From contig CAIIXF020000001.1 in NCBI GenBank assembly GCA_903813345.2, positions 19,654,001 through 19,718,000 on the forward strand: 64,000 nt of DNA, given 5' to 3'. Shown piece by piece: positions 1-64,000 of this stretch (position 1 is the stretch's first letter; each line of letters opens with the position of its first letter). The notes beneath the pieces were generated by a model. The model was given only the letters and a program-made list of their open reading frames with translations, did not search any database and had not been told where the DNA came from. The position numbers and the translations under genes are program-made. This DNA is from Owenia fusiformis. Lineage: Eukaryota.

Positions 1-336
1 AGCAACATGTATAATTGACCTACCAATCTATTCCTTACAATATCAAATACAATATCTCCCAAAAGATTCACAATATGTTATAAATTGGTGAAGATATTAA
101 TGATTCAAAATGCAAAAATGAGTGAAAAATGTTTAAATTCTCCCTAATAATAAGAATGGTAACCATTCTTATAGAAAAATAATATATTATTGTAAAAATC
201 TTTAGTTTTCCTGGAAGAAGGTATGCACTTTTGTGATTTTTAGAAAATAGACATGACAAGGAATGACATGAGCCAAAAATATTCTAAAATTGAGACAATT
301 TTTTGTTTAGCCTGCTCGCTATATCTGATTCTCTCT
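1..336. mobile_element. End of a Kolobok-like (TTAA-flanked) non-autonomous element, truncated by the window start; second copy at 41690-42023
   Basis: Positions 1-340 align with 41690-42027. Both copies end GCTCGCTATATCTG(A/T)TTCTCTCT|TTAA and diverge shortly afterwards. Confidence 0.7.
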
Positions 337-1281
337 TTAATGTTGGTCAGTGCCTTTTAAGAAATTATTAAAAAAGGGCGGTTGTTTAATTATAAACAGT
401 GAACTATTAGTTAAAAATGTGAATTTACGACTTAAACTCTTTCTGGGTGTTAATTACATTCTCACTTGCTGGCATAGCAGGTTTCTAGCACCAAACTTGT
501 GAAATCACAGCATCCTCTAAATATAATATCTAATATATCTTCCTAATCTTTATATTGTTCAGAGTCTGGAACATTGATTTATTGGCCAGGCAATTGTCCA
601 TATAGCGAGAGAAGCAGGCGTATATCATATCATGTTCTGTATGATAATCAATGACCAAATTAGAAAATCAATGCTAATTGATCTCAAGCTGAATATTCTA
701 ATATTAGGAATATATACTGTTTGCAAGTATTTAATGATTAAAAACTGCAAATGAGATCATTAAGATTGAGTTGGCATCTTGGCAAATGTTTGGCTTAATC
801 AAGACAAAAAATACATTTGCGATTGTTCAAATCTTATAAGCATATTTTGCAAGCATTTGAGTTAATTAAGACAAAAGTTGCATTAGAGATCATTGAGATC
901 TGATTAGCCTCAAAACTCTATAGTCTTTTTTCATAATGAAAGGTTAGTATGACTAGCTGATGGTGACTCAGGCTGCTTCTAATGGCACACATGAAATGAC
1001 TCATTCACTTTCTACCTGACTTCTTTCAACCATACTGTTCTTGTCATTGACTCATACAGATATTTTATACATTATGAGTTACCTTGGTTGGTTAAGATCC
1101 ATGACATTCTGCAGCAGTGATTATTATTGGATTCAAGCAATATTTTTTATAATATTTTATCACGCATACAGGTTAGATATCCACTCTTCTCTTGAATTTC
1201 CCTTTTCTGTTTGTTTATTTTACCTATCTTCTGAAATTGTAGAAAATTCCTGTATTTTGACTTTGCGTCTTTGGGAGTTAA

Positions 1282-2430
1282 TATTATCACACTACCCTAC
1301 CACGTGACCACGTTTAAAATGGAAACAGGGTACAGCTAAGTTGCAAATGGAGGACGTGGGTTTAATTTCATATTTCTGAACGTACAATACATTTTACATT
1401 TATTTCTAGTGTTCTACCAGACATAGAATTGATTCATCAAGCAGTTTGTAGAATATTGTTGGCTAAAAACCACTATAGGCAAAGATATATAATAGTGGGC
1501 GCAGTGAAGCAAAACTTGAATGCAATACACGATACATTTCAGTAAATCTGTCAACGTACAGGGAGCATGTAAGTTTCCCTTCGAAAATGTTACATTGATA
1601 TGTAACAAAAAACAGTTAACTATTATTTAAACTTCGTGTCATCATGTTATATGTGGATATGTTTTCTAGTATGTTATTCAACTGTATTTTTGTGAATTTG
1701 AACAAAACATTTTAAATGATCGGTTTTTGAGGACGGTAGTGAATTATACCATTCAAGGGGTTATATAGAAAGATTCTTCACATGTAGTTCAGGCAATTTT
1801 AATTATTCTGAGTAGCGGATAGTCATTTATCATTAACGTCTTAATATTTAATTTCGTTATTTTATTTCAATTTGATATCCTAGTAACACGTATAATCTAG
1901 CGTTCTTGTTAATTTTATGACTAAAATGCATACGACCTGAAAGCCCGTGTCTAAATCTACAGAATAATGTTTACTTTATTTGGATTAAATAACAATTGAT
2001 GACACCCCAAAGCATCAACAGGCGGCCTTTTTAGCATTACTTTCACTGTTTGCAACGTAAATGTACATGAGGTCGGGACATAGTATGTCTGTATAATCAG
2101 CTTACTTTCTCGCTCCCTGTACTATTGAACAATTTACATTCCTTGTACCCTGTATTGATCAACTTTTGCAACTGTGTACCGTGTACTATGACATATCAAA
2201 TATTTTAAAATTTAAAACGATATTATTTTCATTCTTTCTATAACTATCATATAACTTGGAACATCGACTTCACTATTGCACCACTGAAGTGTAGCAAATA
2301 GCAATATTGACTCACTCCGAGCACCAAACCTATTAACATTTTGAGTAAGCAGTCGATATACTCAAAAGCGACCTGATTGAAAGCCAAAAAATTCACGCAT
2401 GCGTGATCGAGGTAGGGTAGTGTGATTATA
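1282..2430. mobile_element. ~1.15-kb non-autonomous element with terminal inverted repeats, copy 1
   Basis: Ends are TATTATCACACTACCCTACC ... GGTAGGGTAGTGTGATTATA. The whole element recurs inverted at 5600-8179 (ORF-track peptides 2247-2435- and 5594-5782+ are near-identical). Confidence 0.85.
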
Positions 2431-5400
2431 TGCACTTGGGATAATATGACTTTTATGGACTGTAAAATAATATAATTATGGCAAACATAATTATCTAACT
2501 TCTTTCACAGTTTGATCCAGTCATCATCACTTATACAGATGATAATTGAAATGTGTGAATGGTTGGAGGTGTTGATTGGATGGCTTGTCGAGGGATCATT
2601 CATGGGTACCATCATCTTCACTAATTTGATTTTCAACAACCTAATATGTCATGGTTTTCCCTTTTCAATAGGTTTATTTCATTTCTTTAAAATACAGCTT
2701 TTGTTTAAATACATTCTTTAAATGAGATAAAATTCTTTCATCAGATTAGGCAAATCAAAATCCTGCTTTTATGCACCTGTGATTTATTTCATTATTACAA
2801 CTCCCACGAAAGGCCGTGACATGACAGGATAACCATGGCAATCCCTTCCATTCTATGGAATCACATGTCAGTTATAAGAAAAAAGATGTGATGGTATCGA
2901 AATCCACGACAGGTACATATTGGGTCATTAAGATCAGTTTTTGAAGAATAATGAAGAGAGGGTAGGTCATATTCAGAGAGTAGCATTACTACTTTCATCT
3001 GGGCCACAGGGTAGTATTCTTTTCATTGTTTCTTTTTGAGTCATGAATATGGATCAAGGGATCTTGATCTCTCTTTGATCCCTTCACGGATCCTCACCTT
3101 CCCCGATCCATTCCTTCCCCCCCATTTTGCAATATCAATTGGAAGTTCACTCATTGTTTTGTGTGGTACTACCATAGCTTGACAAGTATGTAAGAGTTTT
3201 CGATCTTGTTTGGCGATGGTGCATATTTATTGTATTTGACGTCACTTGTAAGTAACTAATTGTCATGGTTAATGGCATTCTCTCTACAGAGTGGAAGCTG
3301 CTTATTTTATATTCTACCCAGACTCCCTAGATGCATTTAGAATCATCAAGTGATCATGCAAACACATCGGCAGTAAGTGGCTTTCTACAATACATAGCGA
3401 GCAATATTCTCCGCAAAAATTTCACTCATACTAGTATGTTCATTCAAAATATAACAATGTAAAAATCCATTAAACCCATTATCAAACATTATACAGGTTT
3501 ACATTCTTTGTTTGTTCTGAGAAAGCTTTCATCAGGGTTGTTTCTCAAAAGTGGTTTATCGCAAGTTGTATAATGTGTAAACTCAATCTTGTAATAAAGC
3601 ATTGTTGAATGACGTTATTGTTGATGTTCTGGAGCTGCCTAGACCAACCAGGAAGCATCGCCTTTTCTATGTTGCCTTTTAGTGTACTATACCATTTATC
3701 ATATTATTTGTACAAACGATTTGAATTATTAAGTCAGATACAAAAGTGTTTTTCTAACATGAAGATTATTATCAAAATATTATGAAGTGAACACCATTCA
3801 GTACTTAGCCCTGCAGTTTTATCATTCAAAGATAATTAAGAAGTGGATTAGAGAGATGTTCGGATACACAGGTTTCACTGTAGTATGCAAGTTTGACCTT
3901 TCTATGTGTCTTTTAAATGGAATTAACTGAATAAATAATGCTTGGCATAGGCCATTTCTTGTGCTTTTCCCCATTCCCAAATGAGTCTCTGAATGACATT
4001 TACTTGTTGAATTGGATTGTTTTCTTGCCACTCACTTCACCAATTCAACATTCAACTTTATTTTCTTTGTATTTTCCTTATTGTTTCATTAAAAACTCAA
4101 TCTAACATAACCTGGACACTCAGAGGGTTAAAAATAGTCATACAGTAAAGCACATGTCATATGCATATACATGTCATATTTTTAAAGAAAAATGAAAAAG
4201 TGCTTGTGTAATTCCTTCTGAGAATTACATGTAGGTGTTGAAAAATTGAAAATGTGAATCAATGCGTTTTGGTTCTGATATTTTACTTTAAATATAATCC
4301 TAATAAAGACAATTTAGTTTAGGTATCTTAAGTATATTAAGAGGCTCACATTAGTATAACAATTGAAATTCTAAATATTAGACCAACTTATTGGATTATG
4401 CAGTTATGAAAATCATGAAGAAAAAAGTGGAAATATTCAATTTGCATTAGGTTTCGTGTTTCAGTCCTTAAAAACCTTTTTTTTTCAATAGAATAATCTG
4501 ATTTCATAAATTTTCATTCAATCCCAGATGAGATTAACTGTAGAGGAATGATAATTTTTCCATCATTCAAAAATCGTGATGCTGATGGTCAGAGATCAGA
4601 TAGAGAAATCTAATAGAGTCTTGTTCTATTTTGTTCAATAGCTGATACACGAATAATAAAGTGCAATTGTCGTGAATGAAACCTCTTGGGTATAGTGATC
4701 AGAAAATCAATATCAGATCTGAGCCAAATATAGAATTGTAGAGAATCAAATGAAATTGAAATAATCAGGTGTCCATTTCTAAAATGACCCTACACATTAA
4801 CCCAACCTAAGGGTTGGCATGAAATTATGGTTGATCAGATATACAGGATCATGCACAGCCTCCATAAATGTGGCCAGTTCTCTAATATTGTTGCATTGAA
4901 ATTATGATACTTAATACTCTTTTAAGGTATAGGATGTGATATATTGAATGGGGGAGGGGGTGTCTTTAGTTGTTCTATGCATAATTGTGACAGGGATTTA
5001 ATTAAAGACGTTGTCAATAGAAATGATATTGTTCATTATAAGGCATAAGTTGGAAATTCTGTTCTCACCTGTATATTTCATTAGAAACAGCAGGTTACGC
5101 AGTGCCATGTGTCATACGGAGATTCATATTAAATCTTGTGATATTGTTGAAATATATTTCCCTTGGGAGACATGGAAACTGATTTTCCTCTAAATAGGAA
5201 TTATAAAAAAACACTAAAAATTATTGAAAATACTTAGTAAAATGTAAATATCAATTTGGCTTCAGAAACTCATCAAAATCCATCATTTGACCGTTTTAAT
5301 TTTTTGGGGGAAACATTTCCCCAGTTCCCACTAGTGTCCACCTCATGTTTACCAGTATGAAATAATTTAATAAAAGTTGCACCAATTTGCCAACCAATAT

Positions 5401-5599
5401 GTTCCTATTCATCCCAAATATCATAACATCTGTATAGAAATTTGTGATATCTTAATATTTGGATTGCTGTTGATTAAGACGTATAAAAATCAATAGATTT
5501 CTAAGATCCTCAGCCACTCCATTCTGATACTCATAGCATCTCTCGTTGTTACATCCAGGATAGAGAAGATGTGGCTTTACTCACTAATGCCATATGCGC

Positions 5600-8179
5600 A
5601 TAATCACACTACCCTACCGTGATCGCGCATGCGCGAATCTTTTGGCTTTCAAACATGTCGCTTTTGAGTATATCGACTGCTTAGTCAAAAGGTTAATACG
5701 TTTGGTGCTCGGAGTGAGTCAATATTGCTATTCGCTACACTTCAGTGGTGCAATAGTGAAGTCCATGTTCCAAGTTATATGATAGTTGAAGAAATAATGT
5801 AAATAATATCGTTTTAAATTTTAAAGATGTCATTTTAAAAGCAAAAAAGGCTCCAAAACGTAATAAAATATGTAGTTTGGATGTTCATTTATGTCTGTGG
5901 ATTATATTTTATACCACAAACACTTATAAATACCTGAAATTTGCAATAAAAGTGCCCAAAAATTGTTGTTTCGAAATTCCCCATTTTTCCTGTATCGCGC
6001 TAGTCACGTGACCCTTACGCGTAGCAGGCAATGCCTAGTATTACAGATATTACAGTACATATTTCAACATGTTCAATATGGCAAACATCAGCGATTCTGA
6101 CTCCCGGGTTCTGGGAAATGGCTATATATAAATCGGCGAGAGGGTGTTATTTAAGGAGGACAATTTAAGGAGGGGAAATATGTCCAAGTATGCCAGTAAA
6201 AGAGCAGATATGGACTTTAGACAAGTACTATGACGGAGAATCAACTAAAAAAATGTGCGTTCTGGAATGAAGACCCGTTGCCATTGACTGAGAATCCCAG
6301 CGATCCTATAATCCTACTCAGTTTGAATTTAGACGCGGAAAACAGGTTATGAAAACGGGCTCTCTGCAAAGTTATCAAATTTAGAAAATATGGATCTTGT
6401 TTTTGAGTGGCTTAACAAGCATTCGGATACAAGACTTGGCGCTATCTCTTGTCAAATACACGCAGACTTGCAGTAAATTGGCCATTGAAAATTGCAAAAT
6501 CAGATCGTCAAATTAATCGCTTCGTTTTTAAACGTATGCTTCATATCTTCATCCAAAACTTTAGGATTCGATAGAGATAAGTTAAAACTTGTACAGGAAG
6601 AAATGGGAGATCCTACCTTAATTTAGAATCGCTGATTTCTCTGGACAAATTCCGAGAAGAAATTGTTCAACATCGCGATCAGCTCAGACTAAACTTACAT
6701 GTCGTGCATGTCACTCTGAACTCATGTGATAAAATACGGCATTTTGATTGGTTACTACTCGTGTTGTCATGACGCGAAAAACAATAGTAAACACTGAATA
6801 TGTTAATGAACTGTCATATATGGAGCAATTGTCTTTCTGATTGGTTAACTTTACACGCCTCCTAAATGAATATAGTAGTCGTAGTAAATGATTCATTGAT
6901 AACTCTGAAAGTGGGCGTGACCAGCTTTATTTTGATACCAAATTCAAGATGTTTCAAATAAAAATGGCCTCGCAAGACGAGGTTGAAATATCGGCAATTT
7001 GATACTGATATGGTCTACGATAGATCAAAATTGACTGCCCCGCGTCATATGTCACGTGAGCCTATATTTGTTGAAAAATGAAAGAGATAGTGACACTTTT
7101 TAATCTTAAGTTAATACCAATATTACAAACACATATCTATTTTTTTCATTAAATATTTATTTCTTCATTATACATACATTTGTTTTACACTGCATTGATT
7201 TATTTTTGCAAAACCTTTGCTATTAGATCTTTAAAATATTTGATATGTCATAGTACACGGTACACAGCTGCAAAAGTTGATCAATACAGGGTACAAGGAA
7301 TGCAAATTGTTCAACAGTACAGGGAGCGAGAAAGTAAGCTGATTATACAGACATACTATGTCCCGACCTCATGTACATTTACGTTGCAAACAGTGAAAGT
7401 AATGCTAAAAAGGCTGCCTGTTGATGCTTTGAGGTGTCATCAATTGTTATTTAATCCAAATAAAGTAAACATTATTTTGTAGATTTAGACACGGGCTTTC
7501 AAGTCGTATGCATTTTAGTCATTAAATTAACAAGAACGCTAGATTATACGTGTTACTAGGGTATCAAATTGAAATAAAATAACGAAATTAAATTAAACAC
7601 GTTAATGATAAATGACTATCCGCTATCAGTATTAATGACTATTTGCTACTCAGAATAATTAAAATTGCCTGAACTACATATGAAGAATCTTTCTATAGAA
7701 CCCCTTGAATGGTCTAATTCACTACTGTCCTAAAAACCCGACCATTCAAAATGTTTTGTTCAAATTCACAAAAATACAGTTGACTAACATACTAGAAAAC
7801 GTATCCACCTATAACACGATGACACGCAGTTTAAACAACAGTTAACTGTTTTTTTGTTACATATCAATGTAACATTTTCGAAGGGACACTTACATGCTCC
7901 CTGTACGTTGATAGGTTTACTGAAATGTATCGTGTATTGCATTTGGTTTTGCTTCACTGCGCCCACTATTATCTATCTTTGCCTATAGTGTTTTTTTGCC
8001 AACAATATTCTACACACTCCTTGATGAATCAATTCTATGTCTGGTAGAACACTAGAAATATATGTAAAATGTATTTTACGTTCAAAAATATGGAATTAAA
8101 CCCACGTCCTCCATTTGCAACTAAGTTGTACCCTGTTTCCCTTTTAAACGTGGTCACGTGGTAGGGTAGTGTGATAATA
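5600..8179. mobile_element. Inverted copy 2 of the same element, interrupted by a 1.4-kb insertion
   Basis: Ends are ATAATCACACTACCCTACC ... GGTAGGGTAGTGTGATAATA. Segments 5600-5824 and 7235-8179 are the reverse complement of 1282-2430. Confidence 0.85.
5825..7230. mobile_element. Kolobok-like non-autonomous insertion with TTAA target duplication
   Basis: TTAA|AGATGTCAT ... ATTAGATCT|TTAA with TSDs at 5821-5824 and 7231-7234. The homologous site in copy 1 has a single TTAA (2205-2208). The insertion is CpG-richer than its host and has no intact ORF. Confidence 0.75.
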
Positions 8180-10326
8180 CCTCTACTCAAAAGGTAATTT
8201 ATACTTTAGACTTCCATCATATCATGGGTGTATATTTTGCCAAAAGGAGACACTATATAGCTACTCCCCTACTTCTTGATTATTTCTTTCATGTAATGTC
8301 CAAAATGACTAGGTATTTGATAAAATATGTTTTGCGCTGCGGGATTTGCTACATAGGGACTTTTTCTGGTTTGAACAGTTTGAATGATAATACTAACTAG
8401 GTGTTACCATTGCATATTCTTCATTTTACAATTAGGAAATTAAACGAGACTTTGATGATGTCGTTATTAAAACTGTTCCAATTCCAAATAACTCTCATCA
8501 GGGTAAAGGCAAAATAATTGTAGCATTTAGGAGTAAAACGCAACACATTCTACATAATATAGACACTTTGATCTGTAATGGTGAAATCAAGATTGCAGTT
8601 TTATATCCGCTTGATGGCTTAATAGTACCTTTGATACCATAAAGCAAACGAAAGTGATTGGAGGGATTTAAAGAGCTTTTGACGGATCTATTCATTTGTA
8701 GATAGATTTTGCTCAAAACGATATCATTACTCCAGTAATGATTTTATTGATGAGGGGCATTATGCATATATTTGTAAAAGGGAAAATGTTTTTATCCTTA
8801 ATATAATGTCAAAAATGGAAATAATTTTACTCTCTTTTTAAACTTCACATTTTACTCTTGAAAAAGTCGGATATTATTTTCAGCTTGGCTGGTGGCCTAG
8901 CTGACAATCTCACTTTTCTTGTCTCTGCATTTCCAGACAAATCACTTGACTAATTGGTTTAAAATTTTCAGGGGTGTTTCCTGGCATGAAAATCAAAGAA
9001 TACCCAGATTTAGACGGTCCTTAAATTTTCGGGTAAAATAGTATTTGCTATGTGCCTTATTAGAAATATTGTTGAAGGAGATAGGGGATGACCACATAGA
9101 TAAATACTTAATAAGTTTATCAGAATAAGAGGTTGAGCCCCTTTAAGAGACCACTCGAATTGATCAAGCTGATTCACTCTTGACGCCAATATCAAACCAA
9201 GCTCACAGTTTACATTGAGAGAATATAACACACATGTTTGGATTCAGTGTCGCTTGAAATCATTTTGATTTGTTTGTGTTGTCTTTTGATTGAATATTAC
9301 GAGGAAAGTTTCTTACTATCCCCGATTCTGTCATCAAGTTTATTGATTTTCTGATCTAATAAAAAATCTCAGAAGTAGAACGATCGTCACAGATATTCCT
9401 ATTCTGAGTATAGGGTTTAATTCTAAACTGACTTCTGAAAAGGTTAGACAATTTTACAGTTTAGCACCCAAGCCCCAACCATATTAGTGGTCATCACATT
9501 CCAGGATTCAAACCCATCAATTTTCTTAGCCAATCACCAAGTTTAAAGAAACATGTTTCAATTATGTTTGAATGTTCGTCAATTTTGGATCAATGATGAT
9601 ATCATAAGAAATGACAATGTATAGAAAAAGATGGCCACTGTATCATCAGGACTTGGCCACCCTTTTGTTGCATGGCGTGAGATTCACACTGCATACATGG
9701 GTTGAAAGTTGTCAAAGATTTTCAATAATTTTTTCTTAAAATAATTGATTAGTTCTGCCTTTATCTCAGGATGATCCTTTGATCTATCTGGCAAAAAATT
9801 GAATAAAGCAGATGTCTTCAGTTTTTCAACTCTGATGAATATGGATCTGCATCTAAAAATTTTGATTATTTCTGTTTTTGATCAAATACATGTATCTCTA
9901 TTCTTCTCTTTAGAGAATAAAGGGTCGCAAGGATATCATTTCCATGCTTTGTGAAAGCTCTATCTATTATATACTTTCTTCAACTGCACTGTTTGCACTC
10001 TCTGGATCTGGTTTCTTTGAAGCACTAAGTGATCCAAAATGTCATTAAGAATAAAGGATTTAAAGATTACTAATATGTTAACTAATTGGATAAAGCTCAA
10101 AATATGCAATTTTATCTCACTACTTTGTTGATAAAGAGAAAGTTATATTTAGGCGAACACAATCACATTCATTCATGTCTGTCAATATGAAGCATAGTTC
10201 ATCAGTTGAAACTTATCATTTGTAAGCCACACCAAAACACGATTAAACCATCTACTTATTTCTATGTGATTTCCAAGCGACTGAGACTTTATGAATAAAG
10301 ATGCTACAGTAAAACCTCTCTTGGTG

Positions 10327-10490
10327 AACACCTCTCTCTCGTGAACACCTGAAATGGACACCCTTCCATCACACATATCCGCTGACTTCTGTATTAATTA
10401 CCCTTTCTTTAATATATACTTACCAACACCTCTCTCTCGTGAACACCTGAAATGGACACCCTTCCATCACACATATCCACTGGCTTCTGT
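10327..10490. repeat. ~65-bp local duplication (period 98) inside a TA-CAGTAAAACC-type MITE remnant
   Basis: AACACCTCTCTCTCGTGAACACCTGAAATGGACACCCTTCCATCACACATATCC occurs at 10327 and 10425, preceded by TACAGTAAAACC at ~10305. Confidence 0.75.
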
Positions 10491-10843
10491 TTAAATTATA
10501 TACAAATGTAAATTACCCTCTCTGTATATATCTAAGATTGCTTTATTCTTCATCTGTAGTGAAACTTTAAAATAGTACTTTTTAGATCAAATTATTTATG
10601 TCTTAAAAAGTGGAACATGGATAAATCATGTTTAATCTAAATCAAGTTACTAACTTATAGGCCCATGGAACATCTCTCATGAGATGACCCCAATTCCATA
10701 TAAGGTGACCCCCATTCCTTATGAGAAAACCCCCATTCATTCACACGTGGTAATTTCCTATTCTTTGCACTTTTACTACAAGTGTAGTCTAGCAATAAGT
10801 CCATGTACCCTCTCCCTCCATGTACCCTCCCCCTCCTATCTTA

Positions 10844-11275
10844 GGAATGATATATAGGTTATTTACTGGGAGGGATTGAATATGGGTTTTATTCCGAGGG
10901 ACAATATGATATTGACTGAAGGGTAATATGATATTGACCAAGGGAGCGCAGCGACCGAGTGTCAATATCATATAGCTCAAGGTCCATATTCAATCCCGAC
11001 CAGAAATAACCTATTTATTCCATAATACACCCTTCTAAAATGCTACATTTGGATAATGCAATTAACCAGGAAAATATAACCGGGAAACCGAAAATAGGTT
11101 AATAAGCTCTAATACGATTTTTTCCCGGGGACAATATGATTTTTTTTTCATGTAATACGCTCCAATACAATTTTTTTCCTGGGGACATTACGATTTTTTC
11201 ATGTAATACGATTCAATACGATTTTTATTCCTTAGTTATATTTCCCTGGGAAAACAGTAGCATTATGGAATAAAT
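10844..11275. repeat. Hairpin-forming dispersed-repeat-like element with overlapping inverted repeats
   Basis: 10844-10885 is an imperfect inverted repeat of 10984-11021. ATTTATTCCATAAT (11013-11026) is the exact reverse complement of 11262-11275. Internal short direct repeats (aatacgattttt...). Confidence 0.5.
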
Positions 11276-11796
11276 CCAATTATCAACAATTGCTTCCCCC
11301 TCCGCTCATTTAATGAATTTTTGGGGGTTTTCTTTCACTTGAATCTTCCAAAATCAACATTTTCCCTTCCGAAATCATCATTTACCCCCCTCCCCTTTAA
11401 AAATTGACTTTGTTCATCTATTATGAATTAAAAGATGAGCATACAGTTTTGATTCAAGATTTTTTACTTTAAGCGGTAATACCATCATGATGCCAAAGTA
11501 ATTATTGTACGTAGTACTCTATATGATGGTTAATACTGACCATGAAATATCATTAACATGAAGTTCCCCAAAGTCTATTTAGAACTGATAATGGCAATAG
11601 TAAAGAAAAAACTTATCACATAATGTCATCGGTTAAAACTTGAATAATAGAACACCAGCCCTAAGGGTAAAATATTATGTGACAAGAATAATTTTGATCA
11701 TTATTTGCTGCTGAAACATTGGTCTTGAAGGAATTGTGGTATTTGGTGCAAATTAGACGTCAATTTCTCTGCTCTCAAAGCCCTATTGACAAAATA

Positions 11797-11885
11797 CAGT
11801 AAAACCTTCAAAAATGAACATACTTGGATGCTTCTGTGTTCATATTGAGAGGCGTTAGGATGTTCGCACATATAAAGGTTTACTG
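11797..11885. mobile_element. Short Tc1/mariner-superfamily (pogo-like) MITE
   Basis: TA|CAGTAAAACC ... GGTTTACTG|TA. Related ends occur near 3870, 10305, 18212, 27656-27825 and 55630. Confidence 0.6.
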
Positions 11886-12257
11886 TACTACTACATGTGT
11901 TTTATTTTTATAATAAGACGATTGATTGTATATCATGGTCAACTTTCATGGTAAAAAGAATATGATTGGGATCATAAGGCAGAAAAGTTGGTGTACTTGA
12001 ACATATGAGGATCATTAGATATGGCTCAATACATTTTTCCCTTTCTATCTATTAGAGACTATAAATTGTTCTAACCATTGAGGTTTGGGTTTTTGTCATT
12101 TATCACGTCAGTATTAATAGATAGAGAGTTACTCTATAAGTGGTTATTTCCGTTTAATGATCTCATGTGGAACATGGTGAATATCTTGTCTAGAATACTG
12201 TCTGCTTTGTTGTTACTCCTTATTTTTCATGATTATGGGATCAGGTCATGTTTTCTT

Positions 12258-12775
12258 TAAGCAAGCCTTATTTGTCCCAAGATGGTTTCAAGCAAGCCTT
12301 ACTTCTTCTTGGATGGTTCCAAGCAAGCCTTATTTGTCTTAGGATGGTTTCAAGCAAGCCTTACTTCTTCCTGGATGGTTCCAAGCAAGCCTTACTTGTT
12401 CCTGAAATGTTTCAAGCAATCCTCATTTGTCTCAGGATGGTTTCAAGCAAGCCTTACTTGTTCCTGGATGGTTTCAAGCAAGCCTTACTTGTTCCTGGAT
12501 TGTTTCAAGCAAGCCTCATTTGTCCTAGGATGGTTTCAAGCAAGCCTTACTTGTTCCTGGATGGTTTCAAGCAAGCCTTACTTGTTCCTGGATGGTTTCA
12601 AGCAAGCCTTATTTGTCCCAGGATAGTTTCAAGCATTTGTCCCAGGATAGTTTCAAGCAAGCCTCATCTGTCCCAGGATGGTTTCAAGCAAGCCTCATTT
12701 GTCCCAGTATGGTTTCAAGCTAGCCTCATTTGTCCAAGGATGGTTTGAAGCAAGCTCATTTGTCCAAGGATTGTT
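12258..12775. repeat. 31-bp minisatellite, ~16-17 copies
   Basis: Unit ~GGATGGTTTCAAGCAAGCCTTACTTGTTCCT; the period of 31 is seen at 12311/12342/12373. Confidence 0.92.
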
Positions 12776-15700
12776 AAAAGTACATCTGACTGACTGTATA
12801 TTATCAATACCCCATTGATTGTTGTGTTTTCTGAAGGAAATTTTCTGTATAGAAATCATATTCAATTTATCAGCAAGTTTTGTTGTATATCAATAAAGAT
12901 TTGCTTTAGCAAACACACTGCTGAGTGTGAAGAGGATCCACTTTGTCTCTTCTCTTGGGTAGATTGTTTGATGAGAATGGAGAGAATGACTTTAAAGCAA
13001 GAACTCATTCTGATGGGAGGAGGGAAGCAGAGGCTTTGTGCAAGACTATTCATGGTATAATTGTATTTTCAGTTGTCAATAGAATTAAGAAAGTTGATCA
13101 GCAAGAAAAACTTGAATGCATTAATACTAATGAATTTGTCGTCATTTTCGAATAGCCTGTTTATATAACCTATTACCATTTATTTCCATTTTTATTGAAT
13201 TAACCTCCAGTGTTTCTTTCTTGTTTCTATTTGTATTTGGCCACCCTTCAAGAATAAGTAAACGCTGAAAAATCAACTAATTGCCAGCTCGATGATTGAT
13301 ATTGATTCTGTGTGACTTATACATATTTAGAAGGACATATTAGATACTGGATGATGTAAAGGATGTGGGTATTGAGTTCAGTGGGCAGGTTCTTACATAT
13401 AACCTTGATGATATTGACATCTTGCCATTGTGTGTGCGTGAGAAAAATCCTATTAAAATTTACCTGTCTATTATGGAACTTAAGTTAGTTAAATGAGTAG
13501 ATTATTGGTGTGTGACCCATAGGACGAAACTGAAAGTACATTTAGTCGTTAACATAGCTGTAGGCTGGTGGGACATGACACTGCTAGTCTTACATTTTGT
13601 TCGGCAGAACCTACATGCAAGAATGCATCTTCATTCATTTTTGGTCGAACATAGTGGAGATCAAGTTTTACAAGATGGCAAGAAGGCCAGGGGACATTAG
13701 CCAATAATATATGCCAGACATTTTGTCAGTTATTCATTGCAGTCAACTGACACATCTCCTGATGTTATGTCCAAGACCCTTTTACTGGGTGATTCCTTGA
13801 CATGTTGAAGCACCTTTATGTAATATACATTTGTTAACAATGTTTAGTTTAGATTGCTGTCTGTTCATCTTTCTGTTTTATGCTTCTAAACATTTTGCCT
13901 GTATGTAGCTCATGCAGTACCCTTTGCATTCATTTGACTTCACTTCTTAAAAGAGAGCTTCGTCTTTGTAGTTTAACTATACTCTGCACGCAGGTCACTC
14001 ATGCAGAAAGCAGATCTGTGGAAGGGTAAGAGAGCTACTCTCAGAAATTATTACAAAATCAAAATGATTTTTGGTTCAAAAGTGAATTTACCAAATTATT
14101 TCTTTAAAAGAAATTCATTTAAAAAACAACCAAATTATTTCATTTACTGGTTATAGATTCCATAGAGATGTGCTTTAACCATGCTCCAAAGTCCATGGTC
14201 CATGATCATAAAGTCAGGATGGTGATAGCATTATAATTTCATTTATTCTCAGTCAACTGAAGTAGGACAGAACCATAGAATATATTTACTGTGCTGTCCG
14301 AAGCAATGATCTTAAGCTCAATGTTAATTGTGAGGGAGTCATTGGGTTAATTAATGACCATCTTGATAAGGTTGAAGTGTCATACTTCATCGCCAAGACA
14401 ATCTGACTGCGCATACAATAAATATCCGTTCTAATGAAAAATAGGGAGATGTATAATTATGCACATGGTGTTGAGCAATCAGTCCCTGGAGGAGGTTTAT
14501 GTGGATTTATAATAAGCGGCATCTTTAAGGTATAGAAATATAGTCCATCTGTTCAGCTGTCTGGACAATAATTCAAATATCATTTGTCAGATTTTAGAAA
14601 TTATTTTTTTTCACTATTCTTAAATAAGGATTGGACTGAAATTCCCTTTGCATTTTGGAAAATGTAGAAATTGGTATTTTTTGAAAATCTTTAATGTTTA
14701 ACCTCATAATTTTAATAAATTGAAATTAGATTTGATTATTAAATCTGTAAGATGTCCAGCATGTTACTGTATGCACTAACCAGTTAATCCAACAAGTAAT
14801 ATATGGTATATCAGAGATAGGGTTCTTACCTTATTAGGAAGGCTCATTACTTGGAACAATTGGTTCAATCAGCAACATTTATAGGTTTGCATTTTCTCGA
14901 ATGATGTCACAGCCTTGGTTTTACTTCTTGAGGTTTTTCATGAAAGGCCAAGTGGAGGGATTAGTTTCAATATCGTGATCCAAGATGGGTGCAGGTAGTT
15001 GATCTTCTTCGACTATTTTCCAAAGAATTTCACCACATTTTTGAGATTTTTGGAACAGTTTAAGTTTAGTTTGAAAGGGTTGTAAGTGATTTATGGTAAA
15101 TCTATAGTATGTTGGAGTGAATATTGCTGTAATGATATCATGAGCAGAGTTCTATTGTGCCGTAATGTCGACATGATTTAAGTTCCCATCAATTGTCAGT
15201 TTGTTATTGAAGATTTCTTTCATGTTACATTTATGGAATTTCACGGGCTTGCATCAAGTCTTTAGACTATCTATCTTCATCTACTATTGTGGAGTTGGAT
15301 GAGTTGTAAGAGGGTGGGGGCATAATGGTTTATAGTAAGACTAGATATTGTACCATTTATGCTGCTATCTGTGTAGATCTGTTGATAACTTTGTTTTACT
15401 TTACCAAATAATAGCCAACTGCCTTGTCATTTGACAGGATATTCTCAAAGGATTCTATGAGTTCATCTAATGAATATAATATAAGTCTGTAGAATAAAAG
15501 AAATCAGAAAAATCCAAATGTTCAACAGTTTCACCATATTATATTATAAAATGCAAGATTTTACCTCAAACTGATATTTGTTTAATTAGGTCAATCTCAC
15601 ATTCGTATTGAGCAAAATGTTTGGGCCGATTCTCATAAAAAAGTTTTCATTAGAAATTGCATAATATTATATCTTTCTGATCCTAATATATTTGATTTAT

Positions 15701-18365
15701 AAAGACGCAAAACAATATTTATGACACTAAAATAAAGTACATAACCCAGCCTTTATTGCTCGGATGTACTAAAAAGCAGTCATAAGTGCGTCATTCAGGA
15801 GTGACATTCAGTGCACAATAGGGATGGTTCTTAGCTATTTCACGTCATAAATCTTTATCACCTTATATCGATTTTTTGGGGTATAATCTTAGAAAAGTGA
15901 CATAAATCCTTGCTATTAACAGCATTAAATCAAACTTGATTTATCCTTTCTACTTATTTGTGGCAATTTTACAGACAGGGACACGAGGGCAAGTGTATTT
16001 ATATTTTTCATGCAATGTGTCACAAGCACAACCAGCAATACATCAATTCCCCTTTAATAGCTGATCAATCCAAAGTGAAATCATGAATTGTCTCATGAAT
16101 TGTCACATGGAATTGTCTCTCAAGAGTATATACCAATTGAAGCTCAGGTAAAGTGTATTTAAAGGTATAACATAACTTTCATTGATTTGAAATAACCAAA
16201 ATATGATTGATGCTATTCTCAGCTAGGAGTTGGTTTCTTTGCCTGTTAACTCCTGACCTAGTATCATTACCCACTATCACCCACTTCCAAATAGATATTT
16301 TTTGTTTTATAGTCACTTGCCAATCATTCTAAAGATTTCCATGATAATGTCGACTAAAAACATCCAGAAAATTGAAAACTAAAAAGTTATTAGGAAAATA
16401 AAACGGCTTGACTTGTTCCATCACAGCTACTACAGTAATTCAGATTGCTTGCATGATAATGTCGCCTAAAATAATTCTAAAATTGACTTCACAGGATGCT
16501 TTATTGTAATTAACTTAGAGATTGAATTTTTTAGAATCTACGGTGTTAGATAATTAATTTAATTATGTTCATTCATTAGTTATTGATGGAGCAACAGCGG
16601 GAAGACTGAAAATTTCTGGAAATCATGCAACAGACTTCATATTATTAATAGTAACACGATCATATTCTCTCTGAAGTTTATTCTTGTATGTCTTAAATAA
16701 GAATCATTAAGTTGTTATTATGCCAGCGTTAGGGTGTTATATCATGATATAAACTAATATCGACTTACATTTTTATCGTAATAATGTATGGTATCTAGGA
16801 AGCATGATACTGAAATTGTTTTCCAGAATGTCAAAATCAATATTGGCAATAAAACTGACTTTCAAAAGAGGTTAATTATTGATAAAATAGAATATTATGG
16901 GAACTTATTGATCACCTCTTGTATGATATACATAATGTACAGTATGATATGAGCTTAAAATCATTTTAGATATTTTAAGATTTTATATGTAGATGTAGTA
17001 GAATAAATGTTTTTACTCTCTTTTCAAGTCTAATAGTTAACATATTCTCCATGGTATTGGAATCATTGTGGAACTAACTTGAACTGTCTTTGGGAGAAAG
17101 CGCATGAGCATCAGTTAATAGCGACTCAGATAAATCAGAGAGCATGAGACTTTTATCCACTATTATAGCATTGGATATTTTTTATTTTTTGTGCAGTAAA
17201 CCATTGTTATAATCTGCATGTTTAACATCAGTATTATCTTGGATGAAATGACTAATCTGTTAATCCCAATTATAATCTCTCGTAACACATTCTTTGGTAG
17301 CCCCATATATAAATCATGTGTTTTACTGGAATGTGCTTATCATGACATGCAGGTGTTGTATATTGACTATTTATAATCGTATCCCTTATGATTTATTCAC
17401 AAATGAAATATATGACTATAAATAAAATATGATATTCGTCATTAGGGAAATGTTGATATAAGCGATGAGAAAGGATTAGAAATTAAAGCCTGTTGGGGGC
17501 TGGGAATATTTATTCAATTGTGTTATTAATTGAGGAATGGAATATGATTTTTGTAGAAGCTTTTTGCTGTCATATTATAGTCCTGATAAAATACTGTACT
17601 ATATTCATATCGTACAATGATGATAGACATGCTGCACAATGATGATAAACATGCTGCACAATAATGACAACAAAGATACTTCAGATGATGAGAATAGATG
17701 AAATATTTTATACCAAATAACTCTCTGACTGATTTATACTTTCTCCAATAGCATTTGTAATTACATCTTAATTCACATTTCTTTGATTAAGGGAGTAATT
17801 CTTTAATATCAGTACTAATTGTTTATCAGAACTCGTATCGCTTCTGGCAAAAGTATTCCTTACTAAATTAATGATTTCATTTATCTCATTAGGCTGATGT
17901 CTTAAGCAATCCAGAGTTCAAATCGAACTCTTAGAGGGGATTGTTTAAGAAATGATAGTTATAAATCTCTGTATCATATTTTATAACAGATATGTGTAAA
18001 ATCTTCATTTTTCTATTTTGACATTATGTATAAGTGATGAAATTTACAATATGGCTTTATAATTTTTGTGGTTTTCAAAATCTAAATAAATGACTTGTCT
18101 CCACCTATCTTAGAAAAACTTTATATGGTATATATCGATACATTGTTTATATACAAGAAGAAAGTGTAGCATACAATCTATAGATTCACAAATAGTTGAA
18201 GTAGTTGAGATACAGTCAAACCTGTCTAAGTGGAACACCTTTGGTACCTTTAAAAAGTGTTCTACTTGGGAGGTGTTCAACTGTATTTCCAAAAGTTGGT
18301 TCATAAGCTGATGTTTTAGCATCAATCTACATACCCTGGCTTAATGAGAGAATTCTCTGATTTAA

Positions 18366-18918
18366 AGGGTGACGCATATCGTTTAGCAAATCGAACGCTC
18401 GTTTCTGGTGTTGCTCACCGTTTAGTATAAAAGGCCCGATCCCAGAATAATACTCAAGGGTTCACAGGTTCGAGGTCGTTGTGTCAACACCTCTAACTGT
18501 TATACAGCATAAGTATATTATAGATCGTCACACATTTATAAAAGGGTGGTTTTTATTTTGACAAATCAATTCCACATTTATTGGTGAAGTTTCAGGATCT
18601 TCTATTTGTGTATAATAAGGAAAAATTGGCATCTAAATTTCCCCATAACGTAATAGCACACAGCTTGGCATATGAAATATCCTACAAATGAAACAAAGCA
18701 AGACAAACCGGTTTCTAATACTAGGATTTATATTGGCTGTTGTACATGTATTCTTTAAACGCAATCACTCTATGGATAACGTTTTCAAAATCATTATAAA
18801 CGGATAACTTTATCTCAAAGACAATTTCAATAAACTGGATTTTACAGAACTCCCCTTATTTCTGGAATTCGCCTGGAGCCGCCATATTGTTTTTATACGG
18901 GATGCTAATCGGAACCCT
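18366..18918. mobile_element. Possible Kolobok-like element
   Basis: TTAA|AGGGT ... ACCCT|TTAA with a CpG-richer interior. The inverted-repeat match beyond 5 bp is weak. Confidence 0.35.
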
Positions 18919-20356
18919 TTAAAGGCAATTTGTATGAAATTCACAGTCCAGGGAATCTTAATTCTCACGCTGATTTTCATTTTTACTATGAGCAATTTAA
19001 CAATTGCTACATATGTATTCCTAGTATTTCTTTCATGGATTATTCAATCCACATAATTCACTTGTTTGATTGACGTTTTATTGCATTACACTGTATTAAA
19101 GGATATGACCAAAATTTCAATTGTCTCAATCTACTACTTTTACTCTACAAAGGAAATTAATGTTACATTGCGTTATTCGCATCTTTGCCATCAGGGTACG
19201 GAATTATGTAAATCACTATGGAGTACTCTCTCAGGATTAACAGATCTATGGTATTTTTACTGTTTTTCCTGATGACATTTCTACTTGGGAATGCTGTTTT
19301 CAGTTTTAATCATGCTAATATGGGCACTGGGAATTGATTTATCTTTATCATTCTGAATTGTGATTTAGAAACTTAAGAGCTTTGATAAGAGGGAGAATAA
19401 ACTATAATTTATGTTATTGTACTGTCTTTATTGATGAGGTTTCCTGAATGGATATCAGCATTTTGTAGTCTTGGATCAAGCCCATCTTGTCTTACTATTC
19501 CCTGTTTTACATAACTGGCTTGGGAAATCAGGGAGAATATGGACATAGGTTTGATTTAAGACTATTTGTTGTATAATACCATGAAGAAGTTTGGAAATTC
19601 AATAGTGGTTGGTGTTTGACATTCTGCATCTGTAACAAGTGAGATTTTGCATGTCAGTGCCTTGTATTCTATTGGTCTTGCCTTATGTTTTGTATAAATT
19701 ATTGTTATTTTTCATTATGTATCAATATTTATTTGTTAATTTGACATTATAATATAATACAAATAGCTTCCTCTTCCCAATCATAACTTTACTTACGGTA
19801 AGCTGCTAAACCACAAGTGTTATTTGCAGAGGCACTTTTTAAGTAAAGGACATCATTATTTTGTAATATTAGAAGTTAATCATAATTTTCATCAGTGATT
19901 AAAAGTTATTAGATATTTGATATTTTGACCATATCCTATTCAGTACACTCCATATTCCTATTTGTGATAAAGGATGACATTTTATTCCAATTTTTATGAC
20001 TAAATTGAAATGTACTATAAGTCATGATTTACCTCGGAAAAGGAAAAGTGAGTCTCCTTGGGATTAGGATAATCCGAAAAACAATGAAAATTTGATGTCA
20101 AATATCTGGCCCAAAAGCAACTTTTTTGATATGGTTAATGTACAAAAAGATTGGGGGATATTATATAATTGATCTCCAAAAAGAAAAAAATAACAAAATA
20201 TGAAGGATCATAAATAAGGATTATCTCATAATCTATATTTGCCATAATGTATATAAATATATAAATTACATAATGCAAAATTAATGCATTAATCATGTAC
20301 ATGTAATGTTACATATACTTCCAAAATATGATAAGTTGCATTCTATATGATTCCAG

Positions 20357-21451
20357 GTTCTGGAGGCAACTTTCTATCTCCACAGGACCCTGGGGTATCA
20401 TCAGAGGAGTACTGGTCTTGGCTTCACAATCGGGGCACACAGGCAGTACCCAGCAAATTTGAGCAGACCTCCCAAGCCTCCCAGGTTAACCCACAGAAAG
20501 CCTTGACAAGGAAACACAGTGCCGATTCATTAACCATGTATCAGACATATCAAATGCCCGATTTCACAGATTTACCACTTAGCCATGACCAGCGGTTATC
20601 CGCTTTGATGCAAAGTATGGTCCAAACTCAACGCAATCTTACTCACTCGCTTACCTCATCCAATATCAAACCAAGGCCTGGCACGGAGCATGAATCACGA
20701 ACATTACCAAGGCCGAGTTCTAAAAATCGGGACCTCCACTTATCCCGTAAACCATTGCAGTTGAAACCGGATGACTTTTACTTGTATCGACCCGAGGGTC
20801 ATGGTCACCCCGGGAGTAATATGAATGGGGTAATATCGGTGCATATATATTGTGGCCATGGCCTTAAATCCTCTAAAACTGTGCTCAGGGACCTTTACTG
20901 TGTGGTACAAGTAGATTCAATAAACAGAGCCCGAACAATGATCCGTACAGGTGCTATCAACTTTGATTGGGATGAGGGGTTCGATGTTGAGTTAGAGAAT
21001 GCAAGTGATATGTGTTTTCTTATATACAATTGGGATCCCAATAGGAGACATCGACTATGTTTCTCTGGCAATGTGAATCTCCCGAACATGCTTCAAAAGT
21101 CCTACAAACAAAAAGTGGCTGTGAGACTTGAGCCAAAAGGGATTATTTATCTGAATGTTGTATATAAGGAAGCGGCTGTGAGTTTACAGCGTACACCATC
21201 TATGAAAAAGAATGCCATCTTTGGTGTGGATTTAGAAACAATCGTGAAACGTGAAAAATTAGGAACCAATGTGCCAATACTTGTGATGCAATGTATAGAT
21301 GAGATTGAACACAGAGGCCTGGATGTGGTGGGCCTCTACAGGCTGTGCGGTTCTGCTAAGAGGAAGGTTGAACTACGAGAAGAGTTTGAACGAGATATCA
21401 GAAAAGTTGAACTCTCTCCAAATAGTGTACCCGACATTAATGTAGTGACAG
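20357..21451 (+). CDS. SYDE: SYD-1/SYDE/RhoGAP100F-like Rho GTPase-activating protein, internal exon encoding a disordered region, the C2 domain and the N-terminal part of the RhoGAP domain
   Basis: Lies in ORF 20347-21483. Acceptor ttccag|G at 20356/7 and donor G|gtaag at 21451/2, both phase 1. C2-like segment (GVISVHIYCGHGLK...LYCVVQVD...ARTMIRTG...FDWDEGF) is followed by IFGVDLETIVKRE...VPILVMQCIDEIEHRGLDVVGLYRLCGS...ELREEFER...PDINVVTG, which matches the SYDE/RhoGAP100F GAP domain as I recall it. Confidence 0.92.
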
Positions 21452-23549
21452 GTAAGAGAAATATTGGTGTAACAATGTATTAACAGTGTGACTTCATAAA
21501 ATGTCATGTGAGTCAAAGTGTGACAGTATTATACTGTCAGTGTCAGGTTAGTCTAATGTGACATTGGTATGGTGTCGGATGATTCTAAGTGTAACAGTTT
21601 ATCAATATGACATCATGAAAATACCAGTGTGGCATCATTAGGTGAGTGCTAGGTGAGACAAAGTGTGACACCAGTAAAATGTCAAGTGAGCACAAACACG
21701 ACACTGTTATAGTGTCATGTTAGGTAAAGTTAACACCAGTATAATGTTTGGCGAGTCCACAGTGTCCAGTATGGTAAAGTGTGGTACCCGTTTGAGATCA
21801 TCAAGTATCAGGTGAGTCAAGGTATGACACCAGTATAGCATCGGGTACAGCAAGTTTGATATCAGCATTATAGAACAACATGTTATTAATATGATATACA
21901 TTACAAATGAGGACATGCTCAAACCTTATAAATAAATAAAAGTATCAGGCTCATAACAGGAAACCACCTACTCACTGATTGCCATTAATGTATCTGTACA
22001 TTATTATTTGTTTAAATAATAGTTGTTATCTCACATGTTTCATGTCTTTTGGTTATGTGAAAAATGGAGTAGAATATCCTTGGACTTGGAAGGACAAGAA
22101 AATCAATATATTGGGCATTACTCTTCCGCCATTGTTTTAGACTCTTGCATTAAAATCTTACAATGATGCAAGTGGAGTGTTCTACCTCTTGTGCTTTAAT
22201 TGTAAGATGTTCTTATTGTATCACACAGCTTAATCTAAATGAAAATGAAGAAAAACTTACAACTTCTGTAAGCGACAGCTACGTTGTTGCAAATGGTGAC
22301 AATACAATTGTTTCAACCCTTACAGAATATTCACTTTTGCTATATATTTTATAAGGACAGAGAGAGTATATTACATTGGCAAAATCAATTAAGTCTGAAG
22401 TATATCTCATTCTAACCACAAATTGAAATGTCTTGAACAACTGAAAGTTCAGCGAACTTGCATGAAAGTCTTCCCAAGGAGGTTCCTATACATCTGTCTA
22501 GGAAGCGACTAATGTATCATAATTAAATAGAGTTTTGTGTCGGAACTTAATTGTTACCATGAGCTCAGTATTGATCCTTCATTTCAGGAATCTATATAAA
22601 GCAAGGCAATAAGTCATGGTTCACTGGAGAGTGATTAAAAACTAATTGGATATATGGACACTGTACATGTACTAAAAATGTTCAAACCATTTTAGCCATG
22701 ATAAATGGTGCCGCAAATTATGAGAACACAAGATGGTCCTTCAAAATTACTGTCATTTTCAACCTACTTAATGTTTGATGATGTGTGAAGTTCCTTCCTT
22801 TTGAGGTATTTTGTGATATATTTATCAATTTACTTACTTACTTACTTACATATTTGTGTGTTAAAGATCTTATTTTCTGGGGAGGTGCAAAATATCAATG
22901 ATGCAAAATTCAAAATGAAATTCACAAATTTTCACTAATCCATTGAATATGGCTTACGATGAGATACAAAGATGAATCCGGTGGTTTATGGATTTTTGCT
23001 ACTTGACTCAAAACAAGACTGACAGTAAGGCCAATTGAAATGTTTGAATTGAATAATTTAAGCACCTTTTAACTATAGGATAAAAAGAATATCCCATGAT
23101 TTACTCATAACATGAATTTTGTCGAGGCTCATAGATATTGATATCAGCACTCTGTTGTTTCTCTCGCTCCTATATATCACATACCCATACATAGGTAAAA
23201 TCATATTACACTGTTAATGAGGTTGGCTTATAAGCACCAAATCATTATGTCACAACATTTGCAAAAATAGCCCTCTATATCCCATATCCAATTGTGAATG
23301 ATTTACATTTGTATTTGATTATACCATGTGCTAATATGATATCCTTAATAAGTACCTAGGGGATGCAATATAGCATACTGTTTTCTCGGAGTAACTAATC
23401 TATCATACTCTATTGTTATTCCTTAATGGAATTAGCATATTGGATATTTATGGTAGTTCCCCTGGGTGCGAGAGGTAGTACTGTTAATCTGTGTACATAC
23501 ATTGTACTGTGTGAGGAAAGCTGCGTGTACCTTAACATTACCAAGTATA

Positions 23550-24220
23550 TTATTATCCCACCAAACAAAGTTTTTAGGGATATAGAAAAGTCGGCTGTCC
23601 ATCCGTCTGTAAGTGTATTAGGCGATAACTCAAATACCAGTTGATAGATTTGGTTCAAAGTTTATTTGCTTATGCCTTATTGGTGTAGGGCCTCTGATGG
23701 AGAAGGAATTTTCAATATGGCCACTCATTTCAAAATGGCCACAATTTTTCACAAAAAGTTTTATCTTTGATAAGACAAATACCAGTTGATGAATGTGGTT
23801 CAAATTTTAAATGCTGCTGCCTTAGGGACATAGAAGCTGTGATCAAGAAGAAACTTTCAAAGTGCTCTCTGAATTTCAAAATGGCAGTTTTTCATAAAAG
23901 ATATACCATTCATTTTATAGGCTAATATCTTATTGGTACCTCTGCTCAAGGAGGCATTTTCAAAATTGCTGCTCATTTCAAAATGGCCACCATTTTTTTA
24001 ATTTTCTAATAACTTTATACCAGTTCCAGGATTTGGTGCAAATTTCATAGGCTAGCATTGTAAAGGCAAAAGACTTAATTCTGCTCAAGAAGGACTTACT
24101 ACTCTACTACATGTATTACCTAGTTCTTCACGTGATGAACTAAGTAATGTCCAAAATGATGAAGTATTTAAAATATTTTTTGTTTGCTGGGATTTGCTAC
24201 TCTGTGGAGTTGCTGTTTTA
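23550..24220 (+). mobile_element. Degenerate Helentron-associated (HINE/DINE-1-like) element
   Basis: Subterminal inverted repeats ATCCCACCAAAC (23555) and GTTTGCTGGGAT (24182), a short GTCC/GTCT tract and internal repeats with TTTCAAAATGGCC. Similar to 51305-52862. Confidence 0.6.
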
Positions 24221-24582
24221 TAGTTTCCCTATTTTCTAATATATTAAAAGCACCCTTGTGAATTCCATATTGCTTTTTAGGTATGATTTATCTTTTACAG
24301 ATAATTACCCATTCTTGAAGTTTGTAACCTCTCAGCCGCAAGTAGCTCTATGCTCATGAAGAGGAACATGTTTCTCAAGCCTATGTATTTGGGCATAAAA
24401 TTATCATTAAAACTGATTTTGTTATTCTTAAGGCATATAATATACATCCCTGAACATGGAGAGACATCCTGCATCACTGATCCAGTCATCCTTATCATAT
24501 ATGGGTCCAAAAAAGGTATCACAAAATAAAGTTAAAATCATACTCCTGCCTCACATTAAAACACTTCTCATCTGTATTTTAG

Positions 24583-24743
24583 GCATTCTGAAAGACTTTT
24601 TACGTGAACTCCCCGAGCCGATCTTTACCAACTCCCTCTATCAGATGCTCTTGGATGCATTGTCTGTTCGGTTACCTAGCGACCCTGGTGGCAGTGCCAA
24701 ACTCATGCTCAGCATACTTGAATGTTTACCCAAAGCCAACCAA
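24583..24743 (+). CDS. SYDE: SYDE-like RhoGAP, next exon (GAP domain core)
   Basis: Acceptor tattttag| and donor CAA|gtaagt; phase 1 in, phase 0 out. Encodes (G)ILKDFLRELPEPIFTNSLY...LECLPKANQ, containing the canonical LKxFLRELPEP RhoGAP motif. Confidence 0.93.
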
Positions 24744-25550
24744 GTAAGTATATTTTTAACCCCTGTCCACTGCAGGATGGCAATAACTGGAATTAGTGTC
24801 ATCCAAAATGGCGGACAGAATTCTTCAATATAGATAAACCTTTGATTTCAAATAAACCAAGTAAAATCTGGATTCCAACACAGCCTGCGCTATCCCTTGC
24901 AACAGACACAGACTTTAAATTAAGAGAGACTGATGAATCAGAATGGGATTCAAAAGCTTAAAGGTTTATAAAAATCCAATGTACACCATCTTGGCTGATA
25001 CTAACTTCATCAACAAACTCAATATTGTTAACAGCAGGAGATGAATATCACAATATTAGTTTTCGAAGAAATGTAAATGACATTATCAGTGGCTGTTATA
25101 AATATTTGCTTAATTGATAGATATAGAATAATATAATTGTCACCCAGGCTTTTACTTCATTAGTGTACTATTACTGAAAATAGCGCATTTCAGATTGATG
25201 GCTTTCTATCAGTTACCTGTCTCTCAAATATACACACAGGAATAAACATCAATACCTTCATATGAGGTATTGCATCAAACCCTTGTGTACGTTTAACAAA
25301 AATTTACACTTTTTAATTGTTAGATTTTTGTTTCTTAAAAGAGAGCTTCATCAATACTCTTTGAATAAGAGAGAATCTTTTGGTCTACTCTGACCCATTT
25401 AGATATATAGCTACTTTTGATGGTGACATATTGTTATAGTGTTTTTAATGATGATTCCCTGAGATTGAATAAATGAAATATGCAAGTGAAAAAATGTGTA
25501 TTATTGACTTTTGTATAAGCTGCAAACCATCCAATGGAACTTTCAGATTT

Positions 25551-25721
25551 TTATGTTACCTCCAATGACAAGTGGTGACATATTGTTATGTGTCTTTTTT
25601 GTGGACAGTGTTCAGTGGTTAGTGTTTGGCAGTTTGGTGTTTGGTGTTCAGTGGTTGGTGTTTGGTTTTCGGTGTCTGTAACAAATGGCAGGTGGTGACA
25701 TTTCGCATAGTTATGCTTTGT
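25551..25721 (+). mobile_element. Representative of a ~110-170-bp mini-HINE-like family (others at ~19600-19665, 34753-34905, 39470-39577, 50114-50255, 50679-50825)
   Basis: Shared layout: 5' TTATGTCACCACC-like end, GTGACATATTGTT, a GT-rich variable middle, TCTGTAACAAATGGCAGGTGGTGACAT, then a GCATxxxxATGC hairpin and CTTGT. Confidence 0.65.
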
Positions 25722-27339
25722 TTTACAGTTAAATTGATCTTTAAGATTAATCTTATTAGTTTCTCTCTATATTATACACTATCAAGTGCTAAATGATAGC
25801 AAACTGAAATTGTTTTGTACAATAAAATCATTGACGTCATCAATAATGAAAGCCCTAAAGGTGATGTTTCCATTTCTATCTGACACACTACACCTCCTTC
25901 TAATACCTACGGAAGGAAGTGCTATTTCAATAACATATTGAAAATCACTCTTGAAGGGGATTCACCATTCTATAGTTTACTGTGTGTATTACTAGCTAGA
26001 TCGGATTCCTGTTAATGCCACATCCGCGGAACAGTAAAGCAATCGAAGTAATTTCAAGTTAATAGAGAAAAACATGTTTAGTTAGGAGCAGTTCTGTTTT
26101 GGTTAATGCGGTTATAAACCAGAGTTACGATGCAGTTAGCGCAATGACATAACTGATGATTGTCATTGCTGTTAGTTTCTTATAAGATATTACTCTCTTG
26201 TGCATCCTTATCTCAGAGTTAGGCTTTTACAGTGTACTTTAGGATCTCACAGACCTATACATCATTTCCACTTAGAGCTATCTAGTTCCATTTTCATGTT
26301 AATTTATATAGACCAGGCCTGTAGCGCACTTTGCGTGGTGATTGGACAGAGATACAAGTGTCCCAATAATCTTTTAAACGAAAATATGAAATAATTGAGT
26401 TTTTACTAAATTGATGTTTGAAATCTGAATTAATGACTTGGATTTATATTTATTAATTGTCTCTGCTCATTTGTCCAGTTAGATAATGTGACTGTAAAAA
26501 CCATTGTGACATCTAGAAGGTGACTAATTTATATTGCAAACCTTCTTTGTAATATAAAATCTAGTTTTTTTTAATTTCTTATCAAATTGTACATTTTTTA
26601 AAATAAAAATGTAAAACTTATCTAGCTACAAGTCCTTGTGAGCCCCCCTCCCCCGACCAACAAAAAGTGTTGTGTTGGGATCGAAGTAGGCTAATGCAAA
26701 ACATGATGAGAAAGCACAAACCCAAAAATGGCCCAGTTCTTTTTAAGATCGAGTATATGTTGTTAGTAATATCCAAAATATTAGACCATTGAAAAGGCTT
26801 TTTTCATTTAAAACGCGGACTAGATAAAATACATACACATGTACTAGTATGGAAAAAAGAATGCAAAAATAGAAAATTGAATATTTTCCTCTTGTAAGAA
26901 TCATGTTTCATTTTTCCTCAAGTGATTCAGAGCAAAACTGTTGCACAAAAACACCTCAGGGAAAATTGATGTTAGCGAGGTCAAAGACTAAGTAGAAAAA
27001 ACATTTATGACCAATGAAGCAGGGCTTGTGATAAGTGAATTCTGTTCAATGCTTGCTGATATTAACTTCTAGCACAATGCAACTGGAAAACTCCTATTCA
27101 CGATAAGAGTTCAGGTGGTAATTTACATAAATATCTATCATGATGCATCGCTTTGGAAAGGACAAATTTTCATTGGCCCTCCGAACGAGTCGATTACTCT
27201 GAACGTTTTTCAGCTTCTGATCTTCCATCAGCCCTCAAGCATAGTTATGATCCAATCTATTCAATAATCAGAAAGATAATCAGAGATTCAAAGTAACATT
27301 ATTTATATTTTTTCGATCTTCGATGGCGTCTGAGAGGAA

Positions 27340-27653
27340 TGGTGAGCACAGATGCTCCTGGGATAGCTCCAATAGAAAAAGTCACAAAAATTCAAGTCAG
27401 GAGAACTTCTTTTGGAACTTAGCCCTTGCACTGATTTTTGCAATATGTGAAACTTGGTCCAGAGTGCCGATTTTGACCCACTTTGCAAATAGAAGGATTT
27501 CTCACCCAACCATGACCACATTTGAATGAATGACATATCATTGCAAAGAGGATGGATGTGTCTTTAAGGTACATTGAATGAAATTGATGTAGTGATCACT
27601 AGTTTTGTGATTTTACGAGATAACCACTTGTTGCGTTTTTTTGATACGCCTTG
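27340..27653 (-). mobile_element. Tc1/mariner transposon remnant with a transposase fragment
   Basis: The minus-strand peptide RSSPDLNFCDFFYWSY (27361-27410) resembles the SPDLNPxDFFxWGYLK motif. A TIR-like end TA|CAAGGCGTATCAAAAAAA lies on the minus strand at 27653. Confidence 0.65.
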
Positions 27654-27655
27654 TA

Positions 27656-27825
27656 CAGTAAAACCTGTCTAATCCGAATGCCTCTGGGACTGGCCAAAAG
27701 AGTTTGGATTAGAAGGTGTTCACATTTCAAGGCTATATGAACATGTAAGTCAATTGGAGATAACAAAATTTGGACTGAGAATATGAGTTCATATTGAGAG
27801 TTGTTAGTTCATACAGGTTTCACTG
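27656..27825. mobile_element. Pogo-like MITE
   Basis: TA|CAGTAAAACCTGT ... ACAGGTTTCACTG|TA. Confidence 0.7.
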
Positions 27826-30183
27826 TAATTACTTATTATTAGACACTACTGTTACAAGGTATGGTCAGCATATTATTCAATGATTGAAAGAGGACACCAT
27901 CTGATTCTCTGGAACAGTTAATTCATAGCTCATATTCATACTCTCATTCTATTAACTCATTTCCCCTCAGATTCTGTGTAATAATGGCATGATTATGTGG
28001 ACATCCACATTCCCCAATCACTATTGACCAGCATTGCCTTACATGGTCGACTGTTAAAATCATTTAACACTCCTTGATCAATCAGAATCAAGTATTTCAC
28101 CTAAAGTACTAATAATCTACTTCGGGATGATAATTCTTACATCAATGCCTTCTCTATGTACTATGATTGACCGATCAATCTGATACTCATCACATTTTTC
28201 TGTATTCAAACTATCAATATGTAAGGAACCTATAGGGCTATGATCTTTCACAATGGTGGCTGATAGGATTCATTGATATCTCCCTATGAGGGATGATTGG
28301 TAGTAAAACACTATCAGGCATCGTTGATTTGTTTTCTGATTTCTATCTAACTTTCACTATTCAGTCAATCAAAATGTCGAGAAGTGACTTTTATAGCTGA
28401 ATTGATTACTCCAACTGTAATGACCTATCAGTTGATTGTAGTGACCCATAGACTGATTGTAGTGACCTATGGATTAATTGTATTGACCTATTTATATACA
28501 GTATATGGTTTGATTGTAGTGACCTATGGATTAATTGTATTGACCTAATTAAGAATTACATACTGTGTTACATGATGTATTGTGAGGGCGCCATCTTTAA
28601 GAGAAGATTGCTAATTTTGCTTAAGATGTCTCCTAAAATTCAACCACTGTGTTTAATCATATATATCCATGCTCTATGAGACTCCTGCTAGACACATCAC
28701 TAGACACACAGTGTGAATGTGTTTACATTTGACACATACACCGAGAGGACAGACATCTTTTTACATGTATTTTGGCTTATAGGTATACATTGTACTAAAG
28801 AGTAAAGGAACATGAGCCAGAGACACATACACATGTGCACTGTAGATAAATGTCTTATTCTTGACACATGCATGGTATATATGCATGTGTATATTTTCAT
28901 AGATAATATCACTATATAAACACTCACATCGTAGACACTAACATGGTGAACATATTAACCTTTACTTCCATCTCTAGAAAGAATACAGTATGACCTAACT
29001 GCAGTTAAAAAAGCACTCCGGGGTTCTACAGTCTGTTAATATAGGGGTTAGGCATCTGAAGAGGTTGTTGGTGTCAGTATAGGTTGTAGACCTTGTAGGT
29101 GTCAGTATATGTTGTATGTGTCTTGAGACACTCCTCAGGTGTCATTTCGTAGCAGTGCAACGCTGCACAAAGTTATTATTCAGTATTAGCCAGATCAGTC
29201 CACAAAGATAATGAAATTGAGCTTTCAATTTAGTTGAGATGTCATTATTTTGTGCCCAGGGATTTAACCCTATCTAATATAGTCACTAAGTATAGTTGAA
29301 ATAAGATTAAAATCCGCGGAAGTTCGGTGCCATCTAAATAAGGTCTAGCTTCATAATGATCCCAACCTGACATTGCCCAAATATGGATCTCATTGGGATA
29401 ATCAGTGACAAGTTCATCTTTAAGATGAGATGTATTGCTTCACACATGTGTAAGAATTGTAGGGTGACGTAAACTCATTACATTAGGACAGGCGCCTGCC
29501 ATGTCTCTTCCAATGCCTGACACATCTCTTCCAACAGGTTTAATTGTAGCTGTTATTTCCCCTGTGTCTCTCCAAATAGTATTCATGTATTTAGTGCTGA
29601 TTTTGTTAAATACAAGTATTTACACAATGTGAAAAATAGGCTGTAGATTTTCTAACTTTAGTTAACACCTCTTCAATAATTTTATTGTTAATGATTTTTC
29701 GATTCAAGGGAGAGGATATGCGAAGATATAACGTATAGAGGTTCATTACGTCTGACAGATACGCTTTATGTAAAGAAAGTTACATCAACCTTAAGGCTAA
29801 CTAAGTTCACGGATCTTCATTAGGCAGAAGCGATTACTTCATCCTGTGTCATTTTAATCAATATGTCATCCTGTATTTAACATTATTCTCATATCATGGG
29901 TTCGTGCTACATAATCTGTGCATATTGTTCAAGTCAAAATACCCCCCCCCCCATATTTTAGAGTTGCTTTAATAAGTACTGTATGTAGATTGAGATGTAT
30001 AAAGTTCATTGCTTCTTAAATTGGAATGCCTGAAAATTCTCTCAAAAAATTGTATAATAAGCTGCCAGAAAAATTTCAATTTTGGAAAATCAAAATGTGC
30101 ATTATGGTATTGCTCTCCCAGTTCCAAACCATATATGGTGGCAGGGCAGTAAGTAAATATATGTTTATTTTGTGTGATTTTAG

Positions 30184-30394
30184 GAAACCTTAGCCTTCCT
30201 CCTTGATCATCTAAAGAAGGTTGCTAACAGGGCAGAGGCCAACAAGATGACGACACACAACCTAGCTGTGTGCTTTGGACCAGTTCTGCTTTGTCCTGCT
30301 TTGGAGAACAAATCTGAGATCGAGGTTGGGCTCGAGTTTAAGAAACACATCGAAGTGCTGAAGTATCTACTGGAAATCTGGCCTGAACAACGAG
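30184..30394 (+). CDS. SYDE: SYDE-like RhoGAP, exon encoding the end of the GAP domain
   Basis: Acceptor gattttag| (phase 0) and donor G|gtatta (phase 1). Encodes [36 protein letters not shown]...[12 protein letters not shown], containing the [14 protein letters not shown] motif. Confidence 0.93.
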
Positions 30395-30818
30395 GTATTA
30401 TAATAAAACAGAATTATCTAAAATGCACATAATAACATAGATTTGCAGGTCATGATATTTTATTTTGAAGTACAAAGTTTATTTTGGTTTAGTTTTAAAA
30501 AATAAACTAATGGAGCCCTTAAACTATAAATACTTTGACATTGAATTGAATTTGAAATTTCACAAACTAAAACAAAATAACTTTGTAAGATTATTTCTAC
30601 AACATTTTCCCCATAGTATGCATATTAAACTTATTATTTCATGCATTATATATATATATACAATATTAAAGTAGTTTGGTGTATCAGTGTCATAAATCCA
30701 TTTTTCAGTTTGTGGTGACTTATTTGAACCTGTTATCAATTTTATATTGTTCATTCGATTAAGACCATAAGACAGAATAGCATATGAATGAGAGTCATGG
30801 CTATATTGCGTTAGAGTA

Positions 30819-31093
30819 GTTGATTGATTTTTCACAAGTAATTGATTGATTTTTGACAAAGAGTTGATTGATTTTTCACAAAGAGTTTATTGATTTTTCA
30901 CAAAGAGTTGACTGAGTATTCACAAAGAGTTGATCAATCTTTCACAAAGAGTTGATTGATTGTTCACAGAGTTGATTGATTTTTCACATAGTCGATTGAT
31001 TTTTCACAAAAAGTTGATTGATTTTTCACATAGTCGATTGATTTTTCACAAAAAGTTGATTGATTTTTCACATAGTCTATTGATTTTTCACAA
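30819..31093. repeat. 20/22-bp minisatellite, 13 copies
   Basis: Unit GTTGATTGATTTTTCACAAAGA; the last units alternate 20 and 22 bp. Confidence 0.92.
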
Positions 31094-31151
31094 TTAATGA
31101 ACTCATAATTCATAATTACATACAATTAGTAGTTCCTTCCACTCTCACTGT

Positions 31152-31653
31152 TTATTTCTGTTTAATTTTCATAACCACTTTTTTCAGAGAGTAAAAGTTT
31201 GTGTCTCGTATATTTCTCCACACCACTCCATCTCCCCAAAAGCTGTTTGTTGAGTAGGGCCCTCCGTAATAGTACCTGCCATTGAGGTTACTATTATAGC
31301 AGTTGTTATACCACCAGGCCCCATGGCCCCATTCAACACACAACCCATCATTGAGGTCATTGCGTCTGTCCCTAGTGCTGAATTCCATTTCATTATGATA
31401 ACTCAATGCATCACCAGCGTTACCATGGTACCCACTCGCGTGTAACTTGTAGTTTTCATCCTCTGATCCTATTTTGAATGAGTCATACTCTGCATATCTC
31501 ATGTTGTCTTCCCAGTCGTACAACTCAATTTTCAGTTTACTGTCGTACACATTGGTGAGGATGTGAATATGCTTATTCCCAAGATAATGGTCTGCAAGTA
31601 GATCGCCAAATCCATTTTTGTAGTCTTCCCAGTTCCGATAGAAATCAACATTC
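31152..31653 (-). CDS. Angiopoietin-like / fibrinogen-related protein, exon 3 (rest of the fibrinogen C-terminal domain)
   Basis: Acceptor attgcag| (phase 2). Encodes NVDFYRNWEDYKNGFG...YLGNKHIH...FSTRDRRND...C...GAWWYNNCYNSNLNG...YSLKKVVMKIKQK*. The spliced CDS is 1210+145+502 = 1857 nt, giving 618 aa. Confidence 0.95.
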
Positions 31654-31929
31654 CTGCAATGTTCAATCATATTAGGGCAATGTTTGGCTAAAAGCGATGC
31701 TTGTTATCTGGCAATAAGAAAGACAATGGACTCTAACCTGAAATACATTTAATCAGTCACATGTAGAAGGGGTCTTTGCATTGTGGGATCCACAGTCTCT
31801 GCTATCCAATACATGCTTTATATAAAGAGAGACTGATAAATTAGAATGGGATGTTTGCCATTGTTTGCTCATTGCTATGAATAGTTATGAATCAGTATAA
31901 TAAAAACAAGAAAGTTTAATTTGGCTTAC

Positions 31930-32074
31930 CCATCTTGCCTCCTCTGTATGACTACCCAACCGTCAGAGCCCTCCATGTCACAGTATGCTGGGAAGGGAGC
32001 TCTTGTGTCTGGGCGCAATGAATAAATACCACTAATAGATTCGTAATACTGGAGGGCATCTTGACAGTTAATAT
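31930..32074 (-). CDS. Angiopoietin-like / fibrinogen-related protein, exon 2 (start of the fibrinogen C-terminal domain)
   Basis: Not in the ORF track; read manually. Acceptor tttcag| and donor GG|gtaag. Translates (Y)INCQDALQYYESISGIYSLRPDTRAPFPAYCDMEGSDGWVVIQRRQD(G), the classic FReD start C...SGIY...YCDM...GWxVIQRR. Confidence 0.93.
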
Positions 32075-32385
32075 CTGAAAATGATAACACACAATAATGA
32101 TAACATAGTACTAATCAATAGTAATCATGAGTGACAGAGTTTAAGTTTCACTGGAAACTGCAACCTTTAATTGTGGAACAATCTTCTCTATTGTGGTGAA
32201 ATCTTCTTGAATTTTCATTTGTATAGAGTTATATTGTAACAATGACTTTGACATTGAGAATGCAGTGAATACCAAGCGTGAGAAGATGTCTAGAATTACC
32301 CTTGCACCTAATCATAGTGCTCAAGTATATCCTACTTTGCCTTCATCATTGGACTTTAATGTTGTAACAGAATAAGAATACTCAC

Positions 32386-33595
32386 ATGTTGGCTGTCTGA
32401 TCAATGGTTGACCAATGTTGGCCAGAATACCTCTGATTGCATCCAAGTCTCGTTTCATTTGAACCAACTCATTATCTTTGGCATTCAACTTTCTCTCTAG
32501 CATTAAAACATGTTCACTTTTTGCACTTTGATCTTTCGCTGATGCGACTTCCCCCATCAGCCTGTGTTCAAGATTATCCATCCTTGCAGTTTGCTGTTCA
32601 TCTCTCGTGTCATCTTCATGTTTTTGCTGGATTAATTGTTCAATAAGATCCTGTTGTTTTTCATTGGTATCTTCAACATTCATTAATCTTTCTTTTAACT
32701 GTTCCCCCTCTGCCTGTATAATTGTTTCTATTTGGTTAGTACGTTGCTGTAATGATTTAATCAACTTACGGTTATCTTGAGTGAGGCTGCCTTGGTTGTT
32801 CAGTTTCTCTTGTAGTCCATTTATTTGTCTCTTGAACTCAAGGAGATCAGATAAAGTCTGATATGTCTGGTTTCTTAATTCTTCCCTGTCAGCCCATCCA
32901 GACATAACTTGTGTATTTAACATGTTTATCTTGTCTTTGTTATCATTTTCATTCTGTTCAATGATGGCATTAAAGTTTTCTTGAATGGTTGTCATGTCTC
33001 TCTGGAAGGTGTCATCAACAGCCTTGACAGATTCATACATCTTTTCAATCTTATTTTCAAAATCGAGTTCTAGGTTTTTAATTTCAACTGAAAGTGCTTG
33101 GGCTGTTTCACGCATCTCTTTTTTCAGACTATGTATACTTGTTTGGTTCTTGGCTTCAAAGATAAGATTAGCTAGCTGTGTCTGTAGTTTGACGAGAGAC
33201 CGTATGTCATTACCTTTTCCCATTACGTCATTATTTGATGATTTGTTCAGTAGAATCTCAATGTTTTGTGATTGTTTCTCAATAATCCTCCGTAGTTGGT
33301 TCGTATGGGCCTGCTTTTTGTTTCCCATATATTCACCTCTCCAACCATCCGGAAAAGTCTCGTATTTCAGACAGTCATCATTCTCTACCTTTTCCCTGAA
33401 AAGTTTATAGTAACATTTTGTCTCATCATCATGTAGAGTTGGTGTCAATGGTGTTGTCTCCCCATTGAATAATACAGCTTCTGGTGGATCACTTGTATTC
33501 ATGTCTTCATCAAATAGAACTGGCTTAGGGTCATCTACTGGTCCCGCATTAGCAAAAACTATGCAACACACAAATAAAGTTATTGCATATATCAT
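32386..33595 (-). CDS. Secreted angiopoietin-like / fibrinogen-related protein, exon 1 (signal peptide + long coiled coil)
   Basis: ATG at 33595 starts the hydrophobic signal peptide MIYAITLFVCCIVFANA, followed by a long Q/E/K/L-rich heptad-like region. Donor ACA T|gtgagt at 32386/5 (phase 1). Confidence 0.88.
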
Positions 33596-35532
33596 TGTGC
33601 TAGTTAAACCTTCTACCTTCTCTGCCTACACATTTAATGTGGTACAATCACAGTTGTATACTAGCCAATAATGGAACTGTAAAAAATATGTGAAACTTAG
33701 AATCTCAAGGATTGCAACACTTTTAAATCTGATAGCTACTCCAAAGAAGATAATTAATATAGGACTTAAGTGCTTGAAATGAATGAAAATATAGTGGTTG
33801 ATACGCAACAGTACTTGACTTAAAGGTACAACCAGTGATAGAGAGGAACTTTTTTAAAACATATATTTTTATTTTTGGTACTGTTTGTTTCTTTATAATG
33901 CTTCAATCAGATTCTTTCCAGATTATAATGTAATACATTATATCCTCAGTGCACAATAATAGTTATACTTTTTAGTTAAGGCCACATTTATTTTCAGCTT
34001 AATTACTAGCACTTTAGTAGACCCCTTAATGCTACATTTAAGTTCAGTCTTGCATTTACATTGCAAATATTTTGATTTTCACCTTTATGATATGAAAGGT
34101 GGAACACACAGCACTAATCTATGGTGGGCAGACTATCTAGTTGTATATCATATTTTAAATTTATGTCTTTAGGGTAAAAATAAATGTTTTAAAGAACTAG
34201 GTAGTAGGTCACAGTGACCTACTGATATTTTATTTTCTCAGATTATTAGACTTTACTTTTTAGTCTTTAACATCTTTAATTTCCACAATGCAGGAAATAA
34301 ACCCCAAAATACTCAAATTCAACACGATGCCCCGTTGACTAAAACTATAGCAGTCTGCACATGTACGTCTTGTCTCTATTGGCAACTGTTGAAACTTCAC
34401 GGGGCAGATGTACCTGATAATATAGGACTTAATACGATTCATATTGATTAGGTTTGCATCTATGCAATGTTCATGGATACTGTGCTATATGAGGTGGGGG
34501 GGGGGGGGTTAGGTGGGGGATTGTTAAATGATGACTTGTTTACAGAAGTCATTTCAGCATATTATCCATGAATGTAATCTTCATTTGCTGTAGTGCTTTT
34601 TCACTTTGTATGTTTAATTTATTGTTTATTTGCTTTGGCCACATATGATACCATTGTCCCTTGAATGTGAAGCCTTTAAATAAGGTGGTTCCCTGGTTTC
34701 CCTCCCTCTCCTGACTGACCAGCTGACTCAAATCTCATGCATAGGTCCATGTATTATCTCACCACCACAAATGTTGACATATTGTTGTAGTCTCAAACTT
34801 TTTGTGGACAGTGTTGTGTTCAGCGTTTGGTGTTCAACATTTGCATTCCATAGTCAGCGTCTGTAACGAATCGCATTTGGTGACATTTTGCATATTAATG
34901 CCTTGCTATTTCAATATACCTTATAAATCTGAAATGTATGTGATCACTAATGAAACCAAACCCTAAACCCATTGGATACACCGTTTTTGCATTTTTATTA
35001 TTTTGTTGTTGGCTTGTTATATATGTATATTCAGTTATAAATTGAAAAGGTTATCCCTCATATAAATTCAACATACTAAACTTCATCTTACATGTCTTAT
35101 ACAGTATTGTAATATTTTTTTTATATATGTTTGTACAAAAGGTAATTATGTTATAAAACTGTTTAATATATTTGATGTACAGTTTAAACCTTAATAAATG
35201 TATATGTTGTCAAATCTCATTTTCTCTCCTTTAATTTTGTGTAAATGATGTACATGTATGTTACCTTTCAAAAATTTCCACATTTTTTTTCAAATAAGTT
35301 AAAATTGTTTGACCAAGTGGTTGAATATAAATGTGCTTAGAATCATCATCATAATCCCGTACTAATAAATAGATACTAATAAATGTATATTATCATTTTG
35401 CCAAATTTTGTGTGCGTAGTTTTGAAACATCAATTAACTAGGCCTACGTACATGTTTATCATGTAAAAATAATTGGTTCAGCCTTAGTGTAAGTCTGAAG
35501 AGAGAATGAATTTTGTATTTGGTTGATTCCAG

Positions 35533-35801
35533 AATTGAAGAGCAACCCAGCAACTTCACCGCAGAGATCCATTATGAGAGCGACGTTACAGGAAGTCGCC
35601 ACAGGCTCTCCCCAGAGGTCAACAATCAGGGCAGCAAATATATCACAATCCCCAAAAACCTCCCCTCAGAAGTCTTCATTTCGGGTGGCTCCTGAGGGTA
35701 GCCATGAGTCACCCAATAGAAGATCTAGGTCAAGGTCATCAGAGAGAAAACCAAAGGGAGAGGTGACGTGGTTAGATTCTGAGGAGGTCTCTACATGTTA
35801 G
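35533..35801 (+). CDS. SYDE: SYDE-like RhoGAP, probable terminal exon (Ser/Pro/Arg-rich tail)
   Basis: Acceptor ttccag| with phase 1 matching the previous donor. Open frame (E)LKSNPATSPQRS...RSRSRSS...EEVSTC ends at TAG 35799-35801. GC-richer than the flanks. Confidence 0.75.
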
Positions 35802-36293
35802 GGACATTGAAAAGTGAGCCGAAATAACAGGAAAATACCAAAGATGACTTTCTTTCTACATTATTATACATGTCAATATATCTAGAGATCATTATGTTAT
35901 ATATTGAATATAAAACAGCTTAGATCACATATTGCATTACAAGAAGTGAGGGTAGTTTTAGTGCAACACCCTCTATGACAACCTTAGTGAGAATAAGTTT
36001 TTAATCTAATCAGTGAATACCAAGATAATAAGTGTGAAACACAAAGGCCAATTTGAAGGCAGGGAATTCCTCTGAATGAGGTAACATCATATCAATGTGT
36101 ATAGGAAGGAAACATGACAGCCGACATCTGAATAATCTTGAGTAGTATGTTTGGAAACCTTTAACATACCCTCATGATAAAAGAATGTGCAATGTCCATA
36201 CAGAAACCGTGAATACATGTATGTCCTAAGGGTAATGCTATTAGACTTGATCTACAATATCTAGACTTATTGTGTACCAGAGTTTCTTTAGAT

Positions 36294-36404
36294 CAGGGTG
36301 TTTATTTGAAAGAGAATTTTAGAAAAAATTGGTCTCTGAAAAGGCCCATTGGCATTCTTTTTTAAATTGCTCCTGAAACGGGCCTATCCAAAATAAACAC
36401 CCTG
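36294..36404. mobile_element. 111-bp MITE-like element
   Basis: 14-bp perfect inverted repeat CAGGGTGTTTATTT ... AAATAAACACCCTG; no clear TSD. Confidence 0.55.
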
Positions 36405-38394
36405 CTAGCCAAATATCGTAAAACTCTGGCATTTAGATCAGTGCAGTACATAACGCTTTCTTACATACCTATTATTATGAAATGAAACAATTAGAGGAAC
36501 TTGAAATAGATTGAGAAGAAGAATTACTCACCTGGAATTGATGAGAGCTACTTTTACAGGAAAGGTTTCAAATGTGAACAATCATCTTTTCTGTGACCAA
36601 TCCTTCGACTCCCATGTTAACAAGCCTCCAAATGTGACCAGGGCTTTAGTATGTGATGCATTACTACCAGAATATTATTTATAACAGATCTCGGATTTAT
36701 TTTGTATTAGATGGTACAGCATCTCTTATATTGAAGCTTGAAAAAGATTTGTTTTGAAAGAAAATTAATCGCCTTTTTAAATGAAAATTTTGTAGCTGCT
36801 TACAAGGTGAGGAATTTTTTCAAGCTTTGATATTTTCCAAAAAGAAGGTTAGTGCCCAAGTCTATTAATTGTGTAAGTAACATATCATTATGAATTAAAA
36901 ATATTTTAGTGTTCTCAAGGATGAGAATTGCAGTTATTGGCCATTTCATGAGGTGCCTTCATGATGTTAACATAAAATTACATGCATAATAAAAAATTTT
37001 AATTCCCAAGATTGTCCATCTTTTGAAGTTCACCAAACTGTTATTGTATTAAATTGTCATTTATTTATTCGTTATATTTTCTAGTCTTAATTTATTTACA
37101 TTATTATCATGTGAAAAATACATAAAGAATTATAAAATTCAATTGAATGATCTGTATTGGGTACTGAAACAATTTACTTAATTTAACATTTCATATCAGA
37201 CCATGATACATTACACGAAAAGAGACCCTGGCCAAGCATATATTTTATGAATCATTAGGTTTCTAAAATTCAGCCTTTTTAGTTGTAGATCAGTTGGAAG
37301 TTATTAAAATTGAAATTAAAAGAAGAAAAATGGAAGTTTATTTATTTTTAGAATACTACCTCGTATTGGATATTCACCATGAGTGCTGTACTTTGTATAT
37401 TTTAGTGCATGATGTATGTAAGATCTCGCATTTGTTATGATATGTATGTATCTAAAATCATGAGACATAAGCTATGTTTGAAGATATTATCCATTGAGTA
37501 GAGCTGTTTAGTGATTAAAATCTGTAGGAAGGGGACAATAGCTGTGTGTAATAGGTTCAGTTTTATAAGTCAAATTATAGCCTGCAAGACCTACCTTAGT
37601 AAGTATCCTCTTTTGAAATATGGAAAGTGCAAATATTGAAGAGGTTGCATTTGGAATACGTCTCTCCCACTTTCAGCAGGTGCATAATGTAACAAACATC
37701 CATTTGAGTCCATTGGGAGTCATTTCATCTCATTCCAGTTATAATGCAAGATCTATATATTTATTTTGGAGAGTTCTGTAAACACATTGTATTATATTGT
37801 TATTTTACAACTTACAGTCTATTATGTTATTTATCAAATCATTCCAGGATATATTTATTTGACCACTTTTAAGTAGGTCACATGACACATGCAAATGACA
37901 CATTAATTATATTTACAAACTGATTTGTTTTAGAATCGTGTATTTTTGATGAGTTGTTGGAATATACTTTACTGTTTGATTTTTAAAGTATAATTATGTT
38001 ACAAATGTACCAAGTATTGACTGAAAGAGTCTCTTATATTATATTATGTTTGTTTTATATTTTGTGTTATTATTACTGTCCAACTGACTGTGCAATAAGG
38101 TAATCATGAGTACACATATAAATATAGATGGCATATGTGTAGACTGGTTCCACTCCATCGATTAAAATCAATTTATTATATAAATAACAATATTTGATAG
38201 ATATAGAACAAATATTAATACACTCTTGAAATGGGCTTCATAAGTGAACATTTTGAAATACTCAAACATACATGTACAGTAGGTGTATTTGTTGCCAGCA
38301 GTATAATCACAAACATGACAGTGTGGAAGCATGTGTATGGGATAATTTAACATTTCTGGGCTGAAACTTTTTGAGATCTGGTATATGTATATGC

Positions 38395-38753
38395 TATTGC
38401 ATGTAAGAATATACTATTTCATGTATAAGTACATTATACAATATGTAAGAGTATGATATACAAGGAAGAGTACAATATATATTAAAGAGTACAGGATAAA
38501 AGTGAAAGTACAATGTATATGTTAGAGCATGGTATACATGTAAAAGTAAAGTATATAATGTGGTATACAATATGGATATAAGAGTATAATATACATGTAT
38601 GAGTACAGTGTATGTAAGAGTAAAAACAGGTATGTTGGAGTATGTAATATACTCATGAGAGTACAATATACATGTATGAGTACAGTGTATGTAAGAGTAA
38701 AAACAGGTATGTTGGAGTATGTAATATACTCATGAGAGTACAATATACATGTA
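38395..38753. repeat. Degenerate AT-rich tandem repeat ending in an exact 77-bp duplication
   Basis: ATACATGTATGAGTACAGTGTATGTAAGAG... occurs at 38591 and 38668. Confidence 0.8.
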
Positions 38754-40153
38754 AGAAGTTTTTTGTAGTATTATAAGTTGACCATGACCATAAATAGAAC
38801 ATTGACCATGACATGAAGGTATATATACCTTAAGGAATACAATGAGAACCAACATAAATTAAACATCTTTGAAATTTTTGTTTCAAAATAGATGTCTTCT
38901 TTTTCGAACATTGCTCTCAAAACGGAAAATTTTATTATTAATGTTTGGTGAGGGCACTTTTTGTAGCCACATTGAGGTGTATCATTTTAGCCACATTGAG
39001 TAATATCATTCTTAGCCACATTGAGGTTTATCTCATTGTCTCAATTATATCAAAAAATTGCATTTGACACCTTTCTTTAGAAGGGTATTTTGGATTGAAT
39101 TAGATTGACTGAAGATATGTAAAGATGTATTATAAATGCACAAAATTGTACATATGAAGAAGTAGCAGATAGTCAAATAAAAAGAAAATAATGAACCAAA
39201 TATTGTTTTTCTGTTTTCGAGTTTCTCTTGCATCAATCGCATATGCCTTAATTTTCTGACATATTTTCTTCATATTCTCAGACACACCTTCTTATTTTTG
39301 TTTATACAACAAAATGTATGAGCTACATGTAAACCAATGGAACTGATGGGTGAGTAGGAAAGAGAAATGAAACAGAAGACCCCTAGGTCGGACCAGTTTC
39401 CCAAACTAACTTTGACAGTCCAATCCAAGAAGTTATAACTTATTTTGCATTCCTACTTTCCTCTATTTCAGGTTGACATTAATTGTTATAGTCTCCAACA
39501 TTTTTGTGGATGGTAGTTGGCGTTCGGTGGTCGGTGTAACAAATTGAAGGTGGTGACATTTTGCATGTTAATGCCTTTTAACATTTAAAATTTATTTTCA
39601 TATAATATAAATTTTCATCAGTATTTGTATGATGGAAATACAATCCCTTCTATCTCTCTAATAGGTAAACATTTGAAAATCAAATGCATTTAGTACAATG
39701 ACTAGGTCGGCAGAAAGATGTCAGTAGTGGTCTTTCTTCTCTTCAGACAGACCCCTACTGCCATCTTTCTTTCAATCTTTTCTTCGCCTTGTCAGTTGTC
39801 ACCCATTTGTTTAAATTACCATCTTTTGGAGCCACCGAACGGTACATTTGATGAATTTGCTTAATCTCTGGCTAATTTGATAAAATTTTACCAGTTAGCT
39901 ATTTGCCTTTGCTTGAATTCTGCCTTTGCTTAAATTGAATTAAAATTTTGGTTGATTTTATTAATTTTTGCCAATTTGGCAATTAAAGTTTTATCTTTGC
40001 CAAAAAATTGCATGAGCAAAATCATAAGACAAGTGAAATATCCCAATTTTTGACCAATTTCGTCCATTTGGGACATTAAGGGAAAAGAATCTAGAACTCT
40101 TTTCAACAAAGACCTGTGATATCCCTTTAAACTTTATGTTATAAATAGCTCAA

Positions 40154-42023
40154 CGACATTATCAGATATAGACACCTCCAATTTAATTCATGCATAGGTT
40201 ATGTAACTCAATTGGCTTGTATTTTCCATTACTTGCACAATGTGCTCTTCAAATTATAGGAGGCAAAATTCAGCAAAAATGTGAGTTCCAATGAAAGAAA
40301 ACAATTTTGATTAATTGTACAATTGAATTCCTTTTTGATAGTATTAGAACAGTATTCCAGGCCTAAAATGCGAAGTACAAACCTAGCCCATCTCGAAATA
40401 GATATCGTTTTTCTGTAATTCTGTAGTGTATTACTCACTTGATAAAGTGTAACATCTCACTTATTTCGAATTCCATCTTTGCATATACCTCGAATATCTA
40501 AGGTAAAAAAAACGATAAATTGGCGAATAATGTACGCCAAAACGCCAATGTGTAGTGTTGAAAAGTGAGAATAAAAAAGCTTATTAATTTTCCATATATT
40601 CTTTAGTCATATTTTTTCATTGGAATAAATTGTTTGTGATTTCGAGAACACTAAAGAATGTTTTTGGACACCATGTGATATGCTCCATTTTTTCAAACAT
40701 GTCTAATAATCAAGGAATACTAAAGGTATATACACTCCCCTCCATAAGTTTGGCAACCTTTTTTCCCCATTGAACTACGTGTTGAAGCCTCTTTACGTTT
40801 GAATTTTTATTTACTTAACCGGCGATGAAATGACTTATACTATTGATGGCAACGTAACTTGACTTTATTTCCAATACCTCCAAATTTTCTCAATTTTTTC
40901 CTCAATTACAATAGGTCGAAAATTGATGATAAATTTGATGAATTTTTGAAAATCGTCATTCCCATGTAATCCAATGGGAAATGGAGGGTTCGGGGCAAAT
41001 CAGAAATCAGGATATCTTTTCAGTGAAAGATTCAGCAAAAAATATTTTTATATAGAAAATTGAATTGTCTAGCTTTTATGAACCCTAAGTGTTTAGTTTA
41101 TTTGATGAATATTAAAGTTACAGCGCTTCAAAGTCATTTTAGAAAATATTTTTTCGCCTCCTGTGTTATTTCAATGGGAGAGGTTTTTTGAAAAACAATT
41201 TTGACTTTAAAGCCTTATAACTTTGTTGAACCTGAAGAAACATTTTTTGTTAAATAAAGTTAGCAAATTCAATTGCCTGCCTAACTCGTATTTTTGCAAG
41301 GACTCGGATGGATGGATATTCTGTCATATGACTTGAGGCAAACCTACCATTTCCCATTGGTTAACATGGGAATGTCGATTTTCAAAAATTCATCAAATTT
41401 ATCATCAATTTTCGACCTATTGTAATTGAGGAAAAAAATTGAGAAAATTTGGAGGTATTGGAATTAAAGTCAAATTACGTTTCCATCAATAGTATTTAAG
41501 TATTTTCATCGCAGGTTAAGTAAATAAAAATTCAAAGGTAAAGAGGCTTTAACACGTAGTTCAATGGGGGAAAAAAGGTTGCCAAACTTATGGAGGGGAG
41601 TGTAATTCTCAATATTGAAGTGTAAACAAAACAGGCATTGCGAGGTAACTATTTTGGCAGACTCAGATCTATAGGGGTGACAAAATTGCTAGCAATATCT
41701 ACAATTGACCTACCAATCTATTCCTTACAATCTCAAATACAATATCACCCAAAAGATTCATGATATGTTAAAAATTGGTGAACTTATCATGGATTCAAAG
41801 TGCTAAAATAGGTGAAAAATGTTTAAATTCTCCCAAATAATAAGAATGGTGACCATTCTAGATTATTGTATGTGTAAAAATATCTAGTTTTCCTGAAATG
41901 AAGTGTGCACTTTGATGATTTTTAGAAAATAGACATGACAACTTATGACATGAGCCAGAAATATTCTAAAATTGAAACCATTTTTTGTTGGCTTGCATTT
42001 GCTCGCTATATCTGTTTCTCTCT
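40154..42023. mobile_element. Kolobok-like element hosting a nested MITE
   Basis: Right end ...CTATATCTGTTTCTCTCT|TTAA is shared with 1-336. The probable left end TCAA|CGACATTATCAGATATAG matches the family terminus (as seen in the 1-336 copy) at 14/18. The left boundary is less certain. Confidence 0.55.
40733..41602. mobile_element. Tc1-like foldback MITE with ~260-bp terminal inverted repeats
   Basis: TA|CACTCCCCTCCATAAGTTTGGCAACC ... GGTTGCCAAACTTATGGAGGGGAGTG|TA. The inverted arms extend to ~40990 and ~41340. Confidence 0.9.
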
Positions 42024-43262
42024 TTAATAAATTGATATACATATTTTTCTCGGAAATAAAAAGTAAAACAAAGAAAAAAGAAAACACTTTACGTGGAGAA
42101 AAGGCGACCATCTCAGGGCGATTTTGATCAAATCCATATAGCTAAGGGTTTCTCTTTTTGGGAGAAAATATCAAAAGATTGGTGTACGGTGTTCCTAGGT
42201 GAGATTCCCTTTAGGAGAAATACATTAATTGTCAATTGATAAAAAAAACTAGTATGGATTCGAAATGCCTCAAATAATTGTAACATAAAATGAGCTTAAA
42301 ATAAAATATAATAGTACCGCTAAGAACTATATTTCGAATAAACACGCCGCGTAAACGTAGGCTATATTTTCCCCTTTCATTTGAAAAAGTCAAAATTTTA
42401 AGTATTAGAACAGGATATTGTGACAAATATAATTTAATCGTTATTCAGAAAATTGAATGAAAAGAAAAATATCGCATGAGACGAGTAGTACTACAAATGG
42501 CTTTAAGAAAGAATAAAGTGAAATCTTATAAACAAATCAAATTTCGCATTTATTTTAAATTACACCATATTCGTTTGATTTTGTTAATCACACCCCATTT
42601 AACAAAATAATGAAACGCGTAACCATATGCCATAACCCCGACATAACATAGCTGCGATGCTGTTTGAAAATCTTTTATCACGGTTTAATGCAGTTTTAAG
42701 CTTGCTCAGAGATTGAATGCAAACTTTTGAATTGGAATTCATATAACAACGGTTACGATATTTGAACCAAATAATGTACACTCTCATAGGATTATAGTTT
42801 AAACCGGGGAATGTATTTATGTTGTAACCCTAACACGTTTTTCAACTTCGAAATGGGCTCTATAAAATATGTATTAGGCCTAGTAAACTTGCCAATCCGG
42901 CATAAGCCCGTTGATTTTCCAAAGTTTCAAAATTGAAGGCTTAACAGTATCGAGAAGAACGTAAACGTTTTCTTCGCAATTGCTAAGAAAGAGCCTTTAA
43001 CGTATGAAACGTACGTGAACAACAATTTTCATCTCGTAAGTGAATATAGATGGAAATACTATTACTGATTTAAACAGGATCCTTATAACGCAGTGTTAAA
43101 GGCAGACTAATATCCAATACTAAATATAGAAGACGCTCGGCGGTTAAAGGAGCGGTATAACATACTAGACCAATATATCATTGGAAAAGGACGAACAAGG
43201 TCACGTTATTCAAGTTAAAGTATAGTACTACAGGGATTTCATTGGAAATATACAGATCAGCG

Positions 43263-43289
43263 ATGGAAAACCCAAAAGACGGAGAAGAT
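43263..43289 (+). CDS. Probable first coding exon (MENPKDGED) of an unidentified gene
   Basis: gcgATGG start followed by 9 codons and a consensus |gtaagt donor (phase 0). Lies in a locally CpG-richer, promoter-like zone. Phase is compatible with exon 60407-60637. Confidence 0.5.
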
Positions 43290-44731
43290 GTAAGTAATGA
43301 TTATGTTGTTATGTGTTCGTGAAATTTTGTAAGATCGACTTCGTATAAACGAGACATCTAATTTGACTATTGTGTTGTATTTCGATCGTTATATCTATTA
43401 GACCACGTTACGGTATAGTATTCACATTTAGTGATGCACGAGAAACAAGACAGTATATAACCAGGAAAATGTTACGTTGTTTTAGATAAGATGCTAAATA
43501 TATCAACTTATAGATGTTAATAATTAGCTCTGTCTGATTTCTATATACTCAGGCTTGAATTATAGATAAAAGCAAGAATCAAAATCATACATGTGATCTT
43601 TTATAGACCATGTGAACGAGGCCTCTGTGTCCAACTGTCCATTTAAAAAGGCTATAAGCCTACGTTAACATGGGCTGAACGGAAATGGATTTGAACCTGC
43701 ATCACAATTACAGTCAATACTAACACTCTATAACCCTACTTGTACTATTGAACAATGAATGTGAATTGATTTTGTATATACTATATGTACTGCTTATTGT
43801 GTATGTTCAATATATACAATAATATTGGCCAGAACACGTCAGCAAAGAGTAATGTCCGCCCCTTCTGTAATAAGAGGCATGAAACAAGTTGACCAAGAGG
43901 GCTTGATGGGAGTTGTCGAGGGAAGTCAACTGGTAAAGCATCTCTGCATCAACCCAACTTAATAACCCTTCTTATTAATGTTATTGCATCTTGATTCACT
44001 GGGTTCCATTGGTTTAACTGCATATATAAAAATGATGGAAGACGCCCATATACAGTTGATTCATCTTTGTTTTTGTTTGATATTGTCTTCTTCTAAGTTA
44101 CTGGATCCCTACCTCCTTCAACCCCAAGGCTCCAGAAGGTGAAATAGGCCTACAGTAAGAGTTCAAAAGGACTTGATGCAAGAGTAACCAAGCCAAGATG
44201 CACTCCCCTATGGTTTCCCACATTCCATTCCCTCGTTTATAATGGTTCTACCCGTGTGGGTTCACGAATAGGTCATTTATGGGTCGGGCCATTAGATGAT
44301 CAAGGCCCGGGTGCCTAACCCTCTTCCCCACGAATTCAATTTCTTAAAAGATTATATTCAGGCTTCTTGATGATTTGATGATAGCATGGGTTTATTTAAT
44401 GCCCATGATGATAGAGACCAAATCATTATGTTAAAATCAATCCGATCTACAAATGAGAAAATATCGCCGATGGAGAGTACTTGAAACGTGTCACGTTCAA
44501 TAAAAATGGAATGAAATGAAAATATACTCGTGGTATAAAGCAATCAAAACGTGGGAGTGATCGGGGTGTGCCACATGGAAGAGATTCCATTGGATAAATC
44601 AGCTAACGCCAACGTAGCTTAGTATAGTAACCACATTTTAGAAATAAAACAGATCGGAAAACCTGGCAACAGTTTAGCTTGACGATCCCATATGGCCAAG
44701 ACTCATTTTTATGATGTGTATCGTTATCAAT

Positions 44732-45036
44732 CAAGGAGGATTGGCTCCCAGGATCGAAACTCGATATTTTCCAACAATGAAAACGTCGAAATGTCGTTAT
44801 TTTCTGAAATTAAAACCGACTATAAATTCAAAATAAACAGTTCAAAAGATTCGAACCAATATCTCGATCATTTCTTGTGAGTTTTGGAATTTTTCGTTTG
44901 GAAATAAGACCAAAATTCACGATTTAAATGTTGAAGTGAACAAAATGGCGGCTGTTTGAATTCGAATTTTGTATTACGACATACCCATATATGGGACAGA
45001 ATATCGGTGGTGCACTCTGGGAGCCAATCCTCCTTG
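44732..45036. mobile_element. 305-bp MITE with 20-bp TIR and 9-bp TSD, copy 1
   Basis: GTTATCAAT|CAAGGAGGATTGGCTCCCAG ... CTGGGAGCCAATCCTCCTTG|GTTATCAAT. Confidence 0.9.
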
Positions 45037-45530
45037 GTTATCAATGTTAATTTGTTAAATACTTGTCATGCATACATGTAATAAGCCAAAAGATATCAGA
45101 TGCAAGCCGTGTTGCACGTTCCAAATACAGGGAAATAATAAGTCTCTGCATGGGCATTCAGCCCATGGTCTCTGGGAGACTATCCTAAATAGATGAGGCT
45201 GGACAGTAGCGTACGGACGGGCTAAAAAAGCCTTGTCCCAAAAATTAGGGCCTTAGTGGGCCTTTTTGGCATTACTTTTCAATTTTAGGCCAAAGAAAAT
45301 GGGCATTGAATTTTCTATTTTTTCGCGCTCAAGCGCGGAATTCCGTTTTTCAGACTTAAAATGTGCCCCGAATGTGCCCCTTGGTTTTCAGGCCCACATG
45401 TGTCGTCAGTAGCCATTGAATACGTAATTCTCACATTCCTGGTTACTCATTCTGTGAACTCATACTTTTGATTTTAATACGATGTTGGATACCCGATGGT
45501 TATCGGTCAAAGTCACATGTGAGAAAGTTG

Positions 45531-45661
45531 GGCAAGCAAGCAAGCAAACAAACAAACAAACAAACAAACAAACAAACAAACAAACAGGCCACAATGCTTT
45601 AAAGTAAAAATTTATGTTTTTGTAACAGACAGCAAACAAACAAACAAACAAACAAACAAAC
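45531..45661. repeat. Two (AAAC)n microsatellite tracts
   Basis: (CAAG)/(CAAA)n at ~45533-45586 and ~45633-45661. Confidence 0.85.
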
Positions 45662-46158
45662 ATGTCACAATACTTTTTTGTTACTCCATGACTGGTGTAG
45701 CCTACTATTAAAGATACATGTTCTGCTCTGTGGTCGGTTGCATTTTCGGATTTCGGCATGCTAACAGGGGGGGGGGGGGGTCATTTCAAGTCAGCACAGA
45801 AAAACGCTTTGGGCCCCCAAGACCAAAAATTCGGCTCAAATTTTGAAAATTTCAGGTGCATTTTTTATAATTAATTAATCATTTTTTATAATAAAAAGCC
45901 CTCTAAAGGCCAAATTATGTCCAAAAGGGCCCTTTCTTGGAGGCCCACATTTTTACCTAATTTTTGGGCCCAAAAATATTTGGGCCCGAAACATTTTGCC
46001 CCCATGCCCCCCTGGATCCGCCAGTGGAAAAAATGAGAACAATTAACAATTGCCGCCCTAATAACGGTGAACTTACTATTAGCAAAATGACCAGTCCCCA
46101 ATATTTTTTAAGCATCAGTGTTTTCATGAATTTACCCCAAAAATTGTCACAAATGTAC

Positions 46159-46462
46159 CAAGGAGGATTGGCTCCCAGAATCGAAGTCGATATTTTCCAA
46201 CAATGAAAACGCCGAGATGTCGTTATTTTCTGAAATTATAACCGATTATAAATTCAAAATAAACAGTTCAAAAGATTCGAACCAATATCTCGATCATTTC
46301 CTGTGAGTTTTGGAATTTTTCGTTAGGAAATAAGACCAAAATTCACGATTCAAATGTTGAAGTGAACAAAATGGCGGCTGTTGGAATTCAAATTTTGTAG
46401 CACGACATGCCCATATATGGGACAGAATATCGATGTTGCACTCTGGGAGCCAATCCTCCTTG
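46159..46462. mobile_element. Same MITE, copy 2
   Basis: CAAATGTAC|CAAGGAGGATTGGCTCCCAG ... CTGGGAGCCAATCCTCCTTG|CAAATGTAC; the interior is near-identical to copy 1. Confidence 0.9.
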
Positions 46463-46985
46463 CAAATGTACCGAGTTCCCAGTTCTCACTGCTCAATCAT
46501 GCAAAGCTTTAATTTGAATTTAATCCCTTAAATCATCAATATATCGACTGATCGAGGCTACAGGCTGAGAAAGTAGCATCACCTATCAAGACATGAGTCC
46601 AAAAGTGAATGTAGAAACGGTAAGTTATTATGAAACTGTTGATTCATCTATTTCTCCCTTTTCAATTTAGAATTCCTATCAAAATTTTGATTCTTCCAAT
46701 CCATCGACCCATGTCAACAAAATGTTTTTTCAGCCGCAAGAGATTTTTTTCTGAGCCCATCAGTGCCCTGGCAGTGCTAGTCTTCAACATACCACTGGAA
46801 CAGTCAGATCTTTGACCATAAGAATGGCAACTTCATATCCCGGGCTTCGTAACAATTGACATGATGAGTTCTTGTCTCATTGACAATTTAGACTTAGGGA
46901 CAATATAATTGGTTGGATTTTGCATAATAAAACCATGTGCGGTCAATGAGACATTGGGGGCCAATCCTTTAGTGGGCCCAGAATT

Positions 46986-47648
46986 TGGGACTGCCATTTG
47001 GGGCTACCCCCACATCTGTTTTCAAATATCTGTTTTTCAAATCACCCCCACAACTACTTGTGTATTGAAATCTTGGGGTTGAAATTTTGACACATTGCTT
47101 AATTTTATCAAAATGATATCACTAATCCACCTTATTTTCAGCCGCAAGAGATTTGTTAATTTGAGATTTATGTGATTTGAAAATTCAACCCCACATTTAT
47201 GCGGGTACTTGGGGCATGGGATACTCTCTCTTATTTATAATTTAGCCTTTTTAGGCCTTTTTGTCAATTTATCAAAAATGTGCCTTAATTTTTTTCCGGA
47301 CTCAAAATTTGGCCCCTCCACTTCTTAATTTCTGGATCCCCCTGTGTTTGGTTGGATTTTGAGCTAATGTGACATACATGGTTGGTGCAGGAGTTCATGG
47401 GACTGCCATTTGGGGCTACCCCCATATCTATTTTCAAATATCTGTTTTTCAAATCACCCCCACAACTACTTGTGTATTGAAATCTTGGGGTTGAAATTTT
47501 GACTCATTGCTTAATTTTATCTAAATGATATCACTAATCCAGCTTATTTTCAGCCGCAAGAGATTTGATAATTTGAGATTTATGTGATTTGAAAATTCAA
47601 CCCCACATTTATGCGGGTACTTGGGGCATGGGGTACTCTCTCTTATTT
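46986..47648. repeat. ~250-bp direct duplication
   Basis: 46986-47236 and 47398-47648 are nearly identical (TGGGACTGCCATTTGGGGCTACCCCCA ... ACTCTCTCTTATTT). Confidence 0.85.
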
Positions 47649-48249
47649 GCCATGATACCCACCCTCTTTTGATGTTGTCACAAAGAACATAATTTCTAAA
47701 GATATCTGTACCTGTTACCTCATGATCCAATCAAATGCTGTCACTTCATTCGTCAATCACCCCATAGTGTGTATTAGCAACATTCAGGAAATCAGTCATT
47801 TGGCAATATTTACCAAAGTTTATGATGCACATTTTGTATAACTGATTCAAAATAGTAACGGAGAGGTAAAGATCTCTGGTCATAAAAGCTACAATGAGAT
47901 ATGAGAAGGTTATAGCGTCATAACTGCTTCCTTACGAATGTTATGTAACAATTACATTTTACAAATAAAATGCCCAAATTACAAATACATATATGATGCA
48001 TCAATAGATACTAAAATCGGGTGCATTTTATGTTTGTAAGGACTAGAAATATTTGTAACTAACAATTTATACCAACTACAGCCTACAATTTGTAAACTTC
48101 CCCAAATTTGCCTGTTATTTTATCGAAGAAATGTATTTTTTACGAATAATAATCTTGCATATTACCCATGAATTATTGCATAGGTCACGTGACATGAGAG
48201 TTTTAGGTGTGTGTAGGGGTTGGGGCGATGACTTTGACCATGTCTCTAG

Positions 48250-48895
48250 TAGGGGTGGGACGGAACAGAAAAACTTGGGAACGGGATGGAACAGTATTTA
48301 GACCTTCGGAACGGAAGATTTTTGGAACGGAACATCTGCCTTACCCCATCGATCCAGTCTTGGGAAACCAAAGTGCTCCCAAACTGAGCTCTTGAGGTTT
48401 TTTGGAGCATTTTCTATCGTAAAAGTTTCGGTCGGTGCTGCCATTAAGAGAGCCTACGAAGTCAAACTTGAAATGAAACAAATTAAATATTTGTAACAAA
48501 GATAAAAGATCGCGATGATTGAAATATTATTCATATACACTGCACAATTGATTAATTGATATGATAATATAGTTATTCTTCATCGAACGGGATTTTATCA
48601 GATCGTCCACTATCGCTATATTTAATCAATAATTATCGATTCTTTTTTTTTCGTTTGCTAAAGTTGTAGTTCTAGCGCATACTGACTCTTCAAATTTGGA
48701 GGAGAATCTCTCGTAAGTTTTAAAATTTATTTTTGATTTTAGACAAAATCGGCTTATTTACGATCTAATTGGTGGAAAAATACTGAGCTTGAGGTGTCTT
48801 GTCCCGTTCCGAAAGTGCTTCCTCGTGTTCCGAGTTCCGATACCGAACCCAAATACCGCGGAACGGAACAATTTCGGGTAACTGTCCCACCCCTA
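48250..48895. mobile_element. hAT-like non-autonomous element
   Basis: GTCTCTAG|TAGGGGTGGGAC ... GTCCCACCCCTA|ATCTCTAG: 12-bp TIR, 8-bp TSD with one mismatch, subterminal GGAAC motifs. Confidence 0.8.
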
Positions 48896-51304
48896 ATCTC
48901 TAGTACTTATTCATTGATAAAGTTGACATTCAGTTTGTAGATATTAAACTAATATATTTGCAGAAACAAAAGGTACAATATGAACTCAAATTTATTTGTT
49001 TATGGTTATACAATGTGTCACTAAATGCTTTTAAAGACTTTTGAATGTATTTCAGTATAAAACACGTACATATGTTTTAACGAAACAAATTAGATTAACA
49101 AACAGAAAATATAAACAATGAATGAAAATGCTCAAGTTACGAACATAAATGTGCATTTAACAAATACAGAAGTTCAATTTACGAATACATACATGTACAA
49201 GTATATTAGAATATGAATAATGAAGCAGAAAACATTCTATAGAAGGTACCTAGCCACATATAAAGTGTGTATACATGCTATTACAACCAGGAGAGGGACT
49301 GCATAAGGCCTTGATGGACTCTATCTCCCAAATATTATCTTTCCATTGTTGTATTAACAAGGGGTGTGGGGGGGACATTACTTTACTGACCAGGATCGAA
49401 TAATCCATTTGAACATAAATGCAATGTTGACTAGGCTACATGTATGGTTAACATCTACCATTAGGTCGCATACATATATTAGCCTAAAGCTATTGTTAAC
49501 TTTGTTTCAAATACCAATGCTTTCAAGTCAAATTCAACAGAAAAATCAATACTCAAACATCTGAAGCATTGATTTTACATAGTTACAAACTAGTAACTAT
49601 TAAACATGTCGAAGGGTCATATGTATCATCCAGTATAGGGTTAATAAGTGTTTTATATAAATAGGGTTAATAAGTCTTTTATAGAATAGGGTTAGTAAGT
49701 CTTTTATGGAAATATTTCATATAATTCTGTGTCTATACTAAATGTGTCATTGCTAACTTGAACTATGCATAATAAACAAACTTCTCATTATGAATAGGGG
49801 GTCATGCTAACTGCTTTAAAAATAACAAAATTGAATTGTAATTAAATAGATAACATTTTAATGTATGTTAGATAAGTATGAGTTCAAAATATAACTGATT
49901 AGATCCAGTTACATGTATATTATCTCATACATCCTTAATTACATTATGTAAAATAAGTTAACATGACCAATCTATCTTTTGGACCTTTTTCCTACCTGAC
50001 ATTCGTCAAGTTTATAAATTATGTATTAGGTTTAAAGTCACGAGCCTCAAATCTCCGAGGACCACAGTAATGGCAATATGTGACCAACTCATTGCAAGAC
50101 ACTTATTATATTATTATGTCATCACCAGAATTTGTGACATATTGTTATTGTTACTTTTTTGGGGAATGGAATGTTTGGTGGTTGGTATTCGGCGATTGGT
50201 GTTAAGCATCTGTAATGAATGGCAGGTGGTGGCATTTTGCATGTTAATGCCTCGTGATGTTTGCCATACATGCCACCCTTTTTCCTTTTGCCTATCATTT
50301 TATTGAAGCTTCAGGAGAGTAGTCAGTCTTAAAATAAGCAAGGCAAATTCTAATAAATGAGGCTTTACATCTCTATTTTCCATGCTCAATAACAACTTCT
50401 ATCTGAGGACGTGTTCCGAAGCTTGATAAAGCAAGATGGCACAAAGGAGGTTAAATTGTTCCTGTTATGGACATCATTTTCTCAGATTCAGTAAGAAATT
50501 GGTCTGAATATTATTGCTTCTCCTGCCATATGCTTGGCTTTGGCCATGGCTATTGTGGTGGGCCAACCAGTTACAGTATTAATTAAAATGTCATTTTGGA
50601 AGGGTCCATCTGGTCAACTGTAAACTTCTCAATCTCTTGTCTTGTGTCTCTGGAAGAATTTACTATTTTCTCACATTTTTATGTCACCACCATCACCAAC
50701 TTTGTTGTGGATGATGTTCTGCAGTTGGTGTTTGTTTTTATATTATATGCAGTTGGTGTTTGGCATTCTGCAGTCTGCATCTGTAACAAATGGCATTGGT
50801 AACATTTTGCATGTCACTGCCTTGTCATAATGTTTTGATTGGAAAATTTTAATAAATCACCATCCATCTGAGGTCATTTTAGATGGCACACTTAACAGAT
50901 AGATACTTCATATCTGATAATTCATTTTCGTTATATTACCACTGATTGGTATAAAATTGCAATAGAGCATATACTAAAATAGTACATCTTCACTCTAGTA
51001 GATTCTCTGATGTATTGAAGCACATTTTTACAACATCATAAAAATAAGAACTTAAAATGATTAAATCATCAAAATTATTCCTCGATTCAATCTTCCTGGA
51101 ATAAACTCCTCATTCATTTTTAGTTTGATAGTTTACATTCTTTACATGTCTTGTAAAGCCTCTATAGACAAATATATACAATGTGTTTCTACATGCTCTG
51201 TATTGTGGCAGATTCTGAATGATCTATTTTATTTTTAGAGTAATCGTTCAGAGGTCAGGTATGTACCTTTGCAAATATAAGGTTAGAATGTTCGAAAGAT
51301 TAAC

Positions 51305-52862
51305 TGTTTATTATCCCATCGAACGAAGTTCGGAGGGATATAGGGAACGCCTCCGTCCGTCCGTCCGTCCGTCCGTACGTACGTACGTACGTCCGTCCGT
51401 ACGTCCGTCCGTCCGTCACACGCCCGTCCGTCCGTCTGTCCGTCCGTCCGGGCAATAACTCAAATACCGTTTGCCCGATTTTGTTCATATTTTGTACACA
51501 TATACCCTATGGAGGTAGAAGTTCTGCTCGAAAGCCGATTTTCAAAATGGCCGCTCATTTCAAAATGGCGGCCATTTTAGTGCCGATTTTACAGTAATTT
51601 AGGTGCAATATGTAAAACTGTAATAGCAATATGTTTTAAATGTAAAAAAATTATAAAGGACATTAATAATGCTACAAATGTAAATATTAAAGAAGCACAT
51701 GGCAGCCATCTTGAAAAATGGCGGCCTTTAATCATCATTTTCGATTTTTGCTGTAACTCAAAAAATAGTGGAGCGATTATGTTCATATTTGGTATGTGAA
51801 CAGAGGGGGAGAAACACCAGGGTTCAAAGATGACATACGCTTATAATGTAAATCTGTATTGAGATGACATCGTCGCTGATTGGTCAAAAGTCGACAAACA
51901 AATGACGTCATCAATGACGGTTTCAAAATTTTCGAAATACGCTTCGAATAATATTATGTTCATTTCTGGCGTGTTAACCAATATCATAGCTTCTCATTTC
52001 ACATCAAGATAAGGAAAGGTGTACGGAATATGCCTATGTCAATCAAATCATCCCATCAAAGTGTATTTGATAACTAGCCGATGAAAATTCGAACGAACGA
52101 AGATGGTAAGCAAGAGAGGTAATTATGTCTGTCATCTTTAAACTCTGGGGCTTTCCCTCCTCTTGTATGTGAATACTATAAGCATTGCACACTGTCTAAA
52201 GACACTTTTGGTAGAAGGTGGCCATTTTTAAAAATGGCCGCCATTTTAAAGTATTTTACTATAACTCGAAAAGTAGTGGAGCGATTTTGTTCATATTTGG
52301 TATGTGAATACTATAAGCATGGCACACTGTCCTATGACACTTTTGGTAGAAGGCGGCCATTTTGAAAAATGGCTGCCATTTTAACGTATTTTACTATAAC
52401 TCGAAAAGTAGTGGAGCGATTTTGTTCATATTTGGTATGTGAATACTATAAGCATGGCACAAATGTCTATTTCTAATGACACTTTTGGTAGAAGGTGGCC
52501 ATTTTAACATATTTTACTATAACCCGAAAAGTAGTGGAGAGATTTTGTTCATATTTGATATGTGAATACTTTAAGCATGGCACATTGTCTAATAAAACTT
52601 TTGGGAGTAGTCGGCAATTTTGAAAAATGGCCACCATTTTTATGTGTGTTATTTTACAAGTACGTGTGCGATTTTTCAAAAATTTTAGAGGTGGCTACTA
52701 AAAAGCATATTATTTCTTCTGATGACAACTTGGCTAGTGAGCAACCATTTTGAAAATGGTGGCCTTTCTGGTGTGTTGTTTTATGATATTTGCTATTCGT
52801 TTGTAAAAATGCCAGTCATTTCTGTTCGATGGGATTCGCTACGCTTTGGCATTGCCGTTGTT
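51305..52862 (+). mobile_element. Helentron-associated (HINE/DINE-1-like) element
   Basis: Perfect subterminal inverted repeat ATCCCATCGAAC (51313-51324) / GTTCGATGGGAT (52824-52835), a 5' stem-loop, a (CCGT/ACGT)n microsatellite at ~51353-51450, ~135-bp internal tandem units and a short 3' hairpin in T-rich flanks. Confidence 0.8.
51801..52164. mobile_element. MITE nested in the HINE, 9-bp TSD
   Basis: GTATGTGAA is duplicated at 51792-51800 and 52165-52173. Imperfect ~33-bp TIR ending AAAGATGACA / TGTCATCTTT. Neighbouring host repeat units show the uninterrupted site GGTATGTGAATACTATAAG. Confidence 0.8.
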
Positions 52863-55800
52863 CTGGTTTTATTTTTGGTATTTTGAAAAGACAAGCGGTA
52901 AAATACACCCTCAACTACTATCTATTTTATGTAACCCATTTGTACTTCTGACATTCAAATTCAATGTCAACCAACTTCAAGGTCTCAAACCATAAAATAG
53001 AATTTCAGAGATGCATTAGAACAGAGCATATAATATAATTTCTCATCTACAGGGAAATGAGCTTCATATCGAAAGTTGTTTTATAATGAAACCTGGTTTC
53101 TGGAAATTTGCACTTAATGCCACCATTCCTTGTTTCTAGGGAAGTACATTCGCGATGAACTCAACTCGAATATAGCAACTTGCCATAAATCACAGAATAA
53201 AATTAGTTGTTGGTCCTCACAGCCTAAAATAAATAGTTGAAAATACAGATTTCATGACTATTTAGGATAGATGAACTTGACCTTAATCTTGATAAACCTT
53301 TTATTTGAAGAAGTAAAGTAATTACTAACATTACTTTTAAGGCCATTTAATAAAATATTAAGGTTCACAAACATTTTTGAGAACCGCTTTATTCGTTTCT
53401 TTTATGCTAATACTTTTGAAAATCAACACTCCTTCATTTTCAATATTAAATTATTTTTTACGGTTTTGAATTTTCAGTTTTATAAACCAGTTTTCATGTG
53501 TTTTTTTATGTTGATACCCCCATCATCTTCAGTCAGCTACCCGAGGGTCACATTCTGTAATTGAACTATTGGAAAGGGGATGGATCATAAAGCATGAGGG
53601 TCAGAGCCAAAGTGCATTATGTATATGAAACTCTCTTTTAAAGAATTAAAATGACACCATTGGTAAAGGTATCTATAATGAACTCAGAATATGTGACATC
53701 TTCTATTGAGGTACATGTAGTGTTTTGACTGGATCGATTTGCTAACTCACTCCTGGCATCCTCATCTAAGAGATAAATATACAGTGGGTGTACTGTCTGG
53801 ACTCAAACACATAGAAATTCACTTTCATGTACAATCACAGTCAGTAACTATTCAGTAATTATGAATAACCGAATAAACCTATGGTTTGAGAATCCAACTC
53901 AATTCGTAGTTGGCAGAAAGCAATTTGTGCGAGAATATTGGTAGTTTAGACTATTACGTACTTAATATCATTTGCGCTTCTCTAGAGGTGACATTGGGAT
54001 GGGAGGGTTACTAAGCAACAAGCAAGATACAGGTTAAATAAAGCATAATGAGAATACGCAATGTTTTCCTAATGACATTTCATTTGGGTTTATACTGATA
54101 ATTTGTCTCTGGTAATTGCTAGATAGTTTTTTCCTTTTAACATATTACTTCTTACAAAGTCATTTGGGTGACTTTGAAACATAGTGTTCCTGTGTTATTA
54201 GCATATTGCTGTTATTAGCATATTCCTGACATACTGTAGCGAAGCCCAGTATGAAAACAAGTCATTCTAATCTTTAAATCTGAAAGACTAATAGGAGCCC
54301 ATGGTCCATAGTGGAAAGGATTTTATAATGATATCTAAATAAAGAATGATCAGTCAACCTGGAACAATAGCATCAGAGTAGTGAACCAGAAAAACATTTA
54401 GATGATACTGTTATAGCAAGATTGAATGGTTGAATGAATATCTAAAAACATTACTAACCAATTCATATGACACATTCATTAGGTATGTGGGCGGGCAGCC
54501 CAAGTAATCAAATTATGTCATCAAGCTGGCAAAAAATCATTCAACTGTTTTAACCTGATTTTTTGCTTATGTAAAAGCAGACTTGTGGCTAGATCTGGTT
54601 AGGTTTTAGGATTGCTGGGTAATTTACAAGGCGTGCATTTTGCTCTTCAAATGTGATATTTATCACATATTATGTGCCTTATTATCTGATGATATTAAAA
54701 TGTTAAGATATGTAGATTACTCAATCATCTATACAAAAGATCTCTCAATCTGTGTATAGCATATGAGTGTTCAGAGTATCAATATTCAATATTAATATGT
54801 ACTGAGTGACATCTCATCAATTAATCTCTGCTCTAGTTGTAGATGTACCATCTGTTTAGCAACCTATTACTGTGTTACATGATGATGTGTTGCATTCATT
54901 CATTTATTTAGCAATTATTCAAACAACTTATTAAGTTTCCTGTTAAACACATGTTAATGTGATATATGAAGTTTTATATTATGCAATATTATATGACAGT
55001 AAATTATCATCATGGTATATCATCATTCTCTTCTACAACAATGTACCAGTTTGATCAATCACAAGAAGTTGTATGTATATTGATTGTGAGGACGCTTAAA
55101 GAACCCCATAAAGGACCAAAAAGGACTGAAAACAACTTCCTGTGATTTTGATACCTTTGTACATAAAGAATAAGATGGTTACCATTACCATGGCTATTTC
55201 TTATTTTTCAATAAGAGATCTATAGTTTATCATTATAGGTTTTGTAGAAAACCATTTGTCAGATTATTTTTCAAGTTTGTACAGCTGTGTTCTCGAGCTG
55301 ATTAACTTTTAGTAGTGACCATCTTGAATTGTGGCAACCATTTTGTAAGTTTCTTGATTTTTCTAGCTTATCTCAATTCCTAGTTCTAGAGCTGATCACT
55401 TTTGGATTGGCCATCTTGAATTCTAGCGGCCATTTTTAATGGTTTTTTTCTGAATGATTTTCTTGTTATTGATTAAAGGCAGAATCAGATTGATTTAACA
55501 ACAGTTTCAGTTTTACAATATTTAGGCTCAAATCATTGCTTGTCACAGTTTGTAGTGTGATCTCATCCACATTGTTTCTTTTTAGTCCATGTTTGACTCA
55601 TCCACTCTCTAATCAATGTTAATTTGTCATACAGTAAACCTTGTTGAATTCAAACTAATCTGGGAATGCCCAAAAGTGTTCAGATTGGCAGGTTCTTCAC
55701 ATTTCAAAATTTAGTACATTAAAAATGGGATTGAAAAAGTGTTCACATTTAGAGGTGTTCAAATGAGAGATACATCTTTACTTTTTATATGTCATTCAGT

Positions 55801-58800
55801 GTAATTTTATTGTTCATTAGGTTTTCTTTGCTATATTTTCACTTGATATATGACAGTTTGAGGGTTTCAATAGTCAACATTATTCCAATACTTGAGAAGT
55901 TCAGGTTTCTCTTCCTTTCACCATTTCACACGGAAAAATATTCAAAGCACTTTCAAATCCTACACTTGAGCATTGTTAAAGGTTAATTTCAATATGTTAA
56001 TTTGAATGTATTTCCTGAACTCTATGTATACAGTTGAGAGTCCAAGACGTGACAGAGTCATTATTATGGTGAATACACATCCATTAGCTGAAAGCAATCT
56101 GTTGTTTGAGTAAAATAGCAAATATCAATTTCAAATATAAACTATTGAAAGCTTGGGACAGTTAAACAAACATCTACTGGAGGTTGCCTATACAGTATAC
56201 ATGTTGGTATGGAGAAATCAAATCAACTCTTTGTTCAAATGTGTTTTATTAATATGACCACTATTGTCTGTACATATGTGAGCCATAATGAGGTGGGTTG
56301 GTCTGAAATAGCTCAATCTGATTGGCTCATAAATAATTGTATTGATTTCGGTATTCAACCGCAATACTGTCTGCATAGTAAGGTCGGAATGACGCAATAC
56401 TAGTATGAGTCTACCACATATATGGGTGTTGCCCAAACTCTAGATTCTGATTGGCTGACACGCAAGGACAAACCCATCCTACATGTGTTGTGACATGTTG
56501 ACTTAAATGAAATTCCTGTTTCAAAGAAAGAAAAAAATATTAGAAGTTCATACAGCACTTGCCTTCCTAATGAAAATGTACAAAAGGAAAACCTAAAGGA
56601 AACTTAGCTAGTAACATAACATTGACTGCTTCACTGAACGAACATCTAAAATACTCATATCTTATTTACAAAATAAAATAATAATCAATATTTATTGTTT
56701 ATACGAGAGAGAGATAATAATTACATAAACAAAAACAATATATCTTGTTCAAGTGAAAGTAAAGTGGAGTTTAAGTACATTGTATATTCACTGGATTTGA
56801 TAGATCATACAAAACAGTACATTAGATAACATGAAGCCGCCCTCACAGGAGCAGAACAAAGACACAATGGGATTTGACTCATCTTATGTAAGATTATTTT
56901 CTTGTATTTCATCAATTACAAGGGCTATGAACATTCATGTTTATACCCTTTCCCTCATTCTCAAGCTTTAGATAAAGGTAAGAGTTGGTCTGGTAGCTCG
57001 AAATAACTGTAAGGGATTGATTTTGAAATTGTACTTGTTGGCTCTACTAAAGGTTTTATTTTGGAATGATAGATGCAGTAATGTCATCATGTGAATGTTT
57101 AGTAATATATGGTTCATTTTTATGAATATTTATGAGTCAGAACAAATATGGTATCATTATCATAATAAATGGATCAGTTTGGTAGGGAAGCCCTCCATAT
57201 TATATCTGTCCATCCATCAGTCATTCCATCATTCTCTCATGCAATTTGTTTGCTACACTGCTACTGTTTTTGAGTATCATTTTCTGGTAATCTAACAACA
57301 TTCTCCAAACACAAGCCTCCAGAACTCTTCTTTCAAGGAAGGAACGTCATGGATGATGTTGAGAGCATTGCGTTCGGAGGATGATCTAATAAATGATTGT
57401 TAACTAATACTGTATATATGAAATTGTCTTCTTTCCTGTAATACTTGGTGCTTCTGAACTGAATCAAGTTAACCAGGATGTGAGTTTACTTGGCCTTATT
57501 GCTTCTAGGTATTTGTTAATTTTATTTGCTTATACTTTTGATTTGTTTCTAACAAAAATATTCATCAGTTTGCTGTCTTACATACATCACTGTGACAGCC
57601 TCTGTATCGTCAAACTTTCATAAGCATCAACTGGGGAAACAGATAGGGTGAGAGGGAGGGGGTGCATATTTTTGTTCAGGGTAAAAGCTTATCTTTTTGT
57701 TTTATTGTTGAATGCCCATATTGACAATGATGATTGGTTTTAAGGGAGGGGATAAATCCATTTTACAGTAGAGTCCATGATAAGCTATAATCATGCGCTC
57801 TCCTGAAAACCTGTCCTCATATTTATATATTATACATGTAGCTTGTCTTGTTCTCTGGTTGTAACATAAACATGTCTAGAAACCAGTCCAGCAGGATGTC
57901 ACAAGATATCTGGATAAGACAGAAATCAATTTAGTGATTTCTAATATCAACTCTAATGATATCACTTCTTCCTTTATTGATATATCTGTAGACATTGGCA
58001 GCATTCCTCTTAAATTATGATTCTGTTCAACCAGAATCAATATCATCCGAGGCCTGGTATGTTGCAATATTGTAATAGCCCTCCTTCTTTGATTTGATAT
58101 ACATGGTCACATTAACCCTTGGCTCAGTTCCAAACGCCTTCCTTCCATGAAGAATATTTCCCAGAAGTCATAAAAACATTTGCCATATATTTTGTTTGAA
58201 ATCATTAGATTAAGGTGGGCAGAGAAGGAAACATAATGACACGTGTTATTGATCACCTATATCAAAATAAGGATTCATGAGAATAACAAAGACATGTTTA
58301 TAACAATACGGTGCATTACATGCCCTGCCTGCATGCTCTACCATGCAATATCAAAGTGACCATCTATTTTGTCTTAATTACAGCACAATATCTACATTTT
58401 AGGATCGAATATGATACGATTACATCAGGGGGGAATCCAACTGGATATTTTGCAAGAAATATAACAGAAATTTACTTCAGGAATCCCTAATTTACAATCC
58501 CCATGTTATTTAATTCTGTTACATAACTTGGCAGATAATCCAGAGAAGTTCTGATTGACCATCTCTGTTTTCAATAGTCTGCCAGCTATCTAGATGATCT
58601 GGCAGGCTTACTTATACTAGTATATATAATTGCACCAACTGGATAAATGATGTGATGGTATAATTGTAGATGTTTGTTTGATACACATTGATTTTTATAT
58701 CCGTTGGTAATTATTCCTATCATATCCTGTTTTCTATTGTAATAGTGTAAATACAGTATTTAAATGGAGGAAATGAAAAGAATCAAAGATTATGTACAAT

Positions 58801-59208
58801 GATATGTTATAACCGTTTCAAATGTAGGCAGTGGATGGCAGATTACTTTCTCAGCCTCATCCCCCTATTTCCCGAACATGATAGAAAAGTGGTTATGGGG
58901 GCCGGGGGGGGGGGGGGGGGGGGGGGGGGTAATGGTGAGTATATAGTACACACATTTTTGTGCAAAATGTACTTAAAACACTTGAACCCATCCAGTTACA
59001 AAAAATATAATTGTTTGTCATGGGATATTATTACAGACTACACTAAACAACTGATATTTGAATTAAATTGTCTACTTCCCTTAGACGTGCAGGTCCTCAC
59101 TAGTAAAAAACGAATAAATAAACAAATGTCCTGTTTATGTGGAAGTAGACTAAAGTACCTCATTTACCCAACGTACAATCAAACATACTATCAATCGAGT
59201 ACTATGGA

Positions 59209-59858
59209 GGGTAACTGGTCAACTCGTACCCAAGACAACTCGTACCCAAGACAACTCGTACCCAAGACAACTCGTACCCAAGTATATATTTTGTTTTGAA
59301 TCAAGCATTGGACTGGGAATGTGAATAGATATACATATTATAATTGTAACATACTGTTCAGAATAGTTTAAAGTTTGAAGAAAAATTTTCGGAAGAAATT
59401 GATTTAATTTTATGACATTTTGAGCTGAGTGTCAATTTATATTGACTATTATTTTATATTAGTCACAGATTCAGGATGTTCAAGTGAAGAGACATATGTT
59501 TATAATCATTTTTCAAAATATTATATGTTTATGAGTGTTTGGAACAAGTGTCAGATCTAATGTTGTAATCATATTTATTTATATATATATTTGACAAAAA
59601 AATGTTGAGAACAAGCGCTTCAACCACTTCTTTTATTTAATAAAAAAATGCTTTACTGATCCATTGAGAAAAAATGTCGTCTAAATTCAAAAAAATATTG
59701 AGGCTTATTTGATTCACCTTATAACATGAAAGCATTACAAACTCAATTTCTTCCCTAATATGCACCCATAATACTGAAAATAAGCTTGGGTACAAGTTGT
59801 CTTGGGTACGAGTTGTCTTGGGTACGAGTTGTCTTGGGTACGAGTCGACTAGGAAGCC
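59209..59858. mobile_element. Non-autonomous DNA element with inverted arrays of a 16-bp subterminal repeat
   Basis: (CAACTCGTACCCAAGA)x~4 at the left and its reverse complement x~3-4 at the right. CTATGGAG is duplicated at both junctions (TSD 6-8 bp depending on boundary). Confidence 0.8.
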
Positions 59859-60406
59859 TATGGAGTACTATTAGGTTATTGTGACTTGTGTATTAATATG
59901 ATTAACTATAATCCATTCTGATCCTTTGATAAATATAGATACTTATCATAACAAACATTTTGGGAATTAGAGCTCCCAATAAACATTGGCGATTTGTTTG
60001 CCAGTGGGAACTTTGGATGTGTTATATCCTTTCATCTAGACTAGGGGAAGCAGGACTTATCCTAGTAAGCTGGGATTACCCATTATGGTATAATATACAT
60101 TTTGTAGCATCATACAAGAATTAAGATACCATAGCCTTTAGAGTCTCCAGAAGGATAGTACATGGTAAATCTATAATTAACCCAATGTATAATATTATAT
60201 ATGTTTTGTGGGGTTGTTTGTATTCCATATTTGGTTCTGAATGCGTCATCATAATTATGTATAATACCATTCATTGTTAAATGATACATTTACAAATGAT
60301 ATCATACAGCTAATTTTTTTAATTTTGTATTTGGAGTTACATGTACTCTCATTTTCAGCCTCAAAGCAGTTTCTTTTAGTTAATGTTATGATTGTTGTAT
60401 TTTCAG

Positions 60407-60637
60407 GTGGAGATGCACCCTGTCAATGACATAAACAATCCCAATGATAAACTACTTAATCGTCAACGTCACGCTAGTCGTGCTTCAACATGCAGTCAGA
60501 GAAGTCAAAGAAGTTTGAAACGTCTCGATAGTGATGTAGAACACACTATAGATCCTGACCAGAAGGGTGTCAGTAAGCGTAAAATCAGCGTCAGTAGGCC
60601 GGAGTATCATGAACATCTCAAAGGCATTATGGGACAG
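60407..60637 (+). CDS. Internal coding exon of an unidentified gene (hydrophilic, Ser/Arg-rich, 77 codons)
   Basis: Acceptor tattttcag| and donor CAG|gtgcgt; 231 nt, phase 0/0. Encodes VEMHPVNDINNPNDKLLNRQRHASRASTCSQRSQRS...RKISVSRPEYHEHLKGIMGQ with protein-like composition. Confidence 0.7.
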
Positions 60638-61379
60638 GTGCGTCATTTGAACTGATATACCATGGCTGGTATTTTTTTGAACATGAGACAGGGCATTTTT
60701 AACAATTCATTGTTTAATAGGGTTTATTATATTTCAGTGTACTATTATGCATAATGGATCAAAATGACCCCCTTTTTCTCAAACACCCAGACAGTATAGG
60801 TGAAAACAACTATTATGTATTTAATTCTAAAACAACAGAAATCTTAGGTAGAAATATTGAATAACATTCTAACTGAAAACATATTACTTCAGGGTATCTT
60901 GACATTAAGCTTGTAATAAACAGGGCTAATGTTTCTTCATGTTGAAACTTCCTTCAACTCATATCAGTCGCAATGCAGCCACAGCAAATGTATCAACTCT
61001 AAGTGAACCCCATTTATTTATGAAGGCCAATGGCCTTTGTGCTGTGGATGTTCGCTAGACCAACCTAGCAGGTTTAACAATAAACAAAACTCATTTTTCT
61101 TTTTTAAATGTCGTGTCTGACAGTTTCCTTTGAAAGTTATGAAATATATGTACAGTTATGTTATGTGTATGATAATTTAAACTACGTGTTATTGTAACTC
61201 ATACAATGCATTTACTCAATATTTCGGATGTGACAGATTTTATCAAGTTAATAACTATCATTTTGTGTCATATGTTCATACGTAAGAGTGTAAGCTATTA
61301 ATTTTTTATTTACTATCATTATTAAAAATTACCCTGAATAGTGGATTCTATACAAACATGACATGACACAGTACAGTAT

Positions 61380-61545
61380 CAGGCCGTAGCCAGGGGGGTT
61401 TGAGACAAAAAATTATTTCAAAATCATGCAGTTTTTCATGATTCTAAGCATTTTTCATGTGATTTTGGGCCAAATTTGTCTATGTGAACCCCCTGGAATT
61501 TTTTTGAAAAGTAAACCCCCTTGGCAAAAACTGGCTACTGGCTTG
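61380..61545. mobile_element. Short MITE with apparent 5-bp TSD
   Basis: AGTAT|CAGGCCGTAGCCAG ... CTGGCTACTGGCTTG|AGTAT. Confidence 0.6.
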
Positions 61546-62220
61546 AGTATATTTGATATTAATTTATTACTCATATTGAGTTTCAAAAAAGTTGAGGGTA
61601 AAAGTTTAATTGACAACAATCAGTTTTCATTGATGATTGAGGTAGATATGAATCTTGGTGCATGTGTTGTAGACATGAAAATAGTTCATCATAACAACTC
61701 TCCATGAATTGCTGTTGTTTTTTTCGTCAATCCGTTCATTTCATTTGAAGTTTGGAGGGAAGGGGGCAAACTCTGTCTGCCTTTTTTCACAAATATTTCA
61801 TGTATGTTTCTACAGGAAAAGATGTTTTTCTGCCTGCTGGGGGCTTTCAGAGTTTCAGTGCCAGGGGGAGGGGGGGGGGAGTCAATCTGACACCAGTGAT
61901 TAGGCTGCCAGGTAGCATTCTAGTCTAACAAAGTCCCCCCCCCTTCACATTCTCCAGTCAGGGCAGTTTTGCTCTGGAAATTGGGAGAATCAGTGGATGG
62001 TTTCCATTCCATGTTTGTCTTATTAGATATTTGAACATAACTTCTTTTGTATAAGCATGGGCATTTCAACTGTTGAAAGCCCATATATGGTATAAGTTAC
62101 TGAAAAAAGCTTTTAGACAAGGTTGTCTTTTTCCCAAGTCTTTCTACCTCCCGAAGAACACACCCGACAATCACTTAAAACGAATATCGGAGCGGTATGA
62201 TTTCTTCCCTAAGTTACACA

Positions 62221-62724
62221 CAGGCCTGTCAACTGTCCCGCAATTTGCGTATTTGTCACGCATTTGCTGAAGAATTTGAAGTCATGCCAGTTATTTTTGC
62301 GTGACAGAAAATGTCACGCAAATACCCATTTTACCTGGTAATTGTCAAGCAAAAATATTTCTGTAGAAAAATTTCTAAAAAAGATTGTCTATACTACAGC
62401 AAAAATACGAACGGCGGAAAAAAAATGTACGCATTTCGTTTGGACTTTTCACGTGAATTACGTATATGTCATGCATTCTGTTCGAAATGTTTGAAACGCG
62501 AGCGTAGCGAGCGCGAAAAATTTGAGGTGTTCAAAATTTGGCAAGATGTAATAAAATTTAAACCAAGGTGTTCAAAATTTGGCAAGATGTAATAAAATTT
62601 AAACCAAGGTGTTCAAAATTTGGATCAAGGTGTTCAGATTTGGACCAAGGTGTCCATATTTTGAGGGGAGGTGTTCAACATTTCCAAGTCACTCATGTTA
62701 GGTGTTCCCAAGTTGACAGGCCTG
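62221..62724. mobile_element. hAT-like element with 6-bp TSD
   Basis: TACACA|CAGGCCTGTCAACT ... AGTTGACAGGCCTG|TACACA, with internal GGTGTTCAAAATTTGG tandem repeats. Confidence 0.8.
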
Positions 62725-63110
62725 TACACATTGGGCAAGGTTAGAAAAACACAAAAAGAAGAACACACTTAAACAAAATATCAATCAGTAAAGCTTACAA
62801 TGAAAACAAATGTTATACTAATATAGCATCCCATATTTTCAATATGCAACTCTGCAGATGAAGCCAGTAGGAATTGAGGTATATAATTATTCATAATGGC
62901 TCATATATAATCTCCACCCGAATGCAACCATAATGCCCTGGATATCTGAAGAATTCATATTTGCTGTTCAGATCCATCATGATAAATCAAGCCATCATCC
63001 TCTGGTGAAACAAAAAGATGCTATGATTATCAGAATGGTTCAGATCATGATGACCCCACTTTGTTTCCAATTACATCATATATCATTTAATAAAAGTAAT
63101 TCTGATTCTA

Positions 63111-63578
63111 CAGGGTGTCAAATAAATATGTTCTCCTCCCTCAACTTAAACATCCACAAAATGTTACATACAGTTGGGGACAAAAATAAATGACAGGTCG
63201 ATTTTCGATCACCATTTCCTAATTATGGTGGTCTGAAAGCCCATAATTTCCAATATTGTCTAGATACATATCCCTTAAAATTTGTATATTTTACATTTTG
63301 TATAATCTCATCCACTGATCTATGGCCTCTTGTAAATTCTCTTATTTTTAACATGGGAAATTCTCACTTCAGCAAATCCACCTGTCATTTATTTATGTCC
63401 CCAACTGTACCTGTTTTGTCTGTATGATATTTGAATTGTTCTTTAGCACATTAAAACTAGGCTTCATGTAGCAACTCTACAATAGGTTTCAAATGACTAG
63501 CTCAGCTTTGTGCACTTTTATGCATAAAAGTTCATAGTCTTGAAATCAAGGGGGAGAACATATTTATTTGACACCCTG
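63111..63578. mobile_element. Tc1/mariner MITE (outer)
   Basis: 26-bp perfect TIR CAGGGTGTCAAATAAATATGTTCTCC; TA on the left, AA on the right. Confidence 0.85.
63171..63407. mobile_element. Tc1/mariner MITE nested in the previous one
   Basis: TA|CAGTTGGGGACAAAAATAAATGACAGGT ... ACCTGTCATTTATTTATGTCCCCAACTG|TA (27/28 match). Confidence 0.85.
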
Positions 63579-64000
63579 AATATATCCAAAATGCCTATGA
63601 CTTATAACGATCTACTGTAACAAGCTTGAAAAATACTCACATAGTAAGTGAATCAATTGGCTTTTTAAAAGCAAGTCAAGAAATACATATGAGATATCCT
63701 TTTTAATTTATAATCATACCGCTCATAATTTTCGAAGTTTCCTCAAGTTTTAGAAAACAACATTTCTTATCTATTTAAGTCTATTGATGGTGTAAGTCAT
63801 AGATCGCTTTGAATTAGGATCAGAATTACAGAGACTGTCAATTTTAAGTCGTTTGAAGAGACTTGTCACTTTTTGAGTTGCTTAAAAAATTATTTGAAGT
63901 CAGCATCGAGACCAGTATACATGTCATCCAAACACTTTTGCATGATCAGCAGAGCAGATTGACCTTTTCTCTAGTTCCAAGCCATTATTTATTAATTTGA

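Follow-up and report, generated by a model that had tools for sequence, protein, structure and literature searches.

The last annotated intron of SYD-1/SYDE, a synapse-organising gene, contains in the annelid Owenia fusiformis a complete three-exon gene that is read from the other strand and encodes a 618-aa protein with a coiled coil and a C-terminal fibrinogen domain (FReD). In the window, by which we mean the whole stretch of 64,000 nucleotides that was analysed, the nested coding sequence (31152-33595) lies wholly within host intron 30395-35532, and at the CDS level a single intron thus encloses it. The public models of the two genes, P0001 for the nested gene and P0002 for the host, are found on one 62.2-Mb contig under consecutive accession numbers, and the pair is already part of the public annotation of the published Owenia genome. 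In our judgement, this is probably an ordinary, incidental host/nested pair, with no conserved or functional linkage between FReD genes and GTPase regulators behind it. The present analysis verifies both models base by base, recognises "angiopoietin-like" as an architectural label only, and contributes two testable details, namely a weak host donor beside poly(A) signals and possible antisense transcription from upstream of the nested gene. The features of the locus are the following:

20357..21451, + strand, host exon with C2_SYDE and the start of RhoGAP (P0002 residues ~557-922)
24583..24743, + strand, host exon with the middle of RhoGAP
30184..30394, + strand, host penultimate exon with the end of RhoGAP and 34 further residues
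30395..35532, + strand, last annotated host intron (5138 nt), with the weak donor GAG/GTATTA and the acceptor ...GATTCCAG/AA
30402..30506, + strand, two AATAAA (30402 and 30501) just past the host donor; read-through stop at 30430-30432
30459..30483, - strand, two AATAAA that may serve the nested gene as poly(A) signals, ~65-90 nt away from where the host exon ends
30817..31093, no strand assigned, 22-bp tandem repeat in 13 copies, directly 3' of the nested stop codon
31152..31653, - strand, nested gene exon 3 with the remaining FReD; stop TAA at 31154-31152
31930..32074, - strand, nested gene exon 2 with the start of the FReD; in phase 1, out phase 2
32386..33595, - strand, nested gene exon 1, with 100% identity to P0001 residues 1-403
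35533..35801, + strand, last host coding exon with an 89-aa Ser/Pro/Arg-rich tail; TAG at 35799-35801

The nested reading frame opens at an ATG (33595-33593) that has an in-frame TAG ten codons 5' of it. Exon 1 ends in the donor CAACAT/GTGAGT, exon 2 is bounded by the acceptor ...TCATTTTCAG/ and the donor AGATGG/GTAAGC, and exon 3 follows the acceptor ...CATTGCAG/, with intron phases of 1 and 2. The 618-aa product is 100% identical to P0001, which tblastn places on the window in three HSPs (residues 1-403, 405-452 and 453-618, each at 100%). Exon 2 corresponds to positions 4-51 of the 221 in the Pfam Fibrinogen_C profile (E 1.3e-08), and exon 3 to positions 54-219 (E 1.6e-47). The coordinates, exon phases and product length in the first-pass annotation are therefore right, both by reading of the sequence and by the match to P0001. 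A retrogene origin is ruled out by the presence of two introns, and tblastn finds no second FReD copy within the window. On the 3' side, the tandem repeat probably belongs to the 3'UTR of the nested gene: RNA run X15 has a nested-sense depth of 1.0-2.07 over 30318-31519, which includes the repeat region. The depth in this run is 1.0 in 30318-30918 and 0 in 29717-30317, and the minus-strand AATAAA pair lies within the first of these two intervals.

The host is likewise what it had been taken for, a SYD-1/SYDE RhoGAP gene. Its 1134-aa public model contains a PDZ domain (105-182, E 4.9e-14), a C2_SYDE domain (714-825, E 1.1e-25) and a RhoGAP domain (863-1012, E 2.7e-43), in the order that marks SYD-1/SYDE proteins and is shared with Drosophila RhoGAP100F, the name that UniRef also gives to P0002. 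The host is thus a SYD-1/SYDE/RhoGAP100F orthologue, and looks single-copy. A script run over the plus strand reproduced P0002 residues 557-1134 by one GT/AG solution only. Residues 1-556 are absent from the 64-kb window, and the intron upstream of 20357 must therefore exceed 20 kb. The junction EIWPEQR/ELKSNP of P0002 corresponds to splicing from 30394 to 35533 in phase 1, and the public model uses the identical junction, in agreement with the antisense position in the last host intron that had been proposed for the nested gene. This intron would part the end of the RhoGAP domain from the 89-aa tail exon, which is of low complexity and lacks detectable relatives (among 46 candidates, only P0002 itself matches). 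The host 3'UTR probably extends to the AATAAA at 36392. None of 53 other stop-to-stop frames that reach 75 aa in the window matched a Pfam family at E<=0.001, and a search of the whole window against Rfam gave no match either.

The nested protein is a full member of Pfam PF00147: residues 405-616 cover positions 3-219 of the 221 in Fibrinogen_C with E 2.6e-63 and 214.3 bits, against a curated cut-off of 22. Among its cysteines (10, 11, 61, 75, 407, 435, 557 and 570), the two FReD disulfide pairs C407/C435 and C557/C570 are both present; C435, C557 and C570 are invariant in all 40 aligned rows, and C407 is conserved in at least 90% of them. There are four N-x-S/T sites. The N-terminus is hydrophobic (Kyte-Doolittle 11-residue means of 2.4-3.0) and is followed by ANA/GP. 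A structure predicted with AlphaFold2 from the 40-row alignment has helices at 2-15, 93-119, 128-147, 153-213, 219-267, 273-344 and 353-394, pLDDT below 50 across residues 18-93, and ten-residue block means in the FReD that are mostly 86-98, with one loop block at 53. Exon 1 thus accounts for the signal peptide, for ~75 residues of disorder that include two free-looking cysteines (61 and 75), and for a helical rod of ~300 residues (93-394) that contains no proline. It is plausible that the protein is secreted, oligomerises via the rod and displays several FReD heads, and recognition or matrix binding would then be its most likely function. A canonical acetyl-sugar lectin site is doubtful, because two residues depart from the usual ones. 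In place of the calcium-site motif D-x-D-N-D, the nested FReD has D547-R-R549-N-D551, and position 549 is Asp in 35 of the 40 aligned rows; Tyr571 is His in 11 rows and Tyr in 9. Following the ficolin, tachylectin-5A and FIBCD1 structures, we take position 549 to belong to the calcium site, and 571 to be the place of the His that comes next to the second P-domain Cys, and the doubt about the lectin site depends on this mapping. Both residues are within-family variation and compatible with FReD membership.

The name "angiopoietin-like", under which the gene was first annotated, is correct for the architecture of signal peptide, coiled coil and C-terminal FReD, but lacks support as the name of its family. 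The same layout is found in FGL/fibroleukin proteins (FGL1/2), fibrinogen chains and many invertebrate coiled-coil FREPs as well as in ANGPTL proteins, and is not diagnostic. In the PDB, the FReD scores 184.1 bits against ficolin-2 and 179.8 against ANGPTL2, followed by FGL1 (168.2), FIBCD1 (161.8), ANGPTL6 (156.7) and Ang-2 (153.1). It is a generic FReD, with 13,535 HMMER matches at E<=0.001 and a best single-domain identity of 57%. A tree of 61 FReD rows, which left out vertebrate ANGPT1/2, ANGPTL1-6, FGL2, tenascins and fibrinogen chains, is star-like, with 16 of 58 inner branches starred. In this tree, the sole partners of P0001 are two unnamed fragments (97, starred); the open polytomy around it also contains Latimeria ANGPTL2b and fish ANGPTL7, and P0001 groups with neither. 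A ficolin assignment is ruled out, because the protein lacks a collagen-like G-X-Y region: there is no PF01391 match, only 9 Gly occur in 96-400, and the N-terminus is helical.

Outside the FReD, no sequence similarity to ANGPT/ANGPTL proteins was detected. Residues 1-403 match no Pfam family at E<=0.01, the ANG-1 family PF25443 included, and these 403 N-terminal residues find only themselves among 2900 candidates. In a phmmer comparison with the N-termini of 12 coil and FReD proteins, the best score was 7.1 bits. HMMER did align P0256, another Owenia FReD protein, in one stretch over 163-616, but this alignment of the rod was not reproduced by BLAST (400-616 only) or by phmmer with the N-termini alone (-14.2 bits). 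The language-model neighbours of the N-terminus are an arthropod FReD cluster, "Angiopoietin-related protein 2" and "Angiopoietin-like 1b", with values of 0.76-0.77 that lie below the bar of 0.9, and give a weak hint of an ANGPTL1/2-like N-terminus. The invertebrate coiled-coil FREPs are similar in being lophotrochozoan, in combining an N-terminal coiled coil with a single C-terminal FReD, and in forming a large, lineage-diversified family. The Owenia protein differs from them in having Arg549 for the usual Asp, and in the unusual length of its rod. The other Owenia FReD proteins P0256, P0117 and P0147 are encoded on different contigs, and two of the three likewise have a long N-terminus and one C-terminal FReD.

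Transcription was assessed with reads of three raw RNA runs (X13, X14 and X15) from one study with the same species label, together with X1. Host-sense depth was 0.21-1.9 over 35126-36327 in all three RNA runs and did not exceed 0.03 over 30919-33923. Nested-sense depth was 0.44-2.07 over 30318-33923 in X15 and zero in X13 and X14, and the minus-strand gene thus appears to be expressed in one of the three runs. X15 has nested-sense reads also over 33924-36327 (depth 0.22-0.5), upstream of the nested ATG. On these reads, transcription of the nested gene may extend beyond the last host exon and include an upstream exon. Strand-specific depth therefore fits both genes, but the six splice sites (junction 30394 to 35533 and both nested introns) do not figure among the best 15 of 92 joints, each of which is at an interspersed repeat. 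As these 15 include no junction reads of either gene, splicing rests on strand-specific depth and on the public Owenia gene models, which were built from RNA-seq hints and ab initio prediction according to PMC9977687. Judged by the few reads of these three runs, which come from one study, host and nested gene seem to be transcribed as separate units and to be expressed differently; the case for their independent regulation is weak.

The 3' end of the host allows other readings of the locus. SYD-1 might stop at 30432, and 35533-35801 might be mis-joined or belong to another plus-strand transcript, in which case the two genes would be convergent and not nested. The low complexity of the tail exon, its single match and the missing 30394 to 35533 read among the best 15 of 92 joints would be expected in this case, and host-sense depth is higher in the tail exon and 3'UTR (1.1-1.9) than in the upstream host exons (0-0.6). 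However, poly(A) libraries are usually deeper at the 3' end, which counts against a convergent arrangement. Moreover, the junction leads precisely in phase 1 into an open frame of 100 codons behind a good acceptor, and plus-sense RNA is present in all three runs and fades past the AATAAA at 36392. RNA-seq junction hints also went into the public model, according to PMC9977687, and overall the convergent arrangement has little probability. Alternatively, the nested gene could be coupled to its host: its transcription would disturb host transcription and promote premature polyadenylation past donor 30394, giving a tail-less SYD-1 isoform, and silence of the nested gene would allow the tailed one. 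The host donor GAG/GTATTA is indeed weak, the plus-strand AATAAA at 30402 and 30501, with the read-through stop at 30430-30432, make 30402..30506 a candidate intronic polyadenylation site, and the probable 3' end of the nested gene is within ~100 nt of the host penultimate exon. Yet AATAAA is often expected by chance at ~35% G+C, and the short host isoform has no reads in the three runs. X15, the run with nested-gene transcripts, still has a host-sense depth of 1.11 at 35727-36327, as compared to 1.9 and 1.33 in the other runs, without an obvious switch, and such coupling appears unlikely. A historical variant is improbable as well. It supposes that SYD-1 at first ended shortly past 30394, that the FReD gene then lay downstream in convergent orientation, and that capture of the tail exon at 35533 later internalised this gene; the two 3' ends would remain in use, and nested transcription would choose between the tail-less and the tailed isoform.

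The first-pass annotation also saw in the locus a pattern of ANGPTL genes inside genes for GTPase regulators. The vertebrate pairs are real and antisense, and at least five embedded genes are listed in PMC6371847: ANGPTL3 in DOCK7, ANGPTL8 in DOCK6, ANGPTL1 in RALGPS2, ANGPTL2 in RALGPS1, and ANGPT2 in MCPH1. The last host is not a GTPase regulator, which leaves the pattern thin. ANGPTL8 has no FReD (PMC5237311). The Owenia gene resembles the vertebrate ones in being a coiled-coil and FReD class gene placed antisense within a single intron of a far larger gene, and differs in its SYD-1-family RhoGAP host and its position in the last intron near the host 3' end. Among the vertebrate hosts, DOCK6/7 and RALGPS1/2 are pairs of paralogues, and the four GTPase-regulator cases therefore probably represent two duplicated events. 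It is very improbable that the Owenia linkage is homologous to these four, or kept by the same selection. The architecture class and the antisense intronic site in a small-GTPase regulator agree, and the weak ANGPTL1/2-like hint points the same way. Against this, the host is a RhoGAP whereas DOCK and RalGPS proteins are exchange factors, the nested protein gives no evidence of orthology to ANGPT/ANGPTL proteins, and no paper on a SYDE/syd-1 gene with a nested FReD gene was found by full-text search. To our knowledge, a nested FReD gene has not been reported for any other SYD-1 gene.

A position reached by chance in a long gene explains the locus more simply than recurrence or an old linkage. 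In this incidental pair, one gene of a very large and rapidly evolving family would have ended up in the intron of a long gene. Such pairs are common, as more than one gene in ten contains a nested gene in mouse and human (PMC11694760), and the Owenia pair shares with such pairs a coding gene inside the intron of a coding host, in opposite orientation, with no categorical difference. For now, the locus is a further gene within a gene, in which a long host is combined with a member of one of the largest gene families of invertebrates. Were the arrangement conserved or regulatory, it would be a non-vertebrate case of coiled-coil FReD genes antisense in GTPase-regulator genes, and a tractable annelid locus for the interplay of host and nested gene at a synaptic gene.

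X1 behaves like DNA, because its contigs cross exon/intron borders (e.g. 31225-31754 and 35256-36138). Polymorphism in its pieces, viewed as a possible sign of constraint, amounts to 9 of 961 nt in nested exon 1, 12 of 530 in a piece of exon 3 and 10 of 1090 in a host exon, and ranges from 4 of 602 to 22 of 928 nt in intron pieces.

The plus strand of the window carries the 3' part of P0002, a public 1134-aa protein model with the UniRef name 'Rho GTPase-activating protein 100F'. Its domains (PDZ, residues 105-182; C2_SYDE, 714-825; RhoGAP, 863-1012) are the SYD-1/SYDE architecture, as the first-pass annotation of this DNA had proposed for the host. A script trying every GT/AG combination found one solution, which yields residues 557-1134 of P0002. 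Residues 1-556 are absent from the 64-kb window, and the host intron upstream of 20357 must therefore exceed 20 kb. The nested coding sequence, on the minus strand, fills 2444 of the 5138 nt of the last host intron and corresponds to the public 618-aa model P0001.

Features of the locus (window positions; host exons from the GT/AG script solution)
20357-21451, plus strand, host exon
24583-24743, plus strand, host exon
30184-30394, plus strand, host exon
35533-35801, plus strand, host tail exon
33595-32386, minus strand, nested exon 1, ATG at 33595, 403-codon frame, GTGAGT donor at its end
32074-31930, minus strand, nested exon 2, after a 311-nt intron
31653-31152, minus strand, nested exon 3, after a 276-nt intron, TAA at 31154-31152
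30817-31093, tandem repeat, 22-bp unit x 13, 82% matches

An in-frame TAG lies ten codons upstream of the nested ATG. The four nested splice sites all follow the canonical pattern, the acceptors are rich in pyrimidines, and the two introns have phases 1 and 2. In a tblastn comparison, P0001 matched the window in three HSPs at 100% identity (residues 1-403, 405-452 and 453-618). The Pfam family Fibrinogen_C runs unbroken over the exon 2/3 junction (profile positions 4-51 in exon 2, 54-219 in exon 3) and matches the complete protein with an E-value of 2.6e-63. Given these E-values, and the length of the frame at a window G+C of about 35%, the nested frame is not a chance feature. The exons re-read from the sequence thus agree with the coordinates, phases, 618-aa length and fibrinogen domain claimed at first pass, and so does the host junction from 30394 to 35533 (phase 1), which equals the boundary EIWPEQR/ELKSNP in P0002. 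Both proteins are identical to public models, lie on one 62.2-Mb contig and have consecutive accession numbers. The host/nested pair is thereby confirmed to the exact base: a SYD-1 orthologue contains the gene of a secreted coiled-coil protein with a fibrinogen-related domain (FReD).

According to PMC9977687, the pipeline behind the public Owenia models combined STAR/Portcullis junctions, Trinity/GMAP, Mikado, Augustus with hints and PASA. Raw reads of three stranded RNA-seq runs with the same species label (X13-X15) and the contig set X1 were aligned to window positions 19500-37500. X1 behaves like DNA, since its contigs span exon/intron borders. In X13-X15, 'first_mate_on-' marks the plus-strand host and 'first_mate_on+' the minus-strand gene. 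Over 35126-36327, all three runs show host-sense depth, at 0.21-1.9, whereas over 30919-33923 it is at most 0.03; it drops past 36327, which fits an AATAAA at 36392. Nested-sense depth over 30318-33923 is 0.44-2.07 in X15 alone and 0 in X13 and X14. With few reads per bin and three runs from one study, the depth fits two opposite-strand transcription units that differ in expression, and a host mRNA that ends past the nested gene. In the stranded RNA-seq check suggested at first pass, depth on both strands therefore fits the two genes. The 15 best-supported of 92 joints all fall at interspersed repeats and none of these 15 spans a host or nested junction, so that the splicing of both genes rests on the public models.

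Minus-strand-sense reads also occur upstream of the nested ATG (33924-36327, depth 0.22-0.5), in X15 only; over 35126-36327 the depth is 0 in X13 and X14. At 35126-36327 the X15 reads are antisense to the last host exon and 3'UTR, and X15 is the run that expresses the nested gene. Transcription of the nested gene might begin past the last host exon, in which case the coding sequence would be nested and the transcripts overlapping.

Residues 1-17 of P0001 are hydrophobic, end in ANA/GP and plausibly constitute a signal peptide. In an AlphaFold2 model (40-row alignment, mean pLDDT 71.7), residues 18-93, with Cys61 and Cys75, are disordered, residues 93-394 fold into six long helices separated by short breaks, and the FReD (about 401-618) has ten-residue block means of mostly 86-98, with one loop block at 53. 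The helical rod contains no proline in 302 residues, and L, Q, E, K or N make up 50% of it. The modelled layout is that of a secreted coiled-coil and FReD protein, which would be predicted to oligomerise via the rod and to show the FReD multivalently. Two positions depart from the family consensus: in the calcium motif D-x-D-N-D, R549 replaces the second Asp (Asp in 35 of 40 aligned FReDs), and Tyr571 follows the second P-domain Cys (His in 11 of 40 rows). By comparison with ficolin, tachylectin-5A and FIBCD1 structures, these positions would belong to the site that binds calcium and acetyl groups, which makes it doubtful that P0001 has a textbook acetyl-sugar lectin site. P0001 and its two nearest relatives, the unnamed P0132 and P0167, have in common the loss of this second Asp (547-551) and a short loop insertion (GPY.TN..WGDG; 583-592), both in exon 3, and these features mark a small distinct FReD subgroup.

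The designation 'angiopoietin-like' holds for P0001 by architecture only. Against solved structures, its FReD scores 184.1 bits with ficolin-2 versus 179.8 with ANGPTL2, followed by FGL1 (168.2), FIBCD1 (161.8), ANGPTL6 (156.7) and angiopoietin-2 (153.1). A search of 5.8 billion clustered proteins gave 272 of 788 similar-length candidates at E<=1e-20. Among the 120 matches listed, self excluded, identity is 33-52%, and the names of relatives are mixed (ficolin, FIBCD1, MFAP4, techylectin, ryncolin, FGL1, ANGPTL7-like). Automatic FReD names are unreliable: two near-identical Ptychodera FReDs carry the names ANGPTL7-like and FIBCD1-A-like, respectively. In a HMMER scan of 1.84 billion representatives, single-domain identity reached at best 57%, with a 221-aa fragment that has no name. 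The N-terminal 403 residues matched self alone among 2900 candidates and no Pfam family, and in a comparison with N-termini from 12 further coil and FReD proteins their best score was 7.1 bits. Their nearest language-model clusters (0.76-0.77, lead level only) are an arthropod FReD cluster, 'Angiopoietin-related protein 2' and 'Angiopoietin-like 1b'.

The FReD phylogeny proposed at first pass was run as a quick IQ-TREE on 61 rows chosen from 299 proteins (named representatives, all four proteins from Owenia and six without a name; a length filter removed none of the 61). It placed P0001 with two unnamed fragments only (97, starred; 16 of 58 inner branches are starred), within an open polytomy. 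The polytomy includes Latimeria ANGPTL2b, fish ANGPTL7, amphioxus 'ANGPTL1' and two of the three other Owenia FReD proteins. The tree covers few of the vertebrate ANGPT, ANGPTL, FGL, tenascin and fibrinogen sequences, so that membership of P0001 in an ANGPT/ANGPTL clade is neither proven nor excluded. With few vertebrate members in the tree, structure scores, tree and N-terminus searches gave no evidence for P0001 as an ANGPTL orthologue.

ANGPTL7 is nested in MTOR. DOCK6/7 and RALGPS1/2 are paralogue pairs, and the four angiopoietin-like genes hosted by these GTPase regulators therefore probably reflect two ancestral events. According to PMC6371847, five human ANGPT/ANGPTL genes lie in host introns (ANGPTL3/DOCK7, ANGPTL8/DOCK6, ANGPTL1/RALGPS2, ANGPTL2/RALGPS1 and ANGPT2/MCPH1), all antisense to their hosts, which upholds the vertebrate precedents for ANGPTL1, 2, 3 and 8 named at first pass. 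The pattern of FReD genes inside GTPase regulators is weakened by the probable reduction of its cases to two events, by MCPH1, which is not a GTPase regulator, and by ANGPTL8, described as devoid of a FReD (PMC5237311). About 6% of Drosophila genes are intronic (PMC3786989). FReD genes are a very large family (13,535 matches at E<=0.001 in the HMMER scan of 1.84 billion representatives). Other Owenia contigs encode at least three more FReD proteins, of which two share the P0001 layout. That a FReD gene came to lie in an intron of a host exceeding 36 kb calls for no special cause. A full-text literature search found no paper linking SYDE, syd-1 or RhoGAP100F with a nested or fibrinogen-type gene; the Owenia pair, visible in public annotation, appears unremarked in print. 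Neither this locus nor the literature search provided evidence that the arrangement exceeds the incidental, and the first-pass interpretation is supported in part.

The arrangement would allow premature polyadenylation of SYD-1 that depends on the nested gene, as described for some mammalian host/nested pairs (PMC11694760). The host donor after 30394 is weak (GAG/GTATTA), plus-strand AATAAA motifs adjoin it at 30402 and 30501, the read-through frame stops at 30430-32, and 30395-30510 on the plus strand has the look of a possible composite terminal exon. The nested 3' end is probably near 30450, because minus-strand AATAAA motifs lie at 30483 and 30464 and X15 nested-sense depth falls from 1.0 (30318-30918) to 0 (29717-30317). 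If so, the 22-bp repeat, directly 3' of the nested stop codon and reading KSIDYVKNQST repeatedly in one frame, would fall in the nested 3'UTR. No read in X13-X15 supports premature polyadenylation, and introns rich in A+T often contain AATAAA. As to origin, host extension is one possible source of nested pairs (PMC11694760). A word-based search, of low sensitivity, gave 46 candidates for the host tail exon, of which P0002 was the sole match, and a tail exon lacking a detectable relative leaves room for a host extension that internalised a formerly convergent FReD neighbour. Such an extension, combined with a switch between SYD-1 3' ends that depends on the nested gene, is, as a joint reading, quite improbable.

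High-copy interspersed repeats occupy host introns at 23100-24300, 25500-26100, 26700-27900 and 34525-35125 (summed X1 contig depth 539-17,240 versus about 10-60 elsewhere; RNA depth up to 64). Among the best 15 of 92 joints, some connect 25589-25695 with 34878-34880, which puts one repeat copy about 1 kb upstream of the nested ATG, within the last intron. Outside the pair (1-20356 and 36400-64000), none of 53 other stop-to-stop frames, each 75 aa or longer, had a Pfam match, and the complete 64-kb window had no Rfam match. The largest unexplained frames are 12233-12745 (plus strand, 171 aa) and 58751-59296 (plus strand, 182 aa), and G+C rises to 0.37-0.39 at 44-48 kb.
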